Assembly: GCA_002269645.1 (NCBI GenBank)
Contig: NIVC01002654.1
Span: 1-57,370 of the forward strand
From: Macrostomum lignano
Lineage: Eukaryota
Length of the DNA stretch: 57,370 bases
Direction of reading: 5' to 3'
Shown here: positions 1-57,370 of the stretch, in pieces
How positions within the stretch are numbered: position 1 is the first letter of the stretch
Layout of the letters: every line of letters starts with the position of its first letter
Notes under the pieces: generated by a model
What the model was told of the DNA's origin: nothing
The model's database searches: none
What the model saw: the letters and a program-made list of their open reading frames with translations, nothing else
Translations under genes and position numbers: made by a program

Positions 1-50
1 TTGAAATTCTCCACGGTTGATCTCCTGGCCTTCCTCGATGGTGCTGGACT

Positions 51-529
51 TCATGAAATAGAAGATTCGGTCAGCCTCATCGTTGGGAAGCTGGTATCAA
101 ACTGCAGACCTGCCTTGGGGTGAGCGTAGGCCACCAGGAGGTTGCTGTGGCTGCTCTGCAGGAATTCAGTCTCGATGAAGACCGCGTGCTCCTCAGTGAA
201 GGTTTCGTCCATCAAGTAGTCTGTGAGGACAATCTTGGACTTGATGAGATCCAGCACTGTCAGTTTGGCGGCCTCTGCTTCAGCTTCGCCGCTGCTGCTG
301 CCGCTGCTGCGGCTGCCGCGGCCTCTTCGTTGTTCTCAGCGATCGCCACCTCACCGCCTTCTCCATCCGCAGGCTGCTCGGCGCCAGCTGCGTCAGCTGC
401 AGCACTCGGCGTCGCTGGTGCTGCTGGCGGCGCCGCCTCACCGCCGCCAGCGCCGCTACTCGAGCGCGACTTCTCCTTTTCTGTGTCGGCTTTCTCCGTC
501 TCTTCGCGTGACATCAGCGGCCGTTCCAT
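51..529 (-). CDS. Partial 3'-terminal coding exon(s) of an unidentified gene, running off the window start. An acidic Ala/Glu-rich low-complexity region is followed by a conserved-looking globular segment (...VLTDYLMDETFTEEHAVFIETEFLQSSHSNLLVAYAHPKAGLQF...).
   Basis: Two overlapping minus-strand ORFs (260-529 and 51-257) lie in different frames. A third minus frame stays open to position 1 (PNDEADRIFYFMKSSTIEEGQEINRGEFQ). The plus-strand ORF 120-662 is low-complexity and less protein-like. The frame relationship (intron versus frameshift) is unresolved. Confidence 0.3.
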
Positions 530-2308
530 GTCGACCGGCAGGTGTTTATCAGGCGCCTCTGCGCCCTCCTCTGCTATGTTTGTGTCGCCGCTTGAGACAT
601 TGCAGGCAAGTCAGTTGAGTTTGTGTGCTAGACTCTGCAAACAAGATTTGAAAGCTTTTTAAATTTTTTAATTTTCCTAAGCAAATATTTTTCGTCTAAG
701 TTATGATTTTTAAAAGACATATACAAAGGCTGAAAATAATAAACACTAAAGACCTGGGTTACTACTGAAAATTCCCTGTAATTGTGTTCATCGATGTAAA
801 CATTATATTTATTGAAAGCATTGTACATGCTTCTTGAATCCACATTCAACGAATACCATTTAAGATAGTAAAATCCGAGCTACAATAATTTTCCCAGAAC
901 TATGTATTGAGGTAATTAGCTAAAGTGTGCCTACCATGAAATTCCGATATTTAGCAATATAAATCTAAATGAATTATAAATAAAACGTAACGATATGATC
1001 AAATTAATTCATGTAATTCTCTATTAGATTCATCCTGACTCTTCCCGTAGAATGATTAGTTATTACTCAATTATCAAAAAAATATTAGAATAGATTATAT
1101 AAAAACTCTGATTAAACTACACAAAAAGAAAATTTTAAACCGAAACGTAACACATTAAACAATGGTAAAAAACATTTGTTTAAAGAATTTTGAAAACTAA
1201 CTAGAAGTTGGTAAATGGCAAAGACACAAAATTCTACAAAAGTTGAAACTAATATTTAGAATTTCGAAAGAATTATTATTACAGTACACCAATAAGAACG
1301 CAACATACAGGTTTGCGTATTTCCAAGGTAAAGAATGTTTTAAGATTCATTCTAATCAAAGCCACTGAGTTGTCAAGGCGATATTTTTATGCTATCTTAA
1401 GAATATAAAACTTTTTTTTCATTTTAAACATGTATTTTGAAAAACAAAAGAGAACCATGTTTCGTGTGTAAAGTACCTAGACAAATAAAGCAAACCTGTT
1501 TTCTTATACTTGTCACTGAATTTGCTATACGCGCAAATTTGAAACGTAGGAAAAGTTGCAGGCAAAATTTTTATAATTAACTTTTAAACGATCGATAGTT
1601 TCAATCTGATAATCTCAAACCACGCACTGATTCACTTAGTGTGACTCAGCCTTCAGTTTCATTTACTGATCTATCTTATAGCTTATAGTACAAATACTTT
1701 CTATAACACATTAGACTAGAGTTTAGAGTGTAGTTGTAATAATTCTAATTTTACGCCCAAATTTGCAGGCTAACAAAGCTGTTTGACAAACTCGATTTAT
1801 CAGCATACGGTTAGGACTGCAAGTTGTTTTATTCCCATCTGGTTTGGCCTTTCACTTAAACAGTTGCACCAGTAAATTGCAGTAATACAGTAGGCCTATT
1901 GTTATTGTTAGGTATAATAACAAGTACTAGGCCCTGTAGCTTAAAATATAAAACTGCTTAAAAACGAAAGTATCTGGAAACAATGAAAATACAAATTGTT
2001 TCTATCATAAACTTCTATGCCTTGTTCTTGCTTCTGATATATTTGCTCTGGAGTATACATGTAAGTTGAAGTTTAAATATTTTGATATTTTAGTGGCTGA
2101 AATAAATTAAAGTTAAAATAATTCTTATTGTTTTGTTGTTTTAAAGCAAATTTAACTAGATTCTTGATGTAAAAGTATATTTAGCTATTGTCAAGTTCTA
2201 TAATTATATTACTAATAATATACCTAATAAATGTTTGCCATTGTACACACATACTATTAAAGTTCTAAGCCTCAATATAAAAAAGAGGAGATATGGGCAA
2301 AGTGAGAC

Positions 2309-2316
2309 TGTGAGAT
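2309..2316. repeat. Target-site duplication (tgtgagat), left copy.
   Basis: Identical 8-mer immediately flanks both ends of the TIR element (second copy at 4253-4260). Confidence 0.7.
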
Positions 2317-4252
2317 GGTCCCTGACATTTCGGTGACAAGACGTTTCGGTGACAGCCTTTTCGGTGACAATTTAGGACGTTTCGGTGACAAATTTAGACA
2401 ATTCGGTGACATGTTTTAAAAATGAAAGTTAATTTTGTCTGTAAGATAATAAACTCATGAACAAGACTTTTATACTCAGACCTCGTCATATTTTATTGTT
2501 TTGCGTTGATTTCATAACTGACTTTGTTATATCTCTACACTTAAAAAAGGGTCATCTGCATTTCTAGATAAGGTCAGTCGGCCGACGCGACACGTCAAGT
2601 CGCCTATTTTACACATTATAGCGGCATCATTTTTGCGACACTATCTGGATATATACCTGTGTTCAAGGCAATTTGTGTAAAAAATGTACATGTAGCATAT
2701 TTTCATGATCAAGTCGCCTGATCGATCTACTGTTTTGATGCAAACAAAGTTGTGGTTGTTGTATAGTTTGTTACTCTACTATCAGGGCTATGGAAGAAGG
2801 GGCCAGGACATTCCATTGCTTTATCCCAGCTGAACCCCGACCCCACTTTAATTTGTTGACCTGTTATATGGAAATAATGTATATACATGAAGAAATTTAG
2901 TCATGTACAATCTACATGTACAATTGTTGGCATGGTAGACCGGTAGACTGTTAATTGGCTGTATGATTGCTGACCATATTGACCAGGAAAGTCAAAGGAA
3001 AGAGGAGGGAAAGGACGTGAGGCCACTAAGTTAATAAATTGCATAGTTCACTTTTCAGAACTTACTTTAAATGTTTATTGCTATGCTACGTAAATAGGCA
3101 ATTCCAGTATTTAATCTTTCTTCATTGTTTGATCGATATTAGCACCTTTGATAGTTCAAATGTTGCAAAACAGTAAAGCTCGTTAAGTGAACCAATTGGG
3201 CTTAGTGAATTGAATTTCGATATCTACATGTATTTAATTACTAACAATGCTAATTCTAGAATGGCAACAAGCAACAATGATTTGGTTGCACGTTAATTGC
3301 TACCGTGATAAAGCAAAATCATTGCTAGCAGAGAAGCATTGCTTGTACGGTGATATAATGTTTGCTTTTGCCACGACACTAGGGTTAGCAAAGTACATGT
3401 AGAACAACGGCCATTGCGTATGAAATATGAATGGGCCCCCCCCATGAATTTAAAGACTCGGTATCCGAGAGGCGCTACGACTATATACATGTAACTTCTA
3501 CCAAACTCGAGCGATAGTTCTTCGAATTCTAGACGCATGCATAATTCACGGCTCTGCTGGTTCTAACCTTTAATCAGTCAAAATTTTAGTTATTTAATGG
3601 ACGCGATTACTGCCCAAAATGCAACAAAAAGCTCTTCTGCACTTATTTTAGCGCCGCGTCTGCACTTATTTTAGCGCCGCATCTGCACTTATTTTAGCGC
3701 CGCATCTGCACTTATTTTAGCGCCGCATCTGCATTATTTTAGCGCCGCATCTGCACTTATTTTAGCGGCAGTAGCTGCACTTATTTCAGTGCCGCAGGCA
3801 ATTTTGGTGCCGCAGGCGCTATTTTTTGCCGCCGTAAAACATGCACATTATTGATTTCCGTATATAACAGGTCAACAAATCAACAAACTTGACGTGTCGT
3901 GTCGGCCGACCATCAGTGTCACAATCACGTAGCAGAATAGGACACGTTTTTTTTCGGCTTCAGAAGCAGTCAATACATGTTTTGTGTACGAAAATGTATT
4001 CAGCCCGGCCGACTGACCTTTTCTAGAAATGCAGATTACCTTTTTATTCAAGTGTAGAGATATAACAAAGTCTGTTACAAAGTCAACGCAAAACGATAAT
4101 ATATGACGAGTTCTGAGTATTAAAGTCTTGTTCATGAGTTTATTATCTTACAGACAAAATTAACTCATTTTAAAACATGTCACCAAATTGTCTAAATTTG
4201 TCACCGAAAAGGCTATCACCAAAACGTCTTGTCACCGAAATGTCCAGGGACC
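2317..4252. mobile_element. Non-autonomous TIR DNA transposon (1936 bp) with about 280-bp terminal inverted repeats and an 8-bp target-site duplication. It is hAT-like by TSD length (P and Merlin are also possible) and is inserted into the 3' end of the mariner element.
   Basis: 2317-2600 (ggtccctgacatttcggtgacaag...) is the reverse complement of about 3888-4252 (...cttgtcaccgaaatgtccagggacc). Subterminal tttcggtgaca motifs recur 5 times. The flanking 8-mer tgtgagat is identical at 2309-2316 and 4253-4260. There is no transposase ORF inside; the interior carries a 23-bp tandem array. Confidence 0.75.
3590..3800. repeat. Tandem repeat of a 23-bp unit (ctgcacttattttagcgccgcat), about 8 copies, internal to the TIR element.
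   Basis: Direct inspection. The same unit (reverse-complemented, gcgctaaaatgagtgcctgcggc) recurs at about 20020-20100 and 31030-31090. Confidence 0.8.
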
Positions 4253-4260
4253 TGTGAGAT
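4253..4260. repeat. Target-site duplication (tgtgagat), right copy.
   Basis: See left copy at 2309-2316. Confidence 0.7.
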
Positions 4261-4262
4261 CA

Positions 4263-5227
4263 GGTTTTTCTCAACATAGTCTCCCCCAACCAAGATGCAC
4301 TTATGGCATCTTGATTGCAGCGCCTCAATATTACTCTTGGAAGAATTGCACCAAGCAGCTCTCAAACCAAGCAATTGCAGCATCCTTCAGCATATCATTA
4401 GTGTTAAATCGCTGTCCACAGAGTGCCCACTTAAGATATAGAAATAGGTGGAAGTCGCTTGAGGCCAGGTCTGGTGAATAGGCTGTGTGTAGCAGCTCTC
4501 AGAACCCTGTGACACTGACAGCAGCCTTGGCAATCCTGCTGGTGTGGGCTGGTGCATTGTCGTGCAGCAGCACAACACCTCGGCTCAGCATCCCTTGCCT
4601 ATTTTCCTTGATTGCCTCGCATAGATGGGGCGATTAGGTCAGCGTAATAGGCGCCTGTGACTGTGACTATCTGCTTGTGCGGTAGAAAGTCCAGCAGCAG
4701 CGGGCCCTTGGCATCCCAGAAGACGGTCAGCATAATCTTGCCCGCACTGCATGCAGTCTGTGCCTTCAGTGGTGCAGGTGAACCAACTGGCAGCCACTGC
4801 TTAGACTTGGGATCGTGGTGATAGATCCATATCTCATCCCTGGTCACGCAGCAAGACAGAAAATTGGCAGGGTCCAGATCATAGGAGTCTAGGACAAGCT
4901 TTGAGTACTGCACCCATGCAGTCTTTTGGTCCTTGTCAAGATTTGTGGGATCCATCTGGCAGAAACCTTGGACAGATGAAGATACTAGTATAGGATCTCA
5001 ATGACTTGCAGGTCAGAGTCTAGTATATGTTGCAAGTTGCCTGACTTTCACCTGCCAGTCACTGTCAACCAGAGCCTGGATGCGCTAGATGTTGTTGGCT
5101 GTGACAGCAGTCTAGGGCGTCCATATTAGGGGTCATCTTTGAGCGAGTCACAGCCTCGCTTGAACTTGGCTGCCTAGCGCTTGATAGTGAAATATGAGGG
5201 GGCAATGTCAGCGTACACACTAGCCAT
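4263..5227 (-). pseudogene. Mariner transposase pseudogene with multiple stops and frameshifts.
   Basis: ORFs 4599-4955 and 4387-4578 (-) plus adjacent frames match the mariner D,D34D transposase. There is an in-frame stop right after codon 17 and further stops or frameshifts. The C-terminus (...KCILVGGDYVEK) abuts the nested insertion at 4262/4263. Confidence 0.7.
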
Positions 5228-6708
5228 GGGGCTTTGAATTTCAGCAGGCTTTGAGCCTTCCAGAGTCAGAAATTTGACCACTGCCCTGTGCTCAAGCTTC
5301 AATTCTTAAGAAAATGCCATGGGGTGCTAGAAATAAAATGGTGCAGTGGGACTTAGGGAATGCAGAAAATTCTAAAAAGTTGACAATAGACTATTAACAT
5401 GTGGCACTTTTAGAGCCTAAAGTTTCAACATTTTGCCACTATAAGATCTTGGTCAGGCTCGGAACTTTTTTAGTGCCCCTGTACTATTGTAGAATTAGCA
5501 AAGCATATAATAAATATGTGTAACAAAGATATAATCTATAGATAATGATAGTCTTTAAATAAAATTTTAGTTTTAGTCTTAAGGACTTTAATAAGGGTCC
5601 TTTGACTTTCTGAGTCTTTTAAGATAATTAAATTTTAGTAAAATGAAAAATAGGTTCTTTTAAAATGAAAAAATATTATAACAATAATATTAATTTAATT
5701 ATATAGAATTTCCAATTAAAATGTTTAATTTTCATTTCCAATTATTAAATATTAAATTTTATATAGAAAGTTTAAGATATAAAAATGCTTCAAATCAAAC
5801 CATTTTAAAAAGTAAGACACTATATCTTTTTTACTTTGGAAAATGAAACTTATCTAATAAAATGACTTATAAAATTTCATTAGGCTTTAGGGTCTAAAGT
5901 CCAGTAAAGTCCCTAGGGCCTAGTTTTAGTGAATTCAACTTAAACTTTAAGTTTTGCTTAGATAAATGAAATATTTATTTTAGATTAGTAGTAATACTTA
6001 TTGTGTATTATCTTATAATTTAATTTTTAATGTAATGTTTTTGAATGAAATTGTGCCAATATTTTTGTATATACTAACTAAATTGACTTACATTGTTATA
6101 AAAATATTATAAACTCAATTTTTAAGACCTTTATTAAAATAGAGAATAGTAAATGCCTTAAATAATTAAATAAGTTGTTATAAAGCATCAACAAGTGAAC
6201 AATAAACATCAAAGTTGAAAAGTGATGTTTGCTTTTAAAGGCTTGCAAGTTTTTAATAAATATTCTAACTAGACAATGTAGGGTCGACTTGGAAAAATCT
6301 AGCCTCCAAGATATATATGGCTAAGGTTTCTATTTCTTTTAAGCTCTCTTTTCTTTTCTTTCTCTTATCTTCTCTTCTCTCTTGTCCTCTTATCCTCACC
6401 TGGCTTTTGTTCTAGATGTCACCCATTTTTTATCCAGTTTTGGGGGTTCTTTCTAGGAAAAATCCAGAGAAAAGAAATGCATAAGTTGCACTCTTGGGTG
6501 AAAACTAGAATTTTAGCTAGATGAGTTGTTGGACCATTGTTTGACCCACATAATATAGAGCCTTATGTTTTGAAAAGATTGCTTTTATAATTCCTGCTTG
6601 TATATAGAACAATATTTTGAGACATCAGGCTATGTAGCTAGTTTATATTTAGCAAATCAACCTTTTGTCAATAATTAACAATTATTCTTCATTTTTCAAC
6701 CTTTTTAG

Positions 6709-6864
6709 ACACCGATCTGCCCAGTCTGACTAAGATCAGCTCAGATTGCAACCCAAACTATGCGGCCAACAACAGCTTCTTGGCCAAATTTAATCTCGGG
6801 AAACTCAAGAATCCAAGTGAAATCAGAGCCATGAAGGCCATCTTTTATGAGCTGCCATCTGGAG
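6709..6864 (+). CDS. Internal coding exon (phase 2 to phase 1) of a transmembrane cysteine-rich protein gene.
   Basis: Acceptor ctttttag|ac and donor gag|gtgagt. Only one of the three frames is open (TDLPSLTKISSDCNPNYAANNSFLAKFNLGKLKNPSEIRAMKAIFYELPSG). The phase joins exactly to the next exon (...PSG-E-RRRVEINSW). Confidence 0.5.
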
Positions 6865-6959
6865 GTGAGTGACGTCCAAATACTAAAAATGGTTTGTCTA
6901 TACGATATTTCCATATTCCATGTGTGATAGATTTCAGAAAAAATTGTAATGCACTATTA

Positions 6960-7240
6960 TAAGCCTAGTCAAAAAATTAGGAAAAGTCGGGGGTTCGATT
7001 CTCGACCCACTCAGAACAATTTGTTTCCTTGAGCAAGACACTTAACTCTACATTGCTTCAGTTCACCCAGCTGTAAAATGTGTGGCCAGCATTAGCTGGG
7101 GTAATTAAGGGTGTGTGGCGACCCCCCAGTCCTTGGACTGAACAGCCTTCAGATGCGCCGCGCAATAGCTGCAGCTGAGCTGTCGGTTGCACATCTGCCT
7201 ATTAGGGCAGATTTAATCAATTATTATTAATACTTTGAAT
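6960..7240 (+). mobile_element. tRNA-derived SINE (family A), copy 1, lying in the intron between exons 6709-6864 and 7359-7903.
   Basis: About 85% identical to the reverse complement of 41780-42096. B-box-like ggttcgattctcgaccc, shared core cttgagcaagacacttaactct...cagctgtaaaatg(g)gtg(c)cagcattagctggggtaa, and an A/T-rich tail taatcaattattattaatac. Confidence 0.6.
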
Positions 7241-7358
7241 AAAGTATAAACTACGGAAAATATGAAGCTTAAATTAAATGGCAACCAAGGTGCCAATTTG
7301 CTATCTGGGCCCCCAGAAATGATCAGTAAAAGTCGTTTACCCGTGTTGCCCTCTTCAG

Positions 7359-7903
7359 AACGCCGCAGAGTTGAAATCAACAGTTGGGCTTCTCTGGAGC
7401 CGCAGTTTCAAGCGCCAGGGTTTCAACCCAACAGGCGTCACATCGGCTTCTTGACGGTCCGCCTGGCTGACGAGAACTCAACTAGCGGCCTCACCGAGTG
7501 GCTCTGGTCTCAGAAATTTGAATTCACCAGCTGCGGTGTTGAGAATCGGTCAGCTGTCTGTCTGTGCGATCCGGTCAATTCTTACAATGGTACGGAGTGC
7601 AGGCCCGGCTCACCGGACTGCCGCTGCACTCCGCAGGCCACCAGCTCAGACTGCAGCCTGTGCACCGACGGCACCTACAGAGATTATTCCCGCTACAGTC
7701 TTGGCTGTATCTCTTGTCAGTGCAGTCCGCATAACTTTGCCGGCCCGTGCGCCTGGAGGCACGTCGGCGACCCCGACTGGAGCCCTGGCGGCAGCGGCGG
7801 CGGTGGACTTAGCCAGCGAGTGTGCATCGGCTGTCGGCACGGGTTTGTGGGTGACAACTGCCTGGCGCCCAGAGATAATAGCGGCATGGGCCTGGCGGCT
7901 AAG
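7359..7903 (+). CDS. Coding exon encoding a laminin-type EGF-like / cysteine-rich ectodomain.
   Basis: ORF 7262-7948. Acceptor ccctcttcag|aa at 7358 and donor AAG|gttggt at 7904. Spacing CxCxxxxxxC...GCISCQCSPHNFAGPC...CIGCRHGFVGDNC is typical of LE/EGF-like repeats. Confidence 0.6.
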
Positions 7904-8009
7904 GTTGGTTATTATGTCTGCATAGTTTTTACTGTTTTTCTATGGTGATTTCATTTTATTTAAAATATTGCTCATCTTTTAAAGTATCTTATCTCATTTG
8001 TCAAAGATT

Positions 8010-8570
8010 TGCGTCTCAACATTATAATGTCACTCTCATTATCATGTAGTCACTCTTATTATCACTTAGTCACCCTTATTATCATATTGTCACTCTCATT
8101 ATCATATAAAGTCACTCTTATTATCATATTGTCACTCTCATTATCATATAGTCACTCTCATTATCATATAAAGTCTCTCTTATTACCATATAAAGTCACT
8201 CTTATTACCATATAGTCACTCCTATTATCATATTGTCACTCTTATCATATAGTCACTCTCATTATCATATAGTCACTCTCATTATCATATAGTCACTCTC
8301 ATTATCATATAGTCACTCTCATTATCATATAAAGTCTCTCTTATTACCATATAAAGTCACTCTTATTACCATATAGTCACTCCTATTATCATATTGTCAC
8401 TCTTATCATATAGTCACTCTTATCATATAGTCACTCTCATTATCATATAAAGTCACTCTTATTACCATATAAAGTCACTCTTATTACCATATAGTCACTC
8501 TGATGATCATATAATCACTCTTATTATCATATAGTCACTCTCATTACTGCATACTCGCTCTCCATCGCAC
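8010..8570. repeat. Minisatellite, about 20-21-bp unit (tcactctcattatcatatag), about 27 copies, in intron 2 of the TM gene.
   Basis: Direct inspection. Confidence 0.85.
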
Positions 8571-8589
8571 TGCTCAAACACCCGCTCAG

Positions 8590-8868
8590 ATATTCCTGGT
8601 CCTGGCCTGCCTGCTCTGCTCACTCGCTCTGCTAGCCGCCTTTGTCATTCTGCGGCGCCAATGCCGGCGCCGAGCTCAGCGCGCCGCGCGCCACTCCCTG
8701 GCCGTTCAGCGCCTATTCAGCCGGTTCAAAGACGACACCAGCTTGGAGGCGGAGGCCGCGGAGTCCAGCGCCATCTTGGCTGAGGATGACGACTTGCAGA
8801 GGGCCACTCAGCAGCTGAGGCTGGGCGCTGACCCCGTGTACCAGCCTACCACCGTCTCCATCACGTGA
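8590..8868 (+). CDS. Terminal coding exon: transmembrane helix (IFLVLACLLCSLALLAAFVIL), a basic stop-transfer (RRQCRRRAQR), a 70-aa cytoplasmic tail, and a TGA stop at 8866-8868.
   Basis: Acceptor cccgctcag|atattcc. Phase 0 matches the previous exon (...GLAAK|IFLVLACLL...). 93 open codons. Confidence 0.6.
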   Translation: MFLVLACLLCSLALLAAFVILRRQCRRRAQRAARHSLAVQRLFSRFKDDTSLEAEAAESSAILAEDDDLQRATQQLRLGADPVYQPTTVSIT

Positions 8869-8876
8869 TCTGCTGA

Positions 8877-9410
8877 GTAGGCTAGTGTCAGATCCAGTTG
8901 CTGACAGTGTCATAGAGAGGGTGTCAGATCCTGTTACTGACAGTGTCATAGAGAGGGTGTCAGATCCAGTTACTGACAGTGTCATAGAGAGGGTGTCAGA
9001 TCCAGTTACTGACAGTGTCATAGAGAGGGTGTCAGATCCAGTTGCTGACAGTGTCATAGAGAGGGTGTCAGATCCAGTTGCTGACAGTGTCATAGAGAGG
9101 GTGTCAGATCCAGTTGCTGACAGTGTCATAGAGAGGGTGTCAGATCCAGTTACTGACAGTGTCTTAGAGAGGGTGTCAGATCCAGTTGCTGACAGTGTCA
9201 TAAAGAGGGTGTCAGATCCAGTTGCTGACAGTGTCATAGAGAGGATGTCAGATCCAGTTGCTGACAGTGTCATAGAGAGGGTGTCAGATCCAGTTACTGA
9301 CAGTGTCTTAGAGAGGGTGTCAGATCCAGTTGCTGACAGTGTCATAAAGAGGGTGTCAGATCCTGTTGCTGACAGTGTCATAGAGAGGGTGTCAGATCCA
9401 GTTACTACTT
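8877..9410. repeat. Minisatellite, 36-bp unit (gtgtcagatccagttgctgacagtgtcatagagagg), about 15 copies, just downstream of the TM gene stop. Each unit contains an inverted repeat (tgtcag...ctgaca).
   Basis: Direct inspection. ORFs 8713-9381 (-) and 8885-9469 (+) are in-frame repeat artefacts. Confidence 0.85.
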
Positions 9411-9974
9411 ACAGTGCCACTAATTCAAGCTACATGTCGAAGCACCTCGTTTATCACATCCGGTATTAGTTTTTTGTGCTAAAATTTTCAAAGTTCTGCA
9501 CCATTTATCAGCATAGACTGCAGACAATAGAGCTATAGTTGCACTGTTAAACACCGTTTTTATTTATCAGCTATTAATTTTATGGTTCGCGCATTTTAAT
9601 ATCCCAAATTTAACCAACACGCTCCCAATTTTTTATTAGTTGTTAGTTGAATACGCAACTCGCATGTCCAGTGCGCATTGGTCATGATATAGCTTCATCA
9701 TCTCCACGCGGTGAATTAAGGTGTTCAATGTACCCTTTAGTTACTGATAGCTTAGACTAACACGCAAATGTTGTGAATTTTATTGTTATAAAATATTTTG
9801 GCTGTGTTTTTACACTAATAATTTCATTTAGAATCACTAAGTCATAACTCATAATTGGAATCTGTCACAGTGTCTTGTATATTCTGTTGGTATATGTTTG
9901 ATGAATTTTTCTTATCTATTCATTATTGTCTGGTGATCGGATTTTTATTTATGCGCTTTTTTGCTTTATCCAGG

Positions 9975-10180
9975 TTTGTTCGATTCTGAGTTAATAGCCA
10001 ATCAGATCGGGTCAGGAGAGGCGGGACTGCAATGTACATTGAAGACGAACTCGTCCCCCGCAGCCAATCAAATCGGGGCTGTATGTACATTGAAAAAAAA
10101 ACTCGTCCCCCGCAGTCAATCGGATCGGAGCAGGAGACACTTTGATAAAGTGTGCAAAGTTTGCAAAACAGAGTATAAAT
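9975..10180 (+). promoter_or_regulatory. Promoter-like module: about 60-bp direct repeat (2.5 copies) carrying three CCAAT boxes (gccaatcagatcgg), a GC box (gaggcgggac), and a TATA-like tataaat about 60 bp downstream.
   Basis: Motif inspection only. No convincing downstream coding exon was found. Confidence 0.25.
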
Positions 10181-11479
10181 TTTTATACCAATTTTAAACA
10201 TCCGCGTCATATGGTTTGAATTCAATTTTTCCGGTTTCAACTTTTTTTCTGTCTTGGTTTGGCTGTGCTTTTCTCGTTTAAGCTGCAACATTGCTATTGT
10301 CTTAATTTACCGTGTGAAATCTTTTCCATTTCTAGCGATTATTTCTGAGCAGCTGTTAGCAGTGTAACTATATAAAGTACATGTTTATATTGGTTACTTA
10401 TATCTACTACTTGTGAAAGACGCACAGCTTATGTTAAACCAGCGGCTGCTTAGCAGAGATGAATATTGTGAGCAAAGTTGGTAATAATGTTATTTTTACT
10501 CGCTAAATATATCAGATGCAACTTGCACAACTATCTCTATCACATAAAAAACGTTAAAGATTTTGTTTCAATAATTTCATCAATAAAGATTTGCGCCTAG
10601 CGAATAGGACTAGAAGTGGTTTGCAGTGAAACGCAGTGTGTATTTTAAAAATAAAACAGACACAACAAATTAAACAAGCGTAATAAAACTTACTACTACT
10701 GAAGATAGAAGTTATTAGTAGTAAGTAATGCAACCAGTAGCCAAAAAAGACGTGCGTGCGTAAGAGAGAATGTTTTTATCTACTGATACGATTCAGCAGA
10801 TTCGTGCACTTATATATTTTTAACTTATTTTAACAAACACGATTGACAGATAAGACTATTGGACTGGAATCCAGTCAGACCTTTATCCAGTCAGTCTCGT
10901 ACTGAAGAGTAGTACAGGCAATACGCATTGTAAAAGTACGCGTGTACTTTACTATTGCAAAAGTACATGCGCACTTTACTTGATCAAAAGTTGTGTACGT
11001 TTGTACACACGCAAGCCAAATGTACATGCATTATAGGGAAAAGTACCTCTAGTACTTAACCGAGAAAAGGAGCAATAATAAAATGAAGATTCGCTAAGTG
11101 TAATGAGTCATAGTATGGATACAAATCAAACTCAATAAGAGCACTAAGAAGCCGTAAAAATTCGAATACTTCGCACAAAGAGTAAAGCGTGGTGAGTTCT
11201 GTCCTGACTCCAGTCTGATCCATCACAAACTTAAGTTATATATTCTATTAAAGAGCAATAATAAAGGATTAGTTTAACAACAATTCGACAGCTGATGAGG
11301 ACTGAGGGATGCCGTTAACAGAAGATATCCGCATTATAAGTATAGTTTTGTAAGATCTGCATACGCTATTGAACAGAATCATTAAATTAAAATGTTTTCT
11401 GGGTGTTGAATAAAATGAAGGAATTGAAGAAATAAAAACAGTGTGCGGAAACAGAGGAAAAGACAGGTGGATGGATAAA

Positions 11480-12110
11480 AAGACTAAACACGGTGGTATT
11501 AACGGAACAACACATGAATGGGAAGGACGCAGGGAGATGAAGGGAAGAGACTGAAATAAGGGAAGAAGAGAAGAGACACAGTGAGATGAGAACAGACACA
11601 GGGAGATGAAGGGAAGGGACGCAGAACGATGAGAAAAGACACAGTGAGATGAAGGGAAGAGACGCAGGGAGATGAAGGGAACAGACCCAGTGAGATGAAG
11701 GGAAGAGACTGAGGTGAGGAGAACAGACACAGTGAGATGAAGGGAAGAGACAGTGAGATGAGGAGAACAGACCCAGTGAGATGAAGGGAAGAGACACGGT
11801 GAGATGAAGGGAAGAGACACAGTGAGATGAAGGGAAGAGACAGTGAGATGAGGAGAACAGACCCAGTGAGATGAAGGGAAGAGACACGGTGAGATGAAGG
11901 GAAGAGACACAGTGAGATGAAGGAGACAGGTCCAGTGAGATGAAGGGAAGAGACACGGTGAGATGAAGGGAAGAGACACAGTGAGATGAAGGAGACAGGT
12001 CCAGTGAGATGAAGGGAAGAGACACGGTGAGATGAAGGGAAGAGACACAGTGAGATGAAGGGAAGAGACAGTGAGATGAGGAGAACAGACACAGTGAGAT
12101 GAAGGGCACA
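11480..12110. repeat. Minisatellite, about 23-bp unit (gagatgaagggaagagacacagt), about 27 copies, directly 3' of the CRELD stop.
   Basis: Direct inspection. ORFs 11269-12109 are repeat artefacts. Confidence 0.85.
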
Positions 12111-12112
12111 GG

Positions 12113-12450
12113 TTATCTCCTGCCGGCGTGCAGGTAGACCCTATCCAGCACAGAGCTCTGCTTGCACAGATACCAACCAGCCAAGCAGGCGGCCACTGTC
12201 ACAGGCGCTGGCCGACCCTTCACCGCCACAGCGAACACAGCCAGGCCAACGATAGCGCCGAAAAACTTAGCAAACTCGATGCTGTAGGCCACTGTCCAGA
12301 TCAGCTTAGGCGGCTTGCCTTTCTTATTGCCCGACTGGCCTTTTTTAGTCTGCTTTGAGTTGGCCGACTTCTTGCTTGACGCTGCCGGTTTTGGCACGCA
12401 TTGACTGCCCGAGCGCTGGTAGCCTGGCTGGCAGTCGCACCGGTAGCTGC
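12113..12450 (-). CDS. CRELD: CRELD (cysteine-rich with EGF-like domains) exon 4: end of the second cbEGF, a polybasic linker, two C-terminal transmembrane helices, and the stop.
   Basis: Acceptor ttccacag|GCAGCTAC. The join ...CVNLPG|SYRCDCQPGYQRSGSQCV completes a cbEGF exactly. The tail FFGAIVGLAVFAVAVKG...AGWYLCKQSSVLDRVYL aligns with human CRELD1 FFGIIICALATLAAKG...TGYWLSERSDRVLEGF. Stop at 12113-12115. Confidence 0.75.
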
Positions 12451-12479
12451 CTGTGGAACAGGGATGAGACTAGAAATGA

Positions 12480-13620
12480 GTCTAGGAATGAAGTCTGAGG
12501 TAAGATCGGACAGATAGAATACAGGGTCGGACAGATAGAATCCAAGGTCGGACAGATAGAATTTAGGGTCAGACAGATAGAATACAGGGTCGGACAGATA
12601 GAATCCAAGGTTGGACAGATAGAATACAGGGTCGGACAGATAGAATACAGGGTCGGACAGATAGAATCCAAGGTCGGACAGATAGAATCCAAGGTCGGAC
12701 AGATAGAATTTAGGGTCGGACAGATAGAATCCAAGGTCGGACAGATAGAATCCAAGGTCGGACAGATAGAATCCAAGGTCGGACAGATAGAATCCAAGGT
12801 TGGACAGATAGAATCCAAGGTCAGACAGATAGAATCCAAGGTTGGACAGATAGAATCCAAGGTCGGACAGATAGAATACAAGGTCAGACAGATAGAATCC
12901 AAGGTCGGACAGATAGAATCCAAGGTCGGACAGATAGAATACAAGGTCAGACAGATAGAATCCAAGGTCGGACAGATAGAATTTAGGGTCGGACAGATAG
13001 AATCCAAGGTCGGACAGATAGAATTTAGGGTCGGACAGAAAAAATCCAAAGTCAGACAGATGGAATCCAAGGTCGGACAGATAGAATTTAGGGTCGGACA
13101 GATAGAATCCAAGGTTGGACAGATAGAATCCAAGGTCGGACAGATAGAATCCAAGGTTGGACAGATAGAATCCAAGGTCGGACAGATAGAATCCAAGGTT
13201 GGACAGATAGAATACAGGGTCGGACAGATAGAATACAAGGTCGGACAGATAGAATCCAAGGTCGGACAGATAGAATTTAGGGTCGGACAGATAGAATCCA
13301 AGGTCGGACAGATAGAATTTAGGGTCGGACAGATAGAATCCAAGGTCGGACAGATAGAATTTAGGGTCGGACAGAAAAAATCCAAAGTCAGACAGATGGA
13401 ATCCAAGGTCGGACAGATAGAATCCAAGGTTGGACAGATAGAATCCAAGGTCGGACAGATAGAATCCAAGGTCGGACAGATAGAATCCAAGGTCGGACAG
13501 ATAGAATCCAAGGTTGGACAGATAGAATCCAAGGTCGGACAGATAGAATCCAAGGTCGGACAGATAGAATCCAAGGTCGGACAGATAGAATCCAAGGTCG
13601 GACAGATAACATCCAGAGTC
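12480..13620. repeat. Minisatellite, 21-bp unit (gtcggacagatagaatccaag), about 54 copies, filling CRELD intron 3.
   Basis: Direct inspection. ORFs 12301-13698, 12345-13655 and 13060-14046 are in-frame artefacts. Confidence 0.9.
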
Positions 13621-13631
13621 GGACGGCTCAC

Positions 13632-14102
13632 CTGGCAGGTTAACGCATCTCTCATACGGCCCCGTACAGTGTGGACTGTCCGGGCTGCATTCGTTCACGT
13701 CTTGACAACCGGATCCGGTGGTCGCGGGTTCGAATCCTGGCGAACAGGCGGTGCAGCCGGCCTGGCCGGGTCCGGAGCAGGCGGAGCAGGCCCGGTCGCA
13801 GTCGCCGCACCGGTAGCTGCCGGGCAGGTTCTCGCAGAAGCTCCTCGGCCCACTGCACGGACTGCGGGTCTGGCATTCGTCGATATCAACACACGCGGCT
13901 CCGTCAGCTTGCTGGACTGTCTCGTAGCCGTCGGCGCACTGATCGCACTGGGTGGCCAGCGGACCGGTGCAGGCGCTTCGACAAGCCGGGCTGCAGGCTT
14001 TGCATTCGCCGTTGCTCTCGCCGTTGGCGCGGTAGTATTTGGCTGAGCAGTCCGAGCACTGAGCACCTGAGTAGCCCGGGTGACAGTCACATGCGCCAGT
14101 GC
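13632..14102 (-). CDS. CRELD: CRELD exon 3: EGF/furin-like repeats and cbEGF (TGACDCHPGYSGAQCSDC...CVDIDEC...CQDVNECSPDSPHCTGPYERCVNLPG).
   Basis: Acceptor tccaaatatcag|GC and donor CCAG|gtgagc. The 471 nt have no stops and align collinearly with human CRELD1 SGHCDCQAGYGGEACGQC...CVDIDEC...CLDVDEC. Confidence 0.85.
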
Positions 14103-14379
14103 CTGATATTTGGAATTATAAGGGAGATTGCTTCACTGGTAAACACCTGTCACGGTTAGCACTTAGCAGTTTAGCTGCAACTGGAGGGCAAAGGCCCAAT
14201 CAGTTTACAGTACAGACAGAAATAATCTGTAAACGGACACAGACATGAACTCAGGGCAGACACAGACAAACTCAAAGTGGACACAGACAGACTCAGAGAA
14301 AACAGGCACACTCAGAACGGACAGACAAACTCGAAGTAGTCATAGACACACTCAGAGAGGACACAGACACTCAGAAAAG

Positions 14380-15560
14380 GAGAGGACACAGAAAATCTAC
14401 AACGGACACAGACAATCTACAACGGACAAAGACAATCTACAATGGACGCAGACAATCTATAACGGACACAGACAGTCTATAACGGACACAGATATTCTAA
14501 CAACGGACACAGACAATCTACAATGGACACAGACAATCTACAATGGACACAGACAGTCTATAACGGACACAGACAATCTACAACGGACACAGATATTCTA
14601 ACAATGGACACAGACAATCTACAACGGACTCAGACAATCTACAACGAACACAGACAATCCACAACGGACACAGACAATCTACAACGAACACAGACAATCT
14701 ATAACGGACACAGACAATCTACAATGGACACAGACAATCTACAACGAACACAGACAATCTATAACGAACACAGACAATCTATAACGGACACAGACAATCT
14801 ACAATGGACACAGACAATCTACAACGGACACAGACAATCTACAATGGACACAGACAATCTACAACGGACACAGACAATCTACAACGGACACGGACAATCT
14901 ACAATGGACACAGACAATCTACAACGGACACAGACAATCTACAACGGACACAGACAATCTACAATGGACACAGACAATCTACAATGGACACAGACAATCT
15001 ACAACGGACACAGACAATCTACAACGGACACGGACAATCTACAATGGACACAGACAATCTACAACGGACACAGACAATCTACAATGGACACAGACAATCT
15101 ACAATGGACACAGACAATCTACAACGAACACAGACAATCTATAACGAACACAGACAATCTATAACGGACACAGACAATCTACAATGGACACAGACAATCT
15201 ACAATGGACACAGACAATCTACAACGGACACGGACGCAGACAATCTACAACGGACACGGACACAGACAATCTACAACGGACACGGACACAGACAATGTAC
15301 AACGGATACGGACACAACGGACGGTCGGACACAGACAAACTACAACGGACACAGACAATCTACAACGGACACAGACAATCTACAACGGACACAGACAAAC
15401 TACAACGGACACAGACAATCTACAACGGACACAGACAATCTAAAATGGACACAGACAATCTACAACGGACACAGACAATCTACAACGGACACAGATAGTC
15501 TAACAACGGACACAGACGATCTACAATGGACACAGACAATCTACAACGGACACAGTCCCA
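14380..15560. repeat. Minisatellite, 21-bp unit (cggacacagacaatctacaa), about 56 copies, filling CRELD intron 2.
   Basis: Direct inspection. ORFs 14245-15652 are artefacts. The unit is related (about 65%) to the intron-3 unit. Confidence 0.9.
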
Positions 15561-15566
15561 GCTCAC

Positions 15567-15717
15567 CGGTCCGAGTCCCGTTCCCATTGCAGTCGCCGCG
15601 GCCGCCGGAGCAGTCGGGGCAGGGCGCGCACTCCGGTCCCCAGCGGCCGTAGACGCAGCAGGCGGCGGTGCCGTTGACGCAGACAGAATCGCGCAGGCTG
15701 GCAGAGGTCGGGTTGGC
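15567..15717 (-). CDS. CRELD: CRELD exon 2 (ANPTSASLRDSVCVNGTAACCVYGRWGPECAPCPDCSGGRGDCNGNGTRTG).
   Basis: Acceptor ctctcccgcag|GCC and donor CGGACCG|gtgagc. It matches human CRELD1 LCSDSLKLCCPAGTFGPSCLPCPGG...CEGEGTRGG. The phase joins exon 3 to give CNGNGTRTGGTGACDC. Confidence 0.85.
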
Positions 15718-15929
15718 CTGCGGGAGAGATGCCCGAGTGTTTTGGATTTTTTGGTAATTCAATAAAAGAAGAGGCTGATGAGAAATCAGCTTTAGGTAAC
15801 GGACAAAAAGTCTGTCAAGTTTATATCCTCAAAGATTTTGATTGTAAAATTTCTGTATTTTTTATCACATCCAATGCTTAATAACATTTTCAAATATAAG
15901 ACATTCCTTAAATCCCGAGACACTCCTGA

Positions 15930-16160
15930 CATTCCAAGAAATTTCCCACACCCAGACATTTCCCACACCCCAGACATTTCCCACACCCCAGACATTTCCC
16001 ACACCCAGACATTTCCAACACCCCAGACATTTCCCACACCCCAGACATTTCCCACACCCCAGACATTTCCCACACCCCAGACATTTCCCACACCCCAGAC
16101 ATTTCCCACGCCCGACATTTCCCACACTACAGACATTTCCCACACCCCAGACATTTCCCA
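15930..16160. repeat. Satellite, about 17-18-bp unit (ccccagacatttcccaca), 5' block, in CRELD intron 1.
   Basis: Direct inspection. Confidence 0.85.
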
Positions 16161-16164
16161 ACCG

Positions 16165-16603
16165 CAGAGACATCAGGGCGGTTACCATGGCCCTCTCGGG
16201 TCATGGCTGCTTTGCCAGGCATCGTTACCTCCAGGAAAAAATCCGCAGTGAGGAATGCCCTTTCTGCCTCTCCGGTGTCGAGAATGCGGAGCACTTCATC
16301 TGTGAATGCCCCGCCTTTACTCAGGACAGGCTCACCTACCTCGGCCCAAACCCGGACCTCTCCGACGTTTTCAGGCCCGAGAATCTCTGCCAGCTCGTCC
16401 GCTACCTAAGGGCTACCGGGCGAGCGACAATCCACCTCCTGGACTCTCCGGAGGGGGACCGCGCTGCGGACGCCGGCGCCACCGGAACTCCCTGCGCGAC
16501 ACCGCAGCACTAGCTGCCCGTGGTCGCCAGGGGTTAGCGAAATGGGCGGCAACGCCTCCTCGCTGTTTCCGGACGCACGGAGCCCCCTGCAGCTAAGTCA
16601 AGT
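16165..16603 (+). mobile_element. 5'-truncated non-LTR retrotransposon (Jockey/CR1/L2-type LINE) 3' end: the ORF2 C-terminal Cys/His motif plus 3' UTR, embedded in the satellite.
   Basis: ORF 16187-16513: ...ALSGHGCFARHRYLQEKIRSEECPFCLSGVENAEHFICECPAFTQDRLTYLG. The tGHg.F..YL......C..C....E...H....CP....R signature is characteristic of the ORF2 C-terminus in Jockey/CR1-group LINEs. The terminal 45 bp (ctgtttccggacgcacggagccccctgcagctaagtcaagtaag) recur at about 56305-56350. Confidence 0.65.
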
Positions 16604-16604
16604 A

Positions 16605-17065
16605 AGACATTTCCCACACCCAGACATTTCCAACACCCCAGACATTTCCCACACCCCAGACATTTCCCACGCCCGACATTTCCCACACTACAGACATTTC
16701 CCACACCCAGACATTTCCCACACCCAGACATTTCCAACACCCCAGACATTTCCAACACCCCAGACATTTCCAACACCCCAGACATTTCCAACACCCCAGA
16801 CATTTCCAACACCCCAGAAATTTCCCACACCCCAGACATTTCCCACGCCCGACATTTCCAACACCCCAGACATTTCCCACACCCCAGACATTTCCAACAC
16901 CCCAGACATTTCCAACACCCCAGACATTTCCAACACCCCAGACATTTCCCACACCCCAGACATTTCCAACACCCCAGACATTTCCCACACCCCAGACATT
17001 TCCAACACCCCAGACATTTCCCACACTACAGACATTTCCCACACTACAGACATTTCCCACACCCC
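16605..17065. repeat. Satellite, about 17-18-bp unit (ccccagacatttcc[c/a]acac), 3' block, in CRELD intron 1.
   Basis: Direct inspection. ORFs 16542-17141 are artefacts. Confidence 0.85.
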
Positions 17066-17303
17066 AGACATTTTCCACATCCCGGACATCTTCAACCTGA
17101 GATAGCTCCCACATCCCAAGCATTTCCCACATCCCGGACACTTCTTACCTCATACAATTCAATGTCCCAGACATTTCTCACGTCCTAGAAAACTGCGGCA
17201 ACACTAGAAATTGCCGAACAAACCCCCGGGAAAACCTTTAAGTTTTTAAAATTGTTGAACGCTTCAAAACTTTGGCACAAATCCGAAATGAACTTTCACC
17301 AAC

Positions 17304-17669
17304 CTTGAAAGCGCCAAACCAGAACTTCTCAATGTCCTCTTCAATCTTCTCTAGCATAGCGTGACACTCGCTAGAGGTCACACCGTCCATCTCATTGTCT
17401 TTGTCCTTGCAAAGCCGGTCTGTGATGTCCACCAGCCGGGTCTCGCTGAGCGCATAGGTGCCCAGCCGGGTCTCCTCCCAGTTGGTGTTGCCGCCACCAA
17501 AGTTGTCCCGAGCGGTTCGCTCCAGGCCTCGCTGGAATGCGGCAGCAATGGCGCTGCACGCTCGGCATTGGGAGCTGAGCTGTTGAGAATCTGGGCTGCC
17601 TGATCGGGCCACATGGGATATGAGTGACAGCAACAGGCCTAAAGATGCCAGTTGGTGAATGAGTGGCAT
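17304..17669 (-). CDS. CRELD: CRELD exon 1: signal peptide (MPLIHQLASLGLLLSLISHVA) and the WE/DUF3456 domain (CRACSAIAAAFQRGLERTARDNFGGGNTNWEE...SETRLVDITDRLC...FWFGAFK).
   Basis: ORF 17238-17705 (-). The track start at 17705 is a TTG; the first ATG is at 17669. Donor AAG|gttggt at 17303. Strong match to human CRELD1 CHTCRGLVDSFNKGLERTIRDNFGGGNTAWEE...SETRLVEVLEGVC...WWFH. Confidence 0.8.
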
Positions 17670-20600
17670 AGTTGAATTTTGGCTGCCTGTGTCTGAATCC
17701 TTCAAGCATGAAATGTTGTGGTAAATTGGTCTAAATAAGCAATTCAGTTTAAACTATCAAACTGCAATTTACAGCCAGTATTTTAAAAACAATAAGTAAA
17801 TAAAATAATTTTTTGTAAGGCTGGCTTAGTAAGGCATAGTAAGGCTAACCACTGCTTATTAGATAGGGTCTTCTGTGTAACTTTTTAAAAATTATATACC
17901 AATTAACCAATATGCTATATTGGGTCTTTTTCTGTGGGTACAGTTATAGTCAAATTTTTCTTTCTTCTATATTGGCAACCATAGGAACAATTGCCTCTAT
18001 CTACAATGCACATTCAAGTTTCATTAGATGTGTAAATCTAAATTTTTCTTTTATGACTTCTAATTTCCTCTGATTTGGCATTTAATTCTAGTTTAGAAAA
18101 AGATTAAAGCAGATTAAATAAATTTTTAATTAAATCATTAACATTATAGCCAAACAATTCTTAGATATTTAGTATAGGCAAAAGTAGACTCATAAGCTTA
18201 GTAAGGCCTCATATGTAAGCCTCAGAAGCAAGGTACCCTAGTACTTACAGAAATCCTAGGCTTTGGAGAGATGTTTGATACCTTAGTAACAAGCTTTTAA
18301 CTGGTTATAGAACTGCCCAATAATACAACTAATATCTTAATTGCATATAACAACCCTGCCTAAAGTAAGAATCTCCATGAGATTGTTAAATCTAGGAATT
18401 TTTTGAATATGCTAAGCTAAAACATTGCTATTTCAAGCATAAAATTCATTCATTAATTAGTTTGTTAACTAAGAAAGAGGGTCACTCTTTTGTCATAAAA
18501 AATGTGGAATATAGGAGCCTAAACTTTTCTATAGAAAATAGGTACAGTTGTAAAGTCAAAATTTTTCATTGAAAACAAAATTTTCAGCAAGGTATATTTG
18601 TAGAAATCTAAGGGTACATAAAAAGAGAATAATATTTTAATGTTTCCAATTAAAATTTACATTGGCATTGTCGTTCTATATCTAGATATGCTTAATTTTT
18701 TCTTTTGTATGATTTCTAAAGAAAAAAATGATTTCAAACTTCCAAAAACTATATATAACAACATAACTACTTGCAAAACTACATATACAGAGCAAATATT
18801 TTAGGAATAAATCTGTCACTTATTAAGTTCTCAACTATATCAAAAAAGTAATGTTTTACTAGGGGCAGTAGGGCCTAGGCCAATTTAAAATAGAATCTAA
18901 ATCTAAGAAAAGAAAAAAACAGACTTTTGAAGGTTTTCAATACTAAATTGCAAGACAAATCGAATAATAAAAGTCTTGAAATCCAAGATTTTGCCACTCT
19001 TGATGAAATTTGGGCTCAAATATTACAGGTATAAGGCAAGAGTAACCGTATTAATATTTAGTGTAAAATGCCCTGTCATATAATCAGTTTAATAAATGCA
19101 TAACTAAAAGCATTTTTATACACTTTATGCTAGTTCCTAACATATAATCCTAGCTTTAGAGCTAGAATCTAAAATTTAGAGCATATAAAAAGTTCCTCAC
19201 GAATGAAATTTAGGTACCAAAATACTTCTGTTCTGCTTGCACTTGTACGTTTTAATGAAAAATCCACTAACTCAATCTTCTACTAAACTAAAGTTAAGTT
19301 CTAGATTTCTAACTTAACTTGTTACCCGTTATAGATTAAAACCGAATATGTATCTATCATTAAAATAATACCTTTCTGGACAAATCCTAATGCCTCGCGT
19401 CACAGTATAAATTAATTAAATATACAGTTTTTAGAAATCGAATAACCTTTTCTTAGAAAGAAATTATAAAGTAAATTATCGCCATTTCGTGGCATCGATA
19501 ACGTTTGAAAAACGCATGATTAAAAGAAATAAGAACATGAAAGTTAGCACTCACATAAGATTAGCGACATGAATTTCGACTTGGGTCAGACATATTCAGG
19601 CTCATAAGTGTAATGAATGTGCGATCGAGAGAAAACCTGTGTTTGTCAAAAGTATCAGAAAGCATATATAGTATGCATTAGTCAAGCGAGATGCGATCGG
19701 GGGGCTAAGAAATCGATAGCAATAGCAACGTAGATGATTGGGAGACGGGGTGGCTGGGGTGCAGGTGAGCATACAATAAAATACAATTACACATACATAC
19801 GGACTACTATATAAACGACAATTAAGTAGTCCGTACACGTACAGTCGTACATCACTGACAATACGGAAATACAAACGATTGGTACACGTGTATTTATTAA
19901 TTGATAAATTTTGACGAAAATGTGTCAATAAAAGTCAAAATATTGTCCATTAATTGATAAAGTCAATTGCTATTGCTAAAGTCTTGCAAAGAGCTGAAGG
20001 TGTGGCACTAAAATGACTTCGCTAAAATGAGTGCCTGCGGCGCTAAAATGAGTGCCTGCAGCGCTAAAATGACTACCTGCGGCGCTAAAATGAGCGCTGA
20101 CAACACCTATTCTGAAAATAGTACATGTAGGAATTCAGTCATGTACAAATTCTTGGCTTTGTCCCCCGGGCGGTACATGTACGTTATTTCATGCAGTTTG
20201 TCGAGAGAATGTCGCACTGTTGCCTGCATGGCGCTGCAAGCACCTTACCGGCAAGCTGGACATGCAAGTACGTTAATTTCGTCGACTGCCCACAGGCTTC
20301 CGCGCCCTTGTGACTCTGCTATCATATATTCTTCATGAGTCGTTTTTATATCAGCTAGTATTGCTGTTGTTTGTGTGAATCTCAGGTCTTTGTTCAGAGC
20401 AAACATTTGAAATAGTTTTAAAGAAAACGAGGGCCAACCTCAAAGCAGAGATTCTACGTCTCCTGACGATGAGAGAGAGTCAGGACCACTATACGCCCTG
20501 TGTAAGCGCGCTCGGAGTTCGGTGGAACGGAACAGTTGTTCAAGGACGACTACCATCGGTATAAATTGATTTTAATAAAATCTTGGACTAAAGGATCGCC

Positions 20601-21847
20601 ATTAATAAATCTCGGTTATGATAAATAGGTCAGGCTTGAATTAAATTACAGCCTATGCGAATAGATATACGAGCGTACAAGGGCAGATAAAATATTCGAA
20701 ATTTGAGAAGGTTAGGATATGACAGTCTGCCGAGCTAATAAACGAAAGTAACGTCTCAAGATTCAAAGAACCTGAACTATATAGCGCTTCTCCCGAACAT
20801 ATGCCAAATATTCTCGAACTAATTTGCACCTTCTCGGTTACATATTCACTGTAGAGGCCAAAATTATCGAGCGCAACTTTAAAAAACTATTAAGTTGCAT
20901 TAGCCAAAAAGAAAAAAAAGTATTTGCCAATGACCTGGAAATGGGGTGCTGCTGCAGGTGCAAATTAAGAAAGCGTACCGAAGCATGTCAGGCGGTTCTG
21001 GCGAATTCTGAGCTTTATTTTGAATAATTATCGAATTACGTGACAGTGCACGACCAATTTATAGCTTTCTGAATTTGAAAATTAGCGCAAAAAGCAAGAC
21101 AATTAAACAAATTAAACGTCAGGGCAAGAGGCTTTAAGCGAAACAATTTTAAAGCAGAAAGTCAAAGCAAATGGTTCTATGCAAATAAGAGCTTTTACGA
21201 GAGCTTCATAAAAAACACAGGGAATACTGGGGGGTTTGAAAGATCAATTCTATATTTTCTCACCCTACGAATGATCGTGCAAAAAGATAAACACAAAATC
21301 AAATGTTGGAAGTAAAAAAATAAAACGCTTTCACTGAATTAAAACGGTGCAACACGCTCTAAAATGGTGTACAACAAAAGCTGGCATTTCATGAGGTTTC
21401 GGGCTGGTAAAATAAAACCCCTTTTTTGTAAGAAATGAAAAAAATTCAGGGACTATTAAATCGTACTAAAGAGACAACTATTTTTCTGCTGTCAGCTTTA
21501 GCTCTACAGTGTTTTGTACAATGATAGGAAAAGAGAACTAATGCGCTTTGAATTGCAACTTTGGGGATCGGTACATAAGGAAGATTCTTGGACCGGGAAT
21601 GACTGTCATCGCTGCATGGTCGATGTGAATCGCTAAAATATTATATGTGTTCGATACACAAGCGTAAAGTGCAGTATAATTAACCTATAGTTTTGCGCTG
21701 AAAGAACGTCCTTATACAATTGTGGAATGTCCGATTACTCACTTGAGTGCATTTCAATATTTCACCACACAAACACTTTGAGATCATTCTTTCAGCGCAG
21801 TAAAAAGCATTGCCAAACCGCTACTTCAAAGTGATACGTTATAAATC

Positions 21848-23359
21848 TCACACAGTCTCTTCATAATAATCATTCATAGCCTCTTCGGGAATCGCGTCCT
21901 CCATTGTCGAATTTTGATGCGACAGCGTCAGCTTGCGATGGGGCGATGCGAGCGCGTGCAAATCCAAGTTGCTGCTGGCCACCACCTGGCTGCCGTCGAC
22001 GAGCACCAAACTGGCGTTGAGATTGTGCGCACTCTTGATCATGTCCTCCACCTTCTGCTGGTTGTCTTCCTCCTTCTGCCGGAAGCGTGGTAGCAGCAGG
22101 ATGCTAAAGATGACGGATCCGACGATGAATAGGCAGCCGCCGAATGAGAAGGGCAAGCTGTACTTTGTCCGCTCGTTGTACAGAGAGGCCGTGATGGGCG
22201 ACCCGATGCAGACGCTAATTCCTCGGGCCAGAGTGACGAGGCCAAATGCGTTGGTGAGATTGTCTAAGCCAACCAGTTTGCAGAGAACCTCGGAGGTCAG
22301 GGTGACGACAGGGGCGAGGCAAATGCCGAGGATTGTGTACACTGTCAGAAGCGACCAGAAGCCGGTACAGAAGTTCAGCAAGATGCAAAACACGCCGCTC
22401 AGAAGCAGCGATAAATTGTTGAGCAGCAGGGCGGAAACCCGCGGGTTGCTGGCCAGGCCCCCGATGGCGATCCTGCAGACGGTGTTGGCGGCGCCGAATG
22501 CGGAGTTTAGATAGCGAGCCTGCTCCTCCGACACGTCAATTTCCCGAGCAAACGAACTCACAAAGAACAGCGGAACGTAGAAGGCCAGCATAACGATGAG
22601 GTTTGCTATCCAGATTATCACAAAGCCAAGGTCCTTCATTAGGCCTAGATCCACCATCATAAGAAAGGCGTCAACGATCGGTTTGGGCAGGCAACGCAGA
22701 CACTTTGGCGGCGTTAGAAGATTGACTGGCGGTGACAGGTCGCCAGTTGGGGACTGCATTGGTGGCGCCTCTCCGGGGATGCGAGTCATGGACAGGAACA
22801 GCTGACTGGGCGCCAGCGACTGTTGCGATCTCCGAACTCGAGCGCTGGTCAGATTCATCACCGAGCCGCTGTAGAAGATGTCTCGACGGTAGAACGGCCT
22901 GCGCAGATCCGCCAGGTTTGCCGCGGTTACGCCGGCTCGAATCTGCGCAATGTCGAATTGTCTCGCCCTGGCTACCTTGGCCGCCTTGGACTTGCGCACC
23001 GCACGTCGACGAGCAAATAACCCTGGTAGTGACTTCAGTAGAGCGTCCGGATCGCTCAGATTGCCCATCGAGCTTACGTCGAAGCCACTGATTGTGCTGG
23101 AGAACATGCGCCGGTCGGAGTCGAGGCGCTTCTTCGGGAATGGGCGAGACAACTGGCGCTGAGCCAGAGGCGACTCCGGCAGTGCGGGCATGGCCTCCGG
23201 GATAGTCGCTAGCTGACCGCCGACGCCACCTGCGTTTCCTGGCTCCTCGCTGTCGAGTCGCGTCCTGCGCACATACTGCTCAGCCAGTTGGTCCATCGTG
23301 CCCTGGTCAGGAGGCTGAACCGCCTCAGCCGATGTCGCTGGGGCAGCCGTCCCGGTCGT
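21848..23359 (-). CDS. Monocarboxylate transporter, 3' part: a long cytoplasmic loop plus TM7-12 and C-terminus. It lies in a different frame from the 5' part.
   Basis: ORF 21848-23848 (-). Six hydrophobic helices (...FVIIWIANLIVMLAFYVPLFF...LLSGVFCILLNFCTGFWSLLTVYTILGICLAPVV...GLVTLARGISVCIGSPITASLY...FGGCLFIVGSVIFSILLL). The frame switch lies between about 23340 and 23440. A candidate 77-nt GT..AG mini-intron (23360-23436; weak donor ATT|gtttct) would restore the frame; otherwise it is a genuine frameshift. Confidence 0.7.
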   Translation of the reverse strand, partial: TTGTAAPATSAEAVQPPDQGTMDQLAEQYVRRTRLDSEEPGNAGGVGGQLATIPEAMPALPESPLAQRQLSRPFPKKRLDSDRRMFSSTISGFDVSSMGNLSDPDALLKSLPGLFARRRAVRKSKAAKVARARQFDIAQIRAGVTAANLADLRRPFYRRDIFYSGSVMNLTSARVRRSQQSLAPSQLFLSMTRIPGEAPPMQSPTGDLSPPVNLLTPPKCLRCLPKPIVDAFLMMVDLGLMKDLGFVIIWIANLIVMLAFYVPLFFVSSFAREIDVSEEQARYLNSAFGAANTVCRIAIGGLASNPRVSALLLNNLSLLLSGVFCILLNFCTGFWSLLTVYTILGICLAPVVTLTSEVLCKLVGLDNLTNAFGLVTLARGISVCIGSPITASLYNERTKYSLPFSFGGCLFIVGSVIFSILLLPRFRQKEEDNQQKVEDMIKSAHNLNASLVLVDGSQVVASSNLDLHALASPHRKLTLSHQNSTMEDAIPEEAMNDYYEETV

Positions 23360-23436
23360 CTGACTGATAGCTGGTGCAGGCGGATCCGGGACCCGGCGGC
23401 TGATGCAGGAACTGAGGCTGCCATGCCAACAGAAAC

Positions 23437-24360
23437 AATCGGCGGCTCGTTCGGTCGAAGTAAGGCGCCCAGGACGGCGCCATTTAGCGCGATGCCGGAC
23501 AAGATCATCAGCGTGTTCTGCCAGCCCATGGACTCCAGCAGCGCATTGGTGACGGGCCCCATTACGATGGTGCCAATGCCCGTGCCGCAGACGGCGAGGC
23601 CCATGGCCAGGGATCGGTATCGCTCGAAGTAGAAGCTGACGCAGACCACGCACGGCAGGTAGAGAAGGCCGTTGCCAAAGCCGCTGATGATGCCGTAGGT
23701 GACTGTCAGCATCCACAGCTTCGTTGCGAAGCTGCTCAGGAAGAATCCTGCGCTGGCGACCACGGCACCGGCCATGCAGACCGGCCGACAGCCGAACTTG
23801 TTGACCAGCGCGCCGACTATAGGCCCGGTGAGCATGCCCACTCCGCATAGAAGTGAACCGATCAGCATCACGGATGCTTTGTCCGCTTGGAAATAGTCGC
23901 AGAAGTCCACCAGCATCAGACCGAACGAATTGGCGATGCCATCGACAATGAAGCTGACCATCATGCTGGCGAAAGTGACAACCCAGGCGTAGCCGCGGTC
24001 CAGCGGCAGTGGCAGCACATCCTCGGCAACAACGGGCACCATTTCAATCTCGTCGTCGTTGTCGCTTCCAACCTCCTTGCTGCTGGCATCTTCCTCCAAG
24101 CCCCCGGAGTTGCTGTTCACCGACTGACGGGTTGGCGATTGTGGCGGCGACCGCGACATCCGGAAGGAATAGCGCTTTGCTCTCGCCGTCGGTGATGTCG
24201 GTGATTTCGGCGAAGTAGGTGATGTTGGCGTTTGCGGCGATGTAGGAGAAGTCGGAGAAGAAGCCATCACGAGCTTCGTTGACTCAGTGTGACCTTCGCC
24301 TCCGTCATCGTTTGACGATTGCGCGGTGGCGATTTTTTCCCCGTTGCTGTTGTCAGACAT
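23437..24360 (-). CDS. Monocarboxylate transporter (SLC16/MCT family, MFS), 5' part: a Ser/Pro-rich N-terminal extension plus TM1-6.
   Basis: ORF 23209-24420 (-). The track start at 24420 is a TTG; the first ATG is at 24360. DRGYAWVVTFASMMVSFIVDGIANSFG...LIGSLLCGVGMLTGPIVGALVNKFGCRPV...GLLYLPCVVCVSFYFERYRSLAMGLAVCGTGIGTIV matches MCT1 DGGWGW...VNKYGSR... collinearly. Confidence 0.8.
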
Positions 24361-25789
24361 GCTGCTGAGCACCTTGTGCTTCTCGTCGATAAGAATTGGG
24401 CCGAAGTCGGATGAAAGCAAACAGTACGCAGATGGAGATTAAGATTTTTCAGTCCTTAACTGACCGAACCTATTTTGAGTTGAGATTTCTCATGTGCTTA
24501 TAAAGCAGAGCAGGCCATGTGCCTTAGGTAACTGGGCAGCAGCAGGGTCGTCCTGAGGTCACGGGTACTTAGTAAACCCTCTAATTTTATTCGGCTTCTT
24601 GTGCACGTCTAATACCTTGTTTTGAGCTTCAACCTTTTACTTTGAACAGTTTGTACTCGGCTGTCGGGCCTCAGCTTGTGTCCTAAGGTTTTTTTTCAAT
24701 CAAAAAGCCACAAATATATACATGGATTTTATGCATGCACCGCGCTCCCTGTGCACAGCGATGAATTTGGACGCAAGCAGAGGTGGCGTACTTTCTTGTC
24801 TGCACACACCGACTGCTGTTTACAGGCTTTGCGGGGAGTTGCTGGATGGGTTAGACCTAGCTCCGACAGTCGGCTCTGGATTGGACCGGGTGCCGGTCTC
24901 GTCATGTGCTTTAGAGCCGATCCTCCTCCTCATCCTCCAGCTGTGTATTCTCTCACCCTAGCGACTTTCCTTCACCTACTGGCCAGCAGTAGCCCCAGCC
25001 AGCTCTCTGTGTGTGGCCTCTTGGCCGAGCCGTACTCGGTGAGGCGCCTGTACGCAAATCGCAAGACAGCTTCAGAGTCTATAGTCGCATGCAGTTGCAG
25101 GCACACATCTTGTAGAGAGGAGTCTGAGGACGCCACCCACACTGCACTGCGAGATAGACAGGATAGAGGGATAGACAGATAGATGCAGTTCTGTCTGTGC
25201 GTTCGTTGACCAAAATAAGCCACCCGCGCCGTACTTGAGCCGCCGTGAATCCAGTTCGGCTTAGTCAGAAAGTAGCCTATAGCCCGATACTAATCAGACA
25301 GTGGTGGAGCGAGCGCGTCATAGAAATGTCATAATAAATTTAATTATTAACTCCTTTCTTTGGGAGTTAAATCGCTAGCATAACGTTTTATACTGTTGCA
25401 ATTTAGCTTCCTGGCAACTTTTTTAGGCATGCGTACATGTTGTTTATTGTACAGCTCATGTAAAGTAGCGGAGTGTACAGCAACATTCTTCCAACCCCCC
25501 CCCCCACTCTACCACATCTGCCCACATTCATTGGGGGCAGATTTCCCTACTAAAGAGATATATAGAGGAGGAAAGGCAAGAAGAGAATTATAGATTTTAT
25601 TGTTAAATTTAAGAGGCAAAATATATTGTATAAAAGGCTTTCGTATTACACAGTAATTGCGTGAAATTCAAAAGGATTCAAGTAAAGTTATAGTACTATC
25701 TAGTAGCTACATGCACATGCATTAGGCATTGACAGACTGCATCAGATGTCTGCGCGCTCTCGATCCAATGCGATCTCTCCACTACATCT

Positions 25790-26060
25790 CAGCAGCTCGC
25801 AGCTCCCCATGACATCTCAGCAGCTCCCCATGACATCTCAGCAGCTCCCCATGACATCTCAGCAGCTCCCGATGACATCTCAGCAGCTTCCCATGACATC
25901 TCAGCAGCTCCCCATGACATCTCAGCAGCTCCCCATGACATCTCAGCAGCTTCCCATGACATCTCAGCAGCTCCCCATGACATCTCAGCAGCTTCCCATG
26001 ACATCTCAGCAGCTCCCCATGACATCTCAGCAGCTTCCCATGACATCTCAGCAGCTTCCC
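25790..26060. repeat. Minisatellite, 21-bp unit (catgacatctcagcagctccc), about 13 copies.
   Basis: Direct inspection. ORFs 25746-26108 are artefacts. Confidence 0.85.
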
Positions 26061-26759
26061 ATGGAGGGCCAAGTAAATTGGGCAGGGGCGCCGGGGCAGT
26101 TAAAATAGGGCGGGGGTGGCGGACTTCGCGACCAAGAGATCCGGTATTGATAAGGCGTTGAGGGCGGAATCTCAGCAGATCAAGTTTGTTATTTAAAGCA
26201 CTGACAATTCAAGACGTATTAAACTTATTTGCTCACGTGTGGAACAATGGCTCTAAATATAGCTATGAGCCAAGACCGCTGTCTCACTTTAAACACCTGA
26301 CGGCAGGAGAAACTAATTAATTCACAGTATAACAACGAAAGACCACAGAAGTACATAAGTATTTAACTATACTTGTACATGCTTCATACGCATATGTACA
26401 TGTATAAAGTGCGAATTATTTTGCGACAAGTCAAAGAATATCGATTTCTTTGTTTTTGAGGTCCAAAGCTGAGATATGCGCAACTCGAAATTTTATACGG
26501 TATACAAGCTGTTGAAACCCGCAGATTTTGAACCCGCTGCATTAGACTGCTCGTATTTTTGCAAAAATTCCTAGATTTGAAGTCATACTCAAACAAAAAC
26601 TTGTTAATAGTTAGGATAACTATTAGCAACCTCATGCCCTCTTCTATTGGCATGAGGTTTGAAAAATTGAGTCAAGTCGTGTTAAATTTAGATTTGAGGC
26701 AAGCATTGATCACGTCGGCTGGGTTGCCGCGCAGAATGAGTCTGTCTGACTCTAAAGCA

Positions 26760-28090
26760 TGTGCTGGCGAACTCTGGCCTCTGCCTCTCTCTCCGTCCCT
26801 TGGGTTCTATGAAACTTCTCTCCTCTCTCCTCTCGCGTTTCTTTTCTCATCTCATCTATCATCTCGTTTTCTCTCTTCTCTCTCCTCTCTTTTCTCTCCT
26901 CTCTTCTCTTTTATCTACTCTCTTCTGTCTCCCCTCCCTCTTCTCTTCCCTTTTCTCATCTTCTCTCTCATCTCCTCTTCTTTTTTCTCTCCCCACTCTT
27001 CTCTCCTCTGTTCCTACTCCTCTCTCCTCTCTCGTATCCCCCCTCTCATCTCTACAATCAATTTTTCTCTCTCTTCTCTCTTTTCTCCTCTATTTTCTAT
27101 CCTCTCTCTAGTATCGATCATCTCTGCTCTCTCTCCTCTTCTCTCCTCTCTTCTCTTCTCTTCTCTTCCTCTCCCCTATGTCTCTTGTCTCTACTCTCTC
27201 CTCTCTTTCCCCTCTCCCCTCTCTCTCCTCTGCTCTCGCTTCTCTCTCCTCTCCTCTCCTCTCTCTCCTCACTCCCGTCTTCTCTCCTTCTATCTTATAT
27301 CCTTTCTCTCATCCTCTCTCTCGCCTCTTCTCTGTTTTCTAATCGTTGTCCTTTCCACTCTCATCTGGCCCGCAGCCATTAGTTGGATTATTTACCTGGC
27401 CCTTCCAAAGCCAGTTTGTGGGACGTAGTACTCTCATGGTGTTTCATTCCGTCGGCCGTTTGCTGACTGCTTTGCTCTCATATCTCCTCTTTTTTCTGCT
27501 TCGTCCTCTCTTCCCTCCCCTCTCGTCTCTCCCCTCTTCTCTCTCCTCTCTGCTCTATGCTCTCTCATTTCTACTCTCTTCCCTTCTCTTCTCTGTTGGT
27601 CCTCTTCTCTACCTTCCTCTCTCTCCCTTCTCCCCTCTCCTCTCGCTTCTCCCCTCCCCTCCTCTTTCCTTCTCCAGTCTCCCCTCTTCTCTCTCTCCCC
27701 TCTCTTCTTCTCTCGCTTCTTTTTCCCCTCTTATCTCTCTCTTCTCGATCTCTAATCTTCCCTCCTCTTTCCTTCTCCTCGCTTCTCTCTTACCTCACTC
27801 CCCCTCTCCTCTTCTCTCTACTCTCTCTCCCCCCTTTTCCCCTCTTCTGTCTCCCTCCTCTCTCCCCTCCTCTTTCCTTCTCCTCGCTCCTCTCTTCTCT
27901 CCTTTACTCTGCAATCTCTTCTCTCATCCTATCTCTCGCCTCTTCTCTCTTCTCTAATCTTCTATTCCTTCTCCTTTCCACTCTCATCTGGCCATGAGGT
28001 AAAGTCTGCCGCTTTGAAGGTCAGCTTGTGGGACACAGTTCTCTCATGGACTGCAGTCATGCTTGTTTCTTTCCGTCGGCCGTTTGCTGA
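26760..28090. repeat. Two tandem about 630-bp blocks. Each is a CT-rich low-complexity stretch (about 500 bp) plus a conserved about 110-bp unique tail (ctctcatctggcc...gtgggac...ctctcatgg...ccgtcggccgtttgctgac).
   Basis: 27360-27470 and 27990-28090 align at about 75%. A related CT-rich copy with a ctctctggcccgtagtcatg tail sits at 56560-56725. ORFs 26559-27997 are low-complexity artefacts. Confidence 0.6.
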
Positions 28091-28727
28091 CTTCATCGAT
28101 CACGTCATCTTTTTGGCCAATGTGCAGCCCTGGGAGGGGTTTGTGTATCCCCACCAAAGAACTACGCATTAATTTGGAGGCATTTAAATTTAAAAGTGCC
28201 TTTAATAAGTAAAACTTAAAATGTTAAAATTTCCATGGTGTGATTAATTTTATAGGATTAATTGTATTGCATAGCATCGCTTTCTCATAAATCTTTCGCT
28301 TTTCAGAAGATTTACAAACCATACCATGCCGCATTGCCTTGATTTGCCAGCTACTGCTAAACTGCTGCAGGGTTGCCTATACAGAGGGCAGTGGTTAGAA
28401 TTCCTCACTAAACTGTCATGGCTAAGTTAGCCTCTCCACGAAGGTGCAGAGAAGGCTATAAATATAGGTATTCCAAACCTATTCGGAAAACTATTCCAAA
28501 TTATTTGCTATGTACACTGGAGCTCTATCGCCTGACCCTTGGTCTGGGAAATGAGTTGGCTGAGCGGCACAAACACCAGAAAAACTGCTATACTGCCCGG
28601 CACTGCTACTCACTGTCTGTGCTCTTTCGATGAGTAAATTCAAGGCATTTCTAAACTCGATTTTTGAACTGTCTATCCAACGGGACACAGAAAGCAAAGA
28701 AAAAACACATAACAAACACAGAACCAC

Positions 28728-28918
28728 GTGCGTGACGATTGACGGTCGAAGCAATTGAGCCTCCCACCATTGGTTAGGAGATGCGTTTGTGTGCGTACAG
28801 GAAAATTCTGCATTATAGTCGGCATTTTTGTTTCCATCGATAGCTCGACTGCAAACTGCCGACATATACACTGAGCGCTGGCTGCAGTTGGGGATGGAAA
28901 GCTGCCGTACTGTCCAGT
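28728..28918 (-). CDS. Second exon: N-terminal half of an F-type lectin (fucolectin/FTP) domain (NCSQRSVYMSAVCSRAIDGNKNADYNAEFSCTHTNASPNQWWEAQLLRPSIVTHV).
   Basis: ORF 28491-28958 (-). Acceptor tcacttatttcag|AC matches the phase-1 end of the previous exon. The A.QSS...S.A..AIDGN......SC.HT....NPWW.VDL pattern is diagnostic of F-type lectins. The 3' boundary (donor CAC|gtggtt) is weak, and the remaining domain exons were not found. Confidence 0.45.
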
Positions 28919-29937
28919 CTGAAATAAGTGATATTCCGGGATAGTTAAAAATCGTCATGACCTGAAAATCTACTAGCTACTACTTCCAGCAGCATATAAT
29001 CTACCAGAAATGGGCAAAAATATTCATGAGCATTTTTCTGCCCCGAAATGCCTCATCGTGTTGCCATCATGACACACTCCATATCTGACCCTGGCTGAGG
29101 TTGGGCGATGCTATGGGGGAACGGTACCGCATTGTAGGGTAGCTGTGCACGACGAGGTTAATAAAGCTAAACCTGGTCATCCATCGGCCTTGCTATTAAT
29201 TTATCTTAATTAATTCTTATTTCTGTTTCGCATTGAAATGAAGTTGATAGAACTCATTCTATTGAAGCAGATGCAAAAATAGCCCAGTAAAGCTTGTACA
29301 TAATTAATAAAGATAACTTTGAGCTCTCTCAGAGACGGATGGATTAATAAATGCATATTCCAGCCAATTAATTGCAGCCAGGGGAGCCAATGAGAACAGA
29401 AGCGCTAAATGTTTTTTGCGAGGGGGCGCCATCATGTTGGCCATGCAGTCTATTGGCAGCCACGGTCCCCCTATACCCCTAGCTGGCTATGATGCAGACA
29501 AGATAGAGATAGATCAGTTTTTCTATGTCAGATTGTCGTTGGAGCGTTACCAAAGGGAGACAGAGGGACATACGCACATGCATGTACATATACCATCCTA
29601 TTCGTGCTGCATCTGAAGCTAAAACGCTCGTAAAATTGATTTCCTTTACCGAGGAAAAATAGCTACACTGTAACACAGAGACAGATCTTAAAGCTCAGAC
29701 CCCCTTGCTGAAAAGACACTAATAGCTATACAAGTACTTTTATGCACAATAGGAGTTATGAAAATTGAGCCCCTTGCTTGCCCATTTTAATTTCCTTTTA
29801 AGGACCATCCTAAAGTTTCCTTTTTAGGGACAACCTTTGATGATTATTATACGATGCAATGTACCATATGCGACCGATCCAAGTACCTCTGGCAACCATA
29901 CAGGTTTTAAGAGGCACAAGCTTAGATTGATACTTAC

Positions 29938-30247
29938 CGACATCAATCACAAAGATTTCAAATTGCTGCTCCGACGCGGCGGCTGTCCAGGAGCTCTTCC
30001 AGTAGAAGGCGGTCGCGTTGAACAGTCCACAGGTTTCCGTCTTGTCCTGCACCGAGTAGAATCCGAAGCACTCGGCTATTTCTGAGCACAGCTGAGAACA
30101 GTGACGCTGGTTGAAGCTTTGCGCTACTTCAAACGCGACTGGGTGAGTTCCATTGATTGCGGCACTGAGCTGCAGCTCGAGTCTGGCCGCGCTGCTCACC
30201 AGAGCAGAAGACAGCAGTGTCGATAGGAAGTTAAGAAACCAGTTCAT
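29938..30247 (-). CDS. First coding exon of a secreted lectin-like gene: signal peptide (MNWFLNFLSTLLSSALVSSAA) plus a PAN/apple-like Cys module (CSQLCSEIAECFGFYSVQDKTETCGLF).
   Basis: ORF 29810-30247 (-) has a true ATG preceded by stops. Donor GTCG|gtaagt at 29937. The phase joins the next exon. Confidence 0.55.
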
Positions 30248-33200
30248 TACTAGGTTACAAATAGAAGTTTGAGGCTGAGCCTTATATTGACTTGCGGATG
30301 ACAGCGAATTATTCTGTTTTCCAGTTTATTGCATGCAGACATGTATATTAGACAACAGTTTTGGAATATTCGCAAGTCTCTTTTCGTTACCATGGAAACG
30401 GAGGACTTCCTTCCCACTGCTATTTTATTGGTCCACGCGCGGTGACCAACCAAGTGTATTTTTCTCTGACTTGCTGAGCCTTTCTTCCCGTTCCGTACTG
30501 CACATGCGTCACGGAGTTGTACTGACATTGTACATGTGTTGTGAAACTGGCGCTTATGGCTACATGTACGGTAGGTTTCAGATACAATTAAACTCAGCAG
30601 ATTCGCACGCTTCAGCTCGTCTGTCTTGATGCCTGGAGCAATCAATGCTTTCTTGAACCTTCGAAATAAGGCTCCCACTATTCTGGGTGTGCCATGCATG
30701 GTTGAAGGCTTCGATAGTTTTAGACATCCTCGTCGCCAATGTTGAGTCTGAGGGATCTGATGTTTTATTTGATGGCAAGATGCCCAAAACAATAATTATG
30801 ACTACGCTTGAAGTGTTTGGTGCCATGCAGACTTCAGGCTCGGCAATGACAAAGTAAAGCTTACTTGTACCCGCGAGAAGCATGCAGACACCAATAAGGT
30901 ATAGGTATACGCAGGCGCGTAGCCACCCGGGGGGACAGGGGCACATGTCCCCCCCCATTAAAAGTTGTAGGGGCCCCTATCCCAGCTTGTGACCCGTTGT
31001 GGTAATCAATCATTATTCGTCAGGGCGCCAAAATATAGCGCCTGCGGCGCCAAAATGAGTGCCTGCGGCGCCAAAATAAGTGCCTGCATTTTGAGTGCAA
31101 AGTTTACGTTGAGTAAAAAAACCTTTCTGTGAGCTGCACTGATTGCCATTTGGAGTAGACAATTATTGATCTAAGTGCTTCGTAAATTTTTACCGTTTCG
31201 ACAAAAGTTAAACCTTTTTTTAGAAAAGTGTTAGATTTTGTTTGATTTGTCCAGTTCTCTTTCAGAAAGGATTTTAACATGTTGTTAATTCGTTACTATT
31301 ATTGCCCCAATAATCTTCATTGTTCCCGCGATATCTTTTCCATACTTTCTATCTCACAGCATTTTCTTCACTTTTAAAACGTCGGATGAATGAAACGTGT
31401 AACTGTGATATTTCCCATCCTTTCAATTATGCTGCACTGTGCTTTGGCAATTGCCGTTTCGAGTAGATATAGCGAACTATAAGTAATGTACAGATGTACA
31501 TTGTACATGCAAGTAATAAAATGATGAGAAAATAAACTTCAAACATGTGCAGGTGGGTCTGCAGTTTAATCGTCTGTGGTGTTAGTCTGTTAACTAAGCT
31601 GGAAACAAGCGACAACAAAGTATGCGACCTTCAGAAGTAAAGTCAGGGTGTCAGATAGTAGCGTGTCGTCGCCCTTTCCCCATTAGCAAATTTTTAGAAT
31701 TATAGAGCAACACATCATGCTAAAATCTTTAAAACGCATGTACTAGAAAAATATGGTGGTCACCCTCAGGGCCTCAGAGGAATAGGAGGGTACGGTTCAC
31801 CCCCGGCCCAAGGGGGTGGGAGGGTGGTCAACAGGAGGCTATAGCCCCCCTCCTGCTCCTGCCTCCATTGCCACTGGGAGCTGGCCTGTTTTAGAAAAAA
31901 ATGTGGTACCGTTGGTTCAAACGTAAAAAGTTAGTTTTTTAAAGATTTAAAGAAAGCTACAATTTTTGTAGCTTTTATAATTATTACATTCCATCCCGTA
32001 AGCAACGAAATAACTCTTTCTAAGAAAAAGATAAAACTTTCAAAACATTCACAGAGGTTTTCGTATTCTAATTTCGTAATGTGATGATCAAGGCAAGTGG
32101 ACTTACTACTACTTTTCACTTCACTTCGGCAGTTATTAATATAATCCGGTAGTATTCAATCAAATAAACACACAACTTCCTAATTAATAAGCCTACCTAT
32201 TTGGATAGTTTGTAATTGTATAATTAAATTAGCTTTGCCTTTGGCTTGGCAGCACAACCTTACATTGGTGTTTGTTGGTGCTAGTGCTATAATGATATAG
32301 GCCCCCTGGCCTAGGCCTAGTCATTTTTTCTACAATCTACATGTATGTAATAATGTATAAGCATTCTAATAGATATACTTTATATAATATAGACTTAAAA
32401 TGATTGTCTAGTAGACCTAACTAGGGCCTATGGCACCTGGTAAAATTTAGAATCCGTAGCGGAATTGGAGTGGAATAGCTCAGTAAAGTGCTGAATCTGC
32501 AGTGGAATGGTAAAATGCAGAATGAGCAACAGAATCCAGTAACTTTAACTAAAATGCAAATGCAAAGTAGTTGAAGTGCATTATGATATATTAGGCCTAT
32601 ATAATCTTATAACAATAAAGCTTTCAAAATTTTACCGAACTTACAAACTACTAGAGAGAGAATTATGATAATAATTTTCAACACTCATCAGCCATATTAT
32701 TCATGAGAGAACCTATATTACTACTTTGTGTAAAGTCCAATACTCAATAGATGCTGCTATATCTAGTTCAGTTTGCCTCAATATAGAATCATATTAAAAT
32801 TTCTTTATATAGGTCCCCTATTTTTTTATACAGTTACATTGCTATAGGCAAAGATATATATTTAATATTTCATTTTTTGATTCTTATATTTTGCATTTTA
32901 CTTCAAGTTAGTAGGCCTAGATTTTGCATTATCATTCCACTGCAAATTCTGCATTTAACTTGTAACAGGCCTTTTGGCTCCCTATGAGAATCCCACTAAA
33001 TGCCACCAAAAGCTGTCCCAGGGCTCTTATTTATTCCTTTGTTTAGCCTTAGGCCTACTTGCTGCCACCAAGCTGTTGGGGTTATTCCTTCATGTTAATA
33101 TTGCTGGTTATTACTTGCCTTTTACTTGTAGCGCATGTACTTCTATTGGTAGCGTCTGTACTTCTATTGGTAGCGTATGTACTTTTATTGTACTTTCTGG

Positions 33201-35869
33201 CCTAAGTGGTCTATTGGCACTGTCTATTCTATTCCTATATTCCCTTTTTAAAATATTATTCTCCTAGTCCTGGTGTTCCCGGGATCAGAGGGTCACAGCT
33301 CTATGCGTTTTCCCTGCCCTGAGGCGATCTTTCCTTTGCTCTGAGGCGGTTCTCCTGCCCTGAGGCGAATTTATTATTACTGCCCTGAGGCGATCTTTCG
33401 CTGTTAGCGATCTTCTCCCAATTCGGGGGTAATACTTATAAAAATGAACAATCCAAATAAGAATGCTTAAAGATTTCTTATTGAATGAACTTATTGCTTC
33501 AATATTATTCGAGCAAGCGAATGAAGCGCGCAAGTTGCTCTTCTGGCCCCATCTGGGCTCCTATTTATATCATTTCGTATATATATATTTAAAAAAAACT
33601 TTGATTTTCTACAATATTATTTGCGCACACAACGTTAAAACAAAAATATTACTATTTGGCGGAAATTTGAATGTGGTAATTTCTAAGAAAGCAATTGTTC
33701 GTGTAAGCTAAAAATTAAGTCATATTTCATACTGTAAAGCAGATATATTACACTGCCTCAAACTGTATTATTCATTCCATATGCACTATATTATATACTA
33801 TTCCATATACTATTCCATTTTATTATACAAATCTATTATAGATTCTGCGTTTTACTAGGTACTCCTAACCATACTGTAGGCCCTAATAAGGAGGCTATTT
33901 TTTGAAACCATAATTGACCTTTTTCAATCATTTTTAATTTTAGCAAATTTAAGAAAAACTGTTCAACTATTTATTATTCAGTTGAAAAAAAAATTCTAAT
34001 TTTTTAGTTTAGGGCCTATGCAAGAAAAATTGATATTAGCTTATTATAGGTTGGACAAGATTGAAATCATCAGGTGAGATTAGGATCTGGAATAATTTTT
34101 TTTCTTGGGATTGGGATTGGGATCCAAGAATCAGGATCAGGTCTTTAAAATATACTATAGTTTGTATATTTCTAGGCCTATGTTCATATAGAAATATAGA
34201 GAATTAAGAAAATATATACAATATAACATAAATGAAAAATATTAGGGCCTAGCTATTAAAGTTGTTACTGATAACTGATAACAATGTAATGAGTACAATT
34301 AAAACAAAATGCATTGAGGCCATCATCAATTCCACAAATTTTAAATCAAACAACTATTCCCAATTCCTTTTTTTAGGGTTGGGATCCTGATCCCATAGGA
34401 ATCCAATTTTCTTTAGAATCCTTAGAGGGATTGGGATCCTGTTTGACCTCTATAGGCCTAGCTTATATTGACATGAAAATTGTTTAGGCCTAGCAAAAAT
34501 CTTATTAGACTCTAGACTCTGGATAAGTATACATATATGCCAGAATTTTCTAGTGTACAAAGAGATCTGGTATACACTATTAGCATACAAATTGGCATAT
34601 AGGGAGGCCTTGTATACCCCTTAATTTATAGCTTGGCATAAAAAGATTGCTGAGATAGCAAGTAAGAACCAAATTTCCGAGTCCCAAACAATATACAAGT
34701 ACAAAGTTAGCATAAAAATGATTAAGTTCAAATTTGGCATAGTCTGCATGTATATAATTAAATTAAGCTTAGTTAAATTTTTATCAAAAAGAATAGCTCC
34801 TGGCCCTTCCAAAAATTAATAAAAAATTAAATTAAAAAATCATATTTAACTTTTCTAATTCAAAAGTAAAACAAAAATAATTAGTATGGGCCTAGTAAAA
34901 AATTTACTAAGCATTTAGTAATTTACAAAATGCTAAATGCTAAATTTACTAAGCATTGTATTTTTGTATGCTATAAAAGTTCATTGGCATACATGAGGTA
35001 AGGAAGCAATTTTTGTTCCAACATACACTGGTATACAATCCTGATCCTAGATTAGACTAAAGACTTCAGTGAGGATCCTATGACTTGCCAATATAAAGCC
35101 CCAACAAAATATATAATAGGCAAAAGGCCTGTCAACTTAAGCTTATAAAGTAGAGCCCAAGTAAGGACTATTATATAAACTTAAGCTTATAATCATAAGT
35201 GGAGTCTTTAATTATCCCTTTGCTTGTTTTCTCCTATCCTAATTCCTAGGTCTATCTTTCTCACTTTTTTGCCAAATCTAGCTTCTTAGTGTGAGTATGA
35301 ATAAAATGAAATATCATTTGTGTATATAGATTACTTGAGCTCCACTTTATAAGCCTATTGCAAAAGGTATTAGTATGTATAACACTAAACAATCCTTTAA
35401 AGTTAACTTTACTAAAGTTAATTAAAGAATTAGACAATAAATTAGGTTTTCTAATAATATATGGAAATATTTTGTTTTTCTAATTATTTCATTTTTTCAA
35501 ATGATGATGGTTTCATTTTTGCAGCAATTATTTGTTGTGTCTACTGCTTGTTGCATTGGTTATATGCTTGTTAATCATGCAATTTTGAGTGGTGTACAAT
35601 TTACTAGAACATTTAATTGGTATAATGTGCTGGTGTACACTTTATTAGATGGCCAAATACTTTTTGGCAATAATCTAACATAATCCGCAGTATAGTATAT
35701 AAGCTAAGTTGATAGGCCTGTTTTAGACTTTTAAAAATTAGTTTTTTATAAATTAATAACTTTGGAATACAATTAATAATTGAATTATATAGAAGCAAAA
35801 TAAATAAACAGAAAGAAGAGAAAAGGCCTATTTTGTCCTAGAGAATTTCTTTATATATATTTAATTACT

Positions 35870-36030
35870 AATTAATTATAATACCAAGGATTATTGAACT
35901 TGATAAGCCAAGGATTATTGCACTTGGTAAGCCAAGGATTATTGCACTAGCTGAGACATTGATTTTTGCACTTGATAAGTAAAGGATTATTGCACTAGAT
36001 GAGAAGACAATTATTACATTGGCTAAGACA
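35870..36030. repeat. Tandem repeat, about 24-bp unit (taagccaaggattattgcacttgg), about 6 copies.
   Basis: Direct inspection. Confidence 0.7.
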
Positions 36031-36099
36031 TGGATTATTGCATTACCCAAGAAAGCAATTTTTGCATTAGTGGAAGAAATATATCTATGTATAATATGG

Positions 36100-36300
36100 G
36101 ATTCTTTTTATCTAGGTATGCTTGGTATCTGCAGGATGCTTGCTATCTGGGGGATACTTGCTATCTGGAGGATGCTTGCTATCTGGGGGATGCTTGCTAT
36201 CTGGGGGATACTTGCTATCTGGGGGATGCTTGCTATCTGGGGAATGCTTGCTATCTGGGAGATGCTTGCTATCTAGGTAGATTCTTGCTATTAGGGGATG
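36100..36300. repeat. Tandem repeat, 18-bp unit (tgcttgctatctggggga), about 10 copies.
   Basis: Direct inspection. ORFs 36019-36395 are artefacts. Confidence 0.8.
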
Positions 36301-36392
36301 TTTGCTATCTGCAGTTCCTTACTCTTGAAAGGGGATTCTTGCTATCTGGGGGGATGCTTGCTATCTTGGGATGTTTTCTATTTAGGGGGAAT

Positions 36393-37257
36393 TAGAGCTC
36401 GAACAGGATCCCAATCTCGAATTCTCGGGATCCCGAAGATTTTTTGGGAATTCGGGATCGGGATCCCGAAGGCTTAGAGAACTCGGGATTCGGGAGCACA
36501 ATAGATTAATAATGAAGATGGTGCTTTCAACAATCAAGAGCAGTAATCAATACTAAGCTAATTTTTGTAACAGCAACTATAAATATGTTGAAAGTCTGAC
36601 CTTGAATTCACCAAATAAAGCAGCAGATTTTTACTTAGTAACAGATTTGTAAAGAGTTGTACTTGTAAATAACAAACTAACGAGTAATGATAGTTTGTTA
36701 GGAATAAACAAATTTAATGCTTGTTCCTACGATTCGTACGACAGAAACTAAAGTGTCTGTAGAAGTGTCTGAATAAGTGTCGGCGAATGTTTAATACATT
36801 TTTCATGAAGCGATTCCAGAAACAGAATTTTACAAGAAAAAGCAGTATAACTAACGCAATTCAATATTACATTAATGCAGAACAGTAGCCTTTCGTGCGA
36901 TTTTTAGCCACCTTGTAACTCTTACTTTCAGAAAAAGTCTACAATGGCTCTTGATTCCTTTTTATTTAGGTGCTCGAAAGTTAGCTATACTTTGCAAAAA
37001 GGGTCTGGATCAAGAATTGACAATTAGTATTGACTATTAGGGCATTAGGCTAGAGCTATTAGATCAACCATCAAGGCTGAATAGCATAGATAGTCAGATA
37101 AAACTATCCTTGAATCCTTGATTCATTAGTTAGTAAGTAATATATTCCCAGATCCCGGATTCCCAAATCCCGAATACTAATCCCAAATCCCGATCCCGAA
37201 ATTATTTTCAATCCCATCCCGCCCGATCCCAAAAATTCTGCTCCCGTTCGAGCTCTA
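36393..37257. mobile_element. hAT-like MITE (865 bp). TIRs of about 100 bp begin tagagctcgaac, and the 8-bp TSD is gggggaat.
   Basis: Left end tagagctcgaacaggatcccaatctcgaattctcgggatcccgaag... The right end (rc) is tagagctcgaacgggagcagaatttttgggatcgggcgggatggga... Both TIRs carry gggatcccgaa / cgggat reiterations. The identical flanking 8-mer gggggaat sits at 36385-36392 and 37258-37265. There is no ORF. Related gggattgggatcc fragments occur at about 34080-34140 and 34375-34440. Confidence 0.7.
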
Positions 37258-38073
37258 GGGGGAATGTCTGTTATCTTTGTGAGACTTTATTTTGTTGTCT
37301 TTGTTAAATTTAGAAGAAAAGAAGAAATTTATAGCAAACATCTTTCTCTGTGACAAAATGACTTAAAAAGGTGATTTTTAAAACTGAAGAAGGAATCAGT
37401 AGAAAATGTGCTTTCTTCATTGTTTTTTATAAATAATTTTACTCCTTACTTACTGGGCACCCCAAAGGGGGCACTAAATTGCTAGTTGTAGGCACTAGGG
37501 CTAAGTTAGATTAGGACAGGCAAAGATCATTGGTTTGACTCTGCATTTTGGTAGGATAAAATGTCTTTATTTAATGAATTTGCTCAAGTGCATGTAAAAC
37601 ATATTATTTTGCATTTCAAATGGACAAAGATTGTGAAAAATGAGAATAGCAAAATAGTTTGCTGATTATTATTAACATACTACTGGTATTGAAAGAATAC
37701 CTGATGGCTAATTGTAATAATACTAGGCTAATATCAGGCTAATTGGGATAACATATTTTCTGGTAAAGTGGCTCGCTTGATGAAGAGTAGATAAATGAAG
37801 GTAAATATCAACATGAAGTTAGTTATTTATTTATTTGAGTTGCCGATGTATTTCGTCCATTTGCATTAAGACATTGTCAGGGTCTTTTTATTTAAGAAAC
37901 AATTTGAACGAATATTCAGTATATATAGATAGTTGAGAGTAACAAGAGTAGTTGAATTGAGTTTTTAGTTGATGGCTTAAAACTTATACATAGTAATCAA
38001 TTTTTTTGATACAGTATTGGTTGGGTAAAGTGCATATATCAGTTTCAAGCCAGTCCAGTCATTGACAAATCAG

Positions 38074-39265
38074 CTAAAAAATTCTGAGTTGACGGCTAGC
38101 CCCACTTATCGCAAGTTGGTTATTTAATGTGGGCTGTTTGGTCTTAATGTACAGGGCTTCTAATAGGCAGAGCATGTGATCTCTATTACAAAAATCAATT
38201 GCCTTTATCATTTCGTGTGGTTCAGCCTCACAACAGGAATTGTAGGTTAGCAGGTATTCGTTAATAGCAGAGTTTTTTAGCCAGTGCTGTCTGACCCTCG
38301 TGTATAAGTGTCGTTTAGTTTTTCCTTTAAAGTGTTCTTCTGGTTTGCAGTCATTGCAGTTAGTGCATTCAAGGAGGTGAGTTTGTATAGCAGATGGTTT
38401 GAGCCAGTGTTCCCTGATCCTCGTGTGTAGGTGTCTTTTGGTTTTCCCCACGTAGGAGACGCTCTGGTCCACAGAGCAGTTAAATTGGTAGACAACACCT
38501 GCACGCAGAGTACAAGGAACACGCGACTTTAATCTGCTAACAAAGTTCCCAATCTTGTTCGTGTGGAAGACGACCCGGATGTTACGATTGAAAGAGGCAA
38601 AGAATAACCTACGCATTCTGTTTTTAAAGGCTAGAGATGGAGGTCTGAGGAAGGGGAGACGCAGAATGGGTTCAAATTCTTCAGTGGTAACAGATTGCTC
38701 AGGTTTTTGTTTGGTGATTTTGTCCGAGATGAACTTGTTGATGATTTTTTGGACCAGACAAACGGGGTAGTCATTTTGATGGAACAGTCTGGTGAGGAAC
38801 TGCACCTCCCGGTCAAAGTTGATCCAGGTGTTACAGGTAGTGAAAGCTCTATGGAGCAAACACCTCACGAGCCCAGTTTTCCATTGTCTGGGGCAAGTGG
38901 CTTGGAAGTTGAGAATGAGATTGGTAAAGCTTTTCTTACGGAAGACTTTTGTGGAGAGGGTTTCCTTACTGTAGTCAATGTCAATCTCCAGGAAGGGGAG
39001 TCTTTGGTCAACAGCATGTTCAACCGTGAATTTTATGTTCTTATGAGTGGAGTTGAGAGCGTGGAGGAACTGATCAATTTTTTGCTCCTGATCAAAGATG
39101 GCAAACGTATCGTCGACGTAGCGCCTGTAGAATTTGGGGGCACAGTTGAAAGACACCAGATTTCGGTTTCCCAATGGGCCAAGCAGACGTTCGTCAGAGT
39201 GGGGGCCAAGGGGCTTCCCATGGCACAGCCATCAACTTGCCTATAGTATTTATTGTCAAACATAA
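38074..39265 (-). mobile_element. Penelope-like retroelement (PLE), 5'-truncated: the reverse-transcriptase C-terminal half plus the GIY-YIG endonuclease domain, with an internal frameshift.
   Basis: ORF 38074-39174 (-) carries the RT motif FYRRYVDDTFAIF and GIY-YIG (VVYQFNCSVDQSVSYVGKTKRHLHTRIREH). The second GIY-YIG segment is partially duplicated (GKTKRHLYTRVRQHWLKNSAINEYLL). The upstream frame 39033-39263 has RT box FDNKYYRQVDGCAMGSPLAPTL. The element is cut off at about 39265, where the 24-bp satellite begins. Confidence 0.75.
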
Positions 39266-39339
39266 AGATTCCAGAGGTAGCAAAGCCCAGGAGAGAAAAA
39301 AAGAGCAGTCATCTGAAAGAAAGTTCTCCAAATATTTTC

Positions 39340-40700
39340 GTTAAAGCTTGTGCCAACTACTGCAAAACTGAAAATGCGCAAGCTATACAATTGTAAACTG
39401 TCTAATGGGTGTTGTTGCAAACTGTCTAATGGGTGTTGTTGCAAACTGTCTAATGGGTGTTGTTGCAAATTGTCTAATGGGTGTTGTTGCAAACTGTCTA
39501 ATGGGTGTTGTTGCAAACTGTCTAATGGGTGTTGTTGCAAACTGTCTAATGGGTGTTGTTGCAAACTGTCTAATGGGTGTTGTTGCAAACTGTCTAATGG
39601 GTGTTGTTGCAAATTGTCTAATGGGTGTTGTTGCAAACTGTCTAATGGGTGTTGTTGCAAACTGTCTAATGGGTGTTGTTGCAAACTGTCTAATGGGTGT
39701 TGTTGCAAATTGTCTAATGGGTGTTGTTGCAAACTGTCTAATGGGTGTTGTTGCAAACTGTCTAATGGGTGTTCTTGTTAATAAACTGTATAATAGGTGT
39801 TGTAAAGTGTCTAATAGGTGTTGTTGTAAACTGTCTAACGGGTGTTTTTGTTAATAAACTGTCTAATAGGTGTTGTAAACTGTCTAATGGGTGTTGTTGC
39901 AAACTGTCTAATGGGTGTTGTTGTAAAATGTCTAATGGGTGTTGTTGTAAAATGTCTAATGGGTGTTGTTGCAAATTGTCTAATGGGTGTTGTTGCAAAT
40001 TAGTCTAATGGGTGTTGTTGCAAACTGTCTAATGGGTGTTGTTGCAAACTGTCTAATGGGTGTTGTTGTAAAATGTCTAATGGGTGTTGTTGCAAATTGT
40101 CTAATGGGTGTTGTTGCAAATTGTCTAATGGGTGTTGTTGCAAATTAGTCTAATGGGTGTTGTTGCAAACTGTCTAATGGGTGTTGTTGCAAACTGTCTA
40201 ATGGGTGTTGTTGTAAAATGTCTAATGGGTGTTGTTGCAAATTGTCTAATGGGTGTTGTTGCAAATTAGTCTAATGGGTGTTGTTGCAAACTATCTAATG
40301 GGTGTTGTTGTAAACTGTCTAATGGGTGTTGTTGTAGACTGTCTAATGGGTGTTGTTGTAAACTGTCTAATGGGTGTTCTTGTTAATAAACTGTATAATA
40401 GGTGTTGTAAACTGTCTAATAGGTGTTGTTGTAAACTGTCTAACGGGTGTTGTTGTTAATAAACTGTCTAATGGGTGTTGTTGCAAACTGTTTAATGGGT
40501 GTTGTTGTAAACTGTCAAACGGGTGTTGTTGTAAATAAACTGTATAATAGGTGTTGTAAACTGTCTAATGGGTGTTGTTGTAAACTGTCTAACGGGTGTT
40601 GTTGTAATAAGCTGTCTATTGGGTGTTGTTTTGTAACTGTTTATAGGGTGGCTGTGAACTGTCTAATGGGTGTTGCTGCAAATTTTCTAACAGGGGTTGT
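39340..40700. repeat. Minisatellite, 24-bp unit (gggtgttgttgcaaactgtctaat), about 55 copies.
   Basis: Direct inspection. ORFs 39256-40740 are artefacts. Confidence 0.9.
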
Positions 40701-41779
40701 TGTAAATTGTTTTGTCCCGCGAAGCGGGTCTACCTGCTAGTTATATCTAAAACCTAAGCCGTTTGCGATGTGCAATTTTAAATCTCTAGAATCAAAAGAC
40801 TAAGAGAAATGCGAAAATAAGTTTTTGACGCACAGTTAATTAAACTTTATTAGTAGATATTTATAGCGTAGATTGATAAAAAGATTCGAATAAAAAATAG
40901 CAGGCTTTTTATACCAAAATCATCCAGCCATCTTCAGGTAATCGGAATTATAATCTCTTAATTATAGTCACACTGCACACCTGCCGCTCACGCTTATCCT
41001 GAGTTTCTGCTTCGTGCATAATTAGACTGAATTATTCCTTAGGATCACATATTTACGAGCCAACTCACAGAAGCGCAAATATCTTTATCAGCAGACTTGC
41101 ATCTTAGTAGGCAGTTAAGAGCTCGATCTGCTAGAATCGGAGCCGAACAAAATTAGCTAATAAATTTAATGCTAATTCTATGCAAGCCTTCATTTATTTG
41201 GGCCTATCCCCCTTTGCAGGCTTCTACAGCCTCTTCTTTGCTTCAAGTCAGTCAGTCAGTCAGTTATCCTGCGCTAGAGGGGAGCTCGCTTAATTTTCAT
41301 CGTTCTCCGCTGCCCCTTTCTAATTCCTCTCTCTCTCTCGCCATCCCTCTTCTATGCATCCTCGTCGCTCCTCTTCAGTCCGTCTCTTTACTTTCACTCT
41401 CACACTCTGCGATGGTGCTCTTGCCTAGCGATTCATTCCCTACTGGCGTGACAACTCCTGTCCCTAGCCAGGCCTTCGTGGTCCGTTGGTCTCGCTTTCT
41501 TTCCTATCCCCTTCTCTTATTGAGGGGAATTAATTTGCTCCATCCCTTCCGCCCAAGGCCTCCAGTCTCTCTCTGTCTCTCTCTCCTCTCTAATGCTAAT
41601 CATAATAAGCTCGCCGCAATTTCTCTATCGGGATATTCGCTCAGGGTTGGGCAAGTTAAGATCGATAGTTTTTATATTATTTAATAATGTAATATACTGT
41701 AAAACGTGTCAGAGAAATATTCATCTGGCGTCAACTTGGCTGACATCTTTGTTCAATTCAAAGTTTTGTGGTGTAATGA

Positions 41780-42096
41780 TACGAGAGTACAATAATAACT
41801 GATTACACCTGCCATAATGGGCAGATGTGCACCCGACAGCTCAGCCGCAGCTATTGCGCGGCGCATCTGAAGGCTGCGTACGGCTGTTCAGTGCAAGGAT
41901 TGGGGGGGGGGGTCGCCACACACACACCCTCAGTTACCCCAGCTAATGCTGGCACCCATTTTACAACTGAGTGAACTGAAGCAATGCAGAGTTAAGTGTC
42001 TTGCTCAAGGACACAAATTGTTCCGGGCCCTTGGGTCGAGAATCGAACCGCCGACCTTTCAGTCCCGAGTCCGACGCTCTGACCACTAGGCTAAAA
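41780..42096 (-). mobile_element. tRNA-derived SINE (family A), copy 2, full-length head.
   Basis: Head tagcctagtggtcagagcgtcggactcgggactgaaaggtcggcggttcgattctcgaccc carries A-box and B-box-like motifs. The body and tail match copy 1. Confidence 0.6.
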
Positions 42097-43133
42097 CTAA
42101 TGCTATTTTTGTTTGTCTTTGAAGCCTGAAGATTATCCCGTTAGTTTCCAGTTCAAAGTTTTTTTTAGCCTTTTCTCATTATTTGCTGCTTTTTAGTGTC
42201 TACCTGACAGCAGGTGAGAGTCTACAGTGGTTTGCTAGCCAATAGTGAAGCTTCACTCTCAATTGCATCCCATTTGATCGCGCGAAGTTCACGTAAAAGA
42301 AAAGTCTATAAATATGTAAAAAAAGACGAAAATCGCATCTGTTGCTTCGAGAAATGATAAAAATAGCCGATAGGAGCTAGGTGGAGAAAATATCAATTTG
42401 AACCGTCTTACCTTAAGCGTTGTTTTATTGCTGTCTACTGCAACTCTATAATACCGGTATTGCATTCTGCTGACAATTGAAGACAATTAATTCTGCCAAG
42501 GTTAGTCACAGTCTGGTTTTTTTACTGAATTACGATTATCGCTTCAATTAGAAACGAATGAAGATTCTATCCTGCACCTCTTCTATGGCTCTGTCATCAT
42601 TGGTCCCATGCTGTGATCTGCCTGTATGCCCTGTCCTTGAAGCCCTGTAATTAGCACTATCCTGTTCCGGAGCTCTCGATCAGATGCGTATAAGAACAAG
42701 AGAGAAAGAGAGCCAGATGAAGGAAGCAAGTAGAAGCTCGCGGATTGAAATGGTTGCACGGATAGGAGAAGCGAGTCTCGGCCTGATACAGGACTCGGGC
42801 ATAATTAGAATATCTGTCTTATCTTCCTTGTTTCTTGTGAGAGGCGAATGCGCAGCCTCCCGCATGGGCCCTCATTGTGCCCGGCAGCGACAGGAAGCTA
42901 ATTTAGTTTTGTCTTGCACTGCGTCTTCCCTCCTCATTCAAGTCAGTCTCTTTCTGTGTCCTTGAGAACAGGCTCTTCTGGTCTGCTGCCTGCCTGCCTG
43001 CATTGATTTATAGTTCAGCAGTCTCAATAATTTCAGACTCGCATTGAGATGTCTCTAGTTTCTTCTGTTTTGTCTTGGATTTTCCTACAATGCTACTGAA
43101 ATGTTTTTACAATGCCCAGCACTGCGGAAGTTG

Positions 43134-43440
43134 GGGCCGTAGCCCAATGGTCCAGCGTGGTGCTCTGGTGTGCCAGCGGCCCAGGCTCGATTCCAAGTGC
43201 AGTCACATTAATTTGTGGCTCAATTTGATTCTCGGCTTGGCTCTGCTCGTGCTATTAACGCCATTGAGGGCCAACCCCCCAAGGCACAGTGAAGTGTACA
43301 TGCCTAACGATAATATAAAGTTAGGGCCGCTGTACACTCCTGTGTGAGTGAGTGCCTGTGCGTATGACTGCGTAAGTAATCCGGGCGCTTGTGTGCCTGC
43401 TCAGGAGAGTCAGCGGAATATGCAGTGTTTACTTTCACGC
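43134..43440 (+). mobile_element. tRNA-derived SINE (family B), copy 1 (3' part divergent or truncated).
   Basis: Head ggggccgtagcccaatggtccagcgtggtgctctggtgtgccagcggcccaggctcgattcc (A- and B-box-like). About 85% identical to the reverse complement of 54525-54897. Confidence 0.55.
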
Positions 43441-44164
43441 GACTTGCGATTGCGGAAATGTGTGCGAGCAAGACTTCATTTAAGCCGGAAATATTACATC
43501 GCTTATAAATGCTTAGACACTTTCAAAAGCTCCAAATAAGCCATAGTCATTATTGATGCTTATACCTGTTGACTTCAGATATCGGCTTAACAACCAGTTA
43601 ATTTCTTCATTTCTATTTTCTTAGACAGAAAGCCCCGCCCCCTGCTGTGCAATTACTATTGGTTCCAGCAGTTGCCTTATACCCTGTCAGAGTAGCTAGC
43701 AGCTGCTCCCAACCCAGTTTATACAATGCAAAATTCTTACCTTAATCTCGGAATCGCCTTGCCAATTAGCGCCCCGAGGGAGAGGTGCGATGGGGATTTC
43801 GATTTGCTCTGCCTTTTTTCTCCCCAAATTTGTCAGCCCTGCGGTGAGCACAGCGAAAATTGCCTTGGAGAGAAATTTCCTTCATCTTTTCTATGGAAGC
43901 AAGTTTTTTTGCTTCTGTTCTAGAAAGGCATCGATTATTTATTTAATTGCTGGATTATAATTAGAGAAAAAATGGCGCAGGTTGTCTCAGCTCTATCGAA
44001 TCTTGGGCCGTGAGGTTGCTTTGCTGTTGTAATTGCCCTCTTTCCAAGTGCTGTCCAAATACTGCGATAAGGTGGTCGTTAAGCAACTAAAATTTTACTT
44101 GCCTTCAGCTGCCCTCGCTTCGAGTAGGCGGCACTTGGTATGCTTTTTGGGAAAATAAACTTTC

Positions 44165-44420
44165 CACAGCGGCCGATGAAGCCGATATGTATCGTTAGAA
44201 ATGTTTTAAAGCCGATATGTATCGATAGAAATATTTGAAAGCCGATATGTATCGATAGAAATGTTTTTAAGCCGATATGTATCGATAGAAATATTTGAAA
44301 GCCGATATGTATCGATAGAAATGTTTTAAAGCCGATATGTATCGATAGAAATGTTTGAAAGCCGATATGTATCGATAGAAATGTTTAAAGCCGATATGTT
44401 TTGATAGAAATGTTTTAAAG
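44165..44420. repeat. Tandem repeat, 31-bp unit (gccgatatgtatcgatagaaatgtttgaaa), about 8 copies, about 150 bp upstream of the POU gene start codon.
   Basis: Direct inspection. A TATA-like tatttaaata follows at about 44480. Confidence 0.8.
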
Positions 44421-44597
44421 AGCTACATTGCCGATTGCGCGAAATTGCCGATATGTATCGAACCAACTTCATAAAGATCTATTTAAATATTCCTTATCCT
44501 TCAGCAGCCGGATGCCTGGCTAGGTCCTTCTCCCTTAACCGAGTGAAGGCACATCTGTCTTCGGCTCTCCGTGCACTGAAGCAGAGTGAGAGACGCC

Positions 44598-45401
44598 ATG
44601 TTGAAGCAAAGACTGCAACAAGAGCAACAGGGCGAGTCGCGTCAGTCAGCTGACGAGGAAGAGTTCAACTCTAATGAACCGCCCAGTGGCAGCTTCGCTT
44701 CGCACCAAGCGAGCTCGTCGTTCCAGCCGACTCCATTCGTGCTTGGCACCCATCAGTTCCTGCTGACGCCGCCGCCGCCTGGCGTCCAGCTGATGACGAT
44801 CCCAGCCTCGCTGGCCAGCTTGCCAGGCAGCGACCAGATCCCCGTGATCGCCACCTCCACTGGGCAGCTCATTCTCGCCAACATCGTCAGCGTGCCTCGC
44901 GGTGGCGGCAGCGGAGGCGCCGGTGAGGCGGCCGCAGCAGCCGCCGCAGCAGCAGCCGCAGCAGCGGCAGCCACGGGGAACTTCATGAGCCCAGCCGTAG
45001 CGGCGTTGGCTGCTCAGCAGCTGCTGTCGACCTCAACGGCTGCCTCGTCGACTTCAACAGCCGATGCTGGTGCATCGTCTAGCGACGAGATTCGACAGCA
45101 GCCGCTGTCAAACCCGACGCCACCCGCTGGCGAGGCCTCGGCCAATGACGAAGACTCCATTGAAGGTGGCGACGAGGATGAAGAGGGCGACGTGTCGATG
45201 GAGCGTCAGGATGACTCAGGAACTGCCGCTGTTGTCGCCGCTGCCGCCGTCTCGACCGACCCAGACGATGAGGCCAACAAGCACACAGTCAGTCAAATCA
45301 CCGATTCCAACGTGGTGGACGGCGTTGATCTGGAAGAAATTCGCGAGTTTGCTAAGCAGTTCAAGCTGCGCAGATTGAGCTTGGGACTGACACAGTCTCA
45401 G
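44598..45401 (+). CDS. POU6F: POU class VI homeobox gene, exon 1: a low-complexity Gln/Ala/Ser-rich N-terminus and the start of the POU-specific domain (VDLEEIREFAKQFKLRRLSLGLTQSQ).
   Basis: ORF 44586-45500. The track start is a GTG; the first ATG is at 44598. Donor CAG|gtgagg at 45402. Confidence 0.75.
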
Positions 45402-45509
45402 GTGAGGATTGATGAAGCTGCAGTAGATTACTCAAGTGTTTCAGGGATCCTGCAGGATTGCTCAAATCGTTTAGTGCTGTTTAAGATTCACTTTGGGTAG
45501 TTCAGGAAT

Positions 45510-45950
45510 CATGGAACATCATTCAGGTAATTCAAGTATTGTTTAAAATCATTCAGGTTGTTCAGGGATCATTTAGAATCATTCAGGTTGTTCAGGTATT
45601 GTTTAAAATCATTCAGGTTGTTCAGGGATCATTTAGAATCATTCAGGTTGTTCAGGTATTGTTTAGAATAATTCAGGTTGTTCAGGAATCATTTAGAATC
45701 ATTCAGGTTGTTCAGGTATTGTTTAGAATCATTCAGGTAGTTCAGGGATCATTTAGAATCATTCAGGTAAGTTCAGGTATTGTTTAGAATCATTCAGGTA
45801 GTTCAGGGATCATTTAGAATCATTCAGGTAAGTTCAGGTATTGTTTAGAATCATTCAGGTAGTTCAGGGATCATTCAGATAATTATGGAATCATTTGGAT
45901 TATTCAGGTAGTTCAGGGATCATTTAGAATCATTCAGGTAAGTTCAGATG
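45510..45950. repeat. Minisatellite, about 30-bp unit (attcaggttgttcagggatcatttagaatc), about 14 copies, in POU intron 1.
   Basis: Direct inspection. Confidence 0.85.
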
Positions 45951-46074
45951 TGACACGTATCATTTTGGAAGTCAAATTTGAAAAAATAAATTAGCGATAA
46001 TTCGGAGCCAACTGATATTAGGGTCAAGTTTCTTCACCAAACCATCTGGACTGAATCCCAATGTCAACCCTCAG

Positions 46075-46454
46075 GTTGGCGCAGCTCTCTCCGCAACCAA
46101 AGGCCCCGCCTACAGTCAGAGCGCCATCTGCAGATTCGAGAAGCTGGACATCACTCCCAAATCTGCTGCCAAGATCAAACCGGTCTTGGAGGTGTGGATG
46201 GCTGAAGCCGAGGAGAAATTTCGGCGATGCGGGGGCGGCGGATTGTGCGGATTACCTGATGATCCTCACCAGCTGCACCAGCAGCAGCAGCACCAAATCT
46301 GTCTCGGCTCCCTGGACGGCCTCAGCGCCGCCGAGGCTGCTAAAAAGCTGCGCAAACGAAGGACTTCGTTCACACCGACTGCATTGGAGATACTCAACGA
46401 ATATTTTGAGCAAAATACTCATCCAACTGGGGCGCAGATGACAGAGCTGGCTAG
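46075..46454 (+). CDS. POU6F: POU exon 2: the rest of the POU-specific domain (VGAALSATKGPAYSQSAICRFEKLDITPKSAAKIKPVLEVWMAEAEE), the linker, and the homeodomain N-terminal part (KKLRKRRTSFTPTALEILNEYFEQNTHPTGAQMTELA).
   Basis: Acceptor aaccctcag|GTTGGC in phase 0. Donor CTAG|gtgagt at 46455. In frame with ORF 46186-46458. Confidence 0.8.
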
Positions 46455-46479
46455 GTGAGTCTGTCTGCATCCTCAGGCA

Positions 46480-46680
46480 CCCTCATTGCATCCTCAGTTG
46501 CTGGGCCAGCCTTCAGATCCCCAGTTGCTGGGCCAGCCTCCCAGATCCTCAGTTGCTGGGCCAGCCTCCCAGAGTGTCAGTTGCTGGGCCAGCCTCCCAG
46601 AGTGTAAGTTGCTGGGAAACCAGCCTCCATATTCCCAGTTGCTGGGCCAGCCTCCATATCCCCAGTTGCAGGGCCAGCCC
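46480..46680. repeat. Minisatellite, about 20-21-bp unit (cagttgctgggccagcctccc), about 9 copies, in POU intron 2.
   Basis: Direct inspection. Confidence 0.8.
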
Positions 46681-46721
46681 CCTAATTAATAATGTAGCAA
46701 AACTTCCAAACTAAACCGCAG

Positions 46722-46992
46722 GTCCCTACGCTACGAGCGCGAGGTGATTCGAGTCTGGTTCTGCAACAAGCGCCAGGCTCTCAAGAACACTATTAAGCGT
46801 CTTCAGAGGCCGCAAGAATCTTCAGCTAGCAGGCAGCACCATCATCATCACCAGTCTCAGCTGCATCCGATGTCGCAGCAGCAGCTCCGAGCTCCCGATA
46901 TGTCAGATTCATCAGCTTCCTGTGCCACCACGTCCAAGGCTGCCGCCGCTGCAGCCGCATCCGTTGCTGTCGCTATCGATGAAAACCGACTG
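46722..46992 (+). CDS. POU6F: POU exon 3: homeodomain helix 3 (RSLRYEREVIRVWFCNKRQALKNTIKRLQ) plus a His/Gln/Ala-rich tail.
   Basis: Acceptor aaaccgcag|G completes the AGG codon. The VRVWFCN[K/R]RQ.LKNT signature marks POU class VI (POU6F1: VRVWFCNRRQTLKNT). The 3' boundary is tentative (donor CTG|gtcaga at 46993). Alternatively, the exon reads through the 21-bp array to a stop at 47227-47229. Confidence 0.6.
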
Positions 46993-47019
46993 GTCAGACT
47001 GCGCTTGTTAGCTAGAAAT

Positions 47020-47260
47020 TTTCACCCACACTGCACCCACATTCACCCACACTGCATCCACATTCACCCACACTGCATCCACATTCGCCCACACTGCATC
47101 CACATCCACCCACACTGCATCCACATTCACCCACACTGCATCCACATTCGCCCACACTGCATCCACATCCACCCACACTGCATCCACATTCACCCACACT
47201 GCATCCACATTCACCCACACTGTACCTAAATTCACCCACGCTGTATCCACATTTACCCAC
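47020..47260. repeat. Minisatellite, 21-bp unit (cacccacactgcatccacatt), about 11 copies. In frame with POU exon 3, it would encode (HPHCIHI)n.
   Basis: Direct inspection. ORF 46744-47229 reads through it. Confidence 0.85.
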
Positions 47261-47262
47261 AG

Positions 47263-47412
47263 GTGTCGCCATTCACATTCTACGCTAACGCGGCCGCCGC
47301 GGGCATCTCGGAGAGCTTCACCAACGTGGCCAGTCGCCATCAGCTTAATGTGGACAACGGCGGCAGGCTCTCGGGGGACACCTCGCCCACGGCGTCGCAT
47401 TCTCTGCAGTGA
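47263..47412 (+). CDS. POU6F: POU exon 4 (tentative): VSPFTFYANAAAAGISESFTNVASRHQLNVDNGGRLSGDTSPTASHSLQ, ending in a stop.
   Basis: Strong acceptor atttacccacag|GTG. Open 49 codons, then TGA. Confidence 0.4.
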   Translation: MSPFTFYANAAAAGISESFTNVASRHQLNVDNGGRLSGDTSPTASHSLQ

Positions 47413-48199
47413 TGATTCACAATTTATAGTCAGTTTGCGCCCGCGCGTGTCACTTCTGTTTTGTTTTGTTAATATCATTAAAAAATGTAAAAAATCGTCT
47501 GGTAACTTCGTTTCATTTGGCTAATATGAATCCATTCGATAATGAGTTCATTACTTACCTTAACCTCTTCTCTCCCCCGCTTCCATCTCTTTCTCTCCCC
47601 CTCTCTCCCCTCCCTCTCCTCCTCTCGTCCTCACTCCTCCGCCTCTCCTCTCTCCTTTCCCTCCTCTCTCTCCCCCTCTCCATCCTCTTTTTGTTTCCTC
47701 TCCATGTGTTCTATCATCTCTCCCTTTAATTTCCCTCTCTTACCTCTGCCCATTTCTCCTTCGCCTCTCCTTGCTCTCAGATTTGTTTATCAACATAGTT
47801 TGGCTTGTCTCCATGTTCTCCTATGCTTGGTGTGTTCGAAAAAAAAACAAAAAAGTTTTTGAAAAAATCCAAACCATTTTCTTATAGGCCCTATTCGGTA
47901 TAGTCAAGGCCCATGACAACTGAAGGTGAAATTGACCCCACTTTTCAATTTGTACATAACTCGTGTCTAATTTTTTTCATTGCTCTTTTCTGTCCAACAA
48001 ATTGGTCTTGTCAAATGTTAGGTAAATTAATTTAAACAATCGTGTAACAGTGTCTCATTACTCGGTAATCATTTTTGCTGTGAATATTTTGCTTGTTGAC
48101 CCGTTCTGTTTTTGCTCACTTCTTGATTGTTTTGATTTTGCTTTTTTATTCATTTCAATTTCAAACAGACGGCTTGACTGACCCACAGCTCCTTCCCCT

Positions 48200-49380
48200 C
48201 AGTATGTACAGTATGTACTCAGTATGTACTTGACCAACCCCACAACTCCTACCCCTCAGAATGTACATCGGACTTGACCAACCCCACAACTCCTACCCCT
48301 CAGAATGTACATCGGACTTGACCAAACCCACAACTCCTATCCCTCAGAATGTACATCGGACTTGACCAACCCCACAACTTCTACCCCTCAGAATGTACAT
48401 CGGACTTGACCAACCCCACAACTCCTACCCCTCAGAATGTACATCGGACTTGACCAAACCCACAACTCCTATCCCTCAGAATGTACATCGGACTTGACCA
48501 ACCCCACAACTCCTACCCCTCAGAATGTACAACCGACTTGACCAACCCCACAACTCCTATCCCTCAGAATGTACATCGGACTTGACGAACCCCACAACTC
48601 CTACCCCCCAGAATGTACAACCGACTTGACCAACCCCACGACTCCTACCCCTCAGAATGTACATCGGACTTGACCAACCCCACAACTCCTATCCCTCAGA
48701 ATGTACATCGGACTTGACCAACCCCACAACTCTTACCCCTCAGAATGTACATCGGACTTGACCAACCCCACAACTCCTATCCCTCAGAATGTGACATCGG
48801 ACTTGACGAACCCCACAACTCCTACCCCTCAGAATGTACATCGGACTTGACCAACCCCACAAATCCTACCCCTCAGAATGTACAACGGACTTTACCAACC
48901 CCACAACTCCTACCCTTCAGAATGTAAATCGGACTTTATCAACCCCACAACTCCTACTCCTCAGAATGTACAACGGACTTTACCAACCCCACAACTCCTA
49001 CCCTTCAGAATGTACATCGGACTTTATCAACCCCACAACTTCTACCCCTCAAAATGTAAATCGGACTTGATCAACCCCACAACTCCTACCCTTCAGAATG
49101 TACATCGGACTTTATCAACCCCACAACTTCTACCCCTCAAAATGTAAATCGGACTTGATCAACCCCACAACTCCTATCCCTCAGAATGTGACATCGGACT
49201 TGACGAACCCCACAACTCCTACCCCTCAGAATGTACAACCGACTTGAGCAACCCCACAACTCCTACCCCTCAGAATGTACATCGGACTTGACCAACCCCA
49301 CGACTCCTACCCCTCAGAATGTACATCGGACTTGACCAACCCCACGACTCCTATCCCTCAGAATGTACATCAAACTTAAC
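48200..49380. repeat. Minisatellite, 44-bp unit (ccaaccccacaactcctacccctcagaatgtacatcggacttga), about 27 copies.
   Basis: Direct inspection. Confidence 0.9.
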
Positions 49381-49989
49381 CAACCCCCAAAATTTCTACT
49401 CAATGTACATAAATGTTGACTAATGTATTCAAATGTATTATTTTTACCTAAAAGCAAATTGAATGTTTTGGCTTTTGTATTTTTACGAAACGCCCCATAT
49501 TAACAAGGTGTTTCCCCATTTGCTTAATTCACTCCTTACAATGCAAATTTATGGTTACATATTCTAAAAATTAATACCATTGTCCAAAAAGCCTCTTATG
49601 TTTATTTACTTCGACCTGTTATTGTCCGAAGCGCTATTGCTGTCCCTACTCTCTACTCTCTTCTGCTCTGACGCTGCATCTATGTCAATCATCGTAGTCT
49701 GACTGCAAAATTGTACCTGCATTTATGTATACCTTTTCTCTGCTGTATTTTAGAGCTTTTATCTGCGTAAGTACAGTTTGTGCGTATTCGCTGACTTTTA
49801 TCTACCGAGAAGCTGCAAATAAAATTTTATTTGGATTGACTGTCTGCAATGCACGTTTGATATTGTGTCCGTTGGCTGTCGCTTATTGTGAGTCACGTGT
49901 GCAAAAATAATCGCCTTCTTATGTAGTTGGTCATTTATTTTATAGGGCTAATTTAAATACACACAGCAACAAAACTATCCATTCTGTGC

Positions 49990-50670
49990 GCACAGCCACC
50001 CCTCTATCCCCAGAGTACGCACAATCACCCCTCTATCCCCAGAGTACACGCAGCCACCCCTGTATCCCCAGAGTACACGCAGCCACCCCTCTATCCCCAG
50101 AGTACACGCAGCCATCCCTCTATCCCCGAAGTACACGCAGCCACCCCTCTATCCCTAGAGTACACGCAGCCACCCCTCTATCTCCAGTGTACTCACAGCC
50201 ACCCCTCTATCCCCAGAGTACATACAGCCACCCCTCTATCCCCAGAGTACACACAGCCACCCCTCTATCTCCAGTGTACTCACAGCCACCCCTCTATCCC
50301 CAGAGTACACACAGCCACGCAGCCACCCCTCTATCCCCAGAGTACACGCAGCCATCCCTCTATCCCCAGAGTACACGCAGCCACCCCTCTATCCCTAGAG
50401 TACACGCAGCCACCCCTCTATCTCCAGTGTACTCACAGCCACCCCTCTATCCCCAGAGTACACACAGCCACCCCTCTATCTCCAGTGTACTCACAGCCAC
50501 CCCTCTATCCCCAGAGTACACGCAGCCACCCCTGTATCCCCAGAGTACACACAGCCACGTAGCCACCCCTCTATCCCCAGAGTTCACGCAGCTACCCCTC
50601 TATCCCCAGTGTACACACAGCCACCCCTCTATCCCCAGTGTACGCACAGCCCTGACGAACCAACACAGCC
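49990..50670. repeat. Tandem repeat, about 30-33-bp unit (cagccacccctctatccccagagtacacg), about 21 copies.
   Basis: Direct inspection. ORF 49986-50711 is an artefact. Confidence 0.85.
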
Positions 50671-50978
50671 ACCTCTTTATCGCCTTTAACAACAGCTTTG
50701 CAGCAACTTAACTTTTGGTTTTACTAATTCCAATCCGGAACCCTGTTTCAGCTGTCGATTGCTTTGTTTTCATATTGCACAGTTAATGACTGATAGTTAA
50801 TAAAAACAGCGTTACTAAATCTCCCAGGGCTACCCTGGACTCTGTCAACTATCACGACGAGACACGCTCGCTGACTAAAAGCAGCAACTGTAACAATAAT
50901 AAGAAGAATAAAAAGCGGCGAAAGCGCAGGCCACGCTACTATCAACGGACTGGTCGGGACAGCGACTCCGGTGCCAGC

Positions 50979-51131
50979 ATGCAGTCCAGCGTTCACGAGC
51001 AGCTCAGAGAGTATCGGGCTAAGAAGGAGGCGGAGCGGAAGAGGCAGCTGCTGAGTGGCCTGCTGCCGTTTGCTGGTAGCGGTTCCTCAGCCTCCGCTGA
51101 CCAGCAGGGAGTCGCCTGCGCGGCTGATGAG
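50979..51131 (+). CDS. SAYSD1: SAYSD1 (SAYSvFN domain-containing protein 1) orthologue, exon 1 (MQSSVHEQLREYRAKKEAERKRQLLSGLLPFAGSGSSASADQQGVACAADE).
   Basis: ATG in Kozak context (agcATGc). The N-terminus matches human SAYSD1 MEQRLAEFRAARKRAG. The candidate donor GAG|gttcgc at 51132 is weak; without splicing the ORF stops 5 codons later. Confidence 0.55.
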
Positions 51132-51239
51132 GTTCGCGATTGCATCTAACAGCTGTTTCAGCATCTCCTATTTGAATTGATGCCATTTGTTTTTTGTATT
51201 TAATTGGACTCGAAATACGTCGTATTTAATGTATCCCGT

Positions 51240-51740
51240 CGATCCCATCTCTGATCCCATACCCCACCAATCCCATACCCATTGATCCCATACCCATTGA
51301 TCCCATACCCCATTGATCCCATACCCATTGATCCCATACCCATTGATCCCATACCCCATTGATCCCATACCCATTGATCCCATACCCCATTGATCCCATA
51401 CCCATTGATCCCATACCCCATTGATTCCATACCCCATCGATCCCATACCCCATCGATCCCATACCTCATCGATCCCATACCCCATCGATCCCATACCCCA
51501 TCGATCTCATACCCCATTGATCCCATACCCCATTGATCCCATACCCCATTGATCCCATACCCCATTGATCCCATACCCCATCGATCCCATACCCACCAAT
51601 CCCATGCCCCATCGATCCCATGCCCATCGATCCCATGCCCATCGATCCCATACCCCACCAATCCCATGCCCCATCGATCCCATACCCCATCGATCCCATA
51701 CCCTATCGATCCCATGCCCAATTCCATTAGTCTTATACCC
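51240..51740. repeat. Minisatellite, about 17-bp unit (cccataccccattgatc), about 30 copies, in the SAYSD1 intron.
   Basis: Direct inspection. ORFs 51168-51868 are artefacts. Confidence 0.85.
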
Positions 51741-51833
51741 CATGGATCCCAAACAATATCGCTTCCTTTCACCATGAATCCATTTTTATAGCATTTAAAA
51801 ATCCCCATTAAATCGCAACCCCCAAAACCGCAG

Positions 51834-52163
51834 GCTCGCGCGCCCAGCCGCTGGTCACGGCTCTGCACCCGGCTCTACCTGTTGCTACCCGAGCGAGTTC
51901 GCGCCCACCGCCTCGTTGCCATGGGCTGGCCAGTCCGGCTCGGCGTCTTCCTGCTGCTGTGGCTGTACTTTGTCTACATCGAATGGGGCGCCGTGTTCTT
52001 CATTTGCGGCCTCTTGTACCTACTGGTGAGTAGTATGCGCGGAGACAGTCAGAGGCGCTCCGGGCCGAGTGCCTATTCGGTGTTCAACCGGAACTGCGAA
52101 CGGCTGGATGGCACCTTCACTGCGGAAGAGTTTGACAGGTCACTGAGGTCCGGCTTTTCTTAG
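51834..52163 (+). CDS. SAYSD1: SAYSD1 exon 2: two TM helices and the SAYSvFN motif (...LGVFLLLWLYFVYIEWGAVFFICGLLYLLVSSMRGDSQRRSGPSAYSVFNRNCERLDGTFTAEEFDRSLR), then stop.
   Basis: ORF 51882-52163. Acceptor aaaaccgcag|GCT in phase 0. Collinear with human ...LAYFVLSLFYWMYVGTRGPEEKKEGEKSAYSVFNPGCEAIQGTLTAEQLEREL. Confidence 0.7.
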   Translation, partial: ARAPSRWSRLCTRLYLLLPERVRAHRLVAMGWPVRLGVFLLLWLYFVYIEWGAVFFICGLLYLLVSSMRGDSQRRSGPSAYSVFNRNCERLDGTFTAEEFDRSLRSGFS

Positions 52164-52299
52164 GGGGTGCTTTGGGCTATGGTTTATGTTGAAATTGTTT
52201 CTTTGTTGTTTTCAAGGTTTTCAGTTGGTGGTGTTATTAATGGTGGTAGGACAGTTTTGCTGGTACCTGAGAATTTTTCCCGATCAAATATTTGGCATT

Positions 52300-52800
52300 C
52301 ATTAGATGTCAGAATTTACCTGTCAGGTGTCAGATTATACCTGTCAGGTGTCAGTCTGTATCTGTCAGGTGTCAGTCTGTATCTGTCAGGTGTCAGTCTG
52401 TATCTGTCAGGTGTCAGTCTGTATCTGTCAGGTGTCAGTCTGTATCTGTCAGGTGTCAGTCTGTATCTGTCAGGTGTCAGTCTGTATCTGTCAGGTGTCA
52501 GTCTGTATCTGTCAGGTGTCAGTCTGTATCTGTCAGGTGTCAGTCTGTATCTGTCAGGTGTCAGTCTGTATCTGTCAGGTGTCAGTCTGTATCTGTCAGG
52601 TGTCAGTCTGTATCTGTCAGGTGTCAGTCTGTATCTGTCAGGTGTCAGTCTGTATCTGTCAGGTGTCAGTCTGTATCTGTCAGGTGTCAGTCTGTATCTG
52701 TCAGGTGTCAGTCTGTATCTGTCAGGTGTCAGTCTGTATCTGTCAGGTGTCAGTCTGTATCTGTCAGGTGTCAGTCTGTATCTAACGATGTCGGGTGTCA
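52300..52800. repeat. Minisatellite, 21-bp unit (tctgtcaggtgtcagtctgta), about 24 copies, just 3' of the SAYSD1 stop.
   Basis: Direct inspection. ORFs 52167-52867 are artefacts. Confidence 0.9.
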
Positions 52801-53019
52801 GACTGTTATTAGAGTCAGTGTTTACAATCTTATAACTGATTTGCCACGACAAATGCAGTCAATATAAAACAGTCTGATGTTCATTTCTGTGATAAGTTTA
52901 AATTTTTTGTTCCAAAGTGTTCTTTAATGTATATTATATGTAAGTTCATTAATTTTACGTGCCAATCAGCAGCTAAGTTATATATTTTCATCAAATTTTC
53001 TTCCTTGGCAATACATTTG

Positions 53020-53830
53020 CTAACCATACTACTTACGGCGCGCATGTTTTGTTGCCTTTCATTATTGTCGGATTTGTGACATTTTGTACATTATATTAAT
53101 CAGATAAGATAATATGTAACATAGATGAATACTTCAGTACTGATACCCCTGCGTCCCGTCAGTAAATTAAAGAACAAACGAAACACCTTATCAACAAAAA
53201 TTTGCTCCGAGATTTTCAATGGCTTTTTAATTTTTTCTCAAAATTTTTGGTAAATTTTTCGCTATATTTTCGATATTTTCGATATTTCGATATTTTTTGA
53301 TATTTTAACAAAAGCCACATTTTTGGTAGATCTATTACTTTGAGGATTAATTATTGTTAGTCAGATAAGTGAATGATAAATAATTCAGAGGAATTATTCC
53401 TAGTCTCAGATCAACTTGAAGAAAAGAAATCTTTTAAAAGTTCTGATACATGAAAAGTTAAATAGAGTTAGAAAAGTAGGACAATCAGATACTAAGCTAC
53501 TAATATATAAGTAGTATAATTTACTGACGGCGCACATGTTTTGTTTGCCTTTCATCATTGTCGAGTTGTGAAATTTTATACACAAAACTTTATGTTCAGA
53601 TAAGATATTACGAGCAATGTGCTTGAGTAAAATCAACAACAAACAAAATACTATTTCATCAATATCATTTTTGCTCCGAGATTTTCAATGGATTTTCAGT
53701 TTTCACTTTTCAAAAGTTCTGAGTAACAAAAGCCACACTATAAAGAGAGTAGATTTATTACTTTGAGGATCGATTTTTGTTACTCAGATAAGCTAATGAT
53801 AAATAATTCAAAGTAAATATTCGACAGAAG
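53020..53830. repeat. Two direct copies of an about 370-bp A/T-rich unit (about 53020-53400 and about 53515-53830), at about 80% identity.
   Basis: Shared blocks ttac(t)gacggcgcacatgttttgtttgcctttcat(c)attgtcg...cagataagat...tttgctccgagattttcaatgg...aaaagccaca...ttactttgaggat...cagataag.taatgataaataattca. Confidence 0.6.
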
Positions 53831-54524
53831 TAGGATTTCGGGTTAGTACCCATATAAATTTGAAAAGAAAACACCTTTAAAAAATTCGCTGATAAAACTT
53901 AAGAACAGTTCAATTAGAGTTAAAAAGTAGGGTGGGTAATAAGCTACTAAGTAGTATCAAATATTAGCGTTCCTTTTTTAAGGACTTTGTTAGCTCGTTT
54001 GTCAGTCGTAAATAGACGTGAAAACTGTAAAAACACATATTTGGCTAGACTAAACAACAAAATGTCATAGCATTACCCACGCCAAGGACTACGAGTACTA
54101 AAAAACTCCGGACGCTGAATTTAAACTTGGTAGGAACTTTTCTTTCAAGGCCCGCCAGAAAGCATTCTCCATAGTAAAAGTATCTACTAGATGGCGATTT
54201 TATATGTGAATTGCAACGTTTGAAGTTGTGTTGCTTGTAGGAAAGTGTATATAAAGTCCTTGATCCAGGATTAAAGGGGTGGGTAACGGATTTATCACTT
54301 CGCTCAGGGAAACAGATTGCCGCAAGCTGTCTATGGTAGTTTGGCAAAGTTTTTTACTTGTTCTTGCATTCGCGAGGAAGATAAATATAGATCATATGTA
54401 GATCTTCCTGACTGCAGCCTTGATTGATCACGGCAGGCTGAACTTCACCCAGTCGGCGCTTGTCTCGATCTCCTCCTCCACCTGAGCGTCGGTGAACAGC
54501 AGCAGGCGGCAGGTTCTCAGCTTG

Positions 54525-54897
54525 CTGTTTTTTTTTTTTAGAGGCAGGGGGTCTGTGTGCACCCTGGCGCACTTTAGGCGACATTGGCACACAACCGGCG
54601 AGAGGCATTACTGCCCATTCCGCCGACTCCCCTGAGCAGGCATACAAGCGCGCGGATACGTTACGCAGGCACACACTCACACAGGAGTGTACAGCGGCCC
54701 TAACTTTATATTATCGTTAGGCATGTACACTTCACTGCGCCTTGGGGGGTTGGCTCTCAAGGCCGTTAATTGCGTTAATTGCACGAGCAGAGCCAAGCCG
54801 AGATTCCAATTCAGCCCCAAATTAATGTGACTGCACTTGGAATCGAGCCTGGGTCGCTGGCACACCAGAGCAGCTGCGCTACCGCTGGGCTACGGCC
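54525..54897 (-). mobile_element. tRNA-derived SINE (family B), copy 2, full-length with a poly(A) tail.
   Basis: On the minus strand it begins gggggccgtagcccagcggtagcgcagctgctctggtgtgccagcgacccaggctcgattcc and ends ...ccccctgcctct(a)13. ORFs 54354-54680 (-) and 54677-54865 (-) are artefacts of this element. Confidence 0.6.
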
Positions 54898-54900
54898 CCC

Positions 54901-55486
54901 CTACTTGCTGTTGTACAGCACGTGTCTGCAGCGGCTGCCCGGCTCGCGCATGGCGGCAGCCACGCAGTGCATCAGGCTCCGCACCTGCTGCAGGTCGGTG
55001 AAGCAGTACTGGGAGCTGGGGTTGTAGCTCGTGCGCTTGAACGGAGTTCGCTTCCAGGCAGCTTCAGTGGCGCGGGTCAAAGGCGTCTCGGCAGCACCAG
55101 TAAATTCGCAGGCGTAGCCCAACAGATCAGAGTAGACTCTGTCCGACATCTCTCCATAAGAGGATGTTCCAATGCAGTCTTGACCTATCTGTGTTTCTCT
55201 CATCGGCCAGGTCAGTGACGCCGAGCCACATTTTGCAATTGCAGCTGAAGCTCGGCATGCTGCCCAGCAACTGCAGCGAGCTGTACGAGTTGATCAGCTC
55301 GCCTCCGAGTAGCTGGCATTGTTGATTAGCCGAGCACCAGCTGTGGCTTTGAGCTGTGCTCACGAACACGCACTTGCCGGCCTCGAGGTTGAACGGAGCG
55401 GGGCACAACTGAGCTGCAACTGTGAGCAGCAGCTTTGCCAGGGTAGCTAGGGTGACTAGCAGCATCTTCACAATTCGATGCTCCAT
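54901..55486 (-). CDS. Secreted C-type lectin (CTLD) gene, apparently single-exon, with an internal frame change.
   Basis: ORF 55127-55486 (-): signal peptide MLLVTLATLAKLLLTVAAQ, then CPAPFNLEAGKCVFVS...HSWCSANQQCQLLGGELINSYSSLQLL...WLGVTDLADE. ORF 54901-55203 (-), in another frame, continues ...QDCIGTSSYGEMSDRVYSDLLGYACEF plus a C-terminal tail. The shift lies within about 20 nt near 55160-55200 and is either a frameshift (pseudogene or sequencing error) or a tiny intron. Confidence 0.6.
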
Positions 55487-56304
55487 ACAGTTGTTGTGCT
55501 TCGACTAAGGCACTTACAGAGACTTCAGTGTTTGAAGCGAAATATGCAGCAATTTCCAATGACTAATAGTCTGAAGGCCGCAATTCTGAAATGCAGTGCG
55601 GTGCTTGCTCTGCAAAACTTTAAGTCTCTTAAGAATTTGGGTTCACTACATGAAAGTTTCACTCCACCACCCCACATCTCTTGTATCGATTGGTGATGGT
55701 GAGGGTTAAAATGAAGTGGCATATTCAACCCCGTGCGATGCTGCTTTAAGGCTGCAACAGAGTAAAACACAAGAAATGGGGGCGGGTAAAACTTGTCTTC
55801 ACGGTCACCTACAAAAAATTCAGATAGCTCGTATTTCCTCACTCGTCTTTCGCAGAGCAGAAGGCTATTGTCCTGAGTATTCAGCAGGGCTGTTACATAC
55901 TCAAGTGGTGAAAAAAGAATTCGTAGGCGTCCTGTATTAGAGTTTGTTAATCGGATATAGTAGTTACTCCGTCATCAAGTAAATATTACACGTAGATCGA
56001 ATGCATGCAGCAACATGCATTTCTGGTAGGATTTCTATGTGCGTGTTAATACTCTGATCAGGAAAGTTCTATCGACTGAAAAGGCACGCTTGTTATTGTT
56101 GCGAAATTCATCGGGTAATGTATTGATTTTTCACTGGAACTTCTCAACTTCTAGTACAGACGTGGAACTCGTGGGTCGGTATTCCTTTCTCAAAGACCAT
56201 TGGTAGATATTAAGGCTTACATGAACATATTGTTAGTTCATAAAAGCTCGATCAGTCAACCTGCATCAGAAATCTTTTCCAACATACTCGTACATGTACC
56301 AATT

Positions 56305-56350
56305 ACTGTTTCCGGACGCACGGAGCCCCCTGCAGCTAAATCAAGTAAGT
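56305..56350 (+). mobile_element. Isolated 3'-terminal about 45-bp fragment of the same LINE family as 16165-16603.
   Basis: ctgtttccggacgcacggagccccctgcagctaaatcaagtaag matches 16559-16603 at over 95%. Confidence 0.35.
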
Positions 56351-56559
56351 CAAGGTATGTTAGATTATTTGGTGGTTTAGTTGCATCATTAGGTTTTTAC
56401 AGCATTTTACATTGTTTATCGATTGGGACCCTGGAGCCTAAACTTCGAGGAGCAGTTAAGGCAGGGATCTTAAAACACTGGCCCACTGCCCGCGAAGCTT
56501 TTCTATCCAGTCCATGAAACTTCACAATAGCAATCCGATTTGCTTAAGGTTTGTCTTTT

Positions 56560-56725
56560 TTGTGTCTAAAAGCTGAGAGCTCTTCTCTTTTCCCGCTTCT
56601 CCTCTCTCCTAACCTCTCCTCTCCTCTCCCTTCTCCCATTTATCCTCTCAACTACCCTCTCTTTGTTTCTACCCACGTCTTCCTTCTCTTCTCTCCCCTC
56701 CTCTCTCTGGCCCGTAGTCATGCTC
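56560..56725. repeat. CT-rich low-complexity block with a ctctctggcccgtagtcatg tail, related to the 26760-28090 blocks.
   Basis: Sequence similarity by inspection. Confidence 0.4.
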
Positions 56726-57370
56726 CAGATTTTGTATATATTAGGCCTTTATAGGTTAAAAAGTTTGCCTGCCCCTGAATTAGGGTTTGCCAATTTGTCT
56801 GTGGTCGCAACGAAATGTCTATCACTCCAACCCCAGACGAATCGATCATCGCTGATCAGGTGAGGATTTCAGAAGTTGGCCATAGACGCCTGCGTAGGAC
56901 TTAGAAATCCACGGGCCTAAGAAATGGGCTACGCTGCAAAGGAAGCCAAGCCGGGGATCGTCAACTATAAGTGAAGAAGTGAGGCCAGGATTAAAAGTAT
57001 AAAGCTGGGCTCAAGACGAAAGATGAAGTGAATAAATGAAACAATAGACACGAAAGCAACCAAGTGTGACAAAACTACAGCGCAGCCACCATCCATTCCA
57101 GACAGAAGACAAAGGCGAGACGGTGACTTAGGGCGATGAGGTTGACAGGCGAGGCCAGTCAGAAGAGTGATGAGCGCAGCACGTGGGCGGCCCGGGAGGA
57201 GCAGCGGGAGCGCCCAAGACCGACGGGCCAACCCCAAGGAGCGAAGCAACCAAGGGGATGGACCTGCGGGCGGGCCCACGCACAAGACAGGGCTCCCCTT
57301 AGCGCTCTAGCCTCTAGCTCAACCAAGGCAAAATTGCAAGCACCAACTCATCCACCCTCGCCCACGTAGC

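Follow-up and report, generated by a model that had tools for sequence, protein, structure and literature searches.

A decayed mariner interrupted near its 3' end

The window analyzed here, a 57,370-nucleotide stretch of Macrostomum lignano DNA, contains a mariner on the minus strand that is divided into two pieces by a second element with long terminal inverted repeats (TIRs). The 5' segment of the mariner (4261-5481) comprises the 5' TIR (5481 to ~5450), the 5' UTR and a decayed transposase gene that runs from ~5320 down to 4267 and ends ...GDYVEK. The 3' segment (2246-2316) comprises a degenerate 3' TIR (2246 to ~2275) and the 3' UTR as far as the insertion site, its last 8 nt being the left copy of the target site duplication (TSD) of the insert. 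The TA dinucleotides duplicated by the mariner were read directly at 2244-2245 and 5482-5483, the left one being placed by aligning both mariner ends and the 3' terminus of an intact relative (contig L001). The mariner thus extends over 2246-5481 and measures 1,292 bp after removal of the insert. Its termini read CA(A)GGGGCACTAAAAAGTTC... with TA on both sides; counted from TA, the two ends match at 21 of 32 positions, and the 5' end matches the 3' TIR of L001.

The host element is a DD34D mariner of the Tc1/mariner superfamily. The piece at 4261-5481 matches the Pfam domain Transposase_1 (E = 1.2e-13), and the stitched protein is 73% identical to the intact 356-aa transposase P0001, which contains HTH_32, DDE_3 and Transposase_1 domains. 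The DD34D spacing (HDN...34 residues...SDF) was counted directly in the translation. P0001 is encoded by the closest relative, L001, an ENA metagenome contig. Both mariners have a TA TSD, a length of ~1.3 kb, TIRs of ~30 bp, HTH and Transposase_1/DDE_3 domains, 34 residues between the second and third catalytic D, and a C-terminus reading ...GDY(V/E)EK. Unlike this relative, the window copy is dead, with at least three frameshifts and ~10 stops (a tblastn search with P0001 spread the gene over three frames with ~10 in-frame stops), the outermost bases of its 3' TIR are degenerate, and it carries a 1,944-bp insertion.

These limits differ in part from those of a preliminary description of the locus, which let the reading frame run up to 4263 with the duplication following at once; the gene ends at 4267, and 6 nt (4261-4266) separate the two. 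The mariner does resume beyond the insert, as had been proposed, but from 2316 down to 2246 and not only at 2262-2308. Its right limit is 5481 instead of 5465, so that the earlier interval fell 16 bp short on either side.

Measured from its 3' tip, the mariner is interrupted after 71 bp, approximately where the stop codon of the relative aligns. L001 (79% nucleotide identity) is collinear with both mariner pieces across this point, and its 3' UTR/TIR matches window positions 2246-2308 at 41 of 54 bases. After removal of the insert, the rejoined reading frame ends ...GDYVEKNLISQSHFAHISSFLY*. Relative to L001, which is 21% diverged, 11-14 additional nt (GTGAGAC-TGTGAGA) are present exactly at the rejoined junction, and we therefore rejected L001 as an exact empty site. 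Because the intact relative aligns in order with both mariner pieces, we consider the nesting of a long-TIR non-autonomous DNA element within the mariner 3' end to be real (probability about 0.9). The insertion that the preliminary description had recognized here is thus upheld, by this collinearity and by the perfect TSD described below.

Structure and coding content of the insert

The insert is a foldback-type TIR transposon of 1,936 bp (2317-4252). It is flanked by two direct copies of TGTGAGAT, at 2309-2316 and 4253-4260, which are identical at 8 of 8 positions, as had been reported. Read directly, the left junction is ...aagtgagac TGTGAGAT|GGTCCCTGACATTTCGG... and the right junction ...CCGAAATGTCCAGGGACC|TGTGAGAT caggttttt. 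With the boundaries fixed, such a match has a chance probability of 4^-8 (~1.5e-5). A 9-bp duplication, CTGTGAGAT, is formally possible provided that the right end lacks its first G. We adopt the 8-bp reading, since it gives GGTCCCTG at both ends, while the longer one needs an asymmetric end. The TSD length, the consensus ends and the mobility of the element are all drawn from this one insertion. The GC content of the insert (0.39) departs from that of the mariner (0.48) and of the flanks (0.28), and its sequence is unrelated to both.

The two arms form TIRs of ~270 bp. The left arm (2317-2586, plus strand) consists of the terminal motif GGTCCCTGAC, five NTTTCGGTGACA units located at 2324-2411 with spacings of 16, 15, 21 and 21, and a unique subterminal part. 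The right arm (4006-4252, minus strand) begins with the terminal motif GGTCCCTGGAC, followed by four units spaced 16, 15 and 21. Both arms start with 5'-GGTCCCTG, and the linkers between the 12-bp units measure 3-4 bp and 9-10 bp; TRF likewise detected arrays of 15, 16 and 21 bp at 2324-2411. When 2317-2586 is aligned with 4252-4006, 230 positions match, 14 differ and 29 columns are gapped, giving aligned bases an identity of 94%; the gaps include one additional 21-bp unit carried by the left arm. Inverted blocks also occur farther inside the element (2577-2600/3887-3910 and 2848-2869/3862-3883), and fold-back of the outer 150 nt of each arm yielded z = -27.7. The core motif TTTCGGTGACA, allowing up to one mismatch, occurs seven times in the window, always within the insert arms (chance expectation 0.9; none of 100 shuffles reached seven). 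At the right end, GGTCCCTGGAC can be read as G plus a 10-bp imperfect palindrome, GTCC.CT.GGAC, which is absent from the left end and would be expected by chance in ~6% of cases. The interior carries a minisatellite of seven 23-bp copies (TCTGCACTTATTTTAGCGCCGCA) at 3636-3796 (TRF score 264, 91% matches; repeat family D1). The reiterated subterminal motifs noted earlier are therefore present, as five plus four units. Long TIRs of this kind had been called unusual; in fact, non-autonomous Merlins (S1 Table of PMC8101967) and foldback elements of the Mutator-like (MULE) superfamily routinely have them.

The insert is non-autonomous and without coding capacity, as no frame has a Pfam match (six frames, E<=1). 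No open reading frame wholly inside it exceeds 87 aa, and no tRNA or Rfam match was found in it. No second copy is present within the 57-kb window, and no further copies were found in the metagenome or viral contig collections searched. A scan with the probe TTTCGGTGACA-N(3-12)-TTTCGGTGACA gave no match among viral contigs and matched at least 120 metagenome contigs, which were rejected as TIR relatives for want of any TIR likeness outside the probe. Among them, contig L096, with GGTCCCT before the motifs, is bacterial and has the motif within an MFS-transporter gene; the AT-rich contigs bearing 20-bp tandem arrays lack a transposase; and high-GC contigs contain REP-like palindromes (GAGTTTCGGTGACAGTGCAC...) with no adjoining transposase. 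All were set aside as unrelated. Exact look-ups of a 228-aa flanking ORF, the 87-aa insert ORF, a 118-aa mariner ORF and P0121, aimed at allelic or paralogous M. lignano loci, returned no record. A homology search whose query combined flanking exons with insert ORF fragments returned no match, which is a weak negative, as this query may have filled the limit of 8,000 candidates. Terminal and subterminal sequences retrieved only unrelated PCR primers from full-text literature, and the M. lignano papers searched held no description of a DNA-transposon family. No autonomous partner or transposase for the insert was found in the data searched.

Candidate superfamilies and alternative explanations

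Judged from the structure of the ends alone, the insert may belong to Merlin (IS1595-like DDE) or to the MULEs (Muta/Phantom type), each a serious candidate at somewhat under even odds, with hAT, P and others sharing the rest. The preliminary description had listed hAT, P or Merlin; Merlin does fit, but animal MULEs, which were omitted, likewise have TSDs of 8-9 bp and TIRs built in the same way (PMC5225508, PMC5499845). That the insert is a non-autonomous Merlin is a tenable but tentative reading. Merlins are described with 8- or 9-bp TSDs, TIRs 24-462 bp long and termini that are always 5'-GG (PMC8101967, citing Feschotte 2004). The insert has an 8-bp TSD (TGTGAGAT twice, in one insertion), which is the commonest Merlin length, both of its ends read GGTCCCTG and so begin with the 5'-GG invariant in all described Merlins, and its TIR length falls within the range. 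Its subterminal tandem repeats begin ~10 bp from the tip, comparable to those of MERLIN2/3/5/8_CB; in Repbase, the non-autonomous Merlins MERLIN2/3/4/5/8_CB have TIRs of 135-325 bp with 17-20-bp tandem repeats beginning 9-15 bp from the tip (PMC8101967 S1 Table). By their published descriptions, MERLIN2_CB and MERLIN8_CB of Caenorhabditis briggsae and Merlin-1N1_LVa resemble the insert in their 8-bp TSD, 5'-GG termini, TIRs of 135-325 bp, subterminal tandem repeats and absence of coding capacity. They differ in the length of the repeats, 17-20 bp as against a 12-bp unit with 15/16/21-bp spacing. Merlins are known in flatworms (PMC8101967), including 10 families in Schmidtea; however, the Merlin survey has no Macrostomum entry, its supplements contain no Macrostomum Merlin protein, and M. 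lignano has no known Merlin transposase, nor was one found here. Six-frame Pfam analysis detected no DDE_Tnp_IS1595 remnant in the insert, a palindromic terminal motif is not described for Merlin, and each of the end features listed above is common to animal MULEs.

A non-autonomous animal MULE of the Muta/Phantom "type 2 foldback" kind, in which a MURA-like DDE transposase cuts by way of a hairpin on flanking DNA, is a comparably credible though equally provisional assignment. In Aedes, TSDs of 8-9 bp were reported for 14 of 14 MULE families, TIRs longer than 100 bp for 12 of 14 and 9-15-bp subterminal tandem repeats for 10 of 14 (PMC5225508, PMC5499845); the insert has an 8-bp TSD (9 bp if CTGTGAGAT, with an asymmetric end) and arms longer than 100 bp with such repeats. 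The TIR of Muta1 consists of a 10-bp imperfect palindrome, GGGTCTACCC, with the 5th and 6th nt unpaired, followed by 12-bp repeats with 3-4-bp linkers, and in its non-autonomous copies the number of repeats differs between the ends and the internal sequences are unrelated (PMC5225508, PMC5499845). The insert matches this build point by point: an imperfect palindrome of ~10 bp, G-rich, with a central unpaired CT at the right end, subterminal 12-bp units joined by linkers of 3-4 bp, five repeats at one end and four at the other, and a heterogeneous interior, as in Muta1NA1-5 of Aedes aegypti. In contrast to Muta1, its terminal motif is (G)GTCCCTGGAC rather than GGGTCTACCC, its palindrome is found at one end only, it has 4-5 repeats instead of 9, its TIR extends over another ~170 bp of non-repetitive sequence, and its host is a flatworm and not a mosquito. 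Platyhelminthes do harbour MULEs, and the Phantom group has 8-10-bp TSDs and TIRs of 18-613 bp (PMC6446971). Nevertheless, while MULE TSDs span 8-11 bp, and 8-9 bp in the Aedes Muta families, the most frequent length overall is 9 bp (PMC5225508, PMC6446971), the flatworm Curupira and Sm subgroup included. No MULE or zinc-finger remnant was detected in the insert by six-frame Pfam analysis. The palindrome, with its ~6% chance expectation and its absence from the left end, was not accepted as a firm MULE signature and is kept as weak evidence.

An origin in another superfamily with 8-bp TSDs (hAT, P, Zisupton, Novosib), or in an undescribed one, is unlikely. hAT elements have CAG/TAG-type ends, TIRs usually of 10-25 bp and the target consensus nTnnnnAn, and P elements have CA-type ends. 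The insert has GGTCC... termini, which bears out the earlier remark that they do not look like canonical hAT ends, TIRs of 270 bp and no hAT domain, and its TSD TGTGAGAT fits the consensus at one of the two diagnostic positions on either strand. The TSD length does suit both hAT and P, whose duplications measure 8 bp, long-TIR foldback elements are also on record for the P superfamily (mentioned in PMC5499845), and no transposase was found that would decide against such an origin. Much less probable still is that M. lignano here shows, for the first time, a DNA-transposon lineage not yet catalogued, defined by GG termini, an 8-bp TSD and TTTCGGTGACA arrays as putative transposase-binding sites, with a partner that is neither a typical Merlin nor a MULE. 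We regard as very improbable an explanation without any transposition, namely a local inverted duplication or palindromic rearrangement within the mariner, or an assembly artefact. Such an event would suit the single copy of the insert that was seen, the richness of M. lignano assemblies in repeats and the abundance of minisatellites in the window. Against it, the insert has sharp ends that fall exactly at a perfect 8-bp direct repeat, its arms carry a specific 12-bp unit in ordered arrays, as is typical of transposase-binding sites, the insert is unlike mariner and flanks in sequence and GC content, and its removal restores collinearity with an intact mariner.

Order of events, mobilization and significance

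As the insert lies in the mariner 3' end, the mariner sequence is older than the insert. In the sequence of events that we propose, a 1,292-bp DD34D mariner would have entered at a TA and then decayed by frameshifts and stop codons; later, the 1,936-bp foldback-type element would have entered 71 bp from the mariner 3' tip, duplicating TGTGAGAT. M. lignano is in part duplicated, and an allelic or homeologous copy of this locus with the mariner but without the insert would then be expected to read ...GGGCAAAGTGAGAC TGTGAGAT CAGGTTTTT.... A mariner already carrying the insert could instead have transposed to this site as one unit. The clean relative age previously claimed for the pair consequently holds for the mariner sequence, but which event came first at this locus is not proven in the strict sense.

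Under the transposon reading, the insert would have been moved in trans by the DDE transposase of an autonomous relative elsewhere in the genome. In Muta1, both terminal motif and subterminal repeats were required experimentally for transposase binding and cleavage (PMC5225508, PMC5499845). By analogy, the terminal motif (GGTCCCTG(G)AC) and the 12-bp NTTTCGGTGACA arrays of each arm would serve as binding sites for the transposase, which would cut both ends, make an 8-bp staggered cut in the target and join the ends there.

At this M. lignano locus, one class II (cut-and-paste) transposon is nested in another. Animal genomes rich in repeats commonly hold nested DNA transposons, and Merlin and MULE foldback elements offer precedents for all structural features of the insert; the pair is an ordinary nested repeat of small biological significance. 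It supplies clean boundaries, a TSD and a candidate binding motif for one M. lignano TIR family, which can serve for a repeat-library entry and a partner search, as well as a relative-age marker, the insert being younger than the mariner sequence. For one M. lignano mariner family, to which an intact mariner from an environmental assembly is 79% identical, it provides corrected end coordinates and a corrected consensus terminus. Transgenesis in M. lignano has so far relied on random integration, with piggyBac as a proof of principle only (PMC8717057). If the insert did represent an uncatalogued lineage, and if its partner were active, an endogenous transgenesis or mutagenesis vector for M. lignano would be possible.

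Nesting of a long-TIR element in a mariner transposon

On the minus strand, the flanks of the insert encode a mariner transposase (Pfam Transposase_1, E = 1.2e-13), and its stitched translation shares 73% identity with P0001, an intact 356-aa transposase. The P0001 ORF lies on L001 (ENA ERZ27314298, contig k141_829521, 1-1324), a 1,324-bp metagenome contig that is essentially one mariner. No mariner protein from M. lignano closer than P0001 is on record; L001 could derive from a related flatworm of the meiofauna, or the mariner could have spread horizontally. An empty site was built in silico by excising positions 2317-4260, as suggested in the preliminary description, and aligned to L001. The rejoined mariner is collinear with L001 through the insertion point, at 79% nucleotide identity, and the piece left of the insert matches the 3' UTR and TIR of L001 at 41 of 54 positions. 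From this alignment the family terminus is CA(A)GGGGCACTAAAAAGTTC..., and the window copy therefore spans 2246-5481 (1,292 bp without the insert), with TA duplications at 2244-2245 and 5482-5483, instead of the 2262-5465 proposed initially. This copy is dead: the P0001 match is split over three frames, with about 10 in-frame stops. The DD34D spacing is still legible. The ...GDYVEK segment has its final position at 4267, and the insertion point lies 71 bp from the mariner 3' tip, roughly opposite the L001 stop codon. GC content is 0.48 in the mariner and 0.39 in the insert, against 0.28 in the immediate flanks.

Direct reading of the left (...aagtgagac TGTGAGAT/GGTCCCTGACATTTCGG...) and right (...CCGAAATGTCCAGGGACC/TGTGAGAT caggttttt) junctions places the insert at 2317-4252 (1,936 bp). 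The TSD copies, TGTGAGAT at 2309-2316 and 4253-4260, form a perfect 8-mer pair as first described; an 8/8 match has a chance probability of about 1.5e-5, and the boundaries were taken as fixed. An 8-bp reading is preferred over a 9-bp one because both ends of the insert are then GGTCCCTG. The window has 11-14 extra nucleotides at the junction (GTGAGAC-TGTGAGA) compared with L001; being 21% diverged and devoid of these nucleotides, L001 can neither certify the exact empty site nor settle whether the duplication is 8 or 9 bp long. A near-copy, AGTGAGAC, directly precedes the left TSD (2301-2316), and three GTGAGA 8-mers thus surround the insertion (2301-2316 and 4253-4260). The extra near-copy and the corresponding gap in L001 could be the footprint of an old excision, a product of replication slippage or simply divergence.

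The TIRs, the TSD and the collinearity with L001 confirm the observation of a non-autonomous element nested in the 3' end of a mariner and support its core interpretation; this is an ordinary nested transposon. The proposal that the mariner came first holds for the sequences, the mariner being older and the insert younger, but need not extend to an insertion event at the present locus, because a mariner already containing the insert could have arrived as a unit.

Arms and interior of the insert

Both arms are genuine terminal inverted repeats. Their core alignment (2317-2586 versus 4252-4006) contains 230 matches, 14 mismatches and 29 gap columns, giving 94% identity at aligned bases, and one gap corresponds to an entire additional 21-bp unit in the left arm. 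Two further inverted blocks lie deeper within the insert, and the outer 150 nt of the arms fold onto each other with z = -27.7. Both arms start with GGTCCCTG, followed by repeats of the 12-bp unit NTTTCGGTGACA: the left arm has five (spaced at 16, 15, 21 and 21) and the right arm four (spaced at 16, 15 and 21). Across the 57-kb window, seven copies of the arm-motif 11-mer (at most one mismatch) are present, compared with 0.9 expected, and all seven are within the arms. The insert is non-autonomous: the longest ORF in its interior is at most 87 aa, six-frame searches detected no Pfam domain even at E<=1, and tRNA and Rfam scans of the insert gave no match. The interior contains a minisatellite (3636-3796, 23 bp x 7).

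A homology search with a composite query (flanking exons and insert ORFs), limited to 8,000 candidates, returned no matches, and no DNA-transposon family is described in the M. lignano papers. Scanning metagenomes with the tandem arm motif matched at least 120 contigs; among the matches listed, all were unrelated to the insert: some contain REP-like palindromes of bacteria, others AT-rich tandem arrays, and one match falls by chance within a bacterial gene. High-GC bacterial contigs from JGI metagenomes (L093:11370-11550, L108, L117, L085:1357-1520, L107:954-1085, L071 and L068) carry intergenic palindromic clusters assembled from GAGTTTCGGTGACAGTGCAC(A/T)CATCGCG and the complementary sequence, apparently a family of REP-like repeats. 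They are unrelated to the flatworm insert and account for the large excess of the 11-mer pair over chance in metagenomes.

Genomic environment of the nested element

Elsewhere, the content of the window is consistent with an animal genome. We found minus-strand exons of an MFS_1 transporter (21848-24420), 99% identical to M. lignano BOX15_Mlig016045g2, a minus-strand DUF3456 (canopy/MSAP-like) exon (17238-17705) and plus-strand exons of a POU-domain and homeobox gene (44586-47229). The latter are flanked on either side by oppositely oriented copies of a ~290-bp repeat (43133-43426, plus; 54610-54899, minus) starting GGGGCCGTAGCCCAATGGT..., probably a tRNA-derived SINE since its head is tRNA-like. 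A plus-strand laminin-EGF-like ORF (7262-7948), for which no annotated protein is on record, is overlapped at its start by one of two oppositely oriented copies of a ~320-bp dispersed repeat (6981-7292 and 41732-42060). The minus-strand 366-aa GIY-YIG ORF at 38074-39174 (Pfam 2e-07), with reverse-transcriptase-like sequence upstream, is a Penelope-like retroelement fragment. Minisatellite density is unusually high, with dense arrays at 8000-17200, 25700-28000, 39250-40400 and 47000-52900 (periods of 16-44 bp, each array with dozens of copies) and a CT-rich tract of 1.2 kb, and many long spurious ORFs therefore appear on either strand.

Superfamily affiliation and possible transposition of the insert

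Among the candidates initially put forward (hAT, P or Merlin), Merlin fits and hAT fits poorly, and MULEs had been left out. hAT elements have CAG/TAG-type termini and an nTnnnnAn TSD preference; the insert lacks such termini, its TIRs are far too long and its TSD satisfies only half of that preference.

According to PMC8101967, citing Feschotte 2004, the defining features of Merlins are TSDs of 8 or 9 bp, termini invariably starting 5'-GG and TIRs of 24-462 bp. The build of the insert is common among non-autonomous Repbase Merlins, many of which have TIRs of 135-325 bp and 17-20-bp tandem repeats from 9-15 bp inside the tip, e.g., MERLIN2/3/4/5/8_CB (PMC8101967). MULEs account for the TSD length, long TIRs and subterminal repeats equally well: in Aedes aegypti, 14 of 14 families have 8-9-bp TSDs, 12 have TIRs >100 bp and 10 carry 9-15-bp subterminal tandem repeats (PMC5225508, PMC5499845). 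Long TIRs with reiterated motifs, called unusual at the outset, are thus common in both groups (PMC8101967, PMC5225508, PMC5499845), and flatworms harbour Merlins (PMC8101967) as well as MULEs (PMC6446971). In the 145-bp TIR of Muta1, one of these Aedes MULEs, the imperfect palindrome GGGTCTACCC (10 bp, unpaired at positions 5-6) precedes nine copies of a 12-bp repeat spaced by linkers of 3-4 bp; non-autonomous Muta1 derivatives differ in repeat number between ends and have unrelated interiors (PMC5225508, PMC5499845). The right end of the insert shares this design (G+GTCC.CT.GGAC, then 12-bp units with 3-4-bp linkers), but the palindrome is missing from the left end and its chance expectation is about 6%. 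As these features fit Merlin and MULE equally and hAT poorly, we assign a probability of about 40% to Merlin and the same to MULE; any other superfamily is unlikely.

The boundaries, TSD, TIR structure, non-coding nature and nesting of the insert are direct observations, and its transposition is modelled on Muta1, which has been dissected experimentally, and on general DDE cut-and-paste transposition. In this model, a transposase acting in trans would bind to the terminal motif and to the NTTTCGGTGACA array, excise the insert and integrate it at an 8-bp staggered cut.

Follow-up and report, generated by a model that had tools for sequence, protein, structure and literature searches.

The window analysed, a stretch of 57,370 nucleotides of Macrostomum lignano contig NIVC01002654.1, carries on its minus strand a CRELD gene composed of four exons and three GT..AG introns, from which a protein of 441 amino acids is translated starting at the first ATG. 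Exon 1 (17304..17669) contains the ATG, a helix resembling a signal peptide and the CXXC-bearing WE/DUF3456 domain, exon 2 (15567..15717) the end of the WE domain and the start of the Cys-rich region, exon 3 (13632..14102) the EGF/furin-like Cys repeats, the first calcium-binding EGF module (cbEGF) and the start of the second, and exon 4 (12113..12450) the remainder of the second cbEGF, a Lys/Ser-rich linker, two C-terminal hydrophobic helices and the stop codon (12113-12115). All four exons were delimited by splice enumeration and by identity with the deposited protein PAA56195.1, with additional support from Pfam for exons 1 (PF11938) and 3 and from hydropathy and an AlphaFold2 model for exon 4.

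When splice sites near the junctions proposed in the initial annotation were enumerated, 17304|15717, 15567|14102 and 13632|12450 made up the sole GT..AG combination that kept the frame open. The spliced product matched exactly residues 12-452 of GenBank PAA56195.1 (M. lignano BOX15_Mlig007061g1), whose partial CDS starts at 17702, and a 98% identical copy (PAA68607.1) was collinear over all three exon junctions. The basis for the junctions is thus a deposited, transcript-derived model plus homology, as the GenBank models of this assembly come from a genome-guided transcriptome (PMC5730564). Splice enumeration, identity with PAA56195.1, Pfam and named homologues all bear out the four-exon CRELD orthologue put forward in that annotation, and its junctions were right, except that the donor coordinates were one base off or named the first base of the intron. 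A length of about 455 amino acids was not reproduced, about 453 being reached only by counting from a TTG at 17705. Neither can the gene be called compact, since its introns of 1.2-1.6 kb equal the species mean of 1.1-1.4 kb (PMC5730564).

None of the records found for this protein carries a CRELD label. PAA56195.1 and the further M. lignano copies PAA68607.1 and PAA87523.1 are titled "hypothetical protein, partial", whereas UniProt models of 313-328 amino acids (A0A1I8H9F4 and others) are titled "Laminin EGF-like domain-containing protein" and stop inside exon 3 or at its end, the 328-residue ones at the intron 3 array. The single CRELD-type gene of M. lignano is present in three near-identical copies, to which the region (locus BOX15_Mlig007061g1) belongs and which are probably homeologues; three homeologous subgenomes have been reported for the species (PMC10733133). 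The four-exon gene itself is ordinary and already deposited in GenBank, a fact absent from the initial annotation.

The assignment to the CRELD family, whose definition includes a PDI-like CXXC site at the N-terminus of the WE domain (PMC6245729), was supported by several lines of evidence. Pfam matches above the cut-off were obtained for DUF3456 (PF11938; 31 bits vs. 21.1), for EGF_CA (PF07645; 38.4 vs. 27, in two stretches) and for cEGF (PF12662; 29.8 vs. 26.6). In the protein homologue search, all family-named matches with E values from 1e-78 to 1e-33 were CRELD1 or CRELD2, and the next family, fibulin, spanned only about 25% of the query. Among 33 homologues, C35 and C38 of the CXXC (C35-R-A-C38) occupied columns conserved in at least 90%, and the WE-domain motifs NFGGGNTxWEE, SETRL and EExxExxW were likewise at least 90% conserved or invariant. 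Both cbEGF starts, DIDEC and DVNEC, were present, and the protein contains 40 Cys in its 441 residues.

The membrane topology was predicted from hydropathy and from an AlphaFold2 model of the 441-residue protein (mean pLDDT 81). A hydrophobic stretch at residues 1-23, with a mean Kyte-Doolittle value of up to 1.71 and a modelled helix at 3-22, is the predicted signal peptide. At the C-terminus, the model shows a helical hairpin (pLDDT 71-81) in which a four-residue turn connects helix 378-405 to helix 410-440, the first helix being strongly hydrophobic (residues 386-406, Kyte-Doolittle 2.2) and the second one weakly so, with a mean of about 1.05 over 17 residues by hand calculation, below the cut-off of 1.3 set for hydropathy peaks. 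Two C-terminal transmembrane helices, the mark of the CRELD1/CRLD-1A subtype, are thus predicted by the model, and the C-terminus aligns with the homologues that have two hydrophobic segments (TM-K/R-TM) and not with the xDEL class. The protein is a membrane-type, CRELD1/CRLD-1A-like CRELD. The alternative form CRLD-1B is soluble and bears an ER retention signal of the KDEL/RDEL type, and in Caenorhabditis elegans a single gene gives rise to both forms through an alternative last exon (PMC6245729). This soluble CRELD2/CRLD-1B subtype was rejected for this locus because, in contrast to the worm gene, the 57-kb window contains neither a KDEL/RDEL-type ending nor an alternative last exon. No x[DE]EL ending was found among the ORFs of its six frames, and the motif of the second half of the cbEGF occurs in it only once, at exon 4.

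Reading from the N-terminus, the signal peptide would be followed by a helical WE (DUF3456) domain carrying the CXXC, then by an EGF/furin-like region rich in Cys that includes the two calcium-binding EGF modules, and finally by a disordered basic linker and the two-helix hairpin. Vertebrate CRELD1 and C. elegans CRLD-1A likewise have the signal peptide, the WE/DUF3456 domain with CXXC, the EGF-like and calcium-binding EGF modules and two C-terminal hydrophobic helices with a short basic turn between them, but in M. lignano the Lys/Ser-rich linker ahead of the helices is longer and the gene has four exons only. Identity to other animal CRELDs is about 35-40%. By homology, the protein would act as a disulphide-isomerase-like chaperone of the ER membrane. 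The gene may interest users of the M. lignano model because CRELD1/CRLD-1A promotes the assembly of acetylcholine receptors in worms and mice (PMC6245729).

The three introns of the gene, all delimited by splice enumeration, contain minisatellites that were detected with Tandem Repeats Finder. Intron 3 (12451..13631, 1181 bp) is occupied to 95% (1123 bp) by an array at 12502..13624, with just 7 nt of other sequence next to the donor and 51 nt next to the acceptor. The array is formed by 53.5 copies of a 21-bp unit, CTGTCCGACCTTGGATTCTAT on the sense strand (89% matches, score 1798), confirming the earlier description of about 1.1 kb of a 21-bp repeat. Its units are strictly of 21 bp, and its best self-match is found at a shift of 336 bp, indicating the duplication of a 16-unit block, which speaks only for past unequal exchange.

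Arrays account for 1321 of the 1464 bp of intron 2 (14103..15566), or 90%, and begin 11 nt past the donor. Most of this sequence corresponds to 57.4 copies of the sense unit CTGTGTCCGTTGTAGATTGT (14384..15555, score 1729), followed at the 3' end by degenerate 21-bp units (14235..14376) related to it (z 4.1). The initial annotation had described this intron as about 1.2 kb of a 21-bp repeat, and it is indeed almost entirely minisatellite, but the period is of 20 bp, and the unit quoted there was itself 20 letters long. By unit length, 43 units were of 20 bp and three of 21 bp, with a few variants of 21 and 26 bp.

Intron 1 (15718..17303, 1586 bp) is less occupied, with 772 bp of array (49%) and an inserted element of 436 bp (27%). 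The array consists of an upstream block (16605..17144) of 30.5 copies of the 18-bp sense unit GGAAATGTCTGGGGTGTG and a downstream block (15937..16168) of 13.2 copies, both having the 18-bp unit and variant units in common. Unit lengths were 18 bp in 29 units, 17 bp in five and 16 bp in three, so that the single satellite split in two blocks described previously was correct except for its period, given as 17 bp, and the insert, named there as a LINE tail, is a putative one. The element between the blocks (16169..16604, plus strand, antisense to CRELD) is a dispersed-repeat fragment, recognized from its ORF, Pfam scores, relatives and junction sequences, and probably represents what is left at the 3' side of a 5'-truncated non-LTR retrotransposon. 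Its ORF of 108 amino acids (16187-16513) has a CPFC...HFICEC zinc-knuckle motif and resembles the C-terminal zinc-knuckle end of a non-LTR retrotransposon ORF2, but the only Pfam match, zf-RVT, was below threshold in the fragment (E 0.082) and in two relatives (0.019 and 0.83). As in 5'-truncated LINE insertions, only the last 108 codons, with the C-x2-C ... H-x4-C motif, and a tail of about 90 nt are present, and there are other copies in the same genome, with relatives at 62-84% identity that include an M. lignano copy at 84%. A 12-nt sequence, AGACATTTCCCA, flanks the fragment on both sides, as in such insertions, although it is indistinguishable from the periodicity of the array itself. 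Unlike a LINE, the fragment has neither a reverse-transcriptase domain nor a poly(A) tail. A truncated retroelement in antisense orientation would have inserted later and split the array of intron 1.

A further array, absent from the initial annotation, starts 7 nt 3' of the CRELD stop codon (11514..12106, minus strand, Tandem Repeats Finder). Its 23-bp sense unit is about CCTTCATCTCACTGTGTCTCTTC, and it would lie in the 3' UTR or directly flank it. With periods of 18, 20, 21 and 23 bp and 13-57 head-to-tail copies, these arrays fall within the definition of minisatellites (head-to-tail units of about 10-100 bp). Copy-number polymorphism is the defining property of a VNTR, and the arrays may be hypervariable, as supposed in the initial annotation. 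The arrays resemble intronic minisatellites (VNTRs) of human and other genomes in their head-to-tail units of 18-23 bp, in their size of 0.2-1.3 kb, in their variant units and block duplications, and in their location in introns and beside a stop codon. Their density is far higher than in those genomes: arrays fill 49-95% of the individual introns, and tandem arrays together cover 21% of the window. As the Mlig_3_7 assembly contains errors (PMC10733133), the copy numbers may be inaccurate.

The high density of arrays is not restricted to CRELD, a point that the initial annotation lacked. The two introns of a neighbouring POU gene are 67% and 71% array, and the five introns of both genes, two genes chosen with prior knowledge of their arrays, have 49-95% of array each and 75% overall, compared to 16% in the rest of the window. 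Simple and tandem repeats represent 15% of the M. lignano genome (PMC5730564). Minisatellite-filled introns are hence typical of this repeat-rich stretch and not specific to CRELD.

Three other readings of the arrays were weighed against their growth in place as neutral sequence. That some array sequence could be coding is suggested by a minus-strand ORF (12301-13698) that crosses from exon 3 into the 21-bp array and spans it entirely without a stop, so that retention of intron 3 would produce an open frame of 465 amino acids with (YLSDLGF)n. However, this frame is open automatically because the 21-nt unit has no stop codons, and as 1181 nt equals 3n+2, read-through would hit exon 4 out of frame with loss of the cbEGF and the transmembrane segments. 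The deposited CDS, which is transcript-derived (PMC5730564), skips the arrays, which supports their intronic status, and alignments with all homologues stay collinear when the array is left out, which makes a coding role hardly credible. The earlier explanation that a period divisible by three gives the long ORFs fits intron 3 but not intron 2, where they appear on the plus strand because the 20-nt consensus lacks stop triplets in any frame of that strand. A common origin of the arrays of introns 2 and 3, described as clearly related 21-bp paralogues in the initial annotation, would require that one ancestral unit had seeded both introns and then diverged into periods of 20 and 21 bp. The two units lie in the same orientation and have CGGACA and AATC in common, both introns open with GTGAGC with the array almost directly after, and the best rotated alignment scores 5 compared to 1.0 on average in shuffles (sd 1.9), a value of 5 being reached by 3% of shuffles (z 2.45 vs. 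0.26 in the reverse orientation). Nevertheless, this pair ranked only 7th of the 240 unit pairs and orientations of the window, among pairs without any plausible relationship, and the degenerate 21-bp units that end the intron 2 array, when compared with the intron 3 unit, fell outside the top 20. Throughout the window, the consensus unit of each of the three introns had 34-53 matches at three mismatches or fewer, where about zero are expected by chance, all confined to its own intron, and there were no cross-matches between introns 2 and 3 at this level in either direction. Moreover, k-mer sharing among the 20 array families of the window showed no excess over shuffles (P 0.15-0.24). The periods also differ. 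The similarity between both units is weak as judged from their sequences, the claim of a clear relationship is not supported, and a common ancestry appears unlikely.

A third possibility is that the arrays work as cis-elements, either as arrays of splicing-factor sites or as length-dependent modulators of CRELD expression. In its favour, the arrays adjoin splice donors, the intron 2 unit has an acceptor-like TTGTAG motif with 55 AG dinucleotides along the array, and, on the sense strand, AG is entirely missing from the intron 3 array and G makes up 45% of the intron 1 array, in which nine relaxed G-quadruplex motifs (loops of up to 12 nt) occur. However, no canonical motif (loops of up to 7 nt) was found in the intron 1 array, the G-quadruplex fold of which gained just 0.4 kcal/mol over an ordinary hairpin fold, and the lack of AG in a 21-nt unit is what chance predicts for a single unit. 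Besides, no gene-specific role is needed, because comparable arrays of unrelated units fill the introns of the neighbouring gene and much intergenic DNA, so that a functional role seems very improbable. We regard as likely that this is a copy of a membrane-type CRELD gene whose introns are mostly minisatellites grown in place, spliced out and neutral, typical of the genome and not of CRELD. Each array would have grown by slippage or unequal exchange within limits set by the sequences required for splicing: in introns 2 and 3 it starts 7-11 nt past the donor GT, and in intron 3 it ends 51 nt before the acceptor, which would leave space for a branch point and a polypyrimidine tract. The arrays would then be removed by splicing, most likely as neutral passengers, with unit families of 18, 20 and 21 bp each private to its own intron within the window and intron lengths ordinary for the species.

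A broader proposal, that introns of M. lignano are preferentially built from locus-private minisatellites that expand up to the splice signals, with intron size set mainly by tandem expansion, is doubtful at present; if it applied genome-wide, with introns enriched over intergenic DNA, it would represent an unusual mode of intron evolution. The arrays would matter only if such enrichment of private minisatellites in introns existed throughout the genome, or if array length affected expression. The results have little weight beyond annotation, where they allow the name membrane-type CRELD to be given to the three "hypothetical protein" records (BOX15_Mlig007061g1, Mlig014948g1 and Mlig018256g1) and to several truncated UniProt models. 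The locus also illustrates how minisatellite-laden introns truncate gene models, as the older models of 328 amino acids end at the intron 3 array.

When the possible GT..AG junctions near those proposed in the initial annotation of the CRELD gene were enumerated, a single combination maintained an open frame, with exons at 17669-17304, 15717-15567, 14102-13632 and 12450-12113 on the minus strand and a product of 441 aa. Searching by homology led to Macrostomum lignano proteins 96-98% identical to this product, and a member of their cluster, PAA56195.1 (452 aa; BOX15_Mlig007061g1, deposited as a partial "hypothetical protein"), matched the prediction exactly from residue 12 onwards, its 11 additional N-terminal residues corresponding to the open frame 5' of the first ATG. 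The length of about 455 aa originally given was counted from a TTG at 17705, in the frame upstream of that ATG. Both results support the four-exon model: the CRELD gene was correctly spotted, and its model is already deposited. As the GenBank models for Mlig_3_7 (NIVC01) were built from a genome-guided RNA-seq transcriptome (PMC5730564), transcripts indirectly support the junctions, and the arrays are thus intronic.

A second deposited copy, PAA68607.1 (98% identity), was collinear over every junction. The third, PAA87523.1 (Mlig018256g1), is frameshifted at exon 2, and the protein on deposit uses an alternative frame of exon 3 (13695-14090, minus strand); this copy is either pseudogenised or affected by an assembly indel error. 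A total of three copies agrees with the three homeologous subgenomes that M. lignano, a neopolyploid, is reported to have (PMC10733133). Two UniProt models of 328 aa, A0A1I8H9F4 and A0A1I8GZS2, both stop at the boundary between exon 3 and intron 3 (13632), suggesting that the intron 3 array broke an earlier assembly or gene prediction. Immediately ahead of the 18-bp array, intron 1 also has a consensus-like donor, GAG/GTAAGA (17143-17150, minus strand). It lies about 155 nt downstream of the donor in use, which is weaker (AAG/GTTGGT), and splicing at this site would take in an in-frame stop at 17238-17240.

Assignment of the protein to the CRELD family was assayed by domain content and by homology. 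The Pfam domains that scored above their cut-offs were DUF3456 (the WE domain), cEGF and two stretches of EGF_CA. All family-named matches between E 1e-78 and 1e-33 were CRELD1 or CRELD2, from cnidarians, sponges, lophotrochozoans, tardigrades and vertebrates, and the fibulins that followed in the match list covered nothing beyond the quarter of the protein formed by its EGF region. In an alignment of 33 sequences, the N-terminal CXXC (C35, C38), NFGGGNTxWEE and SETRL motifs were invariant or at least 90% conserved. The homologues have C-termini of two classes, one with an acidic tail ending in xDEL and the other with two hydrophobic segments split by Lys/Arg, and the flatworm protein falls in the latter. 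By hydropathy, the first C-terminal helix is strong (residues 386-406) and the second weak, and an AlphaFold2 model (mean pLDDT 81) showed a helical hairpin (378-405 and 410-440) preceded by a disordered basic linker (354-377). The features that define CRELD1/CRLD-1A, as set out in PMC6245729, were found in the flatworm protein. In C. elegans, an alternative KDEL-type last exon of crld-1 makes a CRELD2-like form, but none of the ORFs across the window terminates in x[DE]EL; therefore, an alternative last exon of this kind was not seen there.

To define the arrays, Tandem Repeats Finder was run on 11000-19000 and the unit lengths were obtained by cutting the minus-strand introns at a fixed anchor. 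Four array families were reported. The 21-bp array of intron 3 (12502-13624) has 53.5 copies with 89% matches and no indels, and the anchor gave 52 units, all of exactly 21 bp, as initially described. Intron 2 carries a 20-bp array (14384-15555, 57.4 copies), followed by degenerate 21-bp units onward to 14235, and that of intron 1 is of 18 bp, in two blocks (15937-16168 and 16605-17144). The periods of 21 and 17 bp first proposed for these two introns had to be corrected, since intron 2 was split into 43 units of 20 bp versus three 21-bp units and a few 26-bp ones, and intron 1 into 29 units of 18 bp versus five 17-bp and three 16-bp units. The consensus units gave 34-53 matches each at up to three mismatches, where about zero would be expected by chance, and all of them lay in the intron of the unit itself. 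Tandem arrays make up 49% of intron 1, 90% of intron 2 and 95% of intron 3, so that the latter two are indeed nearly all minisatellite, and most of the earlier description of the repeats holds.

The intron 3 array begins 7 nt past the donor G, GTGAGCC being followed by a degenerate first unit, and ends 51 nt before the acceptor, and that of intron 2 begins 11 nt past its donor. We infer that the CRELD intron arrays have expanded up to the limits set by the splice signals. The best self-match of the intron 3 array was found at a shift of 336 bp (92.1%, vs. 89.7% at 21 bp), which is the duplication of a 16-unit block, a trace of unequal exchange. The fourth family, a 23-bp array (11514-12106, minus-strand sense) of about 23 copies whose sense strand is rich in pyrimidines, begins 7 nt beyond the stop of CRELD, and the 3' UTR would therefore extend into it; no AATAAA was found inside this array on the sense strand.

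The arrays of introns 2 and 3 had been regarded as clearly related, paralogous 21-bp repeats, a reading that the comparison of their units did not bear out. Their best rotated alignment has CGGACA and AATC in common and a score of 5, against a mean of 1.0 (sd 1.9) for shuffled units, 3% of which equalled it. Among all pairs of the 16 array units of the window, in both orientations, this pair ranked 7th of 240 with a z of 2.45, whereas the intron 2 unit compared to its own degenerate tail reached 4.1. Moreover, the periods differ (20 vs. 21 bp) and neither unit has a match, at up to three mismatches, in the intron of the other. The relationship is weak at best. A shared core motif, by analogy with the human minisatellite core, was rejected, since no k-mer was common to the 20 array families of the window beyond shuffles (P 0.145, 0.177 and 0.237 for 4-, 5- and 6-mers). 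One unit family does occur at three sites, in short arrays of 21-23 bp (3636-3796, 20020-20094 and 31024-31087); the units of the first two gave a z of 6.75, and the third was judged by eye from the TRF consensus. Unlike this dispersed family, the CRELD intron arrays are non-dispersed within the window.

Both blocks of intron 1 have one unit and identical variant units (the GTAG and CGGGCG variants) in common, and between them lies an insert of 436 bp, on the opposite strand, which had been read as a LINE tail. Its ORF of 108 aa contains a CPFC...HFICEC motif and has relatives at 62-84% identity, one of them in M. lignano; apart from one "secreted protein" of M. lignano, the homology search returned just two ENA proteins, both unnamed. 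In all three family members examined, the sole Pfam match was zf-RVT, below threshold. AGACATTTCCCA occurs on both flanks of the insert, as expected of a target-site duplication, but the periodicity of the array itself confounds this reading. An insert does split the array, and its identity as a LINE is therefore plausible but not proven.

Nothing points to a function for the CRELD intron arrays. That of intron 3 has no AG on its sense strand, and that of intron 2 has one TTGTAG in each unit. The G-rich array of intron 1 contains nine relaxed G4 motifs and no canonical one, and the energy gain from a G4 fold was negligible. The 465-codon frame that reads through intron 3 is open only because its 21-nt unit has no stop codon, and it joins exon 4 out of frame. 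Searches for structured RNAs and tRNAs with Rfam and ARAGORN gave no matches over the whole window.

Minisatellite-filled introns are not special to CRELD. About 26 TRF arrays, from some 20 unrelated families, make up 21% of the 57-kb window. A POU-domain gene on the plus strand (44586-47261; exons 44586-45401, 46075-46454 and 46722 onwards), whose splicing gives an unbroken POU-specific domain and homeodomain, has introns of 673 and 267 bp that are 67% and 71% minisatellite, the arrays having units of 30/60 bp (45496-45947) and 28 bp (46490-46679). The five introns of both genes are 75% array compared to 16% in the rest of the window, a contrast that is only a lead because both genes were noticed for their arrays. 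In the M. lignano genome, simple and tandem repeats amount to 15%, and genes have about five introns with a mean length of 1.1-1.4 kb (PMC5730564); therefore, the CRELD introns are of average length and the gene, labelled compact at first, is not unusually so for the species. The CRELD introns are typical of M. lignano.

The last POU ORF (47021-47261, plus strand) extends without a frame change into a 21-bp array, read as a series of HPHCIHI heptads, with a stop at 47229; this could be a coding repeat, UTR or an intron that went unrecognised. A major-facilitator (MFS_1) transporter gene at 21848-24420 (minus strand), in two overlapping ORFs, changes frame near 23300 through a short intron or an indel, and no tandem array was found within it. 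A mariner-type transposase fragment was detected at 4599-4955 (minus strand; Pfam Transposase_1, E 9.5e-15). A GIY-YIG-domain ORF at 38074-39174 (minus strand), possibly a Penelope-like retroelement, adjoins a 1.3-kb minisatellite of 24 bp (39391-40710). Finally, a laminin-type EGF ORF with a C-terminal hydrophobic tail (7262-7948, plus strand) is directly followed by two arrays, of 20 bp (8023-8546) and 36 bp (8885-9403).
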